Shown here: one piece after another, positions 1 to 64,000 of the stretch
How the letters are laid out: each line of letters begins with the position of its first letter
How positions within the stretch are numbered: position 1 is the stretch's first letter
Assembly (NCBI GenBank): GCA_043228905.1
Contig: JBHGNT010000018.1
Span: 2,480,001-2,544,000, forward strand
Length of the DNA stretch: 64,000 nt
Origin: Azolla caroliniana
Taxonomy: Eukaryota > Plantae > Polypodiophyta
Direction of reading: 5' to 3'
The notes under the pieces: generated by a model
The model's input: the letters and a program-made list of their open reading frames with translations, nothing else
What the model was told of the DNA's origin: nothing
Databases searched by the model: none
Program-made: the position numbers and the translations under genes

Positions 1-1143
1 CTCTAGTCACAAATCGTTTTTATTCTTGGCAAACCTTTTAATTTGGACAATAGCTTATTGATTCTTGTTTTCCTTAGACAATGATAAATTGCCACACCAA
101 GCTTCTTTCTCATTTGGATTATAGGTTTGGACCTAACCTAAGATTGAAATCTAATTGCTATTCATCTATGCTTAAACTTTCCAACTTTTAATATTAATCT
201 TGTTGATTTAAAGACGGTTAGTCGTTATTCAAATCCTAACGATTTTCCCCAAGAGATTCAAACTCGAACTGAAGTGGACTATTTATTGATTTTTTTGATC
301 TATTCATCAATAATTGTATCAACATCAAGCTTTTTCTAGGAACACTCAACACCATTGGCGCCTTTAGCCCTTTTCCGTGCATGCTTCTTTCAATTGTTTT
401 TATATTCCTTTAGATTTCATCGTCAATGGCTTATTTTCAAGCATTTTCTTTTATTTATAATCTGAAACCTCGATGTTGAAGCTCCAAAAGTTGACTTTTT
501 TATTGTGTATGTTCGATGTGTGTACGATCCACTAGTAATATCATGCATTGCTACAAGATTTGTCTCTAGATGGAAGGTTGTGTCGGAGACAAGATCCTTT
601 TCCCCGCTCTTTTGTCGATGATTTCTTGACTTTCCACCTCGACTCTTTTTTATACTCAACTAATAATTGAGCTAGATATTTTATCGTTAATAGTTTCAGA
701 GAATTATTGTGGGCTAAGCCAACGTGCATCTAACCACTATTGACATCAGTTGTTGCATCCTTGTTTCTCACAATGATGGTAGGATTTGGATCCCCTCCAC
801 ATGTAAAAAGGATTGCAATATATAAGCCTTCACCATTCTGGACAAGGTGCTCATTTCCTTGATGCTGCACGGTTATGTAATGCTTTTACACACCATCCAT
901 CTAACAAAAGTGAAACAATCATGGAAAGTATCCTTTATCTCATGGGATAAAGGTATGTTTTTTTCTACATACCACAACAAAGGGACCCATGAATTGGTAC
1001 AATTGTAGAGTGGTCTATATCCTCTCCTTGGTTACCTCCTTGCACATTACATATAGACAAATACACAATTGCATGCAATGTGCGCATTTGTGGATTTAAA
1101 AATAAGTAGGCATGCTTTACACAATGTTTTAAAGAGCTTTGCA

Positions 1144-1179
<36 letters not shown>

Positions 1180-1339
1180 ACAAATACACACATGATCTTA
1201 GACTAAAGAAATCAATAAATAATTAACATGCTTTCTCCTTTATCTCTACCTTAACAACTTTTTACTTTCAAGGCATGGTCCACAAATAACAAAGGTAGAA
1301 ATGTATTTACAATGACATCGTGTTTTTATTGTTGTGATG

Positions 1340-2330
1340 CCAATAACTTGTGAAACTAATCACATGGAAGGTATATTTTCCCTCATGCGCCCAACATAAA
1401 AGTGTTCAGTTATGCATTGTCGTACAATTCATAGAGGATAATGTGCCAACTACTATTAGAACAGAAAATGTGAGCCTCGACTTTAGTCTCGGATATTTTG
1501 GTCCTCTCAAAATTGACATGGGAATACTCGAACGATACGTTAAAGTGTTATGGAAGAGATCTTATAACTTCATCTTTCCTTTGTGTAGAATAACAATGCT
1601 TTCTTAAAAATCAGGATTCAACTTTTCACATGTTAGTTATCTCAAGAAATTGAATGTTTGTTTGGATGATATAGTGGATAAACAATGTTGTTGATCCATT
1701 TAAGGATTTTATGTTTGCGTGCATGAAACTAATTGTTGGTGATCCTCATTATGATTTATTCTCCCTTGAGGTTCTCATAAAAAGGCATGCTTGATGCTTT
1801 GAAGTATGGATCTCCCTTTTTAGGAAGGAGACACGCATCAAGAAAACTTGTGTACTTAGGTCCGGTGGGTCAATATTGGCCTCTCTATGGACGCTAAAAT
1901 AATTATCTATTTATCATTGGAGTAGGAGGTTTTCTCAAGTCTCACCAACTATAGCCTCCTTGATATGCCTAAAGACTTTCCAAGAAATATTCGTCGTGGA
2001 TTTTTTGAATGGACAAAGACCATTTACAAATTATGGAGTTGTTTTGCTAATTATTGACCAATGTTTGTTTAGCTCATATTAATTATATTTACATGTTTGT
2101 TTGAGTCTCGTTAACCATAATGTTGTCTTGTATGGAGTAAGAGACTTGGACCAAGTCTTATCAACCATAACATGCTCACATACGCTTGAAAACTTTCCCC
2201 TTGTAACATTCAATAGTCATTGGCATTGTCTCCCCCTAAGCCATTATCATGGATTCCATGGTCTTATATGCATATCACTCTTTCTAGCAATATCATAGTA
2301 GAGTAAATGTCAGCGTCTATAATTTGACAA
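1340..2330 (-). mobile_element. Heavily degraded Ty3/gypsy pol (integrase-like) remnant
   Basis: Minus-strand fragments resemble integrase motifs (YHPxT-like near 1660-1680). There are many stops and no LTRs were found. Confidence 0.35.
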
Positions 2331-2713
2331 TGTTATATCGTGCCGCAACAAAGTTATCGAGGCAATCCAATAGTGCATCTGTTGTGGACATTAATTTGAC
2401 AAGTTATCTCAATTTAATTAATTTTTCCTTACTACGGTTGTGCACATACATCTATATAGAACATGGCCTCTATTATTTAGTTCGCACACCAACGTTTATA
2501 CATTTTCACCCATAGGTTTATTAACATTGGCTTAAACCTTTATTTACAATGGTAATTTTGGTGTTTTCACTTTAGATGTCGAGGAAAATGAAAACAACGT
2601 CCATGTTAGAAAACTATCTCTCGAGTTTAGAAGCCAAAGCTTTGATATTGAAAGAATATGATTTACCACTACACCATTTTGTCTTTGTATTTGATTTTTA
2701 TTAATATGATTCA

Positions 2714-2948
2714 CATAGTATGAGCCATATGTACCATACGAGCATTCGCATTCGCGTAAGAAAAACACCCTCAAAGAATGATAAATACCATACTTTTGGA
2801 TTAACTATTTATTATGAGGTAAATAAGCCTAAAAAAGGGGGAAAAAACAAAAAAAACACACACAAGAATGTTTGAATAACATTTGCATTCGTTTTCCAAC
2901 GTAGGAAACGAATGTTATGCTAGACGAACACGAAGTTTACGTACTATG
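2714..2948. mobile_element. hAT-like MITE, copy 1
   Basis: Clearly homologous to 21012-21255. Terminal inverted repeats CATAGTA...TACTATG are present; the TSD is not cleanly preserved. Confidence 0.7.
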
Positions 2949-5039
2949 AATATGAATATCATGACTTTGTAAATTGATCATGCTTTTTCAAGACACGTCT
3001 TATTATAGAGATGAATGTCCTAAGGCCTCTAATTTATGGGAAGTATAGCAATATGCTTTAACACATATTGTATTGTTTCTTTCATTTTCCATTTGTCTAG
3101 AAACATGCCTCTATTTTCGTTGTTTCAAATACCTCTCCTCAAGAATGATTTCATATTTTAGAGACTCTTGCAAACTTGATTGTCCACACCCGTGCTGCCA
3201 TGTTTTCTTCATTGTTGGTTATCTAGTCTTAGAAACCTTTCCCATCAATGTCACACATTTGCATGTGTTTTGGTTTATTTTATGTTAAGCTAGTGTATGC
3301 CATCAAGTCATGCAAAAAGTTGAAGGAATGGGCATTGGGAATCTCATGATGCTACCAAACACTTCTAAAAAGCAAATGAAGGCATGCAACATAATCTATC
3401 TTCAATTATACTAAATCTCTTCGTACAAGAATTATAAGTAAAGGCATAGCGTGGCTCTTTAGAAAGGCATACATATGTTATTTCGTAATATGTGCCAAAG
3501 TTTAAGCTCCTTTTTTATCAAGTAAAAAATATAGTCCAACAGCATTCAAGATTGGGGAGAATGTCATCTTCATTCATATTTTCATTATTAGGTATGAGAT
3601 ATTGAGATGCTCTAAATTTTGGAGGGAGGCAAAGTGACATGTTATTCAAGGTTGTCCATGTTAAGTTGTTGCCAAACAAAGATGATCTATTTACTTAATC
3701 CCTTTATCAAAAAACAAATGCTCATTTCATCTCTAGTTATTGGTTTCAATCTTAGGTGGTCCTTTATCTCAATCATCATGTGGATGTTGGCGTAAAGAAC
3801 ATATTTTTTGATGATGTGGATGCTTAGTATCACACATTAAAATTTTGATTATGGTTTTAATGCACACACAATGAAAAGTTGAATTAAAGAATGCTTAACA
3901 ATAGTAAATGTGTGGACAAATAGATAAATAGAATACAAAATAATGTAGTTTTAATAGTTATAGTATTTATGGCGTATAAAGTATATCATAGTCTCTCCTC
4001 CCATTTTTTTCCAATAGATGAATAGATCAGATAAAAGGATAGATAAATATGGAAGGGGCAAACCACTCGTCAAAGTAAAAAATGCTCAATGGGAGCAAAA
4101 TTAAGCATTTTCACATAGTTAATGTGGAGTTGATAAATGATTGTCTATAGACTATGATGAAGAATTTTACTAATGAGCTGTGAGGATTATTGTACTCCCA
4201 ATACAATAATCATACATGTGTACCATGAGAAGAATTATTGCGAGTATTGGAAGAACAAACTTTAGAACTGTGGTGAATTCAACAGGGAACAATTACCTCC
4301 ATGACCGGATGATGGTATGATCCATGTCTCTTGTGTCCTAGTACCTAGAATCTCTCTTGTTTTCAACAGTCCTCTTCTAGCTCAACGGTAGACTCCTTGA
4401 CACATTACTACTGGAGGTGTGGGCATATGGAGGAAGTCAATGATGTGCTATTGTCATTGGAATGTGTAAGAAAACATAAGTCAATGATTTTGAAGCTAAA
4501 TTTTTTTTTGACCAAAGTGACATGAGTCAAAGTTGCACGTAAGACATTAGTTGGGCTAGAGCAAACCTTGCACATATAAGTATGAGAGGCTTGGGCTTGA
4601 AGGGAGTTGGTCAACTTTTGTAAATTTATATTACTTGTAGCTACAATAGTGAATAGTAAAGTTCGTGATATATGGAAGTGTTGAGTGGGATGTCACTAAC
4701 ATGATCTTGTCAAATCATATATTCTTTGATGTACTTGTGATGTAGTCTCCTAAGGCCTGAATCAATGACTAACTCAAGGACCAACTTGTGAAAGAATTGA
4801 TAAGCACTTCTATGCAAATGGGTCTTGAGATTCAAGCACACATCTGATTTGGCCAATCCCAAGTATAAGGCCAAGTTAGTTGCAAAGTGTTTAGTCAAGA
4901 ATATGTCATCAATTTTGACAAATTTTCTCATCAGTGGAGAAAATGACAATGAGCATCAGTTAGGTTTTCTTGGAGCAATGAGCATCATTTCTTGTACTTG
5001 AAAGACACATTTGACGGTTCAATCGCCTCTCTTATCCTC

Positions 5040-5760
5040 GATAGGGGTGATATGCTACTCGTAGACTAAAATGTTGGTGAGATTGTCGATATCCAATAAC
5101 AACTACAATTGAATTTCTCCATGAAGCACTAAGGTCCTACATGACATATTCTTGGGATGAAGATTAGACAACATAAAATTGTGCGACCATTATATATGTC
5201 TCAAGTTGATTACATCCAATGACGCTGCTAATTGCCAACCTTAGGATTTCTCAAAAACATTGTTAGACATCCGGTCTAGAGGGGGATCATATGAAGTTGG
5301 TACCATGCTCACTAATGGTTGGTTCTTTGATGTATACAATGATCCCAACTTGGTGTGAATTAGTGCATGTGGTTGATATAAGAAGGAGATTTATACGCAA
5401 ACTTCATTGACCACATTATAATGTAGTGAATCATATCTTCAAATATTTGATTGGCACACAAGACTTACCATCATATTGGGATTGAAAAACCCTCAATTCG
5501 AAACAACCAACTTAGACACTCAAAAATCAACCTCTAGCAATTTCTTCCAATAAATAGGTGGCGGAATCTCAGGGAGATCCAAACCTTAGGAGTGCACAAC
5601 AACTTCAACAACTAAAGTAGAATATATACTTGCATCGAACACATGGAAAGAAGCATTATGGCTTAGTCCACTAGCTAGCACGAGTCAAAGAATCATTCCG
5701 AACTTCGTTCCAATCTTATATAGTGAAAACCAAGGTGTTATACCTTTGCAATTGCTCCAC
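5040..5760 (+). mobile_element. Degraded Ty1/copia RT-RNaseH remnant
   Basis: Decayed copia motifs (ILGMKI-like near 5150, KST, STTKVEY and KEALWL-like near 5520-5665) with many stops and frameshifts. Confidence 0.55.
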
Positions 5761-7074
5761 TAAGTCTGCTCGTTGTTATCATCTAAGCTTATACAAGGAT
5801 GTAAGGTACTTGTTGTGATTATGAATGGCAACAAATCTCAAAACATATTTGGCATTCAACATTACCATTTTGATCATAATATGTCTTTTTAAGTTTAAGC
5901 AATGGCTTTATTTCTTAAATATAAAAATTGCTGCCTAAGCATAGGCTAGGCTTGAAGTATGCAAAACATGTACTGAAATTCAGGCTTTCGTAAGACCACA
6001 ATATTACATAGCAGAGCATTTCTTTACTAGTAATACAAACTACATGACATGAGTACAATTCTGAATCTCGGTAAATTGGGTTTGAAAAAGTTGAAAAGAT
6101 GGAAGGTTTGGAGATAATATCTTCAAAATCAATACGTATAGATGGGAAGAAATGATTGCTCATTCTATTTCAAATTGAACTAGAACGATGCACTACAGTG
6201 CCACATGCTGAAAACAATACCAATCTCATGCAAGAGTGTGCTTTAACAATTCTGCGCTTTCTTTGATTGCCAGAAACTATCAATATTCCTACCAATCTCA
6301 CACTAGGTAAGGAGATTGAATTTCAAAGTCATACCCCACGTCACCTTTATTCCATGTAATTTCAAACTTGAGAAAGAACATCAATCCTAAGTTTTACCAA
6401 TGAGACAACATACAACTGTAGAGAATGATTTCCAGACAAAAAATACTATCATAGTAAACACATGAACTCAAGGGTAATTAATATATTGGACTGACATTGT
6501 GAAGTGCTAAAGAAGCATTTTGTTCTTACAATTGCCCCAACTGACATCGCAGATTGGGAAGCGAAAATGGTTAGAATCACACCCTCAACCGATTGAGACG
6601 ATTGTAGAGGGGTCTGAAATTGTATGTATACCAACAACAGTTTAAAAGCATCAATCTGTTCTGTTGATAGTGTACCTTTGCCTTTATGGACTGATTGACA
6701 CAGAAGAAAAAATCATCGGCAAACCCCCACAATCTGGTAGTTTTTGGCAGCCAAGCCAACCCATACAAAGCATAGCATACAATGCAAACTACCAGATTAC
6801 TTCCTTCCATGTTACAAATCATATTAAGATTACATGGAAATGAGGGATCAGATATCAACATAGCTCAGTTTCCTCCCCTTTGAATCAATCTATTTCTTAT
6901 ATTACCTGTAGAACGATTATCATGGGTATATATCGTGTATAGCACGGAACACACACATAACTGCTGTATGTGTTCATCAAAGAGGGACATTTAGTTCACT
7001 TTTTCTTTCGCTATGTGTGTATGTATAATACACATAATAAGATAGATTTTGCTGAGACTGGCTATAATATATAT

Positions 7075-10000
7075 CTAGCTAGGGTCTCGCTTCAACTGTT
7101 TGCCTCTAGAATCAGCATTGCTTCCTTCTGAAGGCATATGGCCTGCAGCGTAATCCAAACCATTGGGAAGGCTAGAAGAGTTGAAAGGAAGCTCCTTTGT
7201 GCTTGTCTCATCCTTAGATTTTCTTATTGAATTCTTTGGACCAGACCTCTCATCCAGATCATCTAATCTCCTACACCTTGACAAAGAAGGCATATCATCA
7301 TTGCAATATCTATGCCATAGACTTCTGTACACTCCCTCTAGGTTTTGAACAGCATTGCTACCATTGCAAAGATGCGACTTAAGCATGCGCTCTCTAAGGC
7401 TGTTTCTTGTATTAGCCAGTGTGGTTATGTCAGATGCGAGATCAAGCGCTTTGCTCACATATTCATCTTCTGTTTGTGCAACCAGTTTCTCTAGTCCTGT
7501 AATTGATTTATTTATCAATCTATCAGCAGTCTCTTGAGCCAAATAAGAAAGATAAATAGGAATTAGTTAAAAGAATTAAGTAAGAATCTGAAGTTAGAAC
7601 CAGTACCAACTTGATGCAGAAGTGTCACCCCTACATTGTTGGCATGAACTAAACCTGCCATCGTTACACAGGGTACTCCCATATATAAAGATTCACATGT
7701 AGTAGTAGTACCAGCATATGGGAAAGTGTCCAAACTGCTCAAGAGGTCAAAAATGAAAAACCAAACATTAGTGCATTAGTTAAACAAAAAAAGATACAAA
7801 TCATGACAATTCATCTTCAGATGATACTACAATTCTTTGTACCTTTGATATATGGAATATTATAATGATCCATGAACACATGCATAGAAGAAATGCATTC
7901 CTATTTCAGGGCCTTCTTGTTTTACAGGTACAATTCTTAAATACTTACAAAAAATACACTTTATAGCACACAAACCTGATATCCATCAGAGAGTATGCCT
8001 GCATGTGGTCATGATTCAGGAGGATCAATGGTAGGAGATCTACACGATTTGATTCTACTCCAAGTTCTTCCAGTTTTGCAAGAAATGTATCTCTGATACT
8101 TTCACAACAAAATGGTTTGCATTTGACTATCAACCTTGCTGTTGGCATAGCACAAAGAATTTTCGCCCAAACACAAAGTACTCGCTGTGTGATCTGTGCA
8201 AATCAATGGATTTAGTAAAATCCAAAAGCTAACTTGAACAATAAAAGCTATTGTGAAACACTTCTTAACCTTGGCAAGGTTGTTAAAGCTCCCAAAAGTG
8301 ACGAAACCATTGGCAATGGCTGGTGTTTCCACTATCGGCCCTGCTTCTGAAGACGGTGTATAGCAGAGAAAACAGCCTGGTAGTCTCACAAGCTCTTCAA
8401 CATGTCTGCATGTGAATAGAAGGCCATTTCCCAACCAAGTGAGAAAGATAGACATATTTATGTCTCATACATAGCTTCCAGATATCCAGCATTGACATTC
8501 TATGTACCTTTGTTTTGTTGATGGAGGATCCACCAAAGCATCAGTGAACCGATAGTCTATTGTTGGAAGGCCGGTAGTATTTGGATACCCAATCCATGTG
8601 GCCTGAAATGAACCACCCGGGGTATAAATAAAAGGTGCAATTAGAATAATCGATCATAAAAAAGGCACTTCAAGAGAAGAAATAACCTGAACAGGCGCAG
8701 GATGGCACGCTAATACTCCAAGTTTGTTGTTGGCTGTATGCCCAGTCAGCTCAACTAGGATATCAACTTTATCTTCCCTCACAAAATTCGCTACAATTTT
8801 TTCATCAATACCATAGATGTCTCTCCAAGTACCGCCTTTCCTGATGACAGTATCCTTTAATCGCATCGTTTTTGCATCACCCTGGCATCACCAGCAAAAC
8901 AATCAATATAATCTTACTGAAACATGTAGGCATGCTCAAGCTCACAGAGTCCTAGCACCATTACCTTCACAACGGCAGAATAAACCACAACTCTATACTT
9001 TGAGTAATCATGATATAAAAGTGGTGCCTCCACAAAATAGGATACAGAATGTGTAAAGTAGTCTGGTGAAATATACCCAATCACTAATGCACGATCAGGA
9101 TGCTTTAAGTTTTCCCATGTGGTAAACTCTGGGTAATTCTGGCTAAACTGTTTGCCCCATTCTCTGTAGATTACAACAAGGATCATATTATTGATGCACT
9201 TCATCTGGTGGAAACCACACCAATAAGTCAAATCCATCAAAGACTCCAAATTTAAATCCATACACAAACTGTTCGGGGTTTAGGGCTCAGTTAAACAATA
9301 TTTGAATTATCAGCTACTAATGTCACATAAGGTAAGATATAACTCAAATAATTTGTCTGCTGAAGGATACCAATAATTTCTACCAATTAGATAAATCCTA
9401 ACAATCCCTGATTTGCGTAGGAGACAAATGAGCAAAAAAACTAGTAATAACCTGTGGGCACTAAAAAGCTTGTCATCATCACCCTCATAAATATAATTCA
9501 TGGCGAGCAGCCGATTCTGCAATCATATGCGTGATCAGTAATCAATTCTGACAGACTTGAATACCTAAGGACAAGTTTGCCTAGGATAGGCTATCACACC
9601 TGACCCGCATTGCGTGAATTGGGATCAATTTGTAAGCATCGTTCATAAGCTTCTATAGCAAGAGAAATGTTGCCAGCATCTCTGTGTAATACACCTGCAC
9701 GTAAAAACAAGCTTCAAGCCCAAATGAATGAAAAGCACTTTAAGGATATTACACTTTTATACCAAACCAGTCGAATGACTCAGTGAAAAAAAAGGCCCAC
9801 CTAAATTGTTGTATGCCTCAGCATAAGAAGGATTCGCCATTATTGCCTTCTCAATCATGCTTGCGGCGGCATCCATCTTACCCTGTTTGGATTGAAATTG
9901 TTCAATGCAAGTTGTCCTCCAAAATTATTAATTTTCATCCCAGCACCAAGGCTATAGAGATAGTTTGTTCTAACCTGGACTGTATAGACTACCCCAAGGT

Positions 10001-13000
10001 TATTAAGTGATTGAGAAAAATTGGGCTTGATGGAAAGTGCCATCTGCATTTCAATAAAATGTGTTACGAAAAGTATGTTTGTACTCTTCAAAGTTTGCAT
10101 TCTCTGGGAAAGTAATAATTCCCCCACAAGTAATCAACCTATCATGTTACTAGTGCTCCAACACTGATACAGTTGAGAAAGAAATTATGCAAATACAGAC
10201 GGTGCATGATGCTGATATTTCAGCATGCATAAGCAACTTTAGTGTCTTGAGGAATCTGAAACTTTGAAGAATATGTTTGGACTCTTCAAAGTCTGTATTC
10301 TCTGGCAAATTAATAATTCCCCCAAAAGTAATCTACATATCATGTTAATAGTGCTCCAACATTGATACAGTTAAGAAAGAAATAATGTGAATACAGACGG
10401 TGGATAATGCTGACATTTCAGTATGCAGGAAACTAAAATGTTGAAGAGAGTTGAAAAAAAATGCAGAACAGACCTGGTAGCATTCAACAGCTTTATCAAG
10501 GTTATCTCTGTCTTTATAAATGACACCAAGGTTGTTGCATGCTTCTGCACAATGAGGATTGAAGTGTAGCGCAAGTTCATACATTACAACAGCCTGCAGT
10601 CAAGGCCTGCACCATTAAGCATACCTGTTTGTTTACCTACTATTTTTTCTAATCTTTTGTAATTATTCTGATCTTAATCTTACCATGTCAAATTTAAGCA
10701 TTTCTCCATATGCAACACCCAAGTTGTACAATGAATCTGCATAATGCCAATTATACAAAAGAGCTTTCTTGTAGTAAGCCACTCCTTGATGGATATCACC
10801 TTCAAGCTTTACCTGCATAAGTTAATATTGTCAGAAATGTGGAATTCTGATTAGAAATTACAAGATGTATGCTCCTAAAGGAACAGATGCTTTTGAGGTT
10901 CATTGATACTATATCCACATGATTCTTTTATAGTTACAATTGCAAATCAAGTTTCTGAATAGCAAGCTCTCTCCACTAGTTGCCTTTCTATTATAAATTT
11001 TTTAAATATTTTCCCAGGTGAGACCCACATTGATTACAATTCTGCTTTTAGACCTGAACGTCTCCACTATCAGAACCCGGCTATTCAGGTTCAAAAGTTC
11101 TCCAATGGGGTACTCTAGCGTATAGCCAAACTGAAACTACCCTGAACAAACTTGAACAGCAGTGAAACACAATATAAATCCTTATTCCGCACTCAACCTG
11201 CCCTTAACAAGAGTTATGGTGAGTTGACAACTCTTGACCAATCCCAATTGCCCCCACATCCTGGCAGCTTTCTAGGTATTTATTTATCATTATTCCATAG
11301 AATCAGAATTTACGGTATTCAAAGCTTCAACCAACACAACAATCCCAAGATATCGTAACCCGAGAAAATGCCTGCAGGAGCATGCATTTATCTTAAAATC
11401 CTAAATTCTGAAAGTATAAAGATCCATTAGATATCCTGGACAAGCAGCTTAGCATTTTGCACACAAATCTGCAAGAACAAGCGAACAGCTCTAAGATTCT
11501 TGTTAAAACCACAATGTGGGAAAGACGCTGAGTGGGATGCTTCTTATGGGTAAGTATGCAGTAACTTTTTACACTAAAAGCTAATGAAAACATGCCTAAC
11601 AAAACCGCCCCTTAGTACTATGAAGGCAAGACTAGTTTATCATTTAGTAATGATCCATTTTCAAAATTAGACAATGCTTCCTTTCCCTTTCTCAATGTTG
11701 AATGGTCAATTTATAGAATTGGCATTACATCATGGCTAAGTGATGCAATTGACAGTTTTGTCACGCCACGTGAGAATTATGTCATGGAGAAACGTTATTT
11801 CCTCAACTTATCATACACTAAAGCAAAATGCAATATATATATAGACACGATGGTGTAACAGTAAAGTTTGTGCTTTGTAAGATATATGGTGTGGGTGCCA
11901 ACTCTCAAGCTATAACAAAAAGTCCATAACTTTACTTGAGATTCATCCTTACTAACAATTTGTTCTAAAAAAATGGCTTCACGAGACAAGAAGTTAAAAA
12001 GAATAGCATCCATAATGTGAGGATTAACAACACACTAATCTAATTACTAGAAATACACAATCATGAGCTCCATAAAAAATCAAGAAGAAACACATCATCA
12101 CTCAATGACAAACCTATGTTCAGCACATAATCCTTTAGTAAATAAGACAAACCTATGCTCTTGGCCAAGAAGGAAGCTCCCAAAATAATAGTAACTCACC
12201 ACTTATTTGCAACTCTCTTTATTGATTCAGCTCTCTAGCTATTAACTGCTGTTTTGATACAGTAACAAACATGCCTCTTCACTATTATTACAGCATGCTG
12301 CCTACATTTCTCACCTCTGAATTTAAATATCCTGTTTCCATATCTTGATTGTTTTCAGAAATTACATAAACGAGATATTACTATATAATATTTCACGTGA
12401 AATATTTCAGAACCATATAGGATTTTGCACAGGAATGTATCATAGGACATCATACCTTTGTGCCTAAATCAGTAAGTGCTATAGCCATATTGTTCTTAGC
12501 AATCTCAAAATTGGGAGAAACGGCCAGACACCTGTATAAAGTTTAAATTTTAACTCCTTGATTTTGCCTGGAAATAAGATAACGTGAATCCAAATACAGC
12601 TTCAGTATAACCTTCCAAAAACAATATTACCTCTCGTAGCAAGCGATTGCTGATTCCAAATTCCCACGATTTTTATAAATAACCCCCATATTGCAATATG
12701 CTTCAGCATACATAGGTCTATGGTGGGCAGCTTTTTCATAGCACTGAAGAGCTAGATCATATTGCATCATCTCTGAGTAAACTACTCCCAGGTTATAATA
12801 GGCTGGCTGAACAAATAGACTATGCCATGTTATAATTTCCACAAAAAAGATTATCCATACAATCGAGTGATAGGGATGATGACTTACTGCATAATTGCTA
12901 TCGGCTTTTAAGGCATCATAATATTTCTGAAGTCCTTCTTGAACATTCCCAGACAGCTTCAGGCTGGTCCCAAGATCTGTCAAAGCCATTGCGAGGTTCT

Positions 13001-15904
13001 CTGATGCTGGCTTGTAGTTTCTATCAGCAAGTAACGCCTTGTGACAAGCCTGTCATAAAAAAGAAGGGAAAATCTAAGTGTTTTCTACCATATTGACTGA
13101 TAATAAATAAAGAACTCCAACTTTTAACATTAATGACCTATTCAAGAAAGTCTAAAAATGCAATTATAAGCTAGCAAATTTAATAAGAATATACAGCAGT
13201 TCTGCAATAAAGATGTGTTAAGCATGCATAGGCAACCGCCTTACATTGCTCTTCTAGTTTATAGTAAAAAGATATTCTTCACAAGTCCAACATAGGAGCT
13301 TACATATTGGATGAGATCACAATTAATATGTACTATGTATCAGCATACATATTACGTACTCATGCCATCTCGACAAAACCTAATACAATCCTCACAGACA
13401 ATATTGTCAATCCCTCTTTATGCTATTTGTTGTTAAGGTCATTCCCAGACCATCGAACTAGGAGACATCACACAACAGTTATGTGTATTGCTTTTTCCAG
13501 AGCCCCCAAGCCTACTGACAGCCTTTTCATAGATATACTTTTGCTCCAACGAATTGCATCTTCAAAGTTCAAATTTAGTTCCAACCCAAAAAACAAATTG
13601 AATTTTTTAAAGTTCTTTCCAAGATTTTCAACCTGCATTTGAAAGTTATTTTTCAGATTCTAGGGTGCTTTTTGACGAAAACTCATGTACACAATATGTA
13701 CTATTTATGTTGTGTCTTGACTACCTATATTTAAGTATCACAATAAGTTTAAACAAGAATGGCTTTTCCAATTCTTTTGCAAGGTTTGAAATCACTTTCC
13801 CTGTTCTTATTGTTGTCTTTTCCTAAAGAATCCATCAGAGAACCAATTATGCCATATACCTAAGTTGAAAAAGTAGAGGTTTTGAATGAATGGAAACTCA
13901 CTGCTTGTCTGGTTAATACACTCACACTATGACATTCCAGTTCAAGGGGTAGTTCACATAATGAAATAGTTGTACTCTAGCTATGTATAACAATATCATC
14001 TCCACTTGGCAAGTTCAATCAGTTAGATTAATTGACCCTCTTAACCTAAACAATTATGAAGTCGGCACGGTCTGAATTTAGCTTAGTCATTCATTGATCA
14101 AACACTGGTTTGATCTCTATTGTAACCGCTTGCCTCAGTCTGACAATATGAGATGATAATATGCAGGGTTTTCATGAAGAGCACTTTATTCATCCCATAA
14201 TACAATGCTGGTTTTATCTTCATTGTCACCGCTCAACTCAAACAATATTCGTGGTACTAAGAAAACGCAAGGCTTTGCTTGAACTCTTGGATTATTCACC
14301 CCATTGCCAAATGCTGGTTTGATCCATACTCAACTCAACCAACAATTTGTGGTACTAAGAAAATGCAAGGCTTTCCTTGAACACTTGGATTATTCATCCC
14401 ATTGTCAAATGCTGGTTTGATCCATATTGTAATCACTCATTCAATCACCAAGTTGTGGTACTAAAAATACGTAAAGCTTTCCATGAAAAGCATTTGGATT
14501 TATCCATCCCTAAACTTCATTTTCCAGCCAAATGTTGGCTGATCAATATTCCACTTTCCAACAAGACGGAATAAATAAACTTTAAGAGCTACTATAAAAT
14601 GCATGATGCAGATTATTAGAAATCCGAGGTAGCAGACAGCTACAAGAGAAGTCATGGTTTACCTCATGGCATCAACGTAGAATCTCTTCCATATTCCAGC
14701 TAGAGAAATAAATAGTCTTTTAGAGATACGATAACAAATATAATGCAAAATTTTGGAATTCTAAGTAGAACATTTAGTAAAATACACCTATAAAGAGAGG
14801 TCTCCATTAACCTCACAAAAATATGTCAATAGAATACAAAGTAGGATGCCTTTCATATTGCAACAAGATGTCCTTTTATAGGAGGTAACAGAGAACACAT
14901 AATGCAATAGTAAATCTAAACATTTCACTTAGAACAATTAACTTACAAAGAGATGCCATTGTTTACCTCATAGCATCATGCCATTAGAATACAAACTAGA
15001 ATCTCTTCCAAATCCCAACAACATAGCATTTTCTTTAGTCTTACAAGAAAATGCACGAAACAAAATAAAGTACAGTAGACAATGGTCCTTTCTTTGAGAT
15101 ATCAGAGAATGCATAATACACAAACATAAAAGAAACGGAAGTAGGATTGAGCTTTGAAGATATAAAAGGGAAAAGGGAAAAGGGCAAAGTGAGGAAAAAA
15201 CAAGTATAACGCAAAAGCATGAATGAAAACATGATAAGACATAATTTTGACAAAATAAAAAGGAACTACAAAGTAGCAAAGAGCTGTGAAGAACTAAAAT
15301 GGTAAAAGAAGAGACATAACGAACTCGATATAGTACCTCGGCAGCTTCAATCAGATGACCTTCTTCTCTGTATAGAATTCCGCAATGGGTGAGAGCACAT
15401 GAATTCTTGGGATCCATTGCCAGAGCTTCAGCAAAGCTTTCGAAAGCTTTCCGAGAGAAACCTTGCATTTGCAAACATATCCCTTTTCCTACAAAAGCCT
15501 CGACATTACGAGGATCCCTTTCGAGTATACTGTTGTAGATGGATATGGCATCGGAGATTTTGTTGCGAGATCTCAGAATGGCTGCGTATGAAAGGCCGTC
15601 TTTTCCACAGAAACGCGGGGTTGGAGATGGAGAAGAAACGTGTTTTGACGCAGTGGCAGAAGAAACGTTCGACGCAGAAGAAGTGACGCGCGAAGCAGAA
15701 GGAGCAGAGGAGGAAACGTGAGAAGCGGAAAAAAAAGCGTTTGAAGAAGAAACGGAGGCTACGGCGCCATTCTGGAAGGCCACTCCCTGCTTCTGTGCTT
15801 CTTGTGCTTTAGGTGGGGAAGAAGGAGGCGAAGAGGAAGACGAAGACGACGACGACGACGACGACGAGGAGGAGGAAGAGGAACTGCGACGTTTCAGGCT
15901 ATGG

Positions 15905-15935
<31 letters not shown>

Positions 15936-16080
15936 GAAGAAGATGCTGCTGCTGCTGCTGCTGCTGCTGGTGAGAAGGAGGATGATGATTTTCTGTGGTT
16001 TTGTTTTCTTTGCTCTCGGGCCATGGTGAAGGCGATGGCGATGGCGATGGTGATGGCGATGGCGCCATGACACCTTTCAT
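7075..16080 (-). CDS. SPY: SPINDLY-type TPR O-fucosyltransferase (GT41), 17 coding exons, about 1036 aa
   Basis: GT-AG exons read on the minus strand: 15337-16080, 12888-13049, 12631-12806, 12456-12531, 10684-10812, 10474-10593, 9975-10043, 9801-9882, 9600-9694, 9452-9516, 8965-9163, 8687-8881, 8508-8602, 8270-8405, 7976-8193, 7607-7734, 7075-7496. They total 3111 nt, in frame. TPR repeats (PAYYNLGVVYSEM, AEACNNLGVIYKDRDN) are followed by SPY catalytic motifs (GYISPDYFTHSV, VDILVELTGHTANN, TFGSFNNLAK, LDTFPYAGTTTTCESLYMGVP). The start ATG is inferred (MKGVMAP). Confidence 0.95.
10070..10430. repeat. Diverged ~198-bp direct duplication in SPY intron 6
   Basis: The block tatgtttg.actcttcaaagt...tagtgctccaaca.tgatacagtt...gctga.atttcag occurs at about 10072 and about 10270. 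Confidence 0.85.
14160..14540. repeat. ~100-bp degenerate tandem repeat (3-4 copies) in SPY intron 1
   Basis: Recurrent gtggtactaa(g)aaa..gcaaggcttt / ttggattattca.cccattg / aatgctggttt blocks. Confidence 0.75.
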
Positions 16081-16167
16081 GTGTGTGTCTTCTTCTTCTT
16101 CTTCAGGAAGGAAGGAAGGAAGGAATGTATAGACAGACAAAAAACACAGACTACTGCGAAAAAAATC

Positions 16168-16201
<34 letters not shown>

Positions 16202-16253
16202 TAGTAGGGTGTGTGTGTGTGAGAGAGAGAGAGAGAGATAGAGAGAGAGTAGT

Positions 16254-16292
<39 letters not shown>

Positions 16293-16366
16293 TAGTAGGG
16301 TGTGTGTGTGAGAAAGAGAGAGAGAGAGAGAGTTGTGTGTGTGTGTGTGAGAGAGAGAGAGTAGTA

Positions 16367-16397
<31 letters not shown>

Positions 16398-16432
16398 AGA
16401 GAGAGAGAGAGTAGTAGTAGTAGTATGTAGTG
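16081..16432. repeat. Compound (GT)n(GA)n(GTA)n microsatellite directly upstream of the SPY start
   Basis: About five iterations of a GT-run / GA-run / GTA module; reads as CT/CA-rich on the SPY sense strand. Confidence 0.95.
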
Positions 16433-19399
16433 TGAACTTTTTGCATTCTCCCAAAGTCAACAATGCGTATGTCTCTCTTCTCTATCTTCTCTCCTTTTCT
16501 CTTGTTGCCGGCCTACCTACCTGCCCTGCCCTTGCCTGCCCTCCTGGGTGTCCCGAGAATCCACATGAATCGGGTGTGTGGAGGATGATGTGCATGTTGG
16601 CTAATGGTCAGCCGGACTTGATGAACCCCGAGAACCTCTTCAAGCCTCGGACGGTTCGGTTCGTACACTCGACCCGTGCTCTCGCCCCGACGCTCTTCCC
16701 TGCGTGACCATATAACATTTGCCTCGAGTGCTTTCCTTCAAAATTTGTGTATGTAGGAAAGATATGTGTGTGCCCCTCTACTTACGATGTGCGCATGTGT
16801 CGTACATGTGAGGTTGCAAGTGTATGTGTGTGTATGTGATTGCGCACGTGTGCCATGGGATGCATTTGCATGAGAGAGGATGTGTATGAACGTGTGAATC
16901 AATCAGAATTTATATGTCCACATATGTGTGTGTGAACATTTATGTTTGTGCGTTTAGCTAACTAAATGTGTGCGTACGTTCATGTGCACCCTTATGTATG
17001 TTTCCTTACATTCGACAAGTATGTGTGTCGAAATGTATAACTTTGTATGTGTAACTTGAGTGTGAATAGATGTTGAATGTGTGTTTGTTTGATATGTGTG
17101 TGTGAATGTGTATGTTGACTATGCGGATGTGTAAGTGTCAATGTAAATTTTATAAGCATGTATATGTGTGTGTTGTGTGTAAATATATGGTCATACTTTG
17201 TAGATGGGCGGCATAGACTTTTACAAATTAGTACATGTATGTATGTGTGTATATAATATATATATATATGCATGTAATTCAAGGGTATTTTGGGAACATA
17301 AAGCTCCCCCTTTTTTTCCATGTTGGTTGTGTCAAATGAATTAGGGAATGGGACGGAAGAGGTAAAGAATCCCTTTATAGTGCGAACACTAGACTCGTGC
17401 CCAAACCAATGGTCATGATGAGGTTTTCGTGACGAGGAGGTTTACATCAGCCTTCTCATTCGTTGTACATGATGGCTAATCATGGATCAAACACCGCTAC
17501 AACATTGTTTAGTTGTTTTCATGATCCTCCTTCCTTCCTAGTTTTCGTGTCAGTGCGCACAATAGAACTTTTGAGTTTTATTGTTATGAGTCCCTAAGAT
17601 AGGCTCCACATGAGAGAACCTTTCAAGTTGTTTAATTTTGAGCTCAACATTGGTGCTTGATGCAAATCTCAAGCATCACCCAATAGAAGGGCATTGGATC
17701 TACATGCTTCACAATTGTGGCTTTGAATACTTGTGTTTGCTAAATTTTTAGTGTAAAGCCCATTTTCTTATTTTGGTCAATGTGCAAACATTTTTGTTGC
17801 AATGTTGGCACAAAATATGGTAGCCTACAATTGTTGTTGTAGGTCATGAATGGCTCCATCTTTCTACCGCCATTTGTTGTAGTAGTTATTTGAATTTGTG
17901 AGTGTAGGTGTTGTCTTCCTCCTTGATATGCACAATCAACCAATTTGTCTCTCTTGGAGGTAGCATTGTATTTGCTTTAAGTGTTGGTGACTTTTTGTTT
18001 ATTTTGATTGCTTCTACATCGGTGATGGCGAGTAGGACTTCCATCTTGCAAAAGTGAGGCTCAACCATTAGTCACCAGTGGGCAAAAAGAGGTCGTAGAA
18101 GCTATCATGAATGGAGTAAAATTAGGGGTTCCTCTTGTAGAGAGGATGGGAGAGGTTGGTGAACGCGGAGAGGTAAGTGTATTCACGTGTTGATGTATGA
18201 CATGGTCTTTGCCATCGAGGAGTGACATCCCCCAACCCTTCAACTAGCCCATTGTGAGGAATACAACCCCTCATGACTCAATAGTGACCCTCAAAGTGCA
18301 TCACGCCAAGATATGAATCATGTTGGCCCCTTCAAAAAAACTTGATTTAATGCATATCTTATTCATGTCGACATTGTTGTTTGGGCAAATTTCCTACCAA
18401 GTTCTTTCTTGGGCCGCTCTTTAGTTTTCTTCCTCTTATGTTCTTTTGGATATCATAATTGTTTTTTCTAGAGATGGATTTTCGGTGTGGGTTCTTTCGG
18501 CGTGCTACAAAATGCCAGTGTGACTGCGACATACACACAAACTCAGCTAAGTCTCGCACCCATTTATTTTATTCTTATTGACACCACAATGACGTCTAAA
18601 CGAGCTAAGGAACATAAGGATATACAAGACGAGGCTATAAGTAAAGATGACTTTTTAGATATGTGTTATCGTTTAACAAAAATAGAGATGGATATGAAAA
18701 AATGGGCAAAAGACGCTCAAACCCACAAGAAAAAAGATAAACAGGAAAAAGACGCTCTCAAGACTGAAATAGAGAATATCAAGATTTATATCTTATAATT
18801 AGGGAAATCAAGGAGAGAAAGAGGTACGTTAGGTTTTAGCTTTAATTTTGGGACATATCTCAAACAAGGAAAAACCATAACAAAAGGTTTATCTCATTCA
18901 CATTCACAATTGGGAGGGTATGAAGGCTTGTAGACATTGCCTCCTCTCTCTCACTAAAGATGTGAAAACAAATATGGAGCAATTGAAGGATATTGTCATT
19001 CTCAAGGCAAGGTATCAATATTTTAGTGCACATGTATGTGGACATTGAATGCTTAGTTTCCCATGCAATGCATGGATTGAAGAAGAATGCCAGTCTTGTA
19101 TCAAAATGTTCAAGCTCACAAAAGGTAAAAATGAGAAACCCCAAGCATTGTATCAATATTGAAGAATGACAAGGAAGATGAGACAATACCATCAAATGTA
19201 ATAAAAAAGAGATGTTTAAACTCCAACCAAAGTTAGCATGGAGACAACTCAAGGGCGAAAAGGAAGATGAGATTAGTGATTTCACTGACAAAGAGATAGC
19301 ACATATATGTAGAAGCTTAATATGCATCATAGGATAATGCATGTGACATTTAATATTGAAACACAATATAAACCATGTGTGTCTATTGAAGATATTAAT

Positions 19400-20780
19400 A
19401 GAGGGGCAAAAAAGATGTCTAATGGCAATGCAATGGATGCAAATTTAATGAAACTTTAGCTTTTGAAATGGACAAAACTAGAAACTCATGAATTGGATAA
19501 CAACTATCATGGATAAAGCTATCGAGCGAAGTTTCCTAGAAGATTGACTCATGCATTGGATTGAACCAAACCATAAAGGGAGAGACAATATTTGGTATCC
19601 AATTATTGAAGCAGCATGGTTAGCAAGTTATAAAGCACTATCATGAAACGAAAGATTAGCTCATAGGTTGAATGTCATCACAAACGAGCACTTGATCAAT
19701 CATGCTTTAGACCAAAACATTGAACTATTGATCATTTGGTTACACTAAGATTTCGTGCAAAAGAAAGTTGACTTCAAGGGAAACCACTATATTTTCTGTT
19801 TTCTGGACTTCAAGAAAGTCTTTGATATTGACTACCTCACTTTTACATACAAAGGAGAACTAACACAAGTGGTGCAAAGCTTCAAATATCTTGGTATTAA
19901 TATCCCATTAAGACATTGTCGTAAAGATTGTGGTTGTGTGTCGCAACCGCTGAGGTTTTGTGACTCGGGGATAATTGTGTGGATGGTGTGATGACAAGAA
20001 GCCGAAAAGGCAAGGTAGATGCGACGTTGTCACGAAAATAATTTTATTTGTAAAAAAACCACTTTACAATATTTGTTTGCCAAAAATTATTTCGCAAGAC
20101 TTAAACTTAAATCCTCTCTTGGAAGTAAGGTTTATCAAATTAAATCACTTCAACTCTTTTCTTTCTCTATTAATTTAACTTCCTTTATCTTTATATTTAC
20201 TTCTGTTTATCTTACAAAACTTGTTTATCAAAACAAACAGGTTTTGACAAGATTTGAACTCACAACCTTTATTTGGGCATAAGCATTTGAGACAAACCAC
20301 TTCAACTCATTTACGTTCAAACTTGTTGTTTTGATATAATTATATTTGTCTCCTTTAAGTGATCTTGAAGGTAACATTGATCCTTCCGGAGGTTGTATCT
20401 TGGGCTTCGGACTTTGATTCACGAATCAAAAAATCCTAGATGCTCCCGAGTCCTCGTCGCAAGCTCTAGATGGAAAATATACTTCTAAAGATTTTTAACA
20501 TTGTTTCGATATCGTGAAGCCTAAACTTCATGACAACTTAAGTGGAATGTATGCTATGAATTTGAACTTCAAGTGGGCTGGAAATAGTTATTATATGTTT
20601 GAGATTTGATTCAACCAAAGTGATACTCGAGGATGAGAAGTGAGATTGATGTTGTTCCATATTATGATGGACCAAGTGTTGCTTAATGGAGTGGAAATGT
20701 GGGTGACACTATTGCACGTAGTGCAAGCCATGACATAGATAAAATCCAAAATTTGTTATTACATTTACACTTGGGGGTAA
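19400..20780 (+). mobile_element. Fragmentary non-LTR (RTE-like) reverse transcriptase remnant, interrupted
   Basis: Peptides FCFLDFKKVFD (RT domain) and VVQSFKYLGINIP, plus a later VLLNGVEMWG-like piece near 20680. Confidence 0.5.
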
Positions 20781-21011
20781 AGTCTTACCATCCTATTAGA
20801 AATAAGTGCCCAGCCCATAAGGTACTATCCCAACACCATTTCGGTGCAACTTGGGAAAAAAACATTTTGTTTACTCTGTAACCTACTTATGTTCATTTTG
20901 AAGCAGAAGCTTGATATTGAAGTTGTAATATTCCTTAATTCCCATTTTGCTTTATGTAAAGCATTTGCCGTCCATTCACACAATGGATCCCTTTCTTGAA
21001 AATGTTGCAAC

Positions 21012-21255
21012 CATAGTATGAACCATATGTACCATATGTGCATTCGCATTCACGAATGATTCAATCATTCGAGTATGGTAAACACCCTAGAAGAATGGTA
21101 AATACCATACTTTTGGATTAACTATTTATTATGAGGTAAATAAACAAAAAAAAGGGGAAAAAAAACACACAAGAATGTTTGAATAACATTCGCATTCGTT
21201 TTCCAACTAGGAAAATGAATGTTATGCTAGACAAACACGAATTTTACGTACTATG
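21012..21255. mobile_element. hAT-like MITE, copy 2, with perfect 8-bp TSD
   Basis: TIRs CATAGTATGAA...TACGTACTATG flanked by GTTGCAAC at 21004-21011 and 21256-21263. An 8-bp TSD is typical of hAT. Confidence 0.85.
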
Positions 21256-21359
21256 GTTGCAACGATGTCAAGGCACAATGCATAGTGATACTTTTTTGTT
21301 TATATCTTTCCCTTTTCCCTTGTGCCCAAGAGAATAAGAAACTACTAATATGTAATTTT

Positions 21360-23700
21360 GCCAAGGCCATATTATCTTCCACATTTCCAGTTTGCAATAA
21401 AGTTTGTCTCCATATATACATAACTTGTTAAGTAATTATGGGTTCTGTAAACAATTCCTGTGGAATCATTATTTTCCTTGTTGCTTACGTTTTTTCCCAT
21501 CATTAACTTGAAACACAACTTGGGCATGATCAGAGAAAGTCATACCTGAATCAATGCCAACACTCCCTCCTATCTCCGCAAATAAATCATCAACATAAAT
21601 CCTATCAATTCTTGACAAATTGCCCCATTTAATCTTCTATCGGACCTAAAAAATGTTAAAGAATTATCCAAATTTCCAAAGGATGGTAAATGCCAGACAT
21701 CCAACAACCTTCTATTTATGGTAAATTTTTCCCATGCTAATAATTCTAAACCATGCACTGTTACTCCACCTTCACCACTCCTATCCTCAGGATCCTCAAT
21801 CATATTAAAGTCTCCTGCTACACACCAATTATCTACAATTGATAATGAACTATCCAATTCAATTCACATCTTTAATCGTTCTCTAGAAGAATTAGGAGCA
21901 TACATATTCAGAAAGCCAACCTTTTTATTATGAAATTCCATGATAACATATTGTGTTCTTCCTAACAACAAATTTCCTACTTCCAACATCTTTACTTCCC
22001 ATATATCATGAATAGCCATACATAATCCATCTTGAAGTTGTGTTGATCCATATGTTGGACCCACAACATTTCCCAGTTTTCAGGCAATAATGAACCATAG
22101 ACTTTAGTATGTCTTTCATTTAGATTAAGATGTTCTTGTAACATCACTATGTCCACTTACCCAATTATACATTTATGCAACTATTGCTGAAATCTCCATT
22201 TATATTGTTTACATAAGGATCCCTTAAGACCCTGAACATTCCAAGAAATTATCTTCATATTTACACAAATTTAGAGAGTAATATTTTTTCTTTCAAACAT
22301 CGATTCATGTCTTCTTACGACATATTTTGGAACTTAATCATTCTTCTAAAAGTTATGTAATCTTTACTAAATGCATAATTTAGTTTGTTTATGTACTCTT
22401 TGAATAGAAATCTTACTATCACTTCCTTGAAAATGTTCAATTAATGATTTCGTGGAAATTCTCCAATCATTAGCATCCTTCATGAAAGGATTATGATCCT
22501 TCGAGAAGTGCTTGGACATGGATCTTGTCCACCTCCCTTCAAACGAAGGCAAAGGTCCAATGTCAACTACTTGATTTTTAGTTTGTAGTTCCCCTACAAT
22601 CTCTTGTCCATTCATTGTTTCCAATACATTTATCGGAATGATAGCATTCTCAGCATATAAAACCATTTCACGACTACATCCTTCTTGATGTTCGTTATTA
22701 TATACTTGAACATCAAGTTTAGGATCATCTGGTCTTGATTGTATTCCTTCCACAATCTCCTTGCCAGGACGCCTATTGTTAGGTACTTCCGTATTTCCCA
22801 AATCTTCCATCAACTGAGCTTCTCCATCTTCTATGTTGGTTACCAAATTGTATATATTACCCTTAGGTTGCCATTTGGATTTACCATGACTTGTCTTTTT
22901 TATCATGTGTCTTTTGGCAACTTGAACCCAAGAGCCGCCAACACTTGTTTACGGCTCATCATTTACAACATGTATCAGACCTTTCCTTGAAAAGGAACAT
23001 TCCTTAACTAAATGTCCCATTCTTTTACATAAAAAACATTGATTTGGTAAACCAACATCATATACTTTTTTTTGTCTCTTTCCACATCCCCCATTTTTCA
23101 AATAAGGTAATTTCACATATTTAGACAACGGTTTTCCTCTAGTACATAATAATTTAACTATTGGTATTCCAAATATTTGTCCGTCTTTGTTATGTATATA
23201 GGCATCTAATACAGCTTCAATTAAACCCCCCCAATTAATGCAAGAGATGATGACATTCCTTAGGCAATCTCGGAAAACTTGTAGTTAAAACTAAAAAATC
23301 ATGTTGAGTCTCTCTCATGGTATCAAAACCATGCTTCCATTCCTGAAATTTAACCCATGCTCCTCGTATATCAACAAATTTCATAGCAAGTAATATGTGG
23401 ACAGATGCCTCATCTTGAAACTCGACATGGTAATAGCCTCTTCCAAGAAATTGCACATCTTTAATACGACCAATTTCTACCTGTAATCAAGCTTGTAGCA
23501 AGTGCCTCAACTCTTGCCGATTTGGCCGGAGACCTAAAACTTGTATGATTAAAGAAAATTGTTGCAATTGGTGGATTTCTTGTCTCATATGTACTTCTTC
23601 TTGCTTTGATAACTAAAGCTTGAACATCAACCCCACAACAGGTTGAAAATCGGGAAGTGATTCACGAGATCCTCCCATTGTCGTAGTTGCCTAGGCCGTT
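21360..23700 (-). mobile_element. L1-type LINE 5' portion (ORF1 plus APE endonuclease), pseudogenised and 3'-truncated
   Basis: ORF1-like QFLGRGYYHVEF...GAWVKFQEW and a CFLCKRMGHLVKEC zinc knuckle (about 23000-23045). Endonuclease motifs IISWNVQGL (about 22230-22255), NMYAPN and WCVAGDFN follow. Confidence 0.85.
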
Positions 23701-24169
23701 GTCGTTCTCTTAGCCATGCTCTGTTCTCTCTACTTCAACTATATTTCAATGAGTTGTTTTTTGGTTACCATTATTTTCTAGACAATATAATTTGCATGAG
23801 GCATCTAAAACCATTTGATTTAATCTTGGATTTTTGTAACAGTTCCGTTTGATCTCTTTGTAGTTGAGCTCTTCTTCTTGATTCTTTAATCTTCTTTCCC
23901 CTCTTGTAATCTAAGTTAGAGCTTTCTCTCCCCCTCTTTCTTATATACTTGTGAAATGTGTTATTTGAAGTGTTATTTAGCCAAACGCATACCACTCTCA
24001 TTTTGTATGTGTTGTGTGTTTTCATTCATTGAAGTGTGCTTTGTTCATCCACTTACCGTCTATTTAGTTATGTATATATCTAAGGTTTAAGCCTATTATG
24101 GCACTAGTTAGATTCTTAGTGAGGTGAGTGCTTTCAAGAGGGTTGAGTGAGAGTTCACAAGGCGATCAA

Positions 24170-25330
24170 TTTTTTTATTATTACACAAACATATGCCGTG
24201 GTATTATAAAATCATAAAAAATACAAAAGTTGTGTTGGATAAACAAATATACCAATGGACTCCCATGTACTCACATCATGGTCAATTTGATGTGTATATA
24301 CAAAAACCACACATATTTGTATACCATATCTCCAAGTCTACTCCTCCTAGATTGCAAATGATCATGCAATGTAGCCTATACCACTAACATTTGTAGCAAT
24401 AGAATCCATAAACTAAGTTAATAGACATTGTTTCCCAAAATGACGGGAACAATATACATCCATATTATGCAATCTCCATCTTCCCTAAAAATGAGCATTG
24501 AATCCCATAACCTTTTAAAATGCATTTGCTTCCAGAAAATAGCATCAACATTGCCCGTAAAACTTTCGTATTGACCACGTAATGTATGAATAAGCAGCAA
24601 CCAGAATTCAGCAAATATACCATAAGCATTGATCGTGAGTGACATTGTCAAAACCTTATATCCATCGCGCCTTCCGAATCATCCACCTAAGAATAGATGA
24701 AATTGTTTTCGAAATAATATATTTCTCTTTCTAATAGTATGTTATTTTGCCAACTATGGGTATTTCGAAAAAAGCCATTGTTGAACCGGCATTGGGATCC
24801 ATCATATTATCTTTGGAAACATCCACATTCTTTGTCTCAAACTAAATGTATTCAGTTTTTTCAATATTTTGTGAAGTTGGGATGGAAGTTGCTCTTAAGT
24901 AAGAAATCGTGTCCACCATCTGCTATGAAAGTGTGGTTGGCAAATGGGACCTCTTTAATGGATGCATCGAAATATTGGAAGTGGTTATGGAGTATGTGGA
25001 TTCCCAAGAAGATCATACAGTTTCACTAGTTATTGATGCATTATGCATTACCGGTTCGGGCCTGGTTACGGCAAATACATTGTAAGTCGTGTGGATTTGG
25101 ATGTGGTTGTATGACAGAATCAATTAAGAATGTGTTGTGGTCTTGTCCTAAAATTAAGTATGGAAGAGAGTTTTAAGGCTCTTAGTATTGATACATGCTA
25201 ATTGTGTGATCGCTTTGGGTGTTGTTAGGTGGGGCATTTTAGAGGGATGATTGTTGTTGTATGAAAAGGAGGATATAGTGCAAGTCTTTCACATAGTTCC
25301 TCCTCATGTACAAATGGTTCAGCCTTTTCT
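24170..25330. mobile_element. LINE ORF2 3'-end fragments in opposite orientations
   Basis: Minus strand 24418-24720 encodes the C-terminal AEFWLLLIHTLRGQY. Plus strand 24950-25330 encodes a zf-RVT-like WKWLWSMWIPKKIIQF...C..C...ESIKNVLWSC segment. Confidence 0.65.
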
Positions 25331-26885
25331 GTTTGACAGGTTTCAAATTAGGCACAAGGCAAGCAGTTTGACAATGCTCAATTATCACTCTCACTTGACT
25401 CATAATCAATAACGAATACAACGATCCACACCCCTTGGGAATGATATTGGCATAGAGACACAACTTTGTTGTGCTCAATGAGTACACCTTGACCCAATAC
25501 ATAGCATTGGAGGTGAGGTGTTCGATAAAGATTCCTCAGTCAAAATGGCCATTATGTGGCTTCTAGAAAATTTCTAGGGGATGTAAGATTAATGCCTTGC
25601 AATGTTTCCAATTTTGAGATCTACAATGGTGCAATATTGAGACTTGTGATGAGGATCCTTATGTTTTATATGATGTCCTTGTCATGTTAGACATCAAATA
25701 TTTTCTCATACCTCATAGCTTGATGGCAATGTAGATTTTCAAAGGGATGTGATAGGACGCGATGCTCCCTCCATGGTGATTATTCCAATAACGAAGATGT
25801 CGTAGAATCTTTGGACATTGCAATCACTACATAGAGGACCTTTAATAATATTGTACATTAGAAAGCTATTGATCATATATGCAATTGATGAACTTTGGTT
25901 GTGTAGGCTCTTAGTCCTTAGGATGTAGTCTCTCAACGTTTTTCGTGGCTTTCTATTTTATTGAGAACAATTAGTCTGTTGGGTTCCAAGTAGCATGTTG
26001 GAAAGAGAATTTTTGTAATGAACTCCTCATTAATTGGATTGCCTACACATTCACTGTTTAGAGATTCTACATCAATTCTAGGTTTCCATTTTGCAACCCC
26101 GTAATGAAGGGATTCTCCTAGACTGTGTTGGTTAAGGTTTTGACTTTGTGAGGTTTAATGTCTAGAAATATCATGTCTTTAGTTTGTCAATTTTTATGGG
26201 TATTGTGTGTGTAGAGTTTGAGGAACTTATACTCATGTTAAAGTCATAGTTGGAGTTATGTGTGTTTGGGTTTATTGTAACCTATTGGATGTGACTCCTT
26301 AATGCTCTTATGTGTGCTTGTCTATTCCATTCTTGTATATTTCCTTAATAGTTAATGTTAAGTGATTAAGTGAGCTTAAGTTCATTTGTGTGCATTTCGT
26401 TGTTAAGTTTAGGGCTTGATTTGCTCATTCTTTAGTGTTTTTTCATTGTCTTGGGAGCGGATTGACACCATCTCAAACTTGTCCCACCAACAATAGAGCA
26501 TACGTTGTCCCAACTCCCATAGATCTTGGTCCAAGGATAGTTAGGTAATGCTAAGTAGAAATTTTTGTGGAAAGTCCTAGGTGAGTGTTAGGGATGATTA
26601 ATAAGGGCTAGTTTTAGGGGCAAGTGATAGAGGAGAGGAATGGTAGATGTGATTGTTGGGGGTGTGTTGGAGAAAAATACTAAAGGTGAGTGCAAGTTGA
26701 GGATGACTCTAGGGGTAAGTGCTAGGGATGACTCATGAGTATAACATTATTTCCCTAAACAAAGATAAATTTCAAGGACATTAATAAATGCAATTAAAAG
26801 AAATTGATGGGAATCATGGTCAAAGTAAGGAGAAAACAAATTATGTCAAAGCATTCTAAAACAATTGATTTGAATCCATAAACAC

Positions 26886-28314
26886 TGTCAGGAACAGTAC
26901 TAAGACAGAGATGGAATTAGTACTAAAAGAAGTATTAGTACTAAGAGAGGTGAAGAACTCTCGAGAGAAGGAAATAGTGAGTGAGAGGGAGAGAGAGAGA
27001 TCGAGAGAGAGAGAGAGTGATGATAAGAAAAGATATATATTATGTGAAGAGAATGTACAATAGTACCTAGGAGGCTTAAGACTGGCGTTGAACCGATTTG
27101 GTTCGAAATAATGCCTTGTGCCTCCTTTTATAGTGTTCTGAGGAATACTCCTGAAGTTTCTAGAATGTTCCAGAGAGAGAGAGAGTGATGGTAAGAAAAG
27201 ATATATATTATGTGAAGAGAATGTACAATAGTACCTAGGAGGCTTAAGACTGGCGTTGAACCGATTTGGTTCGAAATAATGCCTTGTGCCTCCTTTTATA
27301 GTGTTCTGAGGAATACTCCTGAAGTTTCTAGAATGTTCCAGAGAGAGAGAGTGATGGTAAGAAAAGATATATATTATGTGAAGAGAATGTACAATAGTAC
27401 CTAGGAGGCTTAAGACTGGCGTTGAACCGATTTGGTTCGAAATAATGCCTTGTGCCTCCTTTTATAGTGTTCTGAGGAATACTCCTGAAGTTTCTAGAAT
27501 GTTCCAGAGAGAGAGAGTGATGGTAAGAAAAGATATATATTATGTGAAGAGAATGTACAATAGTACCTAGGAGGCTTAAGACTGGCGTTGAACCGATTTG
27601 GTTCGAAATAATGCCTTGTGCCTCCTTTTATAGTGTTCTGAGGAATACTCCTGAAGTTTCTAGAATGTTCCAGAGAGAGAGAGTGATGGTAAGAAAAGAT
27701 ATATATTATGTGAAGAGAATGTACAATAGTACCTAGGAGGCTTAAGACTGGCGTTGAACCGATTTGGTTCGAAATAATGCCTTGTGCCTCCTTTTATAGT
27801 GTTCTGAGGAATACTCCTGAAGTTTCTAGAATGTTCCAGAGAGAGAGAGTGATGGTAAGAAAAGATATATATTATGTGAAGAGAATGTACAATAGTACCT
27901 AGGAGGCTTAAGACTGGCGTTGAACCGATTTGGTTCGAAATAATGCCTTGTGCCTCCTTTTATAGTGTTCTGAGGAATACTCCTGAAGTTTCTAGAATGT
28001 TCCAGAGAGAGAGAGTGATGGTAAGAAAAGATATATATTATGTGAAGAGAATGTACAATAGTACCTAGGAGGCTTAAGACTGGCGTTGAACCGATTTGGT
28101 TCGAAATAATGCCTTGTGCCTCCTTTTATAGTGTTCTGAGGAATACTCCTGAAGTTTCTAGAATGTTCCAGAGAAATCTAGAATATACATCAATTTTCTA
28201 TAATAAAACATAAATGAAAATAATATTCTACGTATTACAATGTATGGTCTAATGGTCAAGAGCTCAACCCATGTAGCATAAGGTCATGGGTTTGAGTCTT
28301 GCCATATCATGACA
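26886..28314 (-). repeat. 3' LTR of the gypsy element, expanded to 1429 bp
   Basis: Same termini and sequence as 33099-33469, plus a tandem array and an extra ~50-bp segment near 28231-28282. Confidence 0.95.
27003..28174. repeat. Tandem array, 7 copies of a 166-bp LTR sub-unit
   Basis: Unit ends (gttcca) at 27172, 27340, 27506, 27672, 27838, 28004 and 28170. Copies 2-7 appear identical apart from GA-run length. Confidence 0.97.
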
Positions 28315-31300
28315 TTATCCCCCCTTTAAAACGACGAGTGTAATGAGTCGTTTTGGATTGAGGACCCGGTTTGTCTGGATATTGACAATGGAAGTCTTCA
28401 AGAAGAGCACGAGCATTGGTGACATTCTGTATCGGTTCCCAAGTACGCTCGCTGGGACTATATCCTAGCCAATCGACTAGATAGTAGAGCTTGTTGCGAA
28501 CAATCTTGGAATCAAGGATGGTGGCAACCTCGTACTCAGGTCCATCTTCAAGCTCGATCGGGGGTGGAGGCTGTGTAATACGTCCTGGGATGGTGCTCTC
28601 TTGATAGGGTTCGAGGAGAGAACTATGAAACACTGGATGTATCCGAAGTTGTGGAGGTAGATCGAGACGAAAAGCGACACCATTAATCTTTCCTATAATA
28701 CGGAAAGGACCTAATCGCCGATAATCCAACTTCTCGCATGGGCGAGTAGTCTTGATGTGTCGTCGTAGTAGCCATACCCAATCTCCAATGTTAAAACTGG
28801 ATGGGAGTCGATGACGATCCGCATAAACCTTGTTTGTTTGTTGAGCTTGTTGGAGATGAGTAGATAAATCTGCTTGTATCTTGCGTAACCGCTCCAAACA
28901 ATCCTCCGCGCAAGGATTTGTGGACACCTCTAGGGTTTCAAGTACACACCACCTGGGGTGACATCCCATATAAGCATAAAATGGCGTAACTTTAGTCGAT
29001 GTGTGGATAGAGTTATTATAAGCAAATTCGGCAAAGTGGAGAATATCTGCCCAGTCATCCTGATGATAGCTGAGAAAGCACCGCAAATACTTCTCCAGCG
29101 TTTGATTTGTTCGTTCAGCTTGGTCGTCGATTTGTGGGTGGTAGCTGGAGGAGAGGTTACAAGTGACCTTGATCATTTTAAAAAGGTGCTTCCAGAATTT
29201 TGACACGAACTGGGGTCCACGGTCGTTGATGATACTATCGGGAAGTCCATGATGCCGACATACTTCACGCATGACAATTTCGACACTGTCTTCACTGGAG
29301 ATTTCCTTAGTACAGGGCAAGAAATTAGCCATCTTCATATATCGATCTACCCCTGTTAGAATCGCATTGAACCCCTTAGAGACTGGAAGATCTGTGATGA
29401 AGTCTAGAGCAATGGATTGCCACGACTTGCTTGGAATTGGTAATGGTTCTAATAAACCATATGGATGATGCCTTGACATTTTCGCTCTACAACATGTATC
29501 ACAAGTCCGAACAAAATCTTCGACAAATTGTCGCATACGGGGCCACCAGAATGATCGTTGTACTAAATCTAATGTTTTAGTACTACCAAAATGCCCAGTA
29601 GTTTTGTACTACTCGAAGGCGGCAAGAACCATTAGGAACATACAAAAGTTCTTTAAAGAAGAGTAATCCATCATAGTATTTGAATTGCCGATAGTCCGTA
29701 TCTGGTGGTTGCGACTGTGAACACGACGCTCGAGAGGGATCAATTTGTGCTAGTATAGCTTGGGCGAAAGCATTTGTCTTCAGGTCTGCACGTATGATAT
29801 TGATAACGTGGGAATCCATGGGCATGCCAAAGACCTGTGTTGCTTGCAGTCGTGCCGGTCCCAAGATTACTTGCTTTTGGTTATCGAAAGCTAGCTCGCC
29901 GGGACGCGGTGCTAGGTACGAATGCCGTGATAATGCATCTGCTTTCCCTTGATGCTTCCCAGGTCGATATGTAATCTTGAAGTCGAAACACGTGAGAAAA
30001 TGGGCCCACCGAGCTTGACGTCGATTTAACACATGAGCGTCTTGAAAATAGGCGAGGTTTTTGTGGTCACTGAATATAGTGACTTGATGAGAAGATCCCT
30101 CTAGAAAATGCCTCCATTGCATAAAAGAGTCCACTATAGCCAATAACTCTTTATCATGAATTTCGTAGTTGATTTCGGTGGCGTCAAACTTGCGTGAGTG
30201 AAAAGCCACAGGATGTAGCTTTTCATCATTACCTCGTTGTGATAGAATGCTCCCCAATGCAAAATCTGATGCGTCTGCTTCGATGATGAATGGTTTTTCT
30301 GGATCAACGTGAGCTAGAATCAGAGCTGATGTAAATGCCTGTTTAAGATTCTCAAAAGCCATGTCCACTTCTTCAGACCAAACGAACGATTGTCCCTTCC
30401 TAGTAAGTTGTGTAAGAGGCAAAACGAGCTTTGAGTAATCCTTTATAAACTTCCGGTAAAAAATTGGCAAAGCCTAGAAAGCATTGCACATCCTGCACCG
30501 AACGTGGAGTCTGCCATTCTACCACCGTTTTGACCTTAGCTGGGTCAATGGAGATGCCTTCTGAGGAAATGACATAGCCGAGAAATTCCACATGGTTGCA
30601 CCCGAAACTAAAATTTTCCAGCTTTGCATAAAGACCATGTTCTCGAAGTCGTTTTAGTATTAACAGTACATGAGAATCATGCTCTTCTTGGGTCTTTGAG
30701 TAAACCAGTAGATCATCCAAATAGATGATTAGACACACATCCAAGAGATCTCGGAAAATATCATTTGCCATGTGCTGGAAGACTGCTGGTGCATTAGTGA
30801 GGCCGAATGGCATGACCGTATACTCGAAGTGCCCATATCTGGTGCGGAACGCGGTCTTCCATTCATCTCCTGGTCGGATCCGTACGAGGTTATAGGCTCC
30901 TCATAAGTCGATCTTCGTGAAGAACCTGGCACCATTGATCCGTTCTAAAAGACTTGAGATAAGGGGGAGTGCATACCTATTTCGGATTGTAACCTTGTTC
31001 AAGCCACGGTAATCTACAACGAGACGAAGTGAGCCATCCTTTTTCTTGACGAAGAAAATGGGTGCGCCGGTTGGAGATTTCGAATGTTGTATGAAACCAT
31101 TCTCCAAATTCTCCTCTATATAGGCTTGAAGGACTTCCAGTTCGGTTGGTGACAGATTGTAGGTCGGTCCCCATGGTGGCTCTTTACCCGGTTGTAAATC
31201 AATGGGGCAATCATATGGTCGATGGTGAGGAAGCGTATTGGCTTGTACTTTATCAAACACATCAACATAATGACGATACTTCTCTGGAAGTTGAACGGTG

Positions 31301-31887
31301 GATTCCTCTTTAGTGGTGCTGGAGGGTTTTACTGATATTGCGAAGAGGAACATTTCTTCCTTGCGTCCTTCCTCATGCAACTGATGTAGTGAAATCGTTG
31401 CAATCTCATGAGTAGACCCTCGGGCTTTTCGATGCCGTATTTCTCTTGTTCGCCAATCTATGTCTGGGTTATGTAATTCGAACCATGGTAATCCTAAGAG
31501 AATGGGGTGTTTTGGGATGCTAATTATATTAAATGATACGACACATGCCAGATTATCTAGGACAATATTAACGGGCTCTGACTCTTCTATGATATTTCCA
31601 GAAGCAATGGGACGACCATCAATGACTACTACAGAGGCAAGACACGGGAGTTTTCTGAGAGATATCTGATGATCTTGGGCAAATTTCCTATCCATGAAGC
31701 AAGAATTAGCTCCAGAATCTAGAAGTCCTAAGACATGTATTGGAGGAGTACTTTTAGTACTAAGTGTTACTTGGGCTACGAACACATTGCTAACTTGCTT
31801 AGAGGGAATGGAACCACTAATGGGCTGCACAGATCTAGGGCTGTCCAACCAAATGGCTCCTATTTTGGCTGGACTTAGTCGTTTAAC
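28307..31887 (-). pseudogene. Gypsy pol (PR-RT-RH-IN-chromodomain), disrupted
   Basis: ORF pieces 30901-31848, 30400-30813, 29583-30470 and 28307-29536, separated by a premature TGA and frameshifts. Confidence 0.93.
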
Positions 31888-32970
31888 TCTTCCTCTAACT
31901 GACTAAGGACATCAAATTTGTTTGCTAAATTTGGGCTATTAGTACTATTAGGACTATTAGATATCCCTACTCAAATAGACTCGGGTTTAGTACAATCAGA
32001 ACTAGCAACTATTTGGTTTCCCTGCCTTCTTGGCCTATGGGGACAGTTTACCGCGATATGCCCTGGTCCACCGCAATAAAGACATAGTCGGTTTGCTCGG
32101 CATCATTGCTTTTCTTCTTCCGATAGCGATCCACGACGACATGTGGTGTCAATTTCCATCGGAGTTGGAGTACTTACTGGAGGCGCATTATATGACTCCC
32201 TCGGAAAAGGTTTCGCTACCACTGAGGCGTAGGTAGGCTCTGATCTTGCCCTCAGAATCTGGAATTGTTGTTCCGAACGTTGTTCGAAGAGGCGGTTGTC
32301 GCATCTCACCGTGCGACTAATTGCTTATGTTAATGACTTTGGCTCTTCGGGGAAGGTCAAGAGTAAATCCTTGACATTGTTGCGTAAGCCATAACGGAAT
32401 TGTTCCATCAATGCGTGATCATCCCAAGGGATATCGGCAGCGAGTAGGCGGAAATCTGTAGTGTATGCGGAGGCTGGACGATCACCTTGGCGTAATCGCC
32501 AGATTTTGTTGATTGCAGTCCTTATGCTGTCAGTATCTCCAAAACATGCCTTAAACTCACTTATAAATTCTTCAAAACTGTTTAGTAATGGAGATTCCTT
32601 TTCCAACAATGGAGCAAACCATGCTAACGTTGAGCCACTAAGGAGAGTGCCTACTAGTCCCACTCGTGATGCATCAGTGGGATATTGAGAAGGATGCATT
32701 TGTATCACTAAACGTACCTGATTCAAAAACCCTTCTAAATTGTGATCGAGTCCCATCAAATTTTGCAGGAAGACCGATCTTGGGTTCTGTGTGAATCCCT
32801 TGAGTGCTTGATCCTTGTTGTTGTAATGATATGATAGTCGCTTCGAGTTGTTGTACACGTAACGTTAGCTCCCCATGTTGTTGTTGTTTTTCTAGCGCTA
32901 TTTGTTGAAGATCCCCCAACAAACAATGATTTTCTTGTTCTAGTGTTACAAATTTCTCTTTTAAGCACTA
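31875..32970 (-). pseudogene. Gypsy gag (retrotrans_gag domain plus CCHC knuckle), disrupted
   Basis: EPKIGLPAKFDG, LSGSTLAWFAPLLE, LRQGDRPASAY...FR and TPTPMEID motifs plus a CCHC knuckle. The gag frame ends ...[15 protein letters not shown]. Confidence 0.88.
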
Positions 32971-33098
32971 GAGCTCCGAGAAAACAGATTGGTATTCCTG
33001 AGCGCTAACAGTTTCCATTTTACTAGGGAGGATAAGAGGATTAATAAGAAGATAAAAGGAAGAGGAGGAAGGAAGATCGACCCAAAATCGGTTCAAAC

Positions 33099-33469
33099 TG
33101 TCAGGAACAGTACTAAGACAGAGAAGGAATTAGTACTAAAAGAAGTATTAGTACTAAGAGAGGTGAAGAACTCTCGAGAGAAGGAAAGAGTGAGTGAGAG
33201 GGAGAGAGAGAGAGAGAGAGTGATGATAAGAAAAGATATATATTATGTGAAGAGAATGTACAATAGTAGCTAGGAGGCTTAAGACTGGCGTTGAACCGAT
33301 TTGGTTCGAAATAATGCCTTGTGCCTCCTTTTATAGTGTTCTGAGGAATACTCCTGAAGTTTCTAGAATGTTCCAGAGAAATCTGGAATATACATCAATT
33401 TTCTATAATAAAACATAAATGAAAATAATATTCTATGGTCATGGGTTTGAGTCTTGCCATATCATGACA
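33099..33469 (-). repeat. 5' LTR of the gypsy element (371 bp) with TATA box
   Basis: TG...CA termini; TATAAAA on the minus strand at 33329-33335. Confidence 0.95.
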
Positions 33470-33659
33470 AACATAGTATTAAGACAATCTGAACGTTTTC
33501 CTTATTTATTGACATTTGGTATTCTAATAATGTGATTTTTTGTTTTTTTAAAGAAAGATGCACCTTAGTATATTACTTGAAAATTGTACTTAGAGAAAAT
33601 AGAAGGAGACATTTCATCTGATCAAACATATATGAAACAAGTAGAACAATACTATCAAG

Positions 33660-33960
33660 CTTCAGTTATGCAACATAAAAGAAGGTATGGCATAATTCCA
33701 CTTCAGACCAGTAGTTATATTAGAAAATAAGTGAAGTCCTTGCCATCGATTCTTAAAGGCCACTTGTTGTTGCCACAAAACATCATCTGAACCCTGTAGA
33801 TCATCATATTGACCACGTAGTGTGTGGACAAATAACATCCAAAATTCAATAAGCATAGTGCAGAGATGTATGTGAACATTGTTAAAAACATAATCACATC
33901 TTGCTTTCCATATTATCCAAAGAGCCAATGATGTAAGAGTGAATTACCAGATTTTTAATT
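33660..33960 (-). mobile_element. LINE ORF2 3'-terminal fragment
   Basis: ALWIIWKARCDYVFNN...EFWMLFVHTLRGQY, the same family motif as 24418-24651. Confidence 0.7.
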
Positions 33961-35039
33961 TTGAACCGTTCCAATAATGTGAATTATTACCATGGGATTC
34001 GATTTAAAACTTGATTGAGAGCGTTGAGCATTGTTCGAGGGTTTCATAATAGGGACACCAAAAGATATTTCACTTTTTGGAGTGTCCTACCCTAATGTTG
34101 ACAAGTGGGTCGGTACTAGTACTAGTATTATTGACTTAAAGAGAACATTGGTTTAATACTCTCAAACTAATCAAGTTATATATAACTTACTTAAATGATG
34201 TAATCCACATGGTCAAACAAAGTTAAACGATTATAGAATAGATATAAGCTAAGCCACATATCCTATAATTACAAATATAATCAACTTCATACAAGGGGTT
34301 CAAGTTTTTTATATGAAATGATTAAGACTTGGACACGTAGTTGGGAGGGATTAGGCTTTAAGGAGGGATCAAGAGATTAAACTCTACCTCTAAAATGAGG
34401 AGGTCAAGAAGAAATGGGAACAAAGGTAAAATTGACTCTTGTGGTTTTTATATTATCCTTGGGCCTTTTCAAACCCAAGTGCCCCATTTTTTCCCCTTTT
34501 CCTTGTTCCAAACTCATAACTTGGCTATAGATGTCTTTGTTTAGGCCCTAAATGCGAAGAAATAAACTGTACAAGAAGTAATTATCCCTCCTTTGGGACT
34601 TGTAATTCTAGATAAATAAGATATATATCCATAGAATCATAGGATAAATGAGCAAAAAAATAATGTTTGTAAATAGGAAGAACTAGTATCCTCTAACCAT
34701 TCCAATTTCTTATCTCTTTAGCATTTATTATCAAATAATCTCTTCTTGACTATGCATTCCATTGTTCATCTCCTTAAGCCAATGAGTGTATTAGGTTAGT
34801 GCGTTCATGAAGCTAAATGACTCTCAAGTGCCCCTTCACTAGATGCATGCTTGAGGGTAAGGGAGGATCAATTGATCTTTAAATGAGTGGGAATCTTTCT
34901 TAATCCTAGAATACAAGTCATCATCAAGGGGAATATTATGTCATCTACTTGTTCATATATCACATGTGGTCGGAGTTTATCATTATTGTCAAATAAGCCC
35001 ATGACAACCTACTATCAACAACCATGTTTCCCACCTAAA

Positions 35040-35719
35040 TGTTCGGAAACAGGTCCCTCCGGATGGGAAGTGAGAACAACAGTACTGATGAGTAAACTCG
35101 GCCGAGGCCAAAACCGAATGTGGACTACCCGGGTACGGAAGACTCGGTGAGAACCGGATGAGGAGTACCCGGCTACGGAAGACCTGGTGAGAACCATATG
35201 ACGAGTACCCGGCAAGAGCCGGATGGTGAAGGCCCGGTGAGAAGTGCTCACCGGATGAAGAGACATATTCGTAAATATGTTTTCTGAGAGTCCATCGGGG
35301 CTATATTTGTAAATAGACGAAAAGTCATATTAGTATAAATATGACTTAGGGCAAACTTAGTCGTTGGTTGAGAGTTGTTGTCATTCTTGTTGGTGCAAGA
35401 TTAGAGTGCGCAACCGTGTACAAAGAGAGTGAGAGAGAGGAAGAGGTTGTTGCCTCTGTTGTAACCGCCGCCTGTGGCGAAGATAGAAAGCTCGAGGTCA
35501 TTGCTTCGGTGCTTTACCATTTGTACATTCTGACATAGTGATAGTTTGCAGTCTGTGGGCTGCAGTGGTTTTTTCCCTAGTTTGGGTTTTTCCACGTTAA
35601 CATCCTATGTTCTCTTCTCTCCATTGTGCCGTGCATTCATTCCCGTTTTTTTTTCTGTGTTTTGATTCTAAGCTCGGTTGTGGCCGAGCGTTGTTCATCG
35701 GGAGCGTGTGTTCCTGTCA
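35040..35719 (+). repeat. Copia 5' LTR (680 bp; carries one extra 40-bp unit versus the 3' LTR)
   Basis: Matches 40404-41043; tacccgg...ggtgagaacc...gagtacccgg is duplicated near 35125-35210. Confidence 0.95.
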
Positions 35720-38004
35720 AAGTGGTATCAGAGCGAAATGACACAGAAAATGGATGATTCGTTGGGAGGCATGTTCAAGCTCACCGGCTCCAACTATTCG
35801 GTGTGGAAGTCGAAGATGAGGGACATGCTCGTGGTTAAAGATCTTTGGTTGTTGGTTCAGTTCAGGGACAAGAGACCGGACAAAATCGATGCCACGATAT
35901 GGGAGGTGATGCACATGAAGACAACGGCGTACATACGGTGTTTCATCGACATGAGTCTATACAACAACTTCAATGAAGAGAGCAAGGCTCATGAGCTCTG
36001 GGAGAAGATCGACATTATGTTTTAAAACAAAAATGTTGTTAATCAGGTTTTGGTATTCCGGAAGCTAGTAAGACTCTGGTACCAAGATGGCTCCAGCATG
36101 GCGGAGCACATGAATGCCTTCCAGGGGCTGATCCACCAGGCAACATCATTGGAAGTACCTCTTGCCAATGAGGTACTAGCACTACTCCTGCTCGGTTCCC
36201 TCCCAGATAGCTGGGAGACGTTGGTTGTCACCTTGGGCAACACCGGGCCGGAAGGGAAACGGTTATCCCTAGCAAGAGTGAAGTCGAGCTTGCTAGATGA
36301 GGAGGCACGTCGGAAAGATAAGGATACGAGCTCTAAGTCCAAAGCGTTCCTTACCGAATCGGAACGCGGAAGACAAAGGAACCGTAGTCCCCAGAACCGG
36401 GAAAAGTCGGGGATACGGTCAAAGTCAAGGCGGTTCGAGCAGATAACGGAGGTGAAATACCGGGGGCAGTTCGAGGAGTACTGTCGCTCGAAGGGAATCC
36501 GGCTCAAATTTACTGTGCCGAATACGCCGGAACTAAACGGGCTGGCCGAGAGGATGAACCAGACCATAATGGAGAGGGTTCAAAGTATGCTGGCGCATGC
36601 AAAACTACCCAAGAAGGTTTGGGCTGAGGCACTGTCAACGGCGACATATGTGATAAACAGATCACCCTCAGTACCCTTGGACGGAGACACGCCACAAAGA
36701 GTATGGACCGGTAAGGAAGTATCCTACCGGCATCTGAAGGTATTCGGGTGTCTTGCGTATGTGCATGTAGCTAAGGACCGGAGAGGAAAACTAGATCCGA
36801 AGACCCGGCCATGCATATTCCTCGGTTATGGCGACGATGAGTTCGGCTACCGAGTGTGGGACCTGGTCGACAAGAAGGTATTCCGGAGTCGAGATATTAT
36901 CTTCATGGAGGACAAGACACTCGCCAACTGGGAGTCGGAGAAGAAGATAATGAACTCCGAGTCGACCGGTAAGGATCGATTCTACGAGGAGCAGACCCAA
37001 CCGGCAAGAGACCGGTTAGCACTCGAGGAACCAACCGGTTACGGTGAGGATACCGAACCAGCAGAAGAAGAAGTAGAGGAAGTTGAAACCGGAACCGGCC
37101 AAGACCCCGAATCGGCTTCAGATGAAGAGCGAATGGAGGGCCCGGTTACCGAAGCCCAAAGACGGAGATATCCTCTCAGAGAGAGAAGGCCCCCCCGGAG
37201 ATTTCCAGATGCAGAGCATGTGCTGCTAACCGATGAGGGGGAGCCAGAAAGCTTCGTAGAGGCGAAGGATGACACCCACAACTGCAAATGGTTAAGTGCC
37301 ATGCAGGATGAGATGGATTCCCTGCATGAGAACCATACGTACGAATTGGTGGAGCTGCCGAAAGGAAAGCGGGCACTCCGAAACAAGTGGGTGTACAAGT
37401 TGAAACTGGGAGATGCCGGCAACCCCCCGAGATACAAAGATAGGATCGTGGTGAAGGGGTTCTAGCAGAAGAAGGGCGTGGACTTCGACGAGATATTTGC
37501 CCCGGTAGTAAAGATGACCTCCATCCGGATGGTGCCGAGTATAGCGGCAAGCATGGACCTCGAGGTAGAGCAGTTGGACGTGAAGACGACATTCCTTCAC
37601 GGTGACCTCGAAGAGGAGATCTACATGCAGCAACCAGAAGGATTCGTGGAGAAAGGGAAGGAGCGCTTGGTTTTTCGGTTGAAGAAGAGCCTGTACGAAC
37701 TGAAGCAGGCTCCCCGACAATGGTACCGGAAGTTCGACTCCTTATGACCGATCAAGAGTACCACAAGACACAGGCTGGTCACTTTGTGTTTGTGAACAAG
37801 TTCGAAGGAGGCGACTTCCTGATACTCCTTCTGTACATGGACAACATGTTGATTGTCGGACGGGACCAAGCCAAAATACGGATGCTGAAGAAGGTTCTCA
37901 ACTGAACCTTCGCGATGAAAGACTTGGGTCCGGCAAGACAGATGTTGGGGATGCATATCATCCGGAACCGGCCAACGAAGCAATTGTGGCTGTCACAGGA
38001 GAAA

Positions 38005-39812
38005 TACGTGACAAAGGTGCTTCAACGGTTCAACATGTCAGATGCGAAACCGGTCGGATCGACATTTCCGGCAAACTGGAGGTTATCCGGTAAGCAAAGC
38101 CCGAAGACAAAAGCAGAGAAGGTGGATATGATGAAGGTTCCATATGCCTCTGCCATCGGGAGTTTAATGTATGCAATGGTGTGTACCCGACCGGATATAG
38201 GATACGCAGTCAGAGTGGTGAGCCGGTTTATACGTGACAAAGGTGCTTCAGCGGTTCAACATGTCATATGCGAAACCGGTCGTATCGACATTTCCGGCAA
38301 ACCGGAGGTTATCTGGTAAGCAAAGCCCGAAGACGAAAGCAGAGAAGGTGGATATGATGAAGGTTCCATATGCCTCTGCCGTCGGGAGTTTAATGTATGC
38401 AATGGTGTGTACCCGACCAGATATAGGATACGCAGTCAGAGTGGTGAGCCGGTTTATACGTGACAAAGGTGCTTCAGCGGTTCAACATGTCAGATGCGAA
38501 ACCGGTCGTATCGACATTTCCGGCAAACTGGAGGTTATCCGGTAAGCAAAGCCCGAAGACGAAAGCAGAGAAGGTGGATATGATGAAGGTTCCATATGCC
38601 TCTGCCGTCGGGAGTTTAATGTATGTAATGGTGTGTACCCGACCGGATATAGGATACGCAGTCGGAGTGGTGAGCCGGTTTATACGTGACAAAGGTGCTT
38701 CAGCGGTTCAACATGTCAGATGCGAAACCGGTCGTATCGACATTTCCGGCAAACTGGAGGTTATCCGGTAAGCAAAGCCCGAAGACGAAAGCAGAGAAGG
38801 TGGATATGATGAAGGTTCCATATGCCTCTGCCGTCGGGAGTTTAATGTATGCAATGGTGTGTACCCGACCGGATATAGGATACGCAGTCAGAGTGGTGAG
38901 CCGGTTTATACGTGACAAAGGTGCTTCAGCGGTTCAACATGTCAGATGCGAAACCGGTCGTATCGACATTTCCGGCAAACTGGAGGTTATCCGGTAAGCA
39001 AAGCCCGAAGACGAAAGCAGAGAAGGTGGATATGATGAAGGTTCCATATGCCTCTGCCGTCGGGAGTTTAATGTATGCAATGGTGTGTACCCGACCGGAT
39101 ATAGGATACGCAGTCGGAGTGGTGAGCCGGTTTATACGTGACAAAGGTGCTTCAACGGTTCAACATGTCAGATGTGAAACCGGTCGTATCGACATTTCCG
39201 GCAAACTGGAGGTTATCTGGTAAGCAAAGCCCGAAGACAAAAGTAGAGAAGGTGGATATGATGAAGGTTCCATATGCCTCTACCGTCGGGAGTTTAATGT
39301 ATGCAATGGTGTGTACCCGACCGGATATAGGATACGCAGTTGGAGTGGTGAGCCGGTTTATACGTGACAAAGGTGCTTCAGCGGTTCAACATGACAGATG
39401 CGAAACCGGTCGTATCGACATTTCCGGCAAACTGGAGGTTATCCGGTAAGCAAAGCCCGAAGACGAAAGCAGAGAAGGTGGATATGATGAAGGTTCCATA
39501 TGCCTCTACCGTCGGGAGTTTAATGTATGCAATAGTGTGTACCCGACCGGATATAGGATACGCAGTCGGAGTGGTGAGCCGGTTTATACGTGACAAAGGT
39601 GCTTCAGCGGTTCAACATGTCAGATGCGAAACCGGTCGGATCGACATTTCCGGCAAACTGGAGGTTATCCGGTAAGCAAAGCCTAAAGACGAAAGCAAAG
39701 AAGGTGGATATGATGAAGGTTCCATATGCCTCTGCCGTCGGGAGTTTAATGTATGCAATGGTGTGTACCCGGCCGGATATAGGATACGCAGTCAGAGTGG
39801 TGAGCCGGTTTA
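38005..39812 (+). repeat. Tandem array, 8 copies of a 226-bp piece of copia RT
   Basis: Unit starts (tacgtgacaaagg) at 38005, 38231, 38457, 38683, 38909, 39135, 39361 and 39587. Copies differ by a few substitutions. Confidence 0.98.
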
Positions 39813-40403
39813 TGAGCAATCCCGGCAAGGAGCACTAGAACGCAGTCAAATGGATACTCCGGTACTTGAAAGGCACTTCAAATATGTGTCTTCGATTCGG
39901 CTCCGGAAAACCTCAACTTGACGGTTTTACCGATTCAGACATGTCGGTTGATGTGGATACTAGCCGGTCTACATCCGGGTATGTAATGACATATGCAGGG
40001 GGAGGTGTTTCGCGGCAGTCGAGGCTGCAGAAGACAGTTGCGCTGTCAACCACGAAGGCGGAGTACATGGCGGTTGTGGAAGCCGGCAAGGAAATATTAT
40101 GGATGAAGGACTTCATCGGAGAGCTCGGTATCCGGCAAGATGAATATCGGCTCTATTGTGACAGTCAAAGTGCCATCCACCTTGCTAATTATGTGGTCTA
40201 CCATTCCTGGACAAAGCATATCCAGCGAAGGTATCATTGGATCCGGGAAAGAGTAGATGACCAGAAGTTCGCGTTGACGAAGATCCACACGGCTGAGAAC
40301 GGGTCAGATATGCTGACCAAAGTACTGATACCCGACAAGCTGGATGCATGCCGGAAGCGGATCGGACTAGTAAGACATCCCATGCCGGAGTGAAGGGGGA
40401 GTT

Positions 40404-41043
40404 TGTTCGGAAACAGGTCCCTCCGGATGGGAAGTGAGAAGAACAGTACTGATGAGTAAACTCGGTCGAGGCTGAAACCGAATGTGGACTACCCGGCTAG
40501 GGAAAACCCGGTGAGAACCAGATGACGAGTACCCGGCAAGAGCCGGATGGTGAAGGCCCGGTGAGAAGTGCTCACCGGATGAAGAGACATATTCGTAAAT
40601 ATGTTTTCTGAGAGTCCATCGGGGCTATATTTGTAAATAGCCGAAAAGTCATATTAGTATAAATATGACTTAGGGAAAACTTAGTCGTTGGTTGAGAGTT
40701 GTTGTCATTCTTGTTGGCGCAAGATTAGAGCGCGCAACTGTGTACAGAGAGAGTGAGAGAGAGGAAGAGGTCGTTGCCTCTGTTGTAACCGCCGCCTGTG
40801 GCGAAGATAGAAAGCTCGAGGTCGTTGCTTCGGTGCTTTACCATTTGTACATTCTGACATAGTGATAGTTTGCAGTCTGTGGGCTGCAGTGGTTTTTTCC
40901 CTAGTTTGGGTTTTTCCACGTTAACATCCTGTGTTCTCTTCTCTCCATTGTGTCGTGCATTCATTCCCGTTTTTTTTTCTGTGTTTTGATTCTAAGCTCG
41001 GTTGTGGCCGAGCGTTGTTCATCAAGAGCGTGTGTTCCTGTCA
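40404..41043 (+). repeat. Copia 3' LTR (640 bp)
   Basis: TG...CA, preceded by the PPT and followed by the CTAAA TSD. Confidence 0.95.
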
Positions 41044-44000
41044 CTAAACATTACATTATTGACTATCACCTTCGCTTGCATGTGGTAATGGAAGGGGATT
41101 AACGTAAGTCACAACCAACATGCGTTTGTAGAGTTCAAGAAGGCTTTAGAGACACTCAGAAGGGCCGAATTATAAGGAAGAATGGAAAAAACTTGGAATA
41201 CTAACATGCATGAAAGTGTGTTAAAGAAAAACAAAGGCTTTTGTAGAGCGTTCATTAGCACCATGTGAGTGAAATGAGGATAACCTCCATCGCCTACTCT
41301 ATTTATTGACAAAACATAAAGAGTTCAACCAAGAATATGTGGAAAACCCATCCATTGGGCATTTCACAATATTGCTTTTAATTTTTGCAATGAATATTGT
41401 AATTTTGGCATATTCAAAATTGAGATAACAAAAGCTTTTTACATATGGTTCATACTTTTTGTGAACGTTAGTGGCTTGACTATCAGCATGGCTAAAAATA
41501 TAGTCATGGTCATGAGCATTCACAAAATTAAAACTAAGTCAAGAAGGTATGGTGTACTATTGAGGAGATGCATGGCCTTTTGTGTATGTTAATGTACCGG
41601 TCTCGTAGTCTGTCATTGCTCTCTAGCATATAATCCAACAAGACAATGATGGAAGCAACATTGTGGTGGCATTGCTTTATCTTTTTTCGAATGCATGACA
41701 GTATTAGGACAAGCAACAATAATTACTTGAGGTTATATAATTGAAGGATTTAGAAGAATAATTAATAAGCACAAGATTAGTCAGGAATTGACTCACTCTC
41801 CACCTCCTCATCCATTCATCATGGTTGTTCCTATCACTGTTTATAAGTTGGAGGGAGAGGAGGGGTTAAAGAAGTAGATAATGGCAACAACTAGGTGATA
41901 ATTGAGACAATTGTGTCAAATATTTTGAGATTGTGACGTCATTAATTTGATGCTTTCATTTGGCATGCAATATGTCAACTCTCTTGTCTTTGTATGAGGT
42001 TTCCCAACCTTTGAATTGTGATTAAGCAAAAATAATGGAGGAACAAGGCAATGGTGAACCTTTATTACCTGACAATATCCAATATTTACGATATCAAGTG
42101 ACATGCTTAGTGAGCAAAGGGCAAGAATGACGGGTACAAGCAATGGCAATTTCTGGCTTACATCGAACAATTGATTGTGGCATCAATGAAGCAATAGTTG
42201 AGATGCTTGAGTCAATGTTTTTGAGATTGTGAGACCATTAGTTTGGCACCCTTGTTGTGGCATGTAGTGAATGGGAAGCTACATATGATGCAACAAAGGT
42301 TTTAGCTTACCCACCAACGTAAGTCCATTACCATAAAAAGTAAAAAAAGATAAGGAAAGGGGAAAGAAAGGAAAAGACTAATTTTATCATTTCCCTTACA
42401 TAACTATGGGTATCTTCATCAAATTTCCTTATATACCCTTAGGTTTATTTATGAAGTATTTGGAATGCTCATTATGTTATGAAATCAATTTGATTAATAT
42501 ATTTGTATTTTGATGTATATATTTGGAAGCAATCAAACGCATCATAGCTTTGCCCAATGCATTTCTTATAGATCACTCCACACATGAGTTATGTCTTTTT
42601 TTACAAGGGAAGGCGAACCATGTGCAAATCATTTTGCCCAATGCATTTCTTATAGATCACTCCAAGCGAGCTTCCTTAAGGGGAGCATGTAGGGCAAGAG
42701 ATCAAACGTCTCTAATAAGAAACAATTCAATCTAGGTAGAGCTAAGAATACAAACTATGTAGGGTTGTTACACTCGAATTTTGGAAATACCACACGCGTG
42801 TCTCTAATAAGAATCTATTTGATCTAGGTAGACCTAAGAGTAGAGCATCTAATAAGAATCTATTTGACCTAGGTAGAGCTAAGGGTAGATGTTTTGCCAT
42901 AAGAAACGATGAACATATGGTGAGCCATTATTGATTGTACGTGTGAGGAATCCATAGGAATTAGATGTTTCAGGATTCAAGTAAAAATACCTTAATTGGT
43001 ACACAATACAAAAACCTCCTATCTTTATATTATGATTAAAAGAGACACTAATTTGGCTCCGATATTGATTTCCCTCATCATCATCTTGATTCCACCTCAT
43101 TACATAACATTTTGTTAATGGGGTCAACAATTTCTATATTCAAGACTCTCACACCCGAGATGTCATGGCCATCTAATGTTATGTCTCGACTTTACCTTGA
43201 AGGGTTGAACCCCAAGTTTTGCTTTTCACAATGCAATGATCATTAAGGAAATAAGAGGAATAAACTAACAATAGCAAAAGCAATAAGAGAAGGGTGCTCA
43301 AATATACACTTTTATGTATTAGAAATTCAAAAAGTACCTTTGCGTTCCACTCCTACAAATAGATTCCTCAAAGAATCAAAATCAAAATCGGTAAAAAAAT
43401 TCTTCTAACTAGAAAGTAGGCATTGTTCTAACTTCTAACTTGAGATAGAGTTAGAAGCTTCATTCGTTACTACAAGGTCATTGACGTACACTTTTCATGT
43501 TGTTAAGATCATAAATCAACACACAAAAGGATTCGACACCGGAGTAAATCCATTTTTGTTAGTAGAAGGCTGAAGTTCATTGATGTGTGCTTAATCTTAA
43601 ATTTCATTTGATTAAGAACATGCTTTAATAGTAGCAACCACATGTTCTTGATAAGTGACCACATACATGTGTTTTCCTTAATAATAATAATAACAAGATA
43701 GTAGCAAACAATAATAATGGGTAGAATTATAACCAGTACTGACATTAATTATAGCAACAACGATAGCAATAATAAGAATTGTAAAATAGTGATAGCAATA
43801 ATAATGGTAAAGTGAAAACCTTAGCGTAGCCAACAATGGGTTTATTATTTCTCCAGATGCCCCTATGCATTTTCGTTATTCCCCACGAAAAAATGCCCTT
43901 CAATTTATGAATAGAGAGACTACTTTTGAGAAGAAATGTGCGAGTCGGGACTACTATCATATAGAACTGCAAGTCAAAATAGCAAAACATGAGAGAGGGT

Positions 44001-44560
44001 GGTGGGCAGACAAGCGGCGCGGTGGGCTCTAAACATAGAGAGAGTCCATCGAGAACTAGTTAGAATATCATAGAGACCTTTATGGCCCTCGCTAGTGAAA
44101 GGGACTATTATGAGCCTCCAAAATCTCTTTTCTGCTATGTTGGATACCCAGATTGATTGGTTCTATACATATGACTCGTTGAGCTGAATTGAACTGAGCT
44201 CAAACCGGATAAGAAAACTTTCTCAACCGAGCCGAACCACCAACCCGGTTCGATAATTATGATTAAACAAACGGCTTGATTTAGGTTTGAGCTATAAGCC
44301 GTTTCCTGCTTAGTCTGGTTTGTGGGGAAGGAGGGGTATGTGTGCCGGAAATATGCAAAACTGAAGAGGCTGAGTGTAGCAAGCAAGCAAAGTAGGAGTG
44401 GATTGATTGATTGATTGACTTTGGAGTTACTCTATCTCGCCCCTTTGCCTAAATATGGTCATCACCAAAAGCAAAAAGCAAAAAAGCAAAAAAGCAAAAA
44501 GCGAAAAGCAAAAACCAAAAAAAAACTCAGTCTGTTTTATGCTTCATCTGCACGCTCTCA

Positions 44561-45190
44561 AGAGAGAGAGAGAGAGAGAGAGATCACCATATCCACTCCC
44601 GCACGCTGATTTTGCATATTTATTATCTACCCTTCTCTCTCTCTCTCTCTCTCTCTGCCAATGGCTTCGTAACCCTAACCCTAACCCTAACCCTAACCCT
44701 AACCCTATTCCTAAGCACTGGCATACCTGCAGTGTCCCAATCGCCTCATTGGATCGAAACACCCCTCACTCCTCACCCTTACTTACCAGATTGCCATAAC
44801 TCCTGTCTCTACCCACCCAATTGGCTCATCGTTGCAAAACCCTAAAGCCCATTTCTCTAATGCTAAACCGCACACAAATCCCATATCTCGATTTTTAGTC
44901 CGCCACCATCTCATCTTTCTAATTTAATCTGCTACCGCCACAATCCCCAAATCCTAACCATTTTGACTCTAGACATTACCATTCACTCTCTCGAATCGGC
45001 AGTTACAGGCGGAAATCCTAACCTAATTACCCTAAACCCTAGTAATCCTTAAATTTATTAACTCTAATTAAGCTAATTCCAATAACTCTAATTACCCTAA
45101 ATCAAATAGCCCCAAGCCTAATTACTCGTAACCCTAACTAACGAAGCTAGGCCCTGATATCTCTAAACCCTAATCTAACCTATCCTGGTT
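44561..45190 (+). promoter_or_regulatory. NAC upstream region with GA/CT repeats, (AACCCT)6 and scattered telo-box-like motifs
   Basis: (GA)n 44561-44583, (CT)n about 44634-44656, (AACCCT)6 44671-44706, and AAACCCTA-type motifs near 44837, 45034 and 45165. The function is inferred. Confidence 0.5.
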
Positions 45191-45192
45191 CA

Positions 45193-46410
45193 ATGGCAGG
45201 CAGGCACAACATAATGGATCTTCCGCCGGGCTTCCGCTTCCACCCAACGGACGAGGAGCTAGTAGCGTTCTATCTCCACAGGAAAGCCACAGGTCTGGAC
45301 ATCCCGGCCGACATAATTGCAGAAATCGATCTGTACAAGCACGATCCATGGGAGCTTCCGCGTTTCTCGTCTTGCATCAAGAACGCTTCTGTTGCTACAA
45401 ACCCTAACCCTAACCATAACCCTGACCATGACCATAACCATGACCATGACCATGACCATGACCATAACCCTAACCCTAACCATGACCATGACCCTAACCC
45501 TAACCATGACAATAACCATAACTCTGACCATGACCATAACCATAACCATAACCATAACCATAACCATGACCATGACCATGACCATGACCATGACCTTCAT
45601 CATCATCATAACAACAACAGCAGTAACAACAATGGGCAACAACAATGCTTCTTCTTCAATTTCTCAGACAAGAAGTATCCGAGAGGATCAAGGACGAACA
45701 GGGCCACAGTGTCAGGGTATTGGAAGGCGACAGGGAGGGACAGGAGGGTGTTGGCACGAGAGGACATGGTGGGGATGAAGAAGACATTGGTCTTTTACAA
45801 GGGCAGGGCCCCAAGTGGAGAAAGGACGGATTGGGTCATGCATGAATACCACCTCTTGGTACGAGACTCTCGCGGTTTTGCCCCTCCCGACCAATCGTCT
45901 CGCGACACGTCATCATCGTCGTGCCCCGCACCCCCTCTCGGAGTTGGCCTCGAGAACCCCGGACAACATTACCCTGGGTCCTCGACCACTGGACACCACC
46001 ACCCTGGGTCCCCTAGGAAGTGTCACGTGGACACCCGACACATGGAACAACATGTCAATAGTACCGAATTACATGTCAACTCTTGCTCCTACCCACACTC
46101 TGGTCAGGAACCCTCGTCCTCGCGCCCTGCCTCTCCTGCCAAGGTTGCAACCCCCCACTCAAATTCGTCCCCTAGGTCGTCCTTCTGCATCAGACACCCC
46201 ATGGTCATCTGCCGCATCATTCACAAGAAGAAGAAGAACAAGAGGAAGAATAATATAATATGTCCTCGAGCTAACAGTATCCCCCCCACCATTACGCGCG
46301 CGACCCTTCCTCAACTCGTCTCCCCTAGCTCCCCTGATCAACCTCACCTCTCCCCCCTTAGAGATGACAATGACAACAATGATGGAAGTGACATTGATCA
46401 TGATGAGTAA
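45193..46410 (+). CDS. NAC-domain transcription factor, single exon, 405 aa, with expanded linkers
   Basis: Subdomain A LPPGFRFHPTDEELV, B IAEIDLYKHDPWELP, C KKYPRGSRTNRATVSGYWKATG, D VGMKKTLVFYKGRAPSGERTDWVMHEY and E VICRI, all in one open frame. Confidence 0.88.
   Translation: MAGRHNIMDLPPGFRFHPTDEELVAFYLHRKATGLDIPADIIAEIDLYKHDPWELPRFSSCIKNASVATNPNPNHNPDHDHNHDHDHDHDHNPNPNHDHDPNPNHDNNHNSDHDHNHNHNHNHNHDHDHDHDHDLHHHHNNNSSNNNGQQQCFFFNFSDKKYPRGSRTNRATVSGYWKATGRDRRVLAREDMVGMKKTLVFYKGRAPSGERTDWVMHEYHLLVRDSRGFAPPDQSSRDTSSSSCPAPPLGVGLENPGQHYPGSSTTGHHHPGSPRKCHVDTRHMEQHVNSTELHVNSCSYPHSGQEPSSSRPASPAKVATPHSNSSPRSSFCIRHPMVICRIIHKKKKNKRKNNIICPRANSIPPTITRATLPQLVSPSSPDQPHLSPLRDDNDNNDGSDIDHDE
45400..45633 (+). 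repeat. Coding hexamer repeat (AACCCT/GACCAT/AACCAT) encoding NP/DH/NH dipeptides
   Basis: Directly visible; lies in frame between NAC subdomains B and C. Confidence 0.95.
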
Positions 46411-49023
46411 TAGATGGAGATGCTAACAATGGCAAAAGAAAAAAAACTTAGATGTAAATAATAAAGCTTAGTTACCTGGATATGGCGAGAATGATCCCGA
46501 TGACAAAGAAAGTGATATAAGTCTTGACAATGTGTTTGGCTTGAAAAATATACTTGGCAATCCTCTTTTTTGAGCTAATTTTCAACCTAGAAACTTACCC
46601 CTTGCATGCGCCCCTCCTCTCATCAACCTCCATCTCTCCTAGGATTCCCATCACTGTGACGATGAGACCAAGTTGCAGTGAGTAGTGTTACACACAATCT
46701 CCTATCATTTGTCATGCGTTCCACATATCCATCATTTAGTGTTTGATAAAGCATGTATGTTATTTCCTCCTCAAACTATATGTTGTTTTGATACTTGATT
46801 TCAAGTTCTTTTCTCTTATCATGGCAAAAACTCAATTTGGGGAGCTATGAGTTTCTTCAAACGTGAGCTATGTATGATCTACTATCATGTATGTCCAAAC
46901 ATTAGAAATTCGAAACCCACTCCTCATTTGAGGAAAATACATATATAAAAACAAACTTAAACAAAGTTCTCTTTCGAAACTCTGAAATTGGTTGTATTAT
47001 TGAGGTTTTCGTTTTGAAATTTAAAATTGTTTGTCTTATTTGGATTTTCCTCCTAAAATTTGAAATTGATTGTCTTTGATATCAAGATTCGTTAGGAAAC
47101 CCTACTAATTGGTAAGGGCGATGACATTGCAATAGCCAACGTAATCCCAAATCTATATGGTAGTTCAACTAGAATGGCCAAATCAAGGAAAAATAGGAAG
47201 TGTAAGTAATATGACCAATGGTTATATGGTATTTTCCCAAGTCGAGAGAGAAAAGTGATAATTTTAAACAATGACCAATAGTTATCTAGTATTTTTATGA
47301 AGACATGAGAGAATTGTGAAAATTCAAACAAAAGCAGGTATTATGTTTAAGTAACATGTACCTGTGAAAGAATTGCATTCGATTTGCATAGTACTTCAAC
47401 AAAATTCTACAATTCAAGAATAAGCAATGGTAAAAACATGATGTGGTGTTACATGTAGCTTCAAGTGTCAAGCTTCAATAGGTTTTGTATTATATTTTGA
47501 TTATAAAAATTCTTCAAGATTATAGCTCGAGAAATTATGCATGCTAAGATTTTGCTCCAACAAAAATGGCTTTACATCATTTTAAATGAAATGCTACACA
47601 CCAAAAAAAACCATATTTGGATTGTTTTTCAAGGATATCAATAATGTTGGTATACACATTCGTAAACCACCCATGGAAAAACATAGCATAACTTTTAGCA
47701 AGGGATGTATCTAACCACCAACATCCTTCCCAAGTGCATGTAATAGCTCACTAGTTTAGCTATCACATTAGACTGTTCCTTCACTTGCAAGGGTTGCACA
47801 AAAGTCATATTTTGCTCCAATTGAGCCAACCTCAAGTATAACTTTATTTTAAGCATATCAACACTGATTGACATTTCCACTATGTTTTGTACAAATGAAA
47901 TCAAGAATTTAGTTGAAAGGGTCTCTAGCTTCCAAGGATTGAAACCTATGGACCTTGAAAGTAATGTGTTTGATTATTAGCGTTCACTTGTCTTCACATA
48001 TTTACTATGACCATACTATAAAGGGCCTATATGATAAAACATCATTCAATCACATAAAAAAACAAAAACCTATACACATAACATACTTTAGAGCAAATAG
48101 GTGTTCATGCAAACCATCATATGTAAATCATTCATCATTAAACAAGAGAGACTAAGTTATCAATGAAGACTTAAGGAGCAAATCAATGCTCCTATAAAAA
48201 GGAGACAGATTGATCAGTATTATTATCATATTAAGACATGTTAACTATAACCTATGGGATCAAAAGTGAAACATTTTCATATAGCATGTGTCAAATGGAG
48301 TAGTAACTCTGAAAAAGAGAAAGAGACAGAGACCGAGAGAGATGGCAAGAGAGACAGAGAGATGTCCACAAAACAAAAGTATGAATTGTGCATGCAATGA
48401 AACATTTCCACAGTATTTGTGGAGTTGAGTAATGATTGTAGAGAAATGAAGATAATAGAGAGATGGTGAACCAGAGGCATATAAAGAAAGTTAATGGGAA
48501 GATTAATTATTACATGCACACAATCACATGCCATGCTAGAGGTATGATGAATCAATACGTGCAAGCAATGATACACCTTCATATAGCATGTGGTGTTGAG
48601 TAATGACTAGATTTTAGAGAGAAAAAGAGGAGATGCATACAAAAGCAGACCAGAGGTTTAATGAATTCATGTGGCATCAATGTAAAAAGTGTCATTGCCA
48701 AATAATCCACAAATTTTATGTCAGAGGCTTTCTTTTATTTTCTTTTGGAGGCGGAGCTTAACCACATAACTGGCATCAACTATGATTATTCGCCTTCCAT
48801 ACTCATCTCTTTAAAGGTTTCTCAATTCTCAAGTGAAGCAAAATAAATCTTTTCCATTGCTCCACTTCCTCAGTCTTTAACCCTACAGCCTGCATTCACT
48901 TTTGGCCTCAAGATCTCGAATTGGAGAACACAAAGAAAAAACAAAATCTGCCCCAATTTGCCCATCAAAATATGCAAAAACGAAAAGTTACTGCAGCGAT
49001 ATATAAATTTCTCACACGCTCTC

Positions 49024-52000
49024 TCATCTACGAGATTTCTTCTTTGTTTTGCTTGAAGATTTGCCACCGCCAGTGGTTGCTTTGATTGTTGGTTCCGCAC
49101 TTGAAGGTTGTCCAGATTTTCCAGCCAAAGGAGGAGCCTTCAAAGACGATGCCGGAGTGGCATTCACTGATGTCACTGGCGATGGGGCGTTTTTGGAGAC
49201 TGATACTGACCCTTGAGCACCGCGCAACTGTGCCCTCTTATCTTTTCTTTTTGGCCGAAAGCTCGATCTCTCCCTCAAAGGAAGCCATCTCTCAGGATCT
49301 GGAGGAGGGCCGGGATTGGCCGGGTCATATCCCTTGGGATATCTTGGCTTCCTCTTACGCCTCCTCTTGTTTTTCTTTGGTCGCCCTTCTTCTCCTCCAT
49401 CTTCGATTGCCCAATGGTGCCGTTTCACACCTAAACCACTACCACCACTACCAATTACCCCTTTCTCTTCCAAAGAAGAAACATCTATAGCCTCTACCCC
49501 GGCCAATGCTGGCAATTGCCGCTCATACTCCTCTGCTTTTACTATATCTGTATGCACCAGACTGCATATAAGCCCTGTTAAGGCCTCCCCTCGTACTCCC
49601 TTAGATGAGCTTTTTGCTAGCTTTTGAAATAGAAGAGACGCCCCTTCCATGTTCTTGTGCTTCAGTTTCAATGCCGCTGCTTCTTTAGCGAATAGCTCCA
49701 GTGTAGTTTCGGTTTTTTCACCCATGTGATTTTCCCACCATTGCACTGCAGCATCGAGTGAAGCTTCAGCTCCATTTAAATCCCCACCTCTTTCCTTTAG
49801 AGCTACCAAAGTTGCCACCATAGCAGGCTTATGTTGAAGATTTGATATTTTCTCCAATGACTGAGCTGCCACTATATGATGACCTGCTTGAGCTGCTATT
49901 TGAGCACGAGCAAGGAGCAACATTGTTTCATCATTAGGATGCTTTTCTAAGTATTGCCCAAGCATTTCTTCGGCTCGAGTTAGCTTTCCTTCTCTCACAA
50001 GTAAAGACGCGCTCAATATAGCTGGAATACAACTATCCGGAAACTTTGCAAAAAGGCTCGGAAGAAGTTCCCTGACCTGGAGAAAATAGAAACTTTAGAG
50101 GGAAGTTGCAGTGAAAGAAAAAAAAATTGTGTTGGAATGTTGTTTGGATTCCTTCTGTTTTTCATGCTTGTGACCCGCAATGCTGTTGTGATACATGCCC
50201 ATCTTTGTACTAATGAGGTTTTATCTTGAATTTATGTTACTATAATGCGGTTAGAATTCTAAAAAGAGCCATAACTCTCAAATTATATCTAAAAATCCAA
50301 CATACGATGTCTGAAATTCTATGCAAACACCTGGTCTAATTTGTTCCCAAGCAGCAGCAATAGGAACCGATTAAAAGCTATTGCTTCCTTTTGTCGGGTA
50401 GAAAGCCTATGTTCCAAACCCTCTGCAAACCGCAGCCCTTCCTCAGATGTCTTCTTGTCAAACAAGCTATCTAGTTTCCTTAAAGAATCCGAAAGCTCTT
50501 TATTCCGCTTCAGCACAACAAGGTTGTTGCAAGCAACAGCCATTGCAGGAGCATCTGCCAGTTTTTGTTTCAAAAGATGATTATAAGCATCAAGAGCCTC
50601 TGTTGTTTGATCTTGAGCCTGAACAAATTTTCATGTCCCTTTTAGGAAGTGTCCAGAAAATGCAAATCACTGGACAATAAAGTCAAAACTACATAAAACT
50701 TCACCTGCTGAACAAAAGCGAGTTGTACAGAAATTGGAGCCAATTCATTCTCCACCTCATCGTTTGTGAAATCTTCTTCAATGAGCATTTCCTGTCCAAT
50801 TCTGTGAAGTCACAAAAGCACTGACAAAACTGAGAAGTATAGTTAACATTCATTGATCATATATGAAGAATATATAGTGCACATCAATCCCACGGCAGGA
50901 CAGTCACAGTTTTGATCAGGGTCACTATATCTATAACTGACATGCACCCTTCTTCAATTCAAACAGTGTATTCCCCTTGAAATGATACATTCCACTGTCT
51001 AGATCATGTGCAAAAAAATGCTTATATATTCCAAAAAACTATAAAATATCCAAGTTTTAATCACTTCCCTGAATTCTTAGATATATAATAGCTCAAATAT
51101 CGCATGTAATTGCTCTTTAAGGAACTGACCAGGGGCATCTCAGAGTTTGTCCCCTATCTTTGTTTAACTAAAGAAATATCTGTAATACTGAAACACTCCT
51201 ACAAATACTCATAAACGACAGTAGGCTGTGCATTAAAAACTGTAAAGTCTACAGGTGCACACTTTACGGCTGATTAAATTCTGTGAAGTATCATAAAAAA
51301 CAGAAAATACCTTCGAGCAAGTAATAGAAGTTCTTCTGCCTTGGCATAGTTATTGCCTTCAATTGATGCACATGCAGCATTATAAGCCAACTCAAATCCG
51401 CTACGAGGAGTGACTTTCAATGTTTGCATGAGCGCCGGAACCTCATTTGACCTTCCCCCAGATATGTAGGAGGCGATCAGATTGGTCTTCAATTCGCTTG
51501 AATCAAGATTAGCTTTTTGAGACAACTTATTATAGCTGTCTATGCATGCATTAAAGTCACCTAATCTATAGAATATCTGAGCTTCAAGCTGAAGAATTTC
51601 ATCATTTCTTTCTAATCCTTCCAAAGCCAGAATAGCTTCTTGTAGAGCATTCTTTTTGTACAAGCAATACGACTGAAGCCATAAACAAAGTTGTTAGCTT
51701 CTGAATATAAACCCTTGTGCCTTAGTGACTGGTATCAAACCAAGCAAGGGCTCCAATCTGCATTTTCTGCATTATCTTAGGTCCGAAGTCCTACCCTATA
51801 TGACTAGTATTTAATATAGCATCAAGAAGCTTTCACAAAGAGTTTTCTATATTTAAATACCTAAACTCTAACCCTGATATATATATATATATATATAACA
51901 TGGCTATTAGTGTCTAATTAAGAAAGCTTCTAAACTGCATATTCTAGTTTTGGATATACCCCAAACACCTACGTCCCTGATTATTATTATTATCTAATAA

Positions 52001-52783
52001 ATCAGATATTCAGGCTCCATTTTCTAGAATTATTTTATTCCTAAACTGTAAATTACAACCTTTCAACCATGAATCTAATCCCAAAGCAATAGAAATTTTG
52101 ATCTCTCTTTCTTAACCTAATCCATATAACTTTTTAAACTTCAAGAACTAATTAATCAGAAATTAAGTCTAATTAAACTTGGGGCTGTTTTGCTACTGCT
52201 ACACAACGACAGGGTCGTGCGCTAATTTTTAAAACCCATCGCTCATCCTGGTTAATATGCAACAGGTTAATCGATGTACCTTTTGGAACCTCAAGGAGAA
52301 TGAATTTGATTCATGAGCCGAATTAATTGCCAAGATTGCATCATCAATTTTGTCATCTTGTATCAAAGATACAATCTTGCATTGTAAAGCATCGACATCA
52401 CCCGGTGAATCAGCAAGAACTTCAAAATACAAACCAAAGAAAATCTAAATTTAAATACAAAACGAAACAGAAAATGGGGGGGGGGGGGGGGGGGGGAAGA
52501 GGACGAAGGTGAAGAAGACACACGTAAGCAAGAATAAGGGCAACTGAAGGGCAAGAACAAATCGAAAAAAGAAAGAAAGGAGCACAGATAGCAAATGAAG
52601 GAGAGACAACAGAAAGGCATTAGAAAGCATACTCTGATCAGCAACTTTGACGATCTGTTTGTATTCACTGGCTTGAACGTGGCGATCTAGAGAGAGGAAG
52701 AGGTCTTCGAGGGAAGGTTTGGGGGGGGAATCGACGGCAGGGGAGGCATGAGATCTGTTACCTTTCTGCTTGTTGGGCGCCAT
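49024..52783 (-). CDS. SRP72: Signal recognition particle subunit SRP72, 6 exons, about 696 aa
   Basis: Exons 52633-52783, 52280-52419, 51311-51672, 50705-50801, 50331-50618 and 49024-50076 total 2091 nt, in frame and GT-AG. TPR-like N-terminus, FELAYNAAC, and the diagnostic RKRKPRYPKGYDP...PDPERWLP RNA-binding motif with a basic C-tail. Confidence 0.95.
52476..52496 (+). repeat. G21 homopolymer in SRP72 intron 1
   Basis: Directly visible. Confidence 0.9.
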
Positions 52784-52855
52784 AGCTACACAAAGTTCTC
52801 ATGAAAAAATAAAAATAAAACAAAAGCTCTGTCGCCTCTCTCTGTTTTTGCTTAT

Positions 52856-52995
52856 GTTTTCTTCTTCTTCTTCTTCTTCTTCTTCTTCAGTTTAACCAAT
52901 GACCAAAAAACAGAGAAGAGTGATGAACCCTATCTATCATCATATGCATGCATGCATGCATGCATGTATGTATGTATGTATGTATGTGTGTACGT
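52856..52995. repeat. (CTT)n, (ATGC)n and (ATGT)n microsatellites upstream of SRP72
   Basis: Directly visible. Confidence 0.9.
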
Positions 52996-53039
52996 AGGAC
53001 ATGTCTATTAGCTACCAAATCATAAATAGGCCTAGAGAG

Positions 53040-53520
53040 GGAATCACGGACACGCACAGTGCAGGTCGCTCAGCTGAGGGCGCGTGCGATCTGCACCGTC
53101 CGATTAGGATAATAATAATAAACGCGCGATATAAAAAGCTATCAGAGGTTGCCCAATTCTGACACCTCGGTTGCCCAACCTATTATCAGGTCTCCCAACC
53201 TACCTAACGTAATGTGGTCACCCAACCTATTTTAATAAGGTCGCCCAACTGATGTGTGGTCACCCAACCAACGTCTAGTCACCCAACCCATTAAGTGTTG
53301 TGGTCGCCTACCAAGCAACTCAGGTCGCCCAACCGAGCATCTCCCCAGCCAAGTTTGGTCACCCAATCGTCCAACCAACATTTGGTCGCCCAATTGCGGG
53401 TGGTCTCCCAACTTATGTGTGGTCGCCCAACCCATTATTTGGTGCGGTCACCCGACCAAGCAACTCAGGTCGCCCAACATCGTGTCTCCCCAACCAAGTT
53501 TGGTCGCCCAACCTAATGTA
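53040..53520. mobile_element. Cluster of GGTC(G/A)CCCAAC motifs; putative sub-terminal region of a DNA transposon
   Basis: More than a dozen same-orientation copies of the motif at irregular spacing, after a GC-rich head. The partner end was not found. Confidence 0.5.
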
Positions 53521-54559
53521 TAAAACCTTGAAACCTGTCATCTTCTCGCATTTTCCAAATGAAATCCTCAAGGTTTTTTGTCGAGAAAGGTTTTCAACCA
53601 GCCAGTATGTTCATACACCACATTTGCCATCGCCACCCATTTACTTCCTAGGTATGTATTTTACTTGTTGCTACTTTTTCTGCAATGTTTTTGGGTGTAA
53701 ATCATATTTTTCATGCCAAGGGTTTAGAAAATGTTTAGGGTTTTGCTTGATTATTGATTATTGTTCATTGATCATTGATTATTGATTATTTCGGGTTTTA
53801 CTTGATATATGATTAATTTTTCTGCTGTAAATCATAGTTTTCATGTCAAGGGTTTAGAATGCTTGATTAAAGATAATATTGGTTGTGCTTCAATATTGAT
53901 TTCAGACAATGTTTGCTTGATTTCTATATGTTTTCTTTTGTTCGAATTAGGGTTTAGCTTTTGCTTGATTTTAGAGTTGGTTGCCAGGTCCAAGTTCAAA
54001 GAGTGCTTGGATTCTGATAATGGTCACATATATCCAATTCAAGGAAGGTATGTCACAAACCAATTTTGATTACTAGTGGTAATGATCTATGATGCATGTA
54101 TGCTAACCGATGATTTGTTAAAGGGTTTTCGTTAGAAGACATTGGAGAAGTTTTGCATCTAACATGGCAGAGGGTGAAGAGAAGTTGGACCAGGCACTGG
54201 TGGTTTCTCGTCCTCGGATTTACCCCATATAGGACATTGCATCATTCAAGGAAGATGCTTCTCCAAATGGTATGTGGATTTGGTCTCATTGTATTATCTC
54301 AATTTTCTTGTAACAAATGATATGGCATATCTAACGCATACTCAAACCACATATTGTGAGTTCCCAAACTCGTTGTATAGGGTTGGAAAAGATGCACACG
54401 AGAACAAGGCAAGTGCATGTATCATGGTTGAGGATGTCTTGCACCTAAATGATGACATTCCAACTCTAGAAGACATTGTCGGACACCTATGAGAAAAAGG
54501 TCACCGCCACAAAGATATATCTGACCCAGTGCCTTTACAACATTCAAACAAAAGAATTT

Positions 54560-56770
54560 GATTCGGACTAGACACATATAAATGAGTACGAAAGAATAAG
54601 TTTCCAAATTTCGGCCCAGGGGATGATGATTGAAGATGAGTTGAAAGCTCTTGTATTGATGAGCAATCTACCCCCTTATTGGGAAACTTTTGTCACTATT
54701 GTGTGCAACACGTTAGGAGTAGCCATGCAATACTTTGAAGCCAAAAGCTCAATTCTAACTGAAGATGTTCAGAGAAAATCATTTGTACACGATTCAGCTA
54801 AAGATGCTTGTGTAGTACAGAGTTCAGTTAACCGATCAAACAACCGGGGAAGAAGTTCTTCCTGGTGACCGATTAATGCTCGAAGCTTGAGCAAGTCCAA
54901 GGATGGCTTGTTACCTGTATGAGATGTACGGGGATGGATAAGGGTGAAAGTCTATAGTTTTGTTGTTGTATATGTGTAAATGTGCACAAGAGTGAGTGTG
55001 AGTGTAACTGAGAGTATATGCGTATTTGTATGAACACATGCACATGTGTGTGCATGTGGATAGAGATGAAAGAGTGTGAGCGAATGGTGTGTGTGGATGG
55101 ATAGAGGGGTATGCACCCCTATGTATCACGTTGATATGTAACCCTCATTGTACTATTTAAACCCACATGGGGCATCTATAAAGAACAAGAAGTCTTCCAC
55201 TATAATCTCTCTCTTTGACGTCTCTCTCTCTTTGTCCCTCACGATCAATCCCCTTGGGAGGGGGGTGGAGCCTAGACCCATAAACATGGCCGAATCTGCC
55301 ATTATTGCAAGAAACCTGGACATATTAAGGCCGACTATTGCGTTCTCAAAGCCAAAAACAATAAGGCTCAAAGATCGGAGCATAAGGACGACCAGTAGGA
55401 GGAGGTCAATTTTGTCGACTTGTCAGCCGAAGTACTAACAGACGACCCAATATATATTGTTTATCGAGAATTCAGTCGAATAAGAAGTTGTGCTTACAAC
55501 TGAAGAGTCTACACCTTGGCTTGTCTATTCGGGGGCGTCATATCATGTAACTCCTCATCCGATCTCAGTTCCGACAATATTCAGCCCGACATTCCAACTC
55601 AATTCGAGTAAGCAAATCGCAACAATGTGCCATCATCGACATCGGCATGGTAGAGCTCAACCTTCCTGGTGGCTCTACCCTTGTACTACACAATGTTTGA
55701 TACATACCTGAGCTCATAAGGCCATTGATTTCAATTAGACAATTGGACAAAGATGGCATTCGTGTTGACTTCTCATCAGGAGGGTGGACACTCCACAAGG
55801 GGAACCTCCTGCTTGCTCGAGGACCGAAGGCACATTCATTGTACTCGATGTATGTTACTTTTAGAGAGGGTGGCTTATTTTTGGTAGAAATTCTCGTGTC
55901 GTCATTATGGCATGGCTGGCTCAGTCACCTCAGCAAAGCCAGCATCACACAACTATCTAGAGCCGACTACATCCCAAACTCTCCTTTTTCGACCACCAAT
56001 TCTGTGAGCATTGCTAGTACTGCAAGCAAGTCGCCACATCACACCCCACAATCGCACTGAGAGAATCAAGTCTACTCGATTTGGTCCATTCGGACGTCTG
56101 TGGTCCGATGCCACATCAGTTTCTCTGTGGCGCCTCCTACTTCATCACAGTCATTAACGACTCAACATGGAAGGTGTGGATGTATCCGACCCGAACCAAG
56201 GATCAAGTGTTCACGATCTTTCTATAATGGGTCGCAATGGTGGAAAATTCATATCACCAGAAATTGGAAATGCTTGCGGTCAAATAATCGCATAAAGTAT
56301 AAATTTGACAAGTTTGTCGAATTTTGCCAACAGCGCGGCATTAGACAAGAATATATGGCACCCCATAGTCATGAGCAGAATGGAATCGTAGATTGGATGA
56401 ATTAGACAATTTAGGAAAGAATTGTTTCCATGATGTCGCGGCGATACCGTTGGCAGGATTACTAAAATTAGTGTTGAGGTTCACAGAAATAATAATTATT
56501 ATTAGGAAGGAAGAACCACAGGTTGTGGCCTTGAGTACTTTGGTGTTCCCCCGATGATCTAGGGAGTTTGAGATTAGTTTGTACACTCTCTGAGATAGTG
56601 ATATTCGGTGCCCAGAAGACCGGGTGGTTTTTCCCGTTTAGGGTTTTCCATGTAAAATTGTTGTCTCTTATTGTATTTTGTTTTCTGTTCTTTGTCGACT
56701 GAATCTTATTCTTGTGTGGCCAGTGACAATCTAAGTGGCCGACCGATTCCAACTCCTAATCATAACACTA
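54560..56770 (+). mobile_element. Degraded Ty1/copia element (gag-PR-IN), truncated, ending in an LTR-like segment
   Basis: LMSNLPPYWETFV, CHYCKKPGHIKADY knuckle, WLVYSGASYHVTP protease, LWHGWLSH, and CLRSNN/QNGIVDWMN integrase motifs. The segment at about 56450-56767 has a U5-like ggtttttccc...ggttttcca motif similar to the intact copia LTR. Confidence 0.85.
54909..55286. mobile_element. Solo LTR (378 bp) nested in the degraded copia gag
   Basis: TGTTA...AAACA termini with flanks TGGCT/TGGCC (4/5 TSD). Removing it restores SKDG-RICHYCKK. Confidence 0.8.
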
Positions 56771-57550
56771 TACAACAACCCACCAATCAGTCAAGAAGGA
56801 ATTGTCATGCTTATTTCAAGCTCCAATAATTGATGAAAGAACCCATAGGTTGGTTTCCCATAGTCACACATCACAATATATTGGGGGTTTCTAGTTCGGG
56901 GTTTAGCAATTTGCAAAGTAACTTTTTGGGAATTCGTTCGTTTTGGTGTGGGTTACTAGACATGCTAGTTTGATGTATGTATCCCATTCGATATCTTTGA
57001 ACTCGAGAGTCTGGTAAACTTAGAGTCCACAATGATTATTCACGATGACGAGTTATCAACAAATCATTGTGTCTAAACAAGCCCAAGCTTATCAACAAAT
57101 CTCTATGTTATTGAGAAGACCATCTAGCAAGAAGCATATCCGAGAGATGTTTCTCATTTACATTCTTGTCTTTCGGAATGAGTGTTTAGTAGGATCAAAA
57201 CCACGGGCAAAAACAAATATTACCCGAAAACCTATCCACAGGGGGGCATGTTGTCCACCGCACTTTACTTTATGCGAAAACTCCATAATTTGGTTTTGCA
57301 TTATTCCCAAGCCACTCGTCCGGAGCAGGTAGGCCACACCATTTGCTCAAGGTTGGTGCTAAGATCGGACAGATAAAGAGCTCTATGGCTCTAGTTGAAA
57401 GAGGTTTCGGATTTTAGTTGCATCTAGCGCATAATTTAGAGAGAACCCCCCCCTTTCATTTCCCATCTTCACAAAGCCATGATCACCGACTGTATACGAT
57501 GAGAAGCCTTCTTCAACACACATGCCAGGAGTAATATCATAGAGTGACAC

Positions 57551-57942
57551 GTTCGGACCGAAAACACGCATGCCAAGTGGCACCATTATCCATGTGCCAC
57601 GTGTTAAAGTCTACGTGACACGTGTCCACCCATGAGCTTGACAAGTGTATGGCGAATGAATACCCAAGGTGGGAGAAATGATCGTGTCTTTTTCCTCTCT
57701 AAGAGAGAGAGAGTGAGAGACAGAGAAAGAAAGAGATGGCATATTCGAACCGAAAAACACGTGTGCCAAGTGGCACCATTAATCATGTGCCACGTGTCCA
57801 AGTCTGCCTGACACGTGTCCACCCATGGGCTTGACAAGTGTATGGTGAGTGAATAGCCAGGGCGGGAGAAATATCGTATGTCTTTTTCCTCTGTCAGAGA
57901 GAGAGAGAGAGAGAGTGAGAGACAGAGAAAGAAAGAGATGGC
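57551..57942 (+). promoter_or_regulatory. Tandemly duplicated (~195-200 bp) promoter/5'UTR unit with five CACGTG G-boxes
   Basis: Two diverged copies, each ending gagacagagaaagaaagagATGGC. CACGTG at 57598, 57619, 57758, 57791 and 57812. Confidence 0.85.
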
Positions 57943-60900
57943 TATGGCAGAGCTCTCTTTATCGTCTCTGCAGCTTTTCTCTCCTCTCCAAAGCTTTTGC
58001 CCATGTCTCCATCATCTAAAGTCTAACCTTCGTGTTCGATCCCTTCCTCGTTCGTTCATCACAGCAGCGGTCTCCATTGAACAAGTAAGTCTCGTTCTCT
58101 TTCTTTCTTTCTTTCTTTCTCTCTCTTTTGGTTGGTCTGGGGTTTTGAATGCAAAAGAAAAACATATGATTCACATCGATCGTGGAGAAATAAAGGTGAA
58201 AAAACAATATCTATTTATATGTTTTGTGGGAGTTGTCCGTTTCTTCATTTACCTGAAATGTTTTTGTTTTTACTAATTCCCAAACCTTGCCGACAATTAT
58301 GTTGTACTATGCATGAACCGAGTTTCTGTTGTGAACTAGTCTCTGGTGAAGTAAATCATCTTCTGTCGCTGGTGAAAAATGCGGACTGGGTGTACTGCAT
58401 GTCTCTCTCATATTGATCTGCCATCATTTACCTGCATATGCACTACGATAGGGAGAGAGTCAGATCCTGAGCTTCAGTGCTATTTCAGTTATGGTGCTCT
58501 CTGGTTGTTTAAATTTCTTTTTTCTCAGTTTCAGTCTGAAAATGTGATTTCCATGATAACTCATTCTGGCAATAATGTGAAAATCGCGGAATCATTAGGG
58601 GTTTTTTTAACCAGTACATGGTTGTCGATTCGTTTTGTTTTTCAATAGTAGCCATGTGATCTGATGTGTTGCACTTTTATAATTTGTTTGTATTGTGTTA
58701 ATGAAGGATGAAACCACAAATGTATCTGTGAAGTCTAGTGTGGAGCTGTTGGCATGTCCCATCTGTTTCAAGCCATTGATACGAAAAGGGCCTTCAGGAA
58801 ATACTCTGTTAGTACATTTTCTAATCTTGAATAATTGATCCTTTCCAGCTTTTAATATTTTTTATAAAACATATGTGACGTATGGGTGCTATGCAGAATA
58901 GGGACAAAATTTTAATCAGGGAGATTTATATGCATACCTCTCTTTAGAAGGGACAGTTATAGGAAGTCCATGAAGTTTAGGAGGTCATATCTGAACAGTT
59001 TTAGAGACATTGGCGGTAGTGATGCTTAGACATGTAAAGAATACTTCCTATGCATGTCTGATTTTGCAATCCAGTTAATCCATAATATTTCAGTAGTGGT
59101 CACTTCAGTAAGAACTCATAACTTTGAAGTTATATTTTTGCAGAATCCAAAAATGATATCTCATTGTATGTGTATGACTACTTTTCAGTCTGTTACATGT
59201 TGTAAATGATGACAAGGACTTGATTAAATCTATTTGTCTGCAAATGGGATTGGCAGAACTGCAATTTCAAGGTCTGGTTTCAAGTGCCCCAGTTGTAGCA
59301 AGGCTTTCTCCAGCAGGGATGTGTACCTTGATCTAACTATCTCAGCTGGAATAAAAGAATATGAAGAAAATTTGCCAGTAGGTACAGAATTATTCAGGCA
59401 CGGCTCCAACTTCACTTTGATATATTCTATTTTTCATAATATGGCATGCAATGAAGATTATGAAAGTTTTTGTTATTATGTCTTTGTGATGCAATTTTAA
59501 CAAAAGAAGCCATTTTATTTGACAATATGTGTGTCTCCTGACATCAGTAACAGAAATGCTGTACCCTATTGGTAAGCTATATTGTTTTAACCTATAGAAA
59601 GGAGTTCACATCCAAACAATTTTGCTAGATGACAGTGGGGAATGTAGGAATTGGACATACACCTTTCTGGTCTCTCTGTATCTTTGTCAGTCTCTTTGTC
59701 TCTCTCATACCCTTTTGCACAAATGGGTAGAGAGAACAGGACATTCATGAATCTAGGCTTGATGAACCTTTACCCATAAAATCAGATACGTGTCTCGCTT
59801 CTAATTCTTGTTCACTAGATCTCATGAATCTAGGCTTGATGAAGACGGGGTAGGATGTATCTAGGAAGCTTGTATCTGTAAGTTTTACTAGGATTTGTGA
59901 TGTCAGATTTCCCTCAATTGTTCTGGAACTCTCAATCTCCCAATCAACATTCTCAACGCATCTGATATACGTGTAATATCTAACCCATATGATCAGGATT
60001 TTATAAAGGCATCCTTTGTAAACAAAAGGAATATGTAAATCTAAACTTAAATTGTGACAACTCAAAGTGATACTGTGTTCTTTAGACAATGGGATCATGT
60101 CTAATCATCCATAGAATGGCACTGTCTGAGGTATATGAAAAACTATTACAGCAAAGGTTTACTTCCAGTCACTTTGCCAAGCAGTCATGATAATTAATAT
60201 ATCCTTTCTAGGAATCCATTTACAAGCCTTTCAGAAAAAAAGAATAGTCTCATGCGTGCTTAAGAAAAATTCATTTTTTGTTTTCTTGGCTCCTATATTT
60301 GGAAACTAATGCATAAAAGGCATTTAGATTGTCACATAGTTCTACTACTGCATGTTGATGTTACGAAATTGATTCCTTACTTTTTGGAATCTCCAGAAGC
60401 CCTTTCGTATCCTTTGTTTATGAAAGAGGTTGGAGACAGAACTTTGCAAGAAGTGGATTTCCAGGTGCTGACGAGGAGGTATACCTTTTATTGTTTTTGA
60501 AAGCATTTTACTTTCTTTGATAACATAATTGGACATCTCAACCAATCATTTTGGTTGGTCATTGATTGCAAAATATGTCTTGAGTAAGCACTTTAATTTC
60601 CTAGGGCGTTTGGCCCAGTTGCTTGATATGAACTCTAATTAAGTTGAAATGATATATGCACTGAATTGCATGAGTTATAAACATGTTTACATACGTGGCA
60701 CATAATTTCTTTGTCAATCTACTGCAAATTCTTGCAAGATTTATTATGAAAAGAATACCCTTTTGTGCAGACAAAGCTAGCTCAAAATTTCCTCCAGCCA
60801 GCAGCTGGTGGAGTGCTACTGGATGTCAGTTGTGGAAGTGGGCTTTTCTCTCGCAGATTTGCCAAGTCAGATTTGTTCTCTACAGTAGTGGCATCTGACT

Positions 60901-63850
60901 ATTCTGAAAATATGTTGCGCCAATGCTATCAATTCATAAAACAAGACAAAGATCTTGACAAAGCGTATGTCTCCTGCTATAACTCTATATTGATCCCTTG
61001 TGCTTATGGGTAGTATTCAAACTATATTAAAAGGAAGTTTATAATGGTTTTATAAAACTTACACTGTGAATAATAATTTATGATTAATGATAAATAGAAG
61101 GCATTGTGTCTTGGTAATGTAAGTGGCAGAAGTATGTAACCAAAAATGCCAATCTAGATAGATACTACACAGTTTTCTATATCATGTTATATGAAATCAG
61201 CAGATAGAATGTCTTCAGGCCGGTTAAAAACTAAGGGAACCACCAATTTAGCCATAATTTCACCACCAGAGAAATAATAAACAAAGAAACAAAAATAACA
61301 CCTTTTAGTGACATGTGAAACACACTTTAGGTGAATTGAAAAAGAGAAATGGTTATAGCCAGGAGCATGATGCTGTGGTTGAGTTGACTCATTTGGATTA
61401 TGAGAGAAAATTTGAAATAACATCTAGTTTATTTCTTGAAATTTTATGTTCTTCCAATGTGGCTGATGTAGTTGAGTTGAATCATTTGGATTGCGAGAGA
61501 AAATTTGAAATAATATCTAGTTAGTTTCTTGAAATTTTATGTTCTTCCAATTTGTCTGATTTTGGGATAACAAAGAACCCTTTTTTGGGAGGACCCTGGT
61601 TATTGATGGATTGAAAAAGAGAAATGGTTATGGCCAGGAGCATGATGCCGTGGCTGATGTGGTTGAGTTGAATCATTTGGATTGTGAGAGAGCTGTTGAG
61701 CACTTGAAGGGCCAGATTTGCAGGATGAAGAAAGTACTTGAGTGACACCTTGCAAGTGGCTATTATTGTCTACTCCAAGGTGGTTGTGAATAATTCAGAC
61801 ATGATCTTTGATGTTTGTAGTAATCATGATGGTAGAGAATGTTTTGAGTAAGAAAGAAAGATTACTGCGTGAATTAAATGATAACACAGGGAGCTTGGTG
61901 ATATATAAGCAAGATGACCCAGGTAAGATGAGATTTTGTTTGTATGCAGAAAGATGTGATGGATTGTGCATTGCAAGTTGCATGTAAGTCACACAACTCT
62001 GTGATCAACACCTCAAAGGTACATGGTGGCACAATTGGGTGTGAGTCATAGTGGTTCGGGTATGTTGAACCCTGTTGACTTACAAAGATTCTTTGATGGC
62101 AACACAATTGGACAAGTCATGATTGTGAGGAGAGCGTGAAGTTTGATAATACGCTTGGTGATTGGCATGATGTGCAAATGTTGCATGCTGCATATGATAT
62201 AGAGTAGCAGCAAAAGATACAGTCAGAAGGGAGGATTTGTGTCAGCTAGATTTAAGAACCCTGAAAACATAAAGAGATACAGGCATTTCTGGGGAACCAA
62301 TCTAGGCCAAATACTTCCAGGATTCTAATGTTTCATGGAGACATGGAATAGCAAAATATGACAGCGATTCAATCTGGCCCAAGTACTTCCTTGATCTTAG
62401 CGTCTCATGGAGGCGCTGAATACCCATACAGTTCATCAAGAGGGAATGGTCTTACATACTGAAAATTCATTGCAGCCTTCTTTGCCATTTCACGGTCATA
62501 ATCCATTTGCGCACGTAAATAGGTTTCACATACATGGTGGGTTGGCAAGTAGACTTTGTGACATACGCTAGATTCTGCCATATCCGCAATCTGGTCTTCC
62601 AGCTTACACATCATCCATGCCATAGTTTTCCATGAGGGAAAGTATGTGCTACTACTATGATATAATTGAAGTGTAATGTCATTTGAAGCAATGGTTGGGA
62701 TTCCAAGTAAGTCTTGATACTATGCCCAGAGGAAAGAACCACAAGATTTGTTGAGCCACATGTCCACGTCATAGATGACATTCCTTCTTTCATCATAGTT
62801 AGTCAAAGAAAACCATATCTGGGAGGTTTGGCTGGAATGGCGCAAGTTAGGAGTATGTGTTGAATTGAAAATGGTAATGCTATTACTGAAAACTGACTTC
62901 ACTGGCAGGAACCTAGCATTAGTCAGAGCCGATGTGGCTAGACTTCCTTTTGCAACAGGAACAGTTGATGCTGTTCATGCAGGTGCTGCTCTTCATTGTT
63001 GGCCTTCACCTCTATCTGGGGTAAGCTTTGATTGAGAATTAACTTTATCTAATGTACTACACTGGCAAAAAATAATCATTACTGTATGTCTTAGTTCTTT
63101 GATTTATTCTGGTCTATGTAATTTCTGTTTGAAATACGGAGTAGGCTTGTGAAATGGAGCCTACTTTGTTAAACTTCTCTGTATCTGATTCATAAAGGAG
63201 GGGATGCTTATTTTGCAAGTCGTTACCCTCCCCTATTAGGGGAAATTCTCAAATTTAATTCAGGGTTAGCCAGTGATTAAGAAAGAACACTAGCATAAAG
63301 ATAGTCTGTTATTTCTCGATAAGCATGAAAGAGAATAACCAAAGGAAAGTGAGAAGAGGAACTCCACAAGGGCTTCTCGAAGTATATTTAAGAGGAATCT
63401 ATTACAGATATTTACATCTTTCTCTCTGTGTCTCTGTGTCTCTTACACACACACCATCAATGAGGGATGGAGGCCATACAATTTATACAATAGTCTTAGT
63501 TTGTAGCCAACCTAGGGTTCACATATTTCCCCATTTATCCAGCTTCATCCCAAGGCAGTGGGTGTTACTAAAACCATTTGGGCATTAGATTACTTCGTTA
63601 ACATAAGCAGCGGTATGTGCAATGATAAATGTCATGTTTTATACCGCCCTTCTGGTAATTTGAGAAACTTCATTTCAACTGTTTTTCTCTCTTTTTAATT
63701 TCAATTGTTTCTCTCCTTTAGAAACTAAAATTTATTTTACAGGTAGCAGAAATCAGTAGAATCCTAAGACCTGGTGGGGTTTTTGTGGCAACCACATTTT
63801 TGTCTCCAATCACAGATTTGCAAATCGATGCACTCAAACCTTTTCAACAG
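57938..63850 (+). CDS. Plastid-targeted class I SAM-dependent methyltransferase (UbiE/Methyltransf_11-like, At2g41040-type); partial, continues past the window
   Basis: Exons 57938-58084, 58707-58807, 59257-59397, 60397-60478, 60771-60964, 62909-63020 and 63743-63850 keep phase. Ser/Arg-rich transit-like N-terminus, then LACPIC...FKCPSC, TELFRSPFVSFVYERGWRQNF, LLDVSCGSGLF (motif I), VRADVARLPF, HAGAALHCWP and EISRILRPGGVFV. Confidence 0.9.
61335..61695. repeat. Mosaic short direct duplications in methyltransferase intron 5
   Basis: gttgagttga.tcatttggatt..gagaga occurs three times; gaaaaagagaaatggttat.gccaggagcatgatgc twice; tttcttgaaattttatgttcttccaat twice. Confidence 0.8.
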
Positions 63851-64000
63851 GTTTGGTCTCATAGCCCATTTGGCCTCTTCAAGACGTTAATATATATTTC
63901 TTTCTTTCTTTCTCTTATCTGGGTATTTTTTACCTCTTAAGTCGTTCATATGCCCCTTCTTTCTCTTATGAGTATTTTTTACCTCTTAAGACATTCATAT

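What the first reader, a model, noticed from the sequence alone, without database searches (positions are those of the whole stretch)
27003..39812. Two neighbouring, unrelated LTR retrotransposons each carry a 7-8-copy internal tandem array of nucleosome-scale units
Seen: a gypsy LTR with 7x166 bp and a copia RT with 8x226 bp lie about 10 kb apart. Both are head-to-tail, join at short microhomologies (GAGA; AT), and the host sequence resumes normally after the last copy. Known: plant satellites can arise from retrotransposon segments. Inference: two independent events of similar copy number in one window, plus many smaller duplications, suggest an active local amplification process (rolling-circle or eccDNA reinsertion, repeated template switching, or unequal exchange) caught at the stage of satellite birth.
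Basis: partly seen in the sequence, partly recalled or inferred. Interest (0 to 1): 0.8.

Follow-up and report, generated by a model that had tools for sequence, protein, structure and literature searches.

The report
Two private tandem arrays in retrotransposons
Two broken jumping genes 10 kb apart in a plant genome each carry a 7-8-copy tandem repeat that arose after they inserted and apparently at different times, likely from a repair-made duplication that then grew by out-of-register copying; this is a known kind of event, and whether the two are neighbours by chance remains open.

Summary
Both arrays are real: 7x166 bp in one LTR of a chromodomain gypsy, 8x226 bp in a copia RT. Both arose after insertion. 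The gypsy's other LTR has one unit; an unplaced contig (C979) holds the same copia insertion with one unit. They are not one burst: copia copies carry 26 private changes, gypsy copies 2-7 none (7 expected, P about 0.001). A 3.7-kb copy of the gypsy end on C14 has the same junction but 3 copies, so copy number changes in whole units. Neither junction has spread with its family. Two-copy duplications are common here (26 in 1.2 Mb), with no peak at nucleosome length, but private arrays of 5 or more copies were 0 in 120 stretches, so chance pairing is neither shown nor excluded (0.009 to 36 pairs expected per genome). Best reading: microhomology break-repair duplication, then fast out-of-register expansion (0.6); single-step rolling-circle copying remains possible (0.25), since six copies in each array share one private substitution. 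'Satellite birth' is unsupported. The scan noted retrotransposon-derived arrays in other genomes, not this locus. Known kind; modest interest.

The parts
26886..33469 (-). Ty3/gypsy element with chromodomain; LTRs 26886-28314 (3') and 33099-33469 (5'); target-site duplication AACAC/AACAT; gag-pol in several stop-to-stop pieces
   Evidence: gag, protease, RT, RNase H, integrase, Chromo PF00385
27006..28174 (-). Array 1: 7 x 166 bp in the 3' LTR; copies 2-7 identical; copy 1 differs at 27023 (A, against G in copies 2-7); each unit holds the LTR's TATA-like box
33099..33469 (-). 5' LTR with a single unit; 5 differences in 371 aligned bases from the 3' LTR, plus a 50-bp deletion
24531..28869 (+). 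Stretch copied to G000:C14:11255236-11258910 (6 substitutions in 3675 bases), where the array has 3 copies
35040..41043 (+). Ty1/copia element; LTRs 35040-35719 and 40404-41043 (20 differences in 640); target-site duplication CTAAA; PBS TGGTATCAGAGC; PPT; broken gag-pol
38004..39813 (+). Array 2: 8 x 226 bp in the RT; 26 private changes; unit position 54 is T in copies 2-7 and G in copies 1 and 8; 226 is not a multiple of 3
36427..36433 (+). Junction of a deletion of about 980 bp between gag and integrase, found only here; absent from the C979 copy of the same insertion
41044..41173 (+). 3' host flank shared with contig C979, which identifies C979 as the same copia insertion with one unit

Best explanation
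Each array arose in chromosomal DNA after its element had inserted, likely in two steps: repair of a nick or break joined the ends at a 2-5 nt microhomology and made two copies, and the two copies then likely mispaired out of register (sister-chromatid exchange, slippage or re-annealing during repair), adding whole units quickly. Shown: post-insertion origin, private junctions, whole-unit change in copy number (3 on C14, 7 here), different divergence. Inferred: the repair step, the out-of-register step, the direction 3 to 7, and reading divergence as age. The two events are independent and separated in time; their closeness is either chance or a lasting break-prone region, which I could not decide.
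For: Post-insertion: one gypsy LTR only; LTR pair differs at 5 of 371 while copies 2-7 differ at 0 of 996 (6.7 expected, P=0.001). C979 is the same copia insertion with one unit and lacks two changes (positions 76, 160) shared by all 8 copies, so it is not a collapsed array. Junctions private: copia 7 of 7 hits in the array; gypsy 6 in the array, 2 on C14, 1 unrelated, of 9. Seeds are common: 26 two-copy, 7 three-copy, 3 four-copy arrays in 1.2 Mb; 3 other close pairs among 1079 gypsy motif sites, one of them not a clean head-to-tail repeat, and 1 among at least 625 copia sites. C14 reads A,G,G at the marker, as a 3-copy stage predicts. Precedent: a 408-bp unit at 2, 3 and 5 perfect copies with a 3-bp microhomology in grape clones (PMC7464560, passages); tandem duplications as the commonest 50-200 bp insertions in rice (PMC7971508, passages).
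Against: C14 could be a contraction from 7, which would say nothing about stepwise growth. The copia pattern G-T-T-T-T-T-T-G needs a change in the middle copy at the 3-copy stage and then has probability 0.06-0.17 in my simulation. The copia copies are close to star-like (shared changes P=0.015 with even site rates, 0.10-0.44 with uneven rates), so few intermediate stages left marks. Both marker changes (G>T, A>G) are not the methyl-C type that makes up 20 of 26 private changes. A geometric fit to 2-4-copy counts predicts only about 20 arrays of 7 or more copies per genome and 0.009 such pairs, so simple stepwise growth plus chance under-predicts what is seen.
Confidence: 0.6

Rival explanations
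1. Single-step rolling-circle copying: a 166- or 226-nt circle or loop made from the locus itself, carrying one error or lesion, was copied round six times during repair of a break; C14 would be a later contraction.
For: In both arrays exactly six copies share one substitution found in no relative examined (T54: 0 of 22 loci; G: 0 of 21 LTR sites read). Star-like copia copies, identical gypsy copies. No private arrays of 5-6 copies in 1.2 Mb.
Against: A simple one-ended invasion would mark 7 of 8 copia copies, not 6 (inference); G in both end copies needs staggered ends or mismatch repair. C14 shows whole-unit change by ordinary means. The template was not a sister element: all 8 copies carry the locus's own changes at 76 and 160. 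No circle was observed.
Confidence: 0.25
2. Arrays made during reverse transcription (repeated template switching or a circular RNA) and inserted with the element.
For: The copia array's 26 changes are not distinguishable from the 34 expected if it were as old as the LTR pair (P=0.36). The mechanism is hypothesised for Ogre 3'UTR repeats (PMC7004042, passages).
Against: The same insertion on C979 has one unit and lacks the array's shared changes. The gypsy array is in one LTR and far younger than the insertion. No AG/GT splice signals at the copia unit ends on either strand. No sister carries either junction.
Confidence: 0.03
3. Assembly artefact inflating copy number.
For: Gypsy copies 2-7 are identical; no raw long reads were available.
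Against: Copia copies differ by methyl-C-type changes. The gypsy junction recurs on C14 with its own substitution. A 1.2-kb array is short for long reads (own knowledge).
Confidence: 0.05
4. Not exclusive with the above: 24.5-41.2 kb is a lasting break-prone region, which explains the pairing.
For: Within 17 kb: two arrays, the donor stretch for C14, a 630-bp inversion, a 980-bp deletion in this copy of the copia and a 540-bp deletion in the C979 copy, a 50-bp LTR deletion. Private long arrays were 0 of 120 stretches.
Against: Neighbouring 240 kb are not enriched. Deletions are usual in old plant LTR elements (own knowledge), and I measured no background for them. The window was chosen because it looked striking; at rates of 0.3 per Mb or more a chance pair is expected.
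Confidence: 0.35

Closest known systems
Grape 'Teinturier' GCE repeat (PMC7464560; passages read)
   Same: A private few-hundred-bp unit with a short microhomology, present as 2, 3 and 5 perfect head-to-tail copies; authors propose nick-repair duplication followed by somatic slippage.
   Different: It lies in a gene promoter and has a phenotype; here the units lie in retrotransposons, reach 7-8 copies, and no effect is known.
Patch-repair tandem duplications of rice (PMC7971508; passages read; the primary papers PMC4020087 and PMC4932966 were not held)
   Same: Head-to-tail duplication of 50-200 bp at little or no homology as the commonest small insertion.
   Different: Described as two-copy events in the passages read; multi-copy growth was not covered there.
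Maize CRM1TR/CRM4TR (PMC3648361; passages read)
   Same: Tandem repeats derived wholly from a segment of one LTR retrotransposon, begun by illegitimate recombination.
   Different: Those are LTR-UTR units in centromeric regions, amplified much further; centromeric position was not tested here, and one unit is coding RT.
Ogre/Tat 3'UTR repeats that seed Lathyrus satellites (PMC7004042; passages read)
   Same: Short arrays inside LTR elements as possible raw material for satellites.
   Different: Those arrays travel with the family at a fixed position; these two are locus-private. This genome does have family-borne arrays (146 bp and 83 bp units at about 40 loci scored each).

Membership tests
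Satellite DNA | Long arrays (tens of kb or more) | tested here: not met
   1.2 and 1.8 kb
Satellite DNA | Spread to further loci or concerted homogenisation | tested here: not met
   Copia junction only here; 26 private changes left unhomogenised; the gypsy's only second site is a passive segment copy
Family-borne internal tandem repeats (Ogre/Tat type) | Array shared by sister elements | tested here: not met
   Junction and motif-pair scans
Repair-born tandem duplication with later multiplication | Head-to-tail whole units with 0 to few nt microhomology | tested here: met
   AT and AGAGA; 7.0 and 8.0 copies
Repair-born tandem duplication with later multiplication | Single-copy ancestral state at the same site | tested here: met
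   Other LTR; C979
Repair-born tandem duplication with later multiplication | Alleles or copies with intermediate number | tested here: inconclusive
   3 copies on C14, direction unknown; none seen for copia
Rolling-circle / eccDNA reinsertion | Circle bearing the junction | not testable with these tools
   No circle-enriched data
Rolling-circle / eccDNA reinsertion | Block of copies from one template | tested here: inconclusive
   Six marked copies in each array, also reachable stepwise
Ty3/gypsy chromovirus | RT-RH-INT order with chromodomain, LTRs, target-site duplication | tested here: met
Tcn1 clade of chromoviruses | Self-priming site in place of a tRNA site | tested here: met
   Predicted duplex between the bases after the 5' LTR and the bases about 30 nt after the TATA-like box, -22.9 kcal/mol, no shuffle control; feature from PMC6317226 (passages)
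Tcn1 clade of chromoviruses | Placement in an RT tree | not tested
   No tree built
Ty1/copia | gag, integrase, RT order; tRNA-Met-type PBS; PPT | tested here: met
   the tRNA-Met label of the PBS is recalled

The most novel reading that the evidence does not exclude
A stretch of about 17 kb has twice, at widely different times, undergone one-step rolling-circle amplification from a roughly 200-nt circle of its own DNA carrying a single lesion or error, stamping six marked copies each time: a fragile site that records the nucleation step of tandem arrays.
Probability: 0.12. Interest if true: 0.7.

Novelty: new member of a known kind. Interest (0 to 1): 0.33.

Why it matters
How a two-copy duplication becomes a multi-copy array is an open step in satellite origin; PMC7004042 (passages) says little evidence ranks the proposed mechanisms. 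This locus is a small natural record with rare controls: a one-copy ancestor for each array, a 3-copy snapshot, marker substitutions and two ages. It shows that such arrays can stall and decay (copia). It would matter more if a census showed that marked blocks of internal copies are the rule, or that such arrays cluster. As it stands it adds an example, not a mechanism.

Tried and rejected
Public runs: all 20 listed were contigs, not reads. Four were laid on 25500-41500 and four on a gypsy junction; none of the 32 pieces shown bridged the junction, 486 were not shown, and contigs drop rare variants in high-copy families, so this is uninformative. C979 does not reach the gypsy locus: beyond window 35544 it runs into other sequence, so its being the allelic haplotype is likely, not shown. 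Back-splice signals at the copia unit: none. Strong hairpins in the units: weak (z -1.8 and -2.1 against plain shuffles). Sister element as template: rejected. Nucleosome-length preference: counts fall steadily, 17, 13, 11, 5, 3 in 40-bp bins from 60 to 260 (54 arrays). The two long arrays in the sample (146x9.6, 83x9) first looked like background for private arrays but are family-borne. Literature: 9 searches; one search returned nothing; I saw no listing describing marked internal-copy blocks in retrotransposon arrays or rolling reverse transcription inside LTR elements, but the library lacks most subscription papers, so this is no claim of absence. PMC11566620 passages added nothing. No supplements were read.

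Full report
Observation. Tandem Repeats Finder finds 7.0 x 166 bp at 27006-28174 (99%) and 8.0 x 226 bp at 38004-39813 (97%). The window is G000:C18:2480001-2544000 of a 523-Mb genome; a NAM domain marks it as a plant. The first array is in the 3' LTR of a minus-strand gypsy element with a chromodomain, the second in the RT of a plus-strand copia element; both have two LTRs and 5-bp target-site duplications. Junctions share AGAGA and AT with the ancestral ends.

The junctions are private. The copia junction (up to 1 mismatch) occurs 7 times, all in the array. The gypsy junction occurs 9 times: 6 here, 2 on C14, 1 unrelated. A motif-pair scan of the gypsy LTR family gave 11 matches: 6 here, 2 on C14 and 3 other two-motif loci, among 1079 exact motif sites; one of the three is not a clean head-to-tail repeat. 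The copia scan gave 8 matches: 7 here and one two-copy 210-bp duplication, among at least 625 sites. Exact matching makes these lower bounds.

Gypsy array. Copies 2-7 are identical; copy 1 differs at one base (A, against G) and junction 1 has one more AG. All 21 sister LTR sites that my pattern read, from 32 loci examined, have A. The two LTRs differ at 5 of 371 bases, so an array as old as the insertion would carry about 6.7 changes in 996 bases; it has none (P=0.001). The array is therefore much younger than the insertion, or recently homogenised. C14:11255236-11258910 is a copy of window 24531-28869, ending inside the integrase region and lying amid other retroelement pieces. It differs at 6 of 3675 bases (one search lists 7; one is the copy-1 allele misplaced by the gap) and has 3 units reading A, G, G, with its own change in unit 2. 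The window holds the whole element, so it is the donor (inference). Copy number has changed by four whole units; the direction is unknown.

Copia array. Against copy 5 there are 26 changes besides position 54, 20 of them C>T or G>A at CG/CHG sites. Position 54 is T in copies 2-7 and G in copies 1 and 8 and in 22 of 22 other loci examined (of 39 other matches listed). The 26 changes match the 34 expected at the LTR pair's rates (P=0.36), which first suggested origin during reverse transcription. That fails: one of the 22 loci, on contig C979, is the same insertion (same 130 bases of 3' flank) with a single unit, and it lacks two changes (positions 76 and 160) that all 8 copies share. So the array arose after insertion and after the two versions parted; 2 shared plus 3.25 private changes per 226 bases (2.3%) fits the 13 of 504 and 12 of 590 window-only changes in the flanks. 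Each version has its own deletion (about 980 bp here, private; 540 bp on C979). Unexplained: copy 1 and C979 share A at 106 and 152, either recurrent CpG decay or a short conversion tract.

Ages differ. At the copia array's context rates the six gypsy copies should carry 7.0 changes; none is seen (P=0.0009). One contemporaneous burst is rejected unless the gypsy array was homogenised.

Background. In 120 grid-sampled 10-kb stretches from C1-C22 (1.2 Mb; a few grid points and several chromosome ends not sampled), arrays of period 100-500 and at least 90% identity number 26 with two copies, 7 with three, 3 with four and 1 with ten. The ten-copy array and an 83x9 array are family-borne, as are two of the 3-4-copy arrays (L122); the rest were not checked genome-wide. 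Private arrays of five or more copies: 0 of 120 stretches, under 2.5 per Mb. The 24 neighbouring stretches (240 kb) hold 4 two-copy and 1 three-copy array, plus an older 89x8 array at 85% whose privacy was not tested. Expected pairs within 11 kb per genome range from 0.009 (geometric fit) through 0.26 and 4 to 36 (upper bound). Unit lengths show no nucleosome peak.

Mechanism. Shown: post-insertion origin, microhomology junctions, whole-unit change, different divergence. Inferred: a repair-made two-copy seed, as is common in this genome and reported for rice (PMC7971508, passages), then fast out-of-register expansion, as proposed for the 2-, 3- and 5-copy grape alleles (PMC7464560, passages). 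Against it, the G-T6-G pattern has probability 0.06-0.17 stepwise, the copia copies are nearly star-like, and both arrays have six copies marked by one non-deamination change, which a single circular template would give. I put stepwise at 0.6, rolling-circle at 0.25, artefact in the gypsy count at 0.05, reverse transcription at 0.03, the rest unassigned. Laying public contigs did not test the junction.

Known context. Retrotransposon-derived tandem repeats are described in maize (PMC3648361, passages) and Lathyrus (PMC7004042, passages). These two arrays work like the seeds in those accounts but fail the tests for satellite DNA and for family-borne repeats. Earlier scan notes showed no report on this locus and similar arrays in other genomes; I used them as leads only. 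Verdict: real, a new member of a known kind, with unusually good internal controls; interest 0.33.

Noticed in passing
window 24723-25352: A 630-bp segment is inverted relative to 5 of 5 relatives of the dispersed repeat it belongs to; the C14 copy carries the same orientation.
   Followed up: partly
G000:C14:11255236-11258910 (L077, L078): Recent 3.7-kb interchromosomal copy inserted into a copia-like gag, with unrelated sequence on the other side; looks like templated filler at a break.
   Followed up: yes
window 33082-33098 and about 33290-33305: The gypsy has no tRNA-type site by eye; the bases after the 5' LTR can pair with the bases about 30 nt after the TATA-like box, as in self-priming Tcn1/Tf1 elements. 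The 166-bp unit contains this stretch and the TATA-like box, so seven such boxes point out of the element towards lower coordinates.
   Followed up: partly
L143:1314-2710 (C4) and L210:2487-3228 (C16): Two family-borne arrays, 146 bp and 83 bp units, each at about 40 scored loci with near-identical units; better candidates for the Ogre-type route to satellites. Host elements not identified.
   Followed up: partly
window 35112-35213: The copia LTR has a 40-bp unit at 2.5 copies in the 5' LTR and one fewer in the 3' LTR; related 40-54 bp arrays vary across the family.
   Followed up: no
L105 (C8:5311924-5312641): 383-bp head-to-tail duplication spanning host flank and most of a gypsy LTR, 4-nt microhomology, 1 mismatch.
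   Followed up: partly
L223:5122-5843 (C18, about 60 kb left of the gypsy array); L228:2957-4100: Neighbouring arrays: 89 bp x 8.2 at 85%, and 382 bp x 3.0 at 99% in a dispersed repeat.
   Followed up: no
window 44670-44707 and 45400-45595: Telomere-like (TAACCC)6 and a 6-bp repeat inside or beside a NAM-domain reading frame at 45151-46410.
   Followed up: no
window 14968-16512 and 49024-50094 (minus strand): Two long frames with TPR matches; the second also matches the SRP72 RNA-binding domain.
   Followed up: no
window 2749-2948 and 21066-21255: About 200 bases repeated 18.3 kb apart at 88-89%; possibly LTRs or dispersed repeats.
   Followed up: no

What the first reader, a model, noticed from the sequence alone, without database searches (positions are those of the whole stretch)
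27003..28174. Seven-fold amplification of the promoter/R module in only one gypsy LTR
Seen: each 166-bp unit contains the minus-strand TATAAAA, the predicted transcription start with its self-primer sequence (AAATCGGTTCAA), and a TC run; the 5' LTR has one copy. Copies 2-7 share a GGTAAG variant (copy 1 and the 5' LTR have GATAAG) and are otherwise identical, whereas the two LTRs differ at several sites. Inference: the amplification came after insertion and is recent. It creates seven tandem outward-firing promoters pointing toward SPY (same strand, about 10.8 kb away) and is a likely siRNA/methylation focus.
Basis: partly seen in the sequence, partly recalled or inferred. Interest (0 to 1): 0.7.

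Follow-up and report, generated by a model that had tools for sequence, protein, structure and literature searches.

The report
Repeated promoter block in retrotransposon LTR
One end of a broken plant jumping gene carries seven head-to-tail copies of its predicted promoter block; they likely arose after insertion by copying slips at a short AG repeat, similar repeats occur in other copies of the family, and nothing links them to the SPY gene 11 kb away, so this is an ordinary repeat.

Summary
The array is real: seven 156-bp cores with GA linkers (27006-28174) in the 3' LTR of a 6.6-kb, self-priming, Tcn1-like chromovirus; the 5' LTR has one. All seven units share C27066, where the 5' LTR and the family have G (830 against 18 genome matches), so it arose after insertion. 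It is not unique and only partly recent. A 3.7-kb ectopic copy of this locus on contig C14 has the same junction, three units and the GGTAAG variant. Six other family members carry independent duplications of the TATA segment (88-297 bp, 2-4 units); in 4 of 4 elements with both LTRs intact only one LTR is affected. The junction joins the only AGAGA in U3 to the GA tract, which fits microhomology slippage and later unequal exchange. An effect on SPY has no support: 10.8 kb of decayed repeats with ten AATAAA lie between, and expression could not be tested. Verdict: a new small member of the known retrotransposon-derived tandem repeats.

The parts
26886..33469 (-). Ty3/gypsy chromovirus (Tcn1-like), full length; the polyprotein lies in five separate open pieces in three frames
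   Evidence: LTRs bounded by TG...CA, TSD AACAC/AACAT; Pfam domains; ORF pieces
26886..28314 (-). 3' LTR, 1,429 bp including the array
   Evidence: polypurine tract directly upstream
27006..28174 (-). Tandem array of 7 units (156-bp core plus 10-12 bp GA linker): about 83 nt of U3 with the TATA box, the predicted R region and the start of the TC run
27023..27023 (+). A in unit 1 and the 5' LTR, G at the matching site of units 2-7; 11 bp from the first junction
   Evidence: 9 genome matches to the G form, 7 of them in this array or its C14 copy
27066..27066 (+). Derived C shared by all 7 units (G in the 5' LTR and the family): dates the array to after insertion
27126..27132 (-). TATAAAA of unit 1 (repeats at 27300, 27466, 27632, 27798, 27964, 28130); promoter activity predicted, untested
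27088..27099 (-). 12-nt self-primer sequence of unit 1, marking the predicted transcription start (repeats in every unit and at 33291-33302)
   Evidence: exact complement of the PBS, reached by 0 of 5000 shuffles; RNA fold pairs it with the PBS
28165..28182 (+). U3 breakpoint region: the only AGAGA in U3, in the loop of a short inverted repeat that is intact in the 5' LTR and in 21 of 29 sisters
28315..28327 (-). Polypurine tract
28310..32864 (-). gag, protease, RT, RNase H, integrase and chromodomain in broken frames; the chromodomain keeps Y, W, Y at the aromatic-cage positions
33085..33096 (-). Primer-binding site complementary to the element's own predicted 5' end (self-priming type)
33099..33469 (-). 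5' LTR, 371 bp, one unit, with a 50-bp deletion in distal U3
   Evidence: the segment is present in 26 of 29 sister LTRs
24531..28872 (.). Stretch copied ectopically to G000:C14:11255236-11258913, there with 3 units in place of 7
   Evidence: left junction seen in contigs of runs X1 and X6
15335..16080 (-). First coding exon of a SPINDLY-like gene (neighbour only; no link to the array shown)

Best explanation
The array is seven tandem copies of the TATA/R segment in the 3' LTR of a broken self-priming gypsy element, likely made after insertion by a copying slip between two AGAGA stretches 166 bp apart, likely grown by unequal exchange or further slippage, and likely neutral. Shown: structure, junction, shared derived base, ectopic copy, other arrays in the family. 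Inferred order: (1) insertion; (2) substitutions in the 3' LTR, including C27066; (3) first duplication, in which a nascent strand ending in the U3 AGAGA re-paired in the GA tract during replication or break repair; (4) the A-to-G change in unit 2; (5) at least one more unit; (6) a 3.7-kb piece was copied to C14; (7) copy numbers diverged to 7 and 3. Each unit is predicted to hold a core promoter without the upstream U3, followed by the element's own 3'-end region, so any transcripts would likely be short or silenced and would not reach SPY.
For: Junction microhomology: the unit ends in TTCCAGAGA and resumes in the GA tract, and position 277 is the only AGAGA in U3 of a single-unit sister LTR. 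Polarity: C27066 is in all 7 units; G is in the 5' LTR, in 27 of 29 sisters (1 A, 1 unaligned) and in 830 genome matches. C has 18 matches, 10 of them array units; the 5 of the 8 other C carriers examined lie 12-32 mismatches from the 3' LTR and do not share its haplotype. Homogeneity: 0 differences in 6x156 bp, against 5.3 expected at LTR-pair divergence (P 0.005). All 29 closest sister LTRs have one unit. Six independent duplications exist elsewhere, and only one LTR is affected in 4 of 4 elements with both LTRs. Copy number differs between this locus and its C14 copy, 7 against 3, at 5 substitutions in 3,172 bp. A second, unrelated 226-bp x8 array sits in a copia RT in the same window.
Against: Post-insertion origin rests on one polarised site plus homogeneity, and gene conversion could spread a base through an older array. 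Two family arrays (C7, C11) have units as diverged as their LTR pairs (3-7 of 151 against 9 of 196; 6 of 151 against 9 of 208), so they formed at or near insertion and reverse transcriptase can be suspected there. All 4 LTR substitutions fall on the 3' LTR and the TSD has one mismatch, which leaves a small chance that the LTRs are not an original pair. Neutrality is assumed, not tested.
Confidence: 0.75

Rival explanations
1. The first duplication was made by reverse transcriptase while this copy was being synthesised (slippage or template switch between the U3 AGAGA and the TC run near the RNA 3' end, fixed in one LTR only). Later turnover homogenised the units.
For: The unit ends close to the predicted R/U5 border. 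C7 and C11 arrays are as old as their insertions and share the U3 breakpoint at LTR position 281. Three other duplications (C8, C9, C109) break at positions 188-197, beside the self-primer.
Against: All seven units carry the derived C27066, which needs either an RT error in that LTR or complete conversion. Cores 2-7 are identical. C109 shows that such duplications also arise long after insertion (1 of 74 between units against 21 of 207 between LTRs).
Confidence: 0.12
2. The array works as seven outward-firing promoters or as a silencing focus that changes SPY expression.
For: Each unit keeps the TATA box and predicted start, and SPY lies downstream on the same strand. In maize, the TATA-containing CRM4TR repeat gave cDNAs starting 18-43 nt after its TATA box (PMC3648361, passages).
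Against: The 10.8 kb between LTR and ATG hold a decayed LINE-like ORF1 (weak DUF4283 and zinc knuckle hits, below Pfam cut-offs), a dispersed repeat and ten AATAAA, the first 609 bp from the LTR. Units 1-6 lack the upstream U3. At least 1,870 copies of the motif already exist.
Confidence: 0.05
3. The copy number or the identity of units 2-7 is an assembly or polishing artefact.
For: Six identical cores. The C14 copy shows only 3 units.
Against: The same junction was assembled at a second locus with different flanks, whose left junction is in contigs of two studies. Unit-specific variants survive in C18 unit 1, C14 unit 2 and the 226-bp array. A run from another study bridges the insertion boundary by 41 letters without a difference (X2).
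Confidence: 0.05
4. The array was inherited from a parent element that had it in both LTRs, and the 5' LTR later collapsed to one unit.
For: Collapse would also leave GATAAG in the 5' LTR.
Against: A collapsed 5' LTR would carry C at the 27066 site, but it has G. The junction occurs only here and in the C14 copy, with up to 1 mismatch also in a 192-bp array on C7 and an unrelated site on C11.
Confidence: 0.03

Closest known systems
CRM4TR and CRM1TR, maize tandem repeats derived from centromeric gypsy elements (PMC3648361; abstract and passages)
   Same: Derived entirely from one Ty3/gypsy element; arose more than once from similar regions; CRM4TR includes the TATA box; short-homology illegitimate recombination followed by conversion or unequal exchange is proposed.
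   Different: Those monomers span LTR and UTR and lie at centromeric or pericentromeric loci. Here the unit lies wholly inside one LTR, has 7 copies, and the host element is still complete.
Retrotransposon-derived short tandem arrays of Lathyrus sativus (PMC7004042; abstract only)
   Same: Short arrays inside LTR retrotransposons that occasionally expand; 9 of 11 satellites studied began this way.
   Different: There the arrays travel with dispersed elements. Here 29 of 29 closest sisters have one unit and each array is private to one LTR of one copy.
Tcn1 clade of chromoviruses, Tf1/Sushi group (PMC6317226, PMC3350952, PMC2864245; passages)
   Same: Self-priming PBS with no tRNA match tested, and a chromodomain with the aromatic cage; Neumann et al. 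give self-priming as unique to Tcn1 among plant chromoviruses.
   Different: No phylogeny was run here. Those papers list Tcn1 only in mosses and lycophytes; the host of this window was not determined.
Replication-stress tandem duplications with Pol theta signatures in Arabidopsis tsk mutants (PMC13031928; passages)
   Same: Tandem duplications linked to heterochromatin, LTRs, short repeats at breakends and microhomology joining.
   Different: Those are large duplications in a mutant; these are 88-297 bp units in a wild-type assembly, and the enzyme is unknown.
U3 enhancer and promoter duplications in retroviral and retrotransposon LTRs (recalled, from no call)
   Same: Tandem copies of regulatory LTR segments.
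   Different: Those are carried in both LTRs and passed on by replication. This one is in one LTR of a broken copy and includes the start site and R.

Membership tests
Ty3/gypsy chromovirus | Two LTRs with TG...CA ends, TSD, PBS and PPT | tested here: met
   TSD 4 of 5 matching
Ty3/gypsy chromovirus | Domain order gag-PR-RT-RH-INT with C-terminal chromodomain | tested here: met
   (Chromo PF00385 E 1.4e-13; protease and rve hits below Pfam cut-off)
Tcn1 clade | Self-priming PBS complementary to the 5' end of the element's RNA | tested here: met
   12-nt exact complement 33 nt after the TATA box, 0 of 5000 shuffles; paired in the RNA fold; the start site itself is predicted
Tcn1 clade | Chromodomain with aromatic cage (CHD_I) | tested here: met
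   Y, W and Y read at the cage positions in the translation, judged by eye against the description in PMC3350952
Tcn1 clade | RT-RH-INT phylogeny groups with Tcn1/Tf1 | not tested
   no labelled reference set was fetched; best PDB hits of the RT piece are Ty3
Tcn1 clade | Host is a non-seed plant | not tested
   host not determined; an unchecked note on this genome says likely a fern
Retrotransposon-derived tandem repeats | Monomer is entirely a piece of one retrotransposon, arranged head to tail | tested here: met
CRM4TR/CRM1TR type | Monomer spans LTR and UTR | tested here: not met
   unit covers LTR positions about 111-281 of 421 only
CRM4TR/CRM1TR type | Array is transcribed | not testable with these tools
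   no RNA holder listed
Satellite DNA | Long arrays free of the parent element | tested here: not met
   7 units (1.17 kb) inside an LTR; the largest array found in the family
Subfamily-level LTR variant passed on by retrotransposition | Same array in both LTRs and in sister insertions | tested here: not met
   one LTR only in 4 of 4 intact pairs; the C14 case shares the flank, so it is a copy of this locus

The most novel reading that the evidence does not exclude
This Tcn1-like family has a built-in duplication hotspot. The AGAGA in a U3 hairpin loop re-pairs with the GA tract at the R/U5 border, in some copies already during reverse transcription (C7, C11) and in others later (this one, C109). 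The result is one-LTR arrays of complete promoter-plus-R cassettes, a datable series of satellite births, and this array is a copy-number-variable promoter near SPY.
Probability: 0.15. Interest if true: 0.45.

Novelty: new member of a known kind. Interest (0 to 1): 0.2.

Why it matters
Little on its own: tandem repeats born inside LTR retrotransposons are well described. Its use is as a clean, ordered example: insertion, private mutation, duplication at a 5-bp microhomology, ectopic copying, then copy-number change, with six independent parallels in one family of which some date to insertion and some to much later. It also warns that LTR-pair dating and solo-LTR calls can be distorted by one-LTR arrays. 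It would matter more only if unit number changed transcription toward SPY, for which there is no evidence.

Tried and rejected
Read support for the unit junction: contigs of X1, X2, X4 and X6 leave 27345-27356 uncovered, but GA runs were reported as skipped or cut, so this says nothing for or against. Contig depth is no copy number, so 7 units is untested.

Expression: no RNA holder listed; no evidence either way.

tRNA-like look of distal U3 (about 28235-28310; A/B-box likeness recalled): ARAGORN found 0 genes and Rfam only one chance-level hit elsewhere (E 0.38); not supported.

Hairpin hotspot: 5 of 7 U3 breakpoints fall in an 18-bp window (P about 0.002 under a uniform null), but P is 0.02-0.14 under nulls that favour short units. 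An earlier count of 6 of 7 wrongly included C9, whose break there is an internal deletion. The single AGAGA explains the three GA-tract junctions without a hairpin.

3' LTR borrowed from another subfamily: 5 of the 8 other C-carrying LTRs were examined and none fits.

C14 as a sister insertion: rejected, it shares the left flank. C11:2.24 Mb junction hit: not an LTR.

Of the 12 loci, four (C2, C9:4.48 Mb, C13, C14:17.27 Mb) were dropped from the count as complex rearrangements or fragments.

The 201-aa ORF 26856-27461 across the array has no Pfam hit and the unit has no ATG on the sense strand; treated as non-coding.

Literature: a six-term search for TATA/U3 tandem duplications in plant LTRs gave 0 papers; searches gave the general class but not this family. 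Subscription journals are mostly outside the library, and no supplements were read.

Full report
Observation. The array is there: 27006-28174, period 166, 7.0 copies. It has seven 156-bp cores; cores 2-7 are identical and core 1 differs at 27023 only. Linkers are GA runs of 12, 10, 10, 10, 10 and 10 bp. Each unit holds minus-strand TATAAAA and, 33 nt on, the 12-mer AAATCGGTTCAA. The other LTR has one unit.

The element. It spans 26886-33469 on the minus strand, with a 1,429-bp 3' LTR, a 371-bp 5' LTR and TSD AACAC/AACAT. Pfam finds gag, protease, RT, RNase H, integrase and a chromodomain, in five open pieces across three frames, so the copy is broken. The PBS is the exact complement of the 12-mer (0 of 5000 shuffles) and pairs with it in an RNA fold. 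The chromodomain keeps its aromatic cage. By Neumann et al. (PMC6317226, passages) these are Tcn1 traits; I ran no tree. The family is large: 1,870 exact matches to a 19-mer over the TATA box. The window lies at G000:C18:2480001-2544000 of a 523-Mb genome.

Timing. The LTRs differ by 4 substitutions in about 353 sites, by the GA tract, and by a 50-bp deletion in the 5' LTR; 26 of 29 sisters keep that segment. At all four sites the family agrees with the 5' LTR. Those sisters were found with the 5' LTR as query, so I checked the site inside the unit genome-wide: G has 830 matches and C has 18, of which 10 are units of this array or its copy. Five of the other eight were examined and are 12-32 mismatches from the 3' LTR. 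Since all seven units carry this derived C, the array was built after the LTRs began to diverge. If cores 2-7 were as old as the insertion, 5.3 differences would be expected and 0 are seen (P 0.005).

A second copy of this locus. The junction motif also occurs twice on C14, 166 bp apart. That site shares the left flank and matches window 24531-28872 at about 99.6%. It interrupts a copia gag with 2 bp of likely microhomology (judged against the window's copia) and is followed by unrelated sequence. It has three units, with GATAAG, a G-variant with one more change, and GGTAAG. Outside the array it differs by 5 substitutions in 3,172 bp, about one seventh of the LTR-pair divergence. Its left junction appears in contigs of runs X1 and X6, from two studies. 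C18 is the likely donor because it has the whole element and unbroken flanks. So the junction and the GGTAAG variant are older than this copying event, and copy number has changed since or during it. The direction is open (P 0.48 for no change in six cores).

Parallels in the family. A search for two TATA 14-mers within 60-330 bp gave 22 matches at 12 loci. Besides this locus and its copy, six are simple duplications inside one LTR: C7 (192 bp x4), C14:18.6 Mb (156 x4), C9:5.67 Mb (119 x3), C11 (297 x2), C8 (221 x2) and C109 (88 x2). Four are complex and were dropped. That is about 7 events against at least 1,870 motif copies, a lower bound because exact motifs were required. In the 4 elements with both LTRs intact (this one, C7, C11, C109) only one LTR carries the array. 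C7 and C11 units are as diverged as their LTR pairs, while C109 units are far younger. Both timing classes therefore exist.

Mechanism. The unit ends in TTCCAGAGA and resumes in the GA tract. Position 277 is the only AGAGA in U3, and it lies in the loop of a short inverted repeat (-6.4 kcal/mol as DNA; intact in 21 of 29 sisters). This locus, C7 and C11 break at position 281, and C14:18.6 Mb and C109 break within 15 bp of it. The clustering is weak once short units are favoured (P 0.02-0.14), so microhomology alone suffices. I infer slippage or microhomology-mediated repair for the first duplication, then unequal exchange or slippage between whole units. An unrelated 226-bp x8 array in a copia RT 10 kb away shows that such arrays are not special to promoters.

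SPY. The gene call holds and the LTR end is 10,806 bp from the ATG. Between them lie weak LINE ORF1 remnants, a dispersed repeat and ten AATAAA. Every 3' LTR has an outward TATA box; the extra units lack upstream U3 and, spanning R, likely include the element's own 3'-end signals (inference from LTR anatomy; the poly(A) site was not mapped). No RNA data were available, so neither promoter activity nor silencing was tested.

Comparison and verdict. It works like the known retrotransposon-derived tandem repeats: CRM4TR in maize also includes the TATA box (PMC3648361, abstract and passages), and short arrays in LTR elements seed satellites in Lathyrus (PMC7004042, abstract). It differs in lying wholly within one LTR and being short. 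I found no paper on this family's arrays, which is weak evidence given the library's limits. The scan's own notes had nothing near or like it. New member of a known kind; interest 0.2.

Noticed in passing
window 38004-39813: A 226-bp x8 tandem array inside the RT region of a copia element (LTR-like repeats near 35040-35725 and 40404-41044); units differ by 1-13 of 226 bases, so it is older than the LTR array.
   Followed up: partly
G000:C14:11255236-11258913 (L043:5237-8914): A 3.68-kb ectopic copy of window 24531-28872 sits between a truncated copia gag and unrelated sequence; it looks like filler DNA from break repair. Its left breakpoint in the window reads TTCCAGA, the same heptamer as the array's breakpoint, possibly by chance.
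   Followed up: partly
window about 28229-28310: Distal U3 looks tRNA-like by eye (A/B-box likeness recalled) but has no ARAGORN or Rfam hit. Overlapping deletions of this part occur in the 5' LTR and in sisters L005 and L010.
   Followed up: partly
window 26336-26370: Contigs of runs X1 and X2 show a form that repeats this stretch with 18 extra letters, present in neither assembled copy: a possible allele or third copy.
   Followed up: no
window about 24170-25355: A dispersed repeat whose two halves (break near 24720) lie in opposite relative orientation compared with other genomic copies: an internal inversion in this copy.
   Followed up: no
window 21570-23486: Decayed LINE-like element on the minus strand (weak DUF4283 and zinc knuckle hits).
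   Followed up: partly
window 26886-33469: The element has Tcn1 traits. The papers read list Tcn1 only in mosses and lycophytes; if the host is a fern, as an unchecked note suggests, this is a very abundant Tcn1-like family outside those listed hosts. A 2021 paper on a wider range of fungus-derived plant retrotransposons is recalled but was not in the library.
   Followed up: no
window 44670-44707 and 45400-45595: (TAACCC)n and AACCAT-type hexamer runs before and inside a NAC-domain gene (NAM hit in ORF 45151-46410).
   Followed up: no
window 14968-16512: The SPY-like first exon encodes a long low-complexity N-terminal extension (poly-Q, poly-H, poly-S) before the TPR region.
   Followed up: no
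window 49024-51693: SRP72-like gene on the minus strand.
   Followed up: no

What the first reader, a model, noticed from the sequence alone, without database searches (positions are those of the whole stretch)
33078..33335. tRNA-independent, Tf1-style self-priming signature in a plant chromovirus
Seen: downstream of the 5' LTR there is no TGG-type tRNA PBS. The minus strand reads GT-TTGAACCGATTT (33096-33085), which is perfectly complementary to AAATCGGTTCAA in the LTR (33302-33291). That LTR site begins 33 nt after the start of the TATA box, where a TSS is expected. Complementarity extends to about 20 nt with one gap and one mismatch. Known: fission-yeast Tf1 primes reverse transcription with the first nucleotides of its own transcript. 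Inference: this element self-primes, consistent with the fungal-related Tcn1-like clade of non-seed plants.
Basis: partly seen in the sequence, partly recalled or inferred. Interest (0 to 1): 0.72.

Follow-up and report, generated by a model that had tools for sequence, protein, structure and literature searches.

The report
Self-priming fern retrotransposon with fossil footprints
This jumping gene, likely in a fern, has no tRNA docking site and likely starts copying itself with the first 12 letters of its own RNA, a trick already predicted in print for this group, and dozens of mis-copied relatives in the same genome carry joints that likely mark where that primer begins and where it is cut.

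Summary
Observation confirmed; interpretation supported but already predicted in print (self-priming in 83% of 1,500 plant Tcn1 elements, PMC6317226) and noted by this scan in two moss genomes. The element (33469-26886, minus strand) is a decayed chromovirus. Its PBS (33096-33085) lies 2 nt after the LTR and pairs perfectly with 33302-33291, 33 nt after TATA (0 of 5,000 shuffles). Two other families in the genome keep the layout with different letters, and a short second helix is conserved. The 20-nt extension is not conserved. New here: (1) the host looks like a fern, not a moss; (2) the four bases after the PBS are a mutation hotspot (22 variants in 47 copies), marking the primer's likely 5' end; (3) 48 loci join U3 plus primer directly to an inverted copy of U5. 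In 15 of 37 that copy stops within 8 nt of R+13, the predicted cut site; none stops at R+1; 25 of 40 carry target-site duplications. Four family-C copies missed that 8-nt window. No transcript start was measured; Tcn1 membership lacks reference sequences.

The parts
33470..33474 (-). 5' target-site duplication ATGTT
   Evidence: partner GTGTT at 26885-26881, one mismatch
33099..33469 (-). 5' LTR, TGTCA...TGACA, 371 nt (about 50 nt of U3 missing against the 3' LTR)
33329..33335 (-). TATA box TATAAAA
   Evidence: 31-33 nt before the primer site in three families
33291..33302 (-). Predicted self-primer AAATCGGTTCAA (R+1 to R+12; start site inferred, C|A initiator)
33283..33290 (-). Conserved CRCCAGTY after the primer; predicted second helix with the GT spacer and the LTR end; R+13 (33290) is the inferred cut side
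   Evidence: register kept in A, A2, B, C, L121, L177; not the minimum-energy fold in this copy
33097..33098 (-). Two-base spacer GT between LTR end and PBS
33085..33096 (-). PBS TTGAACCGATTT, complementary to the element's own R start
33081..33084 (-). Hypervariable joint just 3' of the PBS (likely run-off point of plus-strand synthesis at the primer's 5' end)
   Evidence: 22 variants, 33 parsimony changes in 47 copies; 2-9 variants at 20 other T or A runs
28310..33018 (-). gag and pol (PR-RT-RH-IN-chromodomain), broken by stops and frameshifts in both
28388..28534 (-). Group I chromodomain with the three aromatic cage residues (Y, W, Y)
   Evidence: PF00385 E 1.4e-13; residues read; cage definition from PMC3350952 passages
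28318..28327 (-). Polypurine tract AAAGGGGGGA, preceded by TTTT, 3 nt before the 3' LTR
26886..28314 (-). 3' LTR, lengthened by a 7-copy 166-nt tandem array (27006-28174) that holds TATA and the primer site
26881..26885 (-). 3' target-site duplication GTGTT

Best explanation
The element is a decayed Ty3/gypsy chromovirus whose family likely primes reverse transcription with its own RNA: the transcript likely starts at 33302, its first 12 bases pair with the PBS, the RNA is likely cut after base 12 as in Tf1, and the freed 3' end would be extended through the GT spacer into U5. Shown in sequence: the pairing, its place after the LTR and after TATA, compensatory changes between families, a mutation hotspot at the PBS 3' edge, and integrated copies in which U3 plus primer is joined to an inverted copy of U5-R. 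Inferred: the start site; the cut by RNase H (from Tf1); that the hotspot arises when plus-strand synthesis runs off the primer's capped 5' end and adds or slips bases; and that the odd copies arose in the particle when a U3-bearing strand ending in the primer sequence primed at a PBS, ran off a template already cut at R+13, jumped to an internal site and was then integrated.
For: Pairing beyond chance. Same layout, different letters: A AAATCGGTTCAA, A2 AAATTGGTTCAA, B AATTCGAATCAA (RH 67% identical, three two-sided changes), C AAGGTGAACAA (RH 48%), each 31-33 nt after TATA, starting at C|A, PBS 2 nt after CA: 13 of 20 B-hit and 15 of 20 C-hit loci gave the perfect layout. R letter tracks PBS letter in 64 of 71 A-type 5' LTRs (49 C:G, 15 T:A, 7 discordant; copies are related, so not independent). 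Metagenome relatives L121, L177, L188, L191 show it too (4 of 72 loci examined, many lacking a 5' LTR). Hotspot; five near-identical sister copies show four different joints. The base after the PBS is C, the partner of a cap G, in 92 of the first 100 of 379 family-C matches and in all 16 normal B copies. Odd copies: 24 of 209 B joints, 19 in A (1,678 joints), 5 of the first 100 in C. End of the inverted piece within 8 nt of R+13 in 15 of 37, p 2e-9 against a uniform null, within 2 nt in 7; none of 43 ends at R+1; 4 run on into U3. Target-site duplications with at most one mismatch in 25 of 40 (33 had an end in range), perfect in L206 and L222. One contig of an independent run bridges such a joint (X3, 201 nt, depth 3.5). 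Tf1 mechanism: PMC7175516 passage. Clade prediction: PMC6317226 passages and supplement.
Against: No read data show the start site or the cut: only assembled contigs were served. In family A the commonest base after the PBS is T (38 of 61), C only 12, so cap copying alone does not explain it, and B and C show no hotspot. The held-out family-C odd copies did not repeat the tight end clustering: 0 of 4 within 8 nt, two about 11 and 13 nt short by eye, one more ran through. The uniform null is crude. The third helix of the Tf1 'pretzel' was not seen, and in this copy the second helix is not the minimum-energy fold. The joint inside a 12-nt inverted repeat cannot by itself tell priming from template switching. 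Novikova 2010 found no self-priming site in Selaginella SM-Tcn1.
Confidence: 0.87

Rival explanations
1. A tRNA fragment cut in the T-loop primes at this PBS; the likeness to R is incidental.
For: The A and A2 primers resemble a T-arm: plastid-type tRNA-Thr(GGT) loci hold ATCGGTTCAA and ATTGGTTCAA, 10 nt of the PBS partner.
Against: Match is 10 nt against 12 for the LTR, internal, not a CCA end. Only one T-arm pattern was searched, not all host tRNAs. Family C's PBS has no T-arm likeness, and each family's PBS follows its own LTR letter for letter.
Confidence: 0.04
2. The R:PBS helix is a structural element of the leader (packaging, dimerisation or translation control) and priming happens another way.
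For: Covariation shows selection on pairing, not priming as such; no cDNA end was seen.
Against: The helix ends exactly 2 nt from the LTR end in every family, where priming must start; no other primer site exists; the odd copies continue from primer base 12 straight into the complement of GT-CA.
Confidence: 0.08
3. Self-priming is right, but the odd copies come from DNA fold-back of plus-strand strong-stop DNA, from host template switching between the 12-nt inverted repeats after insertion, or from assembly chimeras, so they say nothing about a cut site.
For: Four A/B copies and one C copy run through R into U3, as a fold-back or a completed first strand transfer would give. Target-site duplications would also survive an internal rearrangement after insertion. 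Family C ends are looser.
Against: Most copies lack the reciprocal joint of a simple inversion and jump to many different internal sites; they reach 11% of young B joints; an 11-nt inverted repeat elsewhere in B gave 0 of 20 such joints against 3 of 20 (its arms are 4 kb apart, a weak control); a displaced hairpin has no reason to stop at R+13.
Confidence: 0.35
4. Chance or a one-off local inverted duplication in this copy.
For: 1 of 947 interior 20-mers reaches 12 nt or more.
Against: Kept in 1,678 A-type and 209 B joints and at least 379 C joints with compensatory changes.
Confidence: 0.01

Closest known systems
Plant Tcn1-clade chromoviruses (REXdb; Neumann et al. 2019, PMC6317226; passages, supplement file 3 read whole)
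   Same: No tRNA PBS with a self-complementary site 0-5 nt after the LTR (predicted for 83% of 1,500 elements), 5-bp TSD, size range, gag and pol in separate frames, chromodomain with aromatic cage.
   Different: Reported there only from moss and club-moss; this host looks like a fern. That paper predicted by BLAST complementarity alone; in the passages and the five supplement files held I saw no covariation, hotspot or aberrant-copy evidence. Its per-element table and sequences were not held, so these families may already be in it.
Tf1/Tf2 of Schizosaccharomyces pombe, Tj1, Tosmo1-3, Tcry1 (Tf1/sushi group; passages of PMC7175516, PMC10085805, PMC4600332)
   Same: 11-12-nt primer at the predicted RNA 5' end pairing with the PBS; chromodomain integrase; one flanking helix between the LTR end and R.
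   Different: Tf1 is shown by experiment, with RNase H cutting between bases 11 and 12; here nothing is shown at the RNA level. Primer is 12 nt in A and B. The third 'pretzel' helix was not found. A GT spacer separates LTR and PBS.
Tcn1 of Cryptococcus neoformans and SM-Tcn1 / PpatensLTR1 (Novikova 2010, PMC2864245 passages)
   Same: Fungal-related chromoviruses of non-seed plants; Tcn1 was proposed to self-prime.
   Different: No priming site was found in SM-Tcn1; the clade was reported for mosses and Selaginella although 26 ferns and horsetails were surveyed by PCR.
RLG1 of Physcomitrium patens (PMC7466625 passages)
   Same: Abundant chromodomain gypsy family of a non-seed plant, with suggested fungal links.
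   Different: No sequence comparison was possible; that paper does not mention a PBS.

Membership tests
Ty3/gypsy chromovirus | Order PR-RT-RH-IN with a C-terminal chromodomain, TG...CA LTRs, PPT, TSD | tested here: met
Plant Tcn1 clade | Group I chromodomain with aromatic cage | tested here: met
   Y, W, Y present; also found in Chlamyvir and some Galadriel, so not exclusive
Plant Tcn1 clade | No tRNA PBS; at least 10 nt complementary to the 5' LTR, 0-5 nt after it | tested here: met
   12 nt, 2 nt after; criterion
Plant Tcn1 clade | 5-bp TSD, gag and pol in separate frames | tested here: met
   pol-only open frames of about 1,200 aa in B and C copies; this copy is too broken to show it
Plant Tcn1 clade | RT groups with Tcn1/Tf1-sushi references, apart from Reina, Tekay, CRM, Galadriel | tested here: inconclusive
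   RT is 52-66% identical to named fungal and vertebrate proteins, 47-49% to two seed-plant ones; the split has weak support (87/33) and no named clade reference was on hand
Plant Tcn1 clade | Host range moss or club-moss as published | tested here: not met
   Neighbouring SRP72 groups with the fern Adiantum (68%; moss 49%), one gene, no named lycophyte in the set; read as a range extension
Tf1-type self-priming | PBS complementary to 11-13 nt of the LTR, kept by compensatory change | tested here: met
Tf1-type self-priming | The complementary stretch is the RNA's 5' end | tested here: inconclusive
   TATA +31 to +33, C|A initiator and the hotspot point to it; no reads
Tf1-type self-priming | Cut right after the primer | tested here: inconclusive
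   Odd copies end near R+13 in A and B, less so in C; indirect
Tf1-type self-priming | Three-helix 'pretzel' | tested here: inconclusive
   Central and LTR-end helices predicted; helix with the leader 3' of the PBS not seen
Tf1-type self-priming | Cleavage needs the element's RNase H; transposition needs the pairing | not testable with these tools
   bench work

The most novel reading that the evidence does not exclude
Fern genomes hold a fossil record of self-priming: 1-11% of insertions of these families are integrated mis-priming products whose inverted piece runs from the primer's last base to the cut end of the RNA, and the bases after the PBS record run-off at the capped primer. Both ends of the primer can then be mapped from DNA alone, giving the first in vivo evidence of a Tf1-type cut in a plant and a test for any predicted self-priming lineage.
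Probability: 0.5. Interest if true: 0.65.

Novelty: new member of a known kind. Interest (0 to 1): 0.45.

Why it matters
Self-priming is shown by experiment in fission-yeast Tf1; for plants the papers I read give a prediction from complementarity. This genome adds covariation across three families, a likely fern host for a clade reported from mosses and Selaginella, and two genomic footprints that would fix the primer's ends without bench work. The footprints can be sought in any genome with a predicted self-primer, and they show a frequent way of making rearranged, non-autonomous copies.

Tried and rejected
Start-site mapping from public runs: only contigs were served, no read ends. The 20-nt extended pairing as the functional unit: rejected, not conserved. 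My first guess of a moss host (RLG1-like): dropped. A loose TATA pattern gave background-level counts; it only pointed to subfamily A2. Patterns were meant to count odd joints but match normal joints on the other strand; they are used as totals, and searches count the odd ones. The TSD count (0 of 39) came from an offset bug and is replaced. One search's control: the two U3 palindromes match the normal sequence and are uninformative. Three older family-D hits (L223-L225) had no LTR in range. About eleven fungal-like metagenome loci showed no perfect 10-nt partner. The viral-contig scan gave three distant loci, none informative. Lin and Levin 1997 and Atwood-Moore 2005 and 2006 were not held; I saw titles only. 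Literature searches listed nothing whose title or abstract start describes such aberrant copies, the hotspot, or Tcn1 in ferns; subscription journals, bioRxiv supplements and REXdb's per-element files were out of reach, and fern genome papers may already label Tcn1.

Full report
Anatomy. The finding lies at the 5' end of a 6.6-kb LTR element on the minus strand: 5' LTR 33469-33099, 3' LTR 28314-26886, TSD ATGTT/GTGTT, PPT at 28327-28318. Pfam finds gag, protease, RT, RNase H, integrase and chromodomain in gypsy order; both gag and pol are broken by stops and frameshifts. The LTRs are about 99% alike where they align without gaps. The 3' LTR holds seven near-identical 166-nt repeats.

Observation. 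After the LTR's CA come GT and TTGAACCGATTT; its perfect partner AAATCGGTTCAA starts 33 nt after TATA, at a C|A step (plant start sites lie about 30 nt after TATA at such a step: recalled). No shuffle of 5,000 reached 12 nt, and the leader folded from 33302 forms the helix with pair probabilities 0.55-1.0. The 20-nt extension exists in this copy only as part of a variable zone.

Known already. Neumann et al. 2019 (PMC6317226; passages; supplement table) predicted self-priming for 83% of 1,500 plant Tcn1 elements, by complementarity of at least 10 nt. Tf1's mechanism, 11 bases and an RNase H cut, is from a review passage (PMC7175516); the three-helix 'pretzel' from PMC10085805. This scan noted the same layout in two moss genomes. 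The core claim is therefore not new.

Covariation. The genome holds 1,678 exact LTR-end-plus-PBS joints of family A. Subfamily A2 has T in R and A in the PBS; R and PBS agree in 64 of 71 5' LTRs in hand (related copies). Metagenome locus L121 led to family B (209 joints) and L177 to family C (at least 379). I took the 20 best hits of each search (two on small contigs skipped). B reads AATTCGAATCAA, C reads AAGGTGAACAA; both start 32 nt after TATA at C|A and pair with a PBS after the same GT. Pairing stops at the initiator: the C before the primer faces C or T, not G. All three families keep CRCCAGT after the primer; it can pair with the GT spacer and the LTR end, and L177 changes both sides of that helix. 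It is the minimum-energy fold in B, C, L121 and L177 but not in this copy. A third helix was not seen.

tRNA rival. No TGG means no ordinary tRNA 3' end (established knowledge). One T-arm pattern found 20 loci; of the 12 fetched, nine were scanned, and the best tRNA match is 10 internal bases in plastid-type tRNA-Thr. Not all tRNAs were compared.

Footprint 1, the primer's 5' end. In 66 distinct copies picked without fixing the PBS (72 rows; 60 fetched, plus the window) the PBS columns are conserved and variation jumps at 33084 (T 38, C 12, G 6, A 1, gap 4 of 61). Among 47 of 81 copies with this leader type, the four bases after the PBS show 22 variants and 33 parsimony changes, the highest of 1,375 windows outside the CT microsatellite (median 4); 20 other T or A runs show 2-9 variants. 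Likely cause: plus-strand synthesis copies the primer to its capped end, adds or slips bases (RTs copy a cap as C: recalled), and the mismatch is fixed after strand transfer. In B and C the next base is already C and is stable, which fits; the T-rich state of A does not follow from the cap alone.

Footprint 2, the primer's 3' end and the cut. Three of the 20 unselected B copies read U3, primer, AC, then inverted U5: the sequence that priming at the PBS makes, with U3 attached. Exact patterns found 24 such joints in B and 19 in A; five of seven C candidates are the same. They begin with a whole U3, copy U5-R backwards for 12-241 nt, mostly jump to different internal sites and end at a normal 3' LTR. 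Dropping four that run on into U3 and one of each of two shared pairs leaves 37: 15 stop within 8 nt and 7 within 2 nt of R+13; none stops at R+1, where an uncut RNA would end. Target-site duplications match in 25 of 40 and in L206 and L222. One contig of another public run bridges such a joint (could be a library chimera). Against: the four stopping C copies ended further off, and fold-back of plus-strand strong-stop DNA or host template switching can give the first joint. I put the cut-site reading at about even odds.

Host and clade. The window's SRP72 gene is 68% identical to a fern protein and 49-55% to the moss, liverwort and seed-plant proteins, and groups with the fern: likely a fern, on one gene. 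The papers read place plant Tcn1 in mosses and Selaginella only. RT identity and a weakly supported tree put families A-C among fungal and vertebrate Tf1/sushi-like proteins, apart from two seed-plant RTs; no named clade reference was available, so the element works like Tf1 and fits Tcn1 by features, without a phylogenetic proof.

Verdict. Real, likely self-priming (0.87), a new member of a kind predicted in print. Its added worth lies in the likely fern host and the two footprints, which my eight literature searches did not surface. Interest 0.45.

Noticed in passing
window 27006-28174: Seven near-identical 166-nt tandem copies inside the 3' LTR, each with TATA and the primer site, bounded by TCTCT; a very recent amplification or an assembly artefact.
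   Followed up: partly
window 35040-40775: A copia-type element (+ strand; direct repeats at 35040 and 40404, 93-95% alike) holds an 8-copy 226-nt tandem array at 38004-39813, apparently from its coding region: a second tandem amplification within 10 kb.
   Followed up: no
window 44660-44717 and 45370-45645: AACCCT/GACCAT hexamer runs in and before a NAC (NAM domain) gene, partly telomere-like.
   Followed up: no
window 14968-16512 and 49024-50094: Long TPR-containing reading frames; the second is SRP72-like with a longer branch than its fern relatives.
   Followed up: partly
L126, L128, L141, L159, L174 (metagenome, fungal-like): No perfect self-complement, but a 12-13-pair imperfect duplex between the bases after the LTR and a site 79-82 nt before the LTR end: perhaps a bulged self-primer.
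   Followed up: partly
L326, L329, L332 (about 1340-1675): A tRNA Leu-Gln-His cluster repeated at many loci, with an odd Gln call; possibly organelle- or symbiont-derived.
   Followed up: no
families A, B and L188 primers: The primers contain T-loop-like words (GGTTCAA, TTCGAAT); family C's does not. Probably chance.
   Followed up: partly
L355 (G000:C21, about 10385000): A minimal odd insertion of about 420 nt: U3, primer, inverted U5-R, then the last U5 bases, with a perfect 5-bp TSD.
   Followed up: partly

What the first reader, a model, noticed from the sequence alone, without database searches (positions are those of the whole stretch)
45193..46410. Intronless NAC factor with two very long in-frame linkers at the usual intron positions, one a His/Asp/Asn dipeptide repeat
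Seen: about 95 aa between PWELP (B) and the C subdomain, mostly (NP)(DH)(NH) repeats with more than 25 His, and about 115 Pro/Ser/His-rich aa between HEY (D) and VICRI (E), with no stops. Known: typical plant NAC genes have introns just after PWELP and between D and E, and short linkers there. The candidate GT/AG pairs I found are out of phase and the first insert has no pyrimidine tract. Inference: exonised former introns or a retrocopy with microsatellite-driven loop expansion. The His-Asp tract within the DNA-binding domain could confer metal or pH sensitivity, or condensate behaviour.
Basis: partly seen in the sequence, partly recalled or inferred. Interest (0 to 1): 0.72.

Follow-up and report, generated by a model that had tools for sequence, protein, structure and literature searches.

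The report
Fern NAC factor with repeat-swollen loops
This fern gene makes an unspliced message for a NAC transcription factor whose DNA-binding core is strongly conserved but carries two very long inserts, one a histidine-rich repeat that likely grew by DNA slippage in a predicted surface loop, so the inserts are not former introns and are probably tolerated padding rather than a metal or pH sensor.

Summary
The 405-aa single frame is real: B-C linker 95 aa (27 His), D-E linker 118 aa. Contigs of three RNA runs that splice all five introns of the neighbouring SRP72 gene show no joint in it and read through the candidate splice sites. A relative's orthologue keeps one frame across a remodelled 142-aa repeat linker; core dN/dS is 0.012. 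The inserts are not exonised introns: two paralogues of the same old fern clade are also single-exon, with the normal 11-aa linker, and the repeat starts 13 codons past the intron site. All His codons are CAT, which points to slippage of an AACCCT/AACCAT hexamer. Loop swelling recurs in this genome (9 of 27 NAC loci; an EIN3 gene). Verdict: an ordinary expressed NAC factor with unusually long, probably tolerated loops. A metal or pH role is untested.

The parts
44671..45503 (+). Cluster of AACCCTAA motifs over promoter, 5' UTR and the start of the B-C insert; likely seed of the coding hexamer array
   Evidence: 13 of the window's 16 matches lie here; 2.4 expected in the whole window from shuffles
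45012..45192 (+). 5' UTR (minimum extent)
   Evidence: RNA contig of run X2 starts at 45012; its seven listed indels here are +1 or +4, none a multiple of three
45193..46410 (+). Single-exon coding sequence, NAC transcription factor, 405 aa
   Evidence: no splice joint in RNA runs that splice the neighbour
45214..45360 (+). NAC subdomains A-B (dimerisation arm and helices)
   Evidence: Matches solved NAC domains at residues 8-57; 8 synonymous and 0 non-synonymous changes against orthologue L046
45361..45645 (+). B-C linker, 95 aa; the first 6 residues or so are the ancestral linker
   Evidence: low model confidence, no secondary structure after residue 67
45400..45609 (+). Hexamer array (AACCCT, AACCAT, GACCAT units) coding 70 aa of NP/NH/DH dipeptides with 27 His
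   Evidence: all 27 His codons are CAT
45646..45849 (+). NAC subdomains C-D (DNA-binding sheet); Cys replaces the nearly invariant Trp at its start
   Evidence: 11 synonymous and 1 non-synonymous change against L046; Trp in 272 of 273 homologues; pLDDT blocks 70-93
45850..46203 (+). D-E linker, 118 aa, Ser/Pro/His-rich, fast-evolving
   Evidence: Read through in RNA contigs, listed indels in frame; differs in repeat content in L046
46201..46236 (+). NAC subdomain E strand followed by a basic run
   Evidence: Model strand at residues 337-344; the motif before it is shared with fern homologue P0124
46411..46979 (+). 3' UTR ending at a poly(A) site
   Evidence: Run X4 (related species) has a 20-A loose end behind 46979; the window has no A run there

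Best explanation
This is an expressed, unspliced NAC transcription-factor gene with a core under strong purifying selection, belonging to a fern clade that likely lost both canonical introns long ago, and its two long linkers are coding loop expansions that likely grew later by repeat slippage and are predicted to loop out as disordered segments while the NAC domain folds normally. Steps: (1) shown: one frame, retained in mRNA, conserved core. (2) Inferred by parsimony: one early loss of both introns (probably through a cDNA), then duplication into three paralogues. (3) Inferred from codon uniformity: an AACCCT/AACCAT hexamer inside the B-C loop expanded in steps of six bases, which cannot break the frame; single-base changes gave NH, DH and GH units. 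(4) Inferred: the loops are mostly tolerated; any effect on charge, DNA binding or metal binding is a side effect rather than a selected sensor.
For: RNA: runs X1, X2 and X4 join out all five SRP72 introns and leave 47012-48075 uncovered, but show no splice joint in this frame. X1 (near-identical to the window) reads across 45362/45369 and 46107/46143; X2 across 45667 and 45859. Listed X2 indels: 5 of 5 in the frame are multiples of three, 0 of 8 in the flanks (Fisher p 7.8e-4). Orthologue L046 holds one frame across a 142-aa linker; 19 synonymous and 1 non-synonymous change in 120 core codons. Clade: 3 of 24 parsed own-genome NAC loci are single-exon and group together with fern homologues; the other 21 have G|GT right after PWxLP. 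Single-exon paralogues L071 and L072 keep an 11-aa B-C linker and carry inserts in other loops. All His codons are CAT in both species. Model: NAC core confident, inserts low-confidence coil; best PDB matches are NAC domains. Loop swelling recurs: C-D loop over 20 aa in 9 of 27 own-genome NAC loci; an (NH)n array splits the DNA-binding domain match of an EIN3 gene.
Against: No RNA contig spans the repeat core 45394-45634, which the tool skips. X1 depth at the gene is only about 3 and X1 does not cover 45635-46067. Contigs drop rare variants, so a minor spliced isoform is not excluded. The indel table was cut by 8 rows. Support for the clade of three paralogues is moderate (90/75, 97 columns), and gene structures of the Adiantum and Ceratopteris homologues were not seen. 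His content is kept in both species (27, 30), which neutrality allows but does not require. The Trp-to-Cys change beside the insert may mean the domain is altered.
Confidence: 0.78

Rival explanations
1. The His-rich loop began as slippage but is now a selected module that tunes the factor by binding Zn/Ni/Cu or by protonation, or drives condensates.
For: His count is kept (27 versus 30) while length, Asp and Asn change. Net charge of the loop would swing from -14 to +13 if all His were protonated, next to a +8 DNA-binding region. pH control of NAC DNA binding through His135 and a charged disordered region is described for ANAC019 (PMC7767404, passages). Repeat length changes activity of Arabidopsis TCP14 (PMC10032594, abstract and section titles).
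Against: His is built into the shared repeat unit, so retention is expected without selection. No synonymous CAC codon in 57 His codons. Other fern orthologues have 9-13-aa linkers without His. The same unit occurs at 11 other genome sites, in coding and non-coding DNA.
Confidence: 0.12
2. The inserts are former introns that were exonised, or introns that are retained in most and spliced in some transcripts.
For: Both lie near the canonical intron sites; a GT follows PWELP in phase 1; in-frame GT/AG pairs exist for both.
Against: That GT is the Arg codon also found in single-exon paralogue L071 and is GC in orthologue L046. GTs at 45369 and 45391 are absent in run X4's species. Inserts have GC 0.44 and 0.60, T 0.20; true neighbouring introns GC 0.33-0.42, T 0.33-0.49. 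RNA reads through. Sister paralogues show intron loss to the spliced linker length.
Confidence: 0.06
3. A recent processed copy or a decaying gene whose frame is open by chance.
For: No introns; a nearly invariant Trp is Cys; low depth in X1.
Against: Core dN/dS 0.012 at dS 0.30; polyadenylated transcript at depth 79-144 in X4, like SRP72 at 76-99 (contig depth is a poor measure of level); no near-identical intron-bearing parent among the ten matches of the genome search (best other match 73-83% over short pieces).
Confidence: 0.04

Closest known systems
Plant NAC transcription factors (Pfam NAM PF02365; solved ANAC019, ORE1/ANAC092, rice SNAC1)
   Same: Subdomains A-E all present; sequence and predicted fold match the solved domains.
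   Different: B-C linker 95 aa against a median of 11; D-E linker 118 aa against 17; Cys for the Trp at the start of subdomain C; short C-terminal region of about 60 aa.
Fern NAC group of Adiantum P0011/P0017/P0030 and relatives P0009, P0124, P0125
   Same: Same subclade (99/88); shared linker start and subdomain C and E motifs.
   Different: Their B-C linkers are 9-13 aa and D-E linkers 13-34 aa. The sister group reaches 86 aa in D-E (P0012) but keeps 11 aa in B-C.
Intronless NAC subfamilies (Populus subfamily IX; PMC3017804, passages read)
   Same: A whole NAC subfamily without introns beside the usual two- to three-intron genes.
   Different: A different clade as far as tested here; loop inserts did not appear in the passages read.
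Coding short-tandem-repeat expansion in plant transcription factors (PMC10032594, abstract and outline)
   Same: Length-variable repeat tracts in disordered protein segments.
   Different: Those are homopolymer tracts; here a 70-aa dipeptide array sits inside the DNA-binding domain.
ANAC019 histidine switch (Kang et al. 2018, seen only through the review PMC7767404)
   Same: Histidine protonation and a charged disordered region can tune NAC DNA binding.
   Different: The switch is one conserved His in the folded domain, not a repeat loop; no such function was tested here.

Membership tests
NAC transcription factor | NAM domain profile match above the curated cut-off | tested here: met
   146.5 bits against cut-off 27
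NAC transcription factor | Subdomains A-E in order | tested here: met
   one conserved Trp is Cys
NAC transcription factor | NAC fold (twisted sheet with helices) | tested here: met
   Predicted model only: core pLDDT 70-93, overall 57; Foldseek E 3.4e-10 to ANAC019
NAC transcription factor | Dimerises and binds DNA | not testable with these tools
   Needs an assay; core residues conserved
Exonised or retained intron | Insert boundaries coincide with the ancestral intron site | tested here: not met
   Array starts 13 codons downstream; ancestral linker residues flank it
Exonised or retained intron | Intron-like composition and conserved splice signals | tested here: not met
Exonised or retained intron | A spliced isoform exists | tested here: inconclusive
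   None in four runs per call, but contigs drop rare variants
Retrogene | Precise loss of ancestral introns | tested here: met
   Single-exon paralogues have the spliced 11-aa linker; 21 other loci keep intron 1
Retrogene | Close intron-bearing parent, genomic poly(A) tail, target-site duplication | tested here: inconclusive
   No close parent; no A run at the 3' end; target-site duplication not searched; such marks would be lost in an old event
His-rich metal-binding or pH-sensing loop | Measured metal binding or pH-dependent effect on function | not testable with these tools
   Composition only

The most novel reading that the evidence does not exclude
A microsatellite born from a telomere-like hexamer has grafted a poly-histidine loop into the DNA-binding domain of a fern NAC factor, and the lineage now keeps it as a metal- or pH-tuned switch on DNA binding; the same repeat family is swelling loops in other transcription-factor DNA-binding domains of this genome (further NACs, EIN3), making it a natural series for how new regulatory modules enter folded domains.
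Probability: 0.12. Interest if true: 0.65.

Novelty: new variant of a known kind. Interest (0 to 1): 0.3.

Why it matters
It shows that the NAC DNA-binding domain can carry a 95- to 142-residue repeat loop between subdomains B and C under strong purifying selection of the core, which marks that loop as a permissive insertion site. It also warns annotators: such inserts look like introns and could be cut out wrongly by gene models. If the His loop tuned DNA binding by metal or pH it would be a young sensor built from a microsatellite, but nothing here shows that.

Tried and rejected
Splicing of either insert: no joint in runs X1, X2, X3, X9 or X1, X2, X4, X9; the only joint in the frame is a replacement at 46108-46162 with AA..CA ends and 92 letters between, not an intron. 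Run X9 has a 572-nt contig across the whole D-E insert but no cover of SRP72, so its RNA status is not shown and it was not counted. Absence of cover over the repeat core is a tool skip, not evidence. Database protein searches returned no orthologue with the long B-C insert; only the DNA pattern scan found one (1 of 12 loci). The ESM Atlas gave no usable hit for the insert, which shows nothing. The second structural comparison was not run because the machine was busy. Four divergent own-genome NAC loci (L053, L054, L056, L057) did not parse and were left out of counts and tree; three more (L062, L069, L070) lacked a parsed exon 1; P0020 and P0146 were dropped from the tree. Literature: eight searches listed no paper on an intronless fern NAC clade or on repeat inserts in NAC loops; most results were seen as listings only, subscription papers are not covered, and no supplements were opened, so fern gene-family tables there may already list this gene. 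A search of earlier scan notes found none on this gene or on NAC in this genome.

Full report
Observation. The window holds one stop-free frame at 45193-46410 coding 405 aa with a NAM domain in two stretches (E 6.7e-43). The B-C linker is 95 aa with 27 His, 25 Asn and 16 Asp; the D-E linker is 118 aa. A period-6 array of 32.7 copies lies at 45400-45595. Among 273 of 326 stored homologues that parsed, the B-C linker has median 11 and maximum 40, and the D-E linker median 17 and maximum 86. That sample is made of best-scoring hits and leans to short loops.

Organism. The window is G000:C18:2480001-2544000 in a 523-Mb assembly. The closest single-domain homologues with a name are from Adiantum and Ceratopteris, so it is a fern.

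RNA. Runs X1 (near-identical to the window), X2 and X4 (a related species, about 92% alike) join out all five introns of the neighbouring SRP72 gene with CT..AC ends on the plus strand and leave 47012-48075 uncovered, so they are spliced RNA. In the NAC frame they show no splice joint. X1 contigs cross 45362/45369 (45201-45393 plus 62 further letters) and 46107/46143 (46068-46216); an X2 contig crosses 45667 and 45859 (45635-46033). X4 continues past 45367 into an in-frame homologous linker that lacks the GTs at 45369 and 45391, and ends in a poly(A) loose end at 46979 where the window has no A run. Of the X2 indels listed, 5 of 5 inside the frame are multiples of three and 0 of 8 in the flanks (p 7.8e-4; 8 rows were cut from the table). 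Limits: no contig spans the repeat core, which the tool skips; X1 depth is about 3; contigs drop rare isoforms. X9 was not counted because it does not cover SRP72.

Orthologue. A pattern scan of metagenome contigs gave 12 loci; L046 is the orthologue from a relative. It holds one frame across the whole B-C linker, here 142 aa with 30 His, 53 Asn and 7 Asp and an internal duplication, and across at least 114 aa of a D-E linker with a different Gly/Gln repeat. Over 120 core codons there are 19 synonymous changes and 1 non-synonymous change (dS 0.30, dN/dS 0.012). It has GC, not GT, at the canonical donor position.

Origin of the single exon. The genome search gave 63 NAM matches. Of 31 loci examined, 24 parsed for both halves: 21 have G|GT directly after PWxLP and 3 are single-exon (this gene, L071, L072). 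The three fall in one clade of 22 rows (support 90/75), each beside homologues from other ferns; the window gene's subclade has 99/88. L071 and L072 keep the 11-aa B-C linker of spliced genes and carry their inserts elsewhere: 81 aa in the C-D loop and 53 aa in the A-B loop. L049, the relative's copy of L072, is also single-exon. The simplest history is one old loss of both introns, then duplication, then separate loop growth. This is inference: gene structures of the other ferns were not seen. Intronless NAC subfamilies are known in poplar (PMC3017804, passages).

Origin of the inserts. The first residues after PWELP align with the short linker of orthologues; the array starts 13 codons past the intron site. 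The inserts have GC 0.44 and 0.60 and T 0.20, unlike the five true introns next door (GC 0.33-0.42, T 0.33-0.49). All 27 His codons here and all 30 in L046 are CAT, and the units differ by single bases, as expected of slippage. The motif AACCCTAA has 13 of its 16 window matches in 44671-45503, over promoter, 5' UTR and the array start. Five tandem RACCAT units occur at 12 places in the genome, 10 of the 30 matches being in this gene. Of the 11 other places, two lie in long frames read as NH repeats, one inside the DNA-binding domain match of an EIN3 gene. C-D loops over 20 aa occur in 9 of 27 own-genome NAC loci against 2 of 273 homologues; these paralogue inserts are open genomic frames and were not checked in RNA.

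Structure. The model has confident blocks over subdomains A-B and C-D (pLDDT 70-93) and a strand at 337-344 for subdomain E; both inserts are low-confidence coil; mean pLDDT is 57. The best matches are ANAC019, ORE1 and rice NAC1. In ORE1 the DNA contacts come from loops 85-93 and 125-137 (PMC10203392, passages and section 6); by sequence order the B-C insert lies before the strand that leads into the first of these, and I could not measure its distance to DNA. The nearly invariant Trp at the start of subdomain C (272 of 273) is Cys here and in L046.

How it likely works. A normal dimeric NAC DNA-binding core with two disordered loops hanging from it. Expression, frame and core constraint are shown; intron-loss history, slippage origin and disorder are inferred or predicted; tolerance rather than function is my best reading (0.78 overall). 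A selected metal or pH role is possible (0.12): His count is kept and the loop's charge would swing from -14 to +13 on full protonation, and pH control is described for ANAC019 (PMC7767404, passages). Against it, His is part of the repeat unit, Asp is not kept, and other fern orthologues lack the loop.

Novelty. A new variant of a known kind: a NAC factor with the longest B-C loop in the sample examined. Eight literature searches listed nothing on this clade or such inserts; supplements and subscription papers were not seen. Repeat expansion in plant transcription factors is known (PMC10032594, abstract and outline). Interest 0.3.

Noticed in passing
L077:1-2148 minus (G000:C6, about 14.78 Mb): EIN3/EIL gene whose DNA-binding domain match is split by an insert holding an (NH)n array of the same AACCAT unit.
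   Followed up: partly
L004, L007, L055, L059, L065, L071 (own-genome NAC loci): Long Asn/His/Ser-rich inserts of 33-141 aa in the C-D loop, which is not an intron site; not checked in RNA.
   Followed up: partly
window 45646-45648: Cys in place of the Trp found in 272 of 273 homologues at the start of subdomain C; shared with orthologue L046.
   Followed up: partly
window 48605-52799, minus strand: SRP72 gene with five introns spliced in three RNA runs; the related species has a 41-base duplication near the stop codon.
   Followed up: partly
window 14971-16512, minus strand: TPR protein exon (SPINDLY-like by my recall) with an N-terminal run of SP, poly-Gln, poly-His and poly-Ser repeats.
   Followed up: no
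window 38004-39813: Eight tandem copies (97% alike) of a 226-base unit inside a copia-like reverse transcriptase region.
   Followed up: no
window 27006-28174: Seven near-perfect copies of a 166-base unit beside a gypsy-like element at about 28300-32900.
   Followed up: no
L008/L030 (G000:C1124) and L006/L028 (G000:C6): Nearly identical NAC locus on a chromosome and on a small contig, possibly an uncollapsed haplotype.
   Followed up: no
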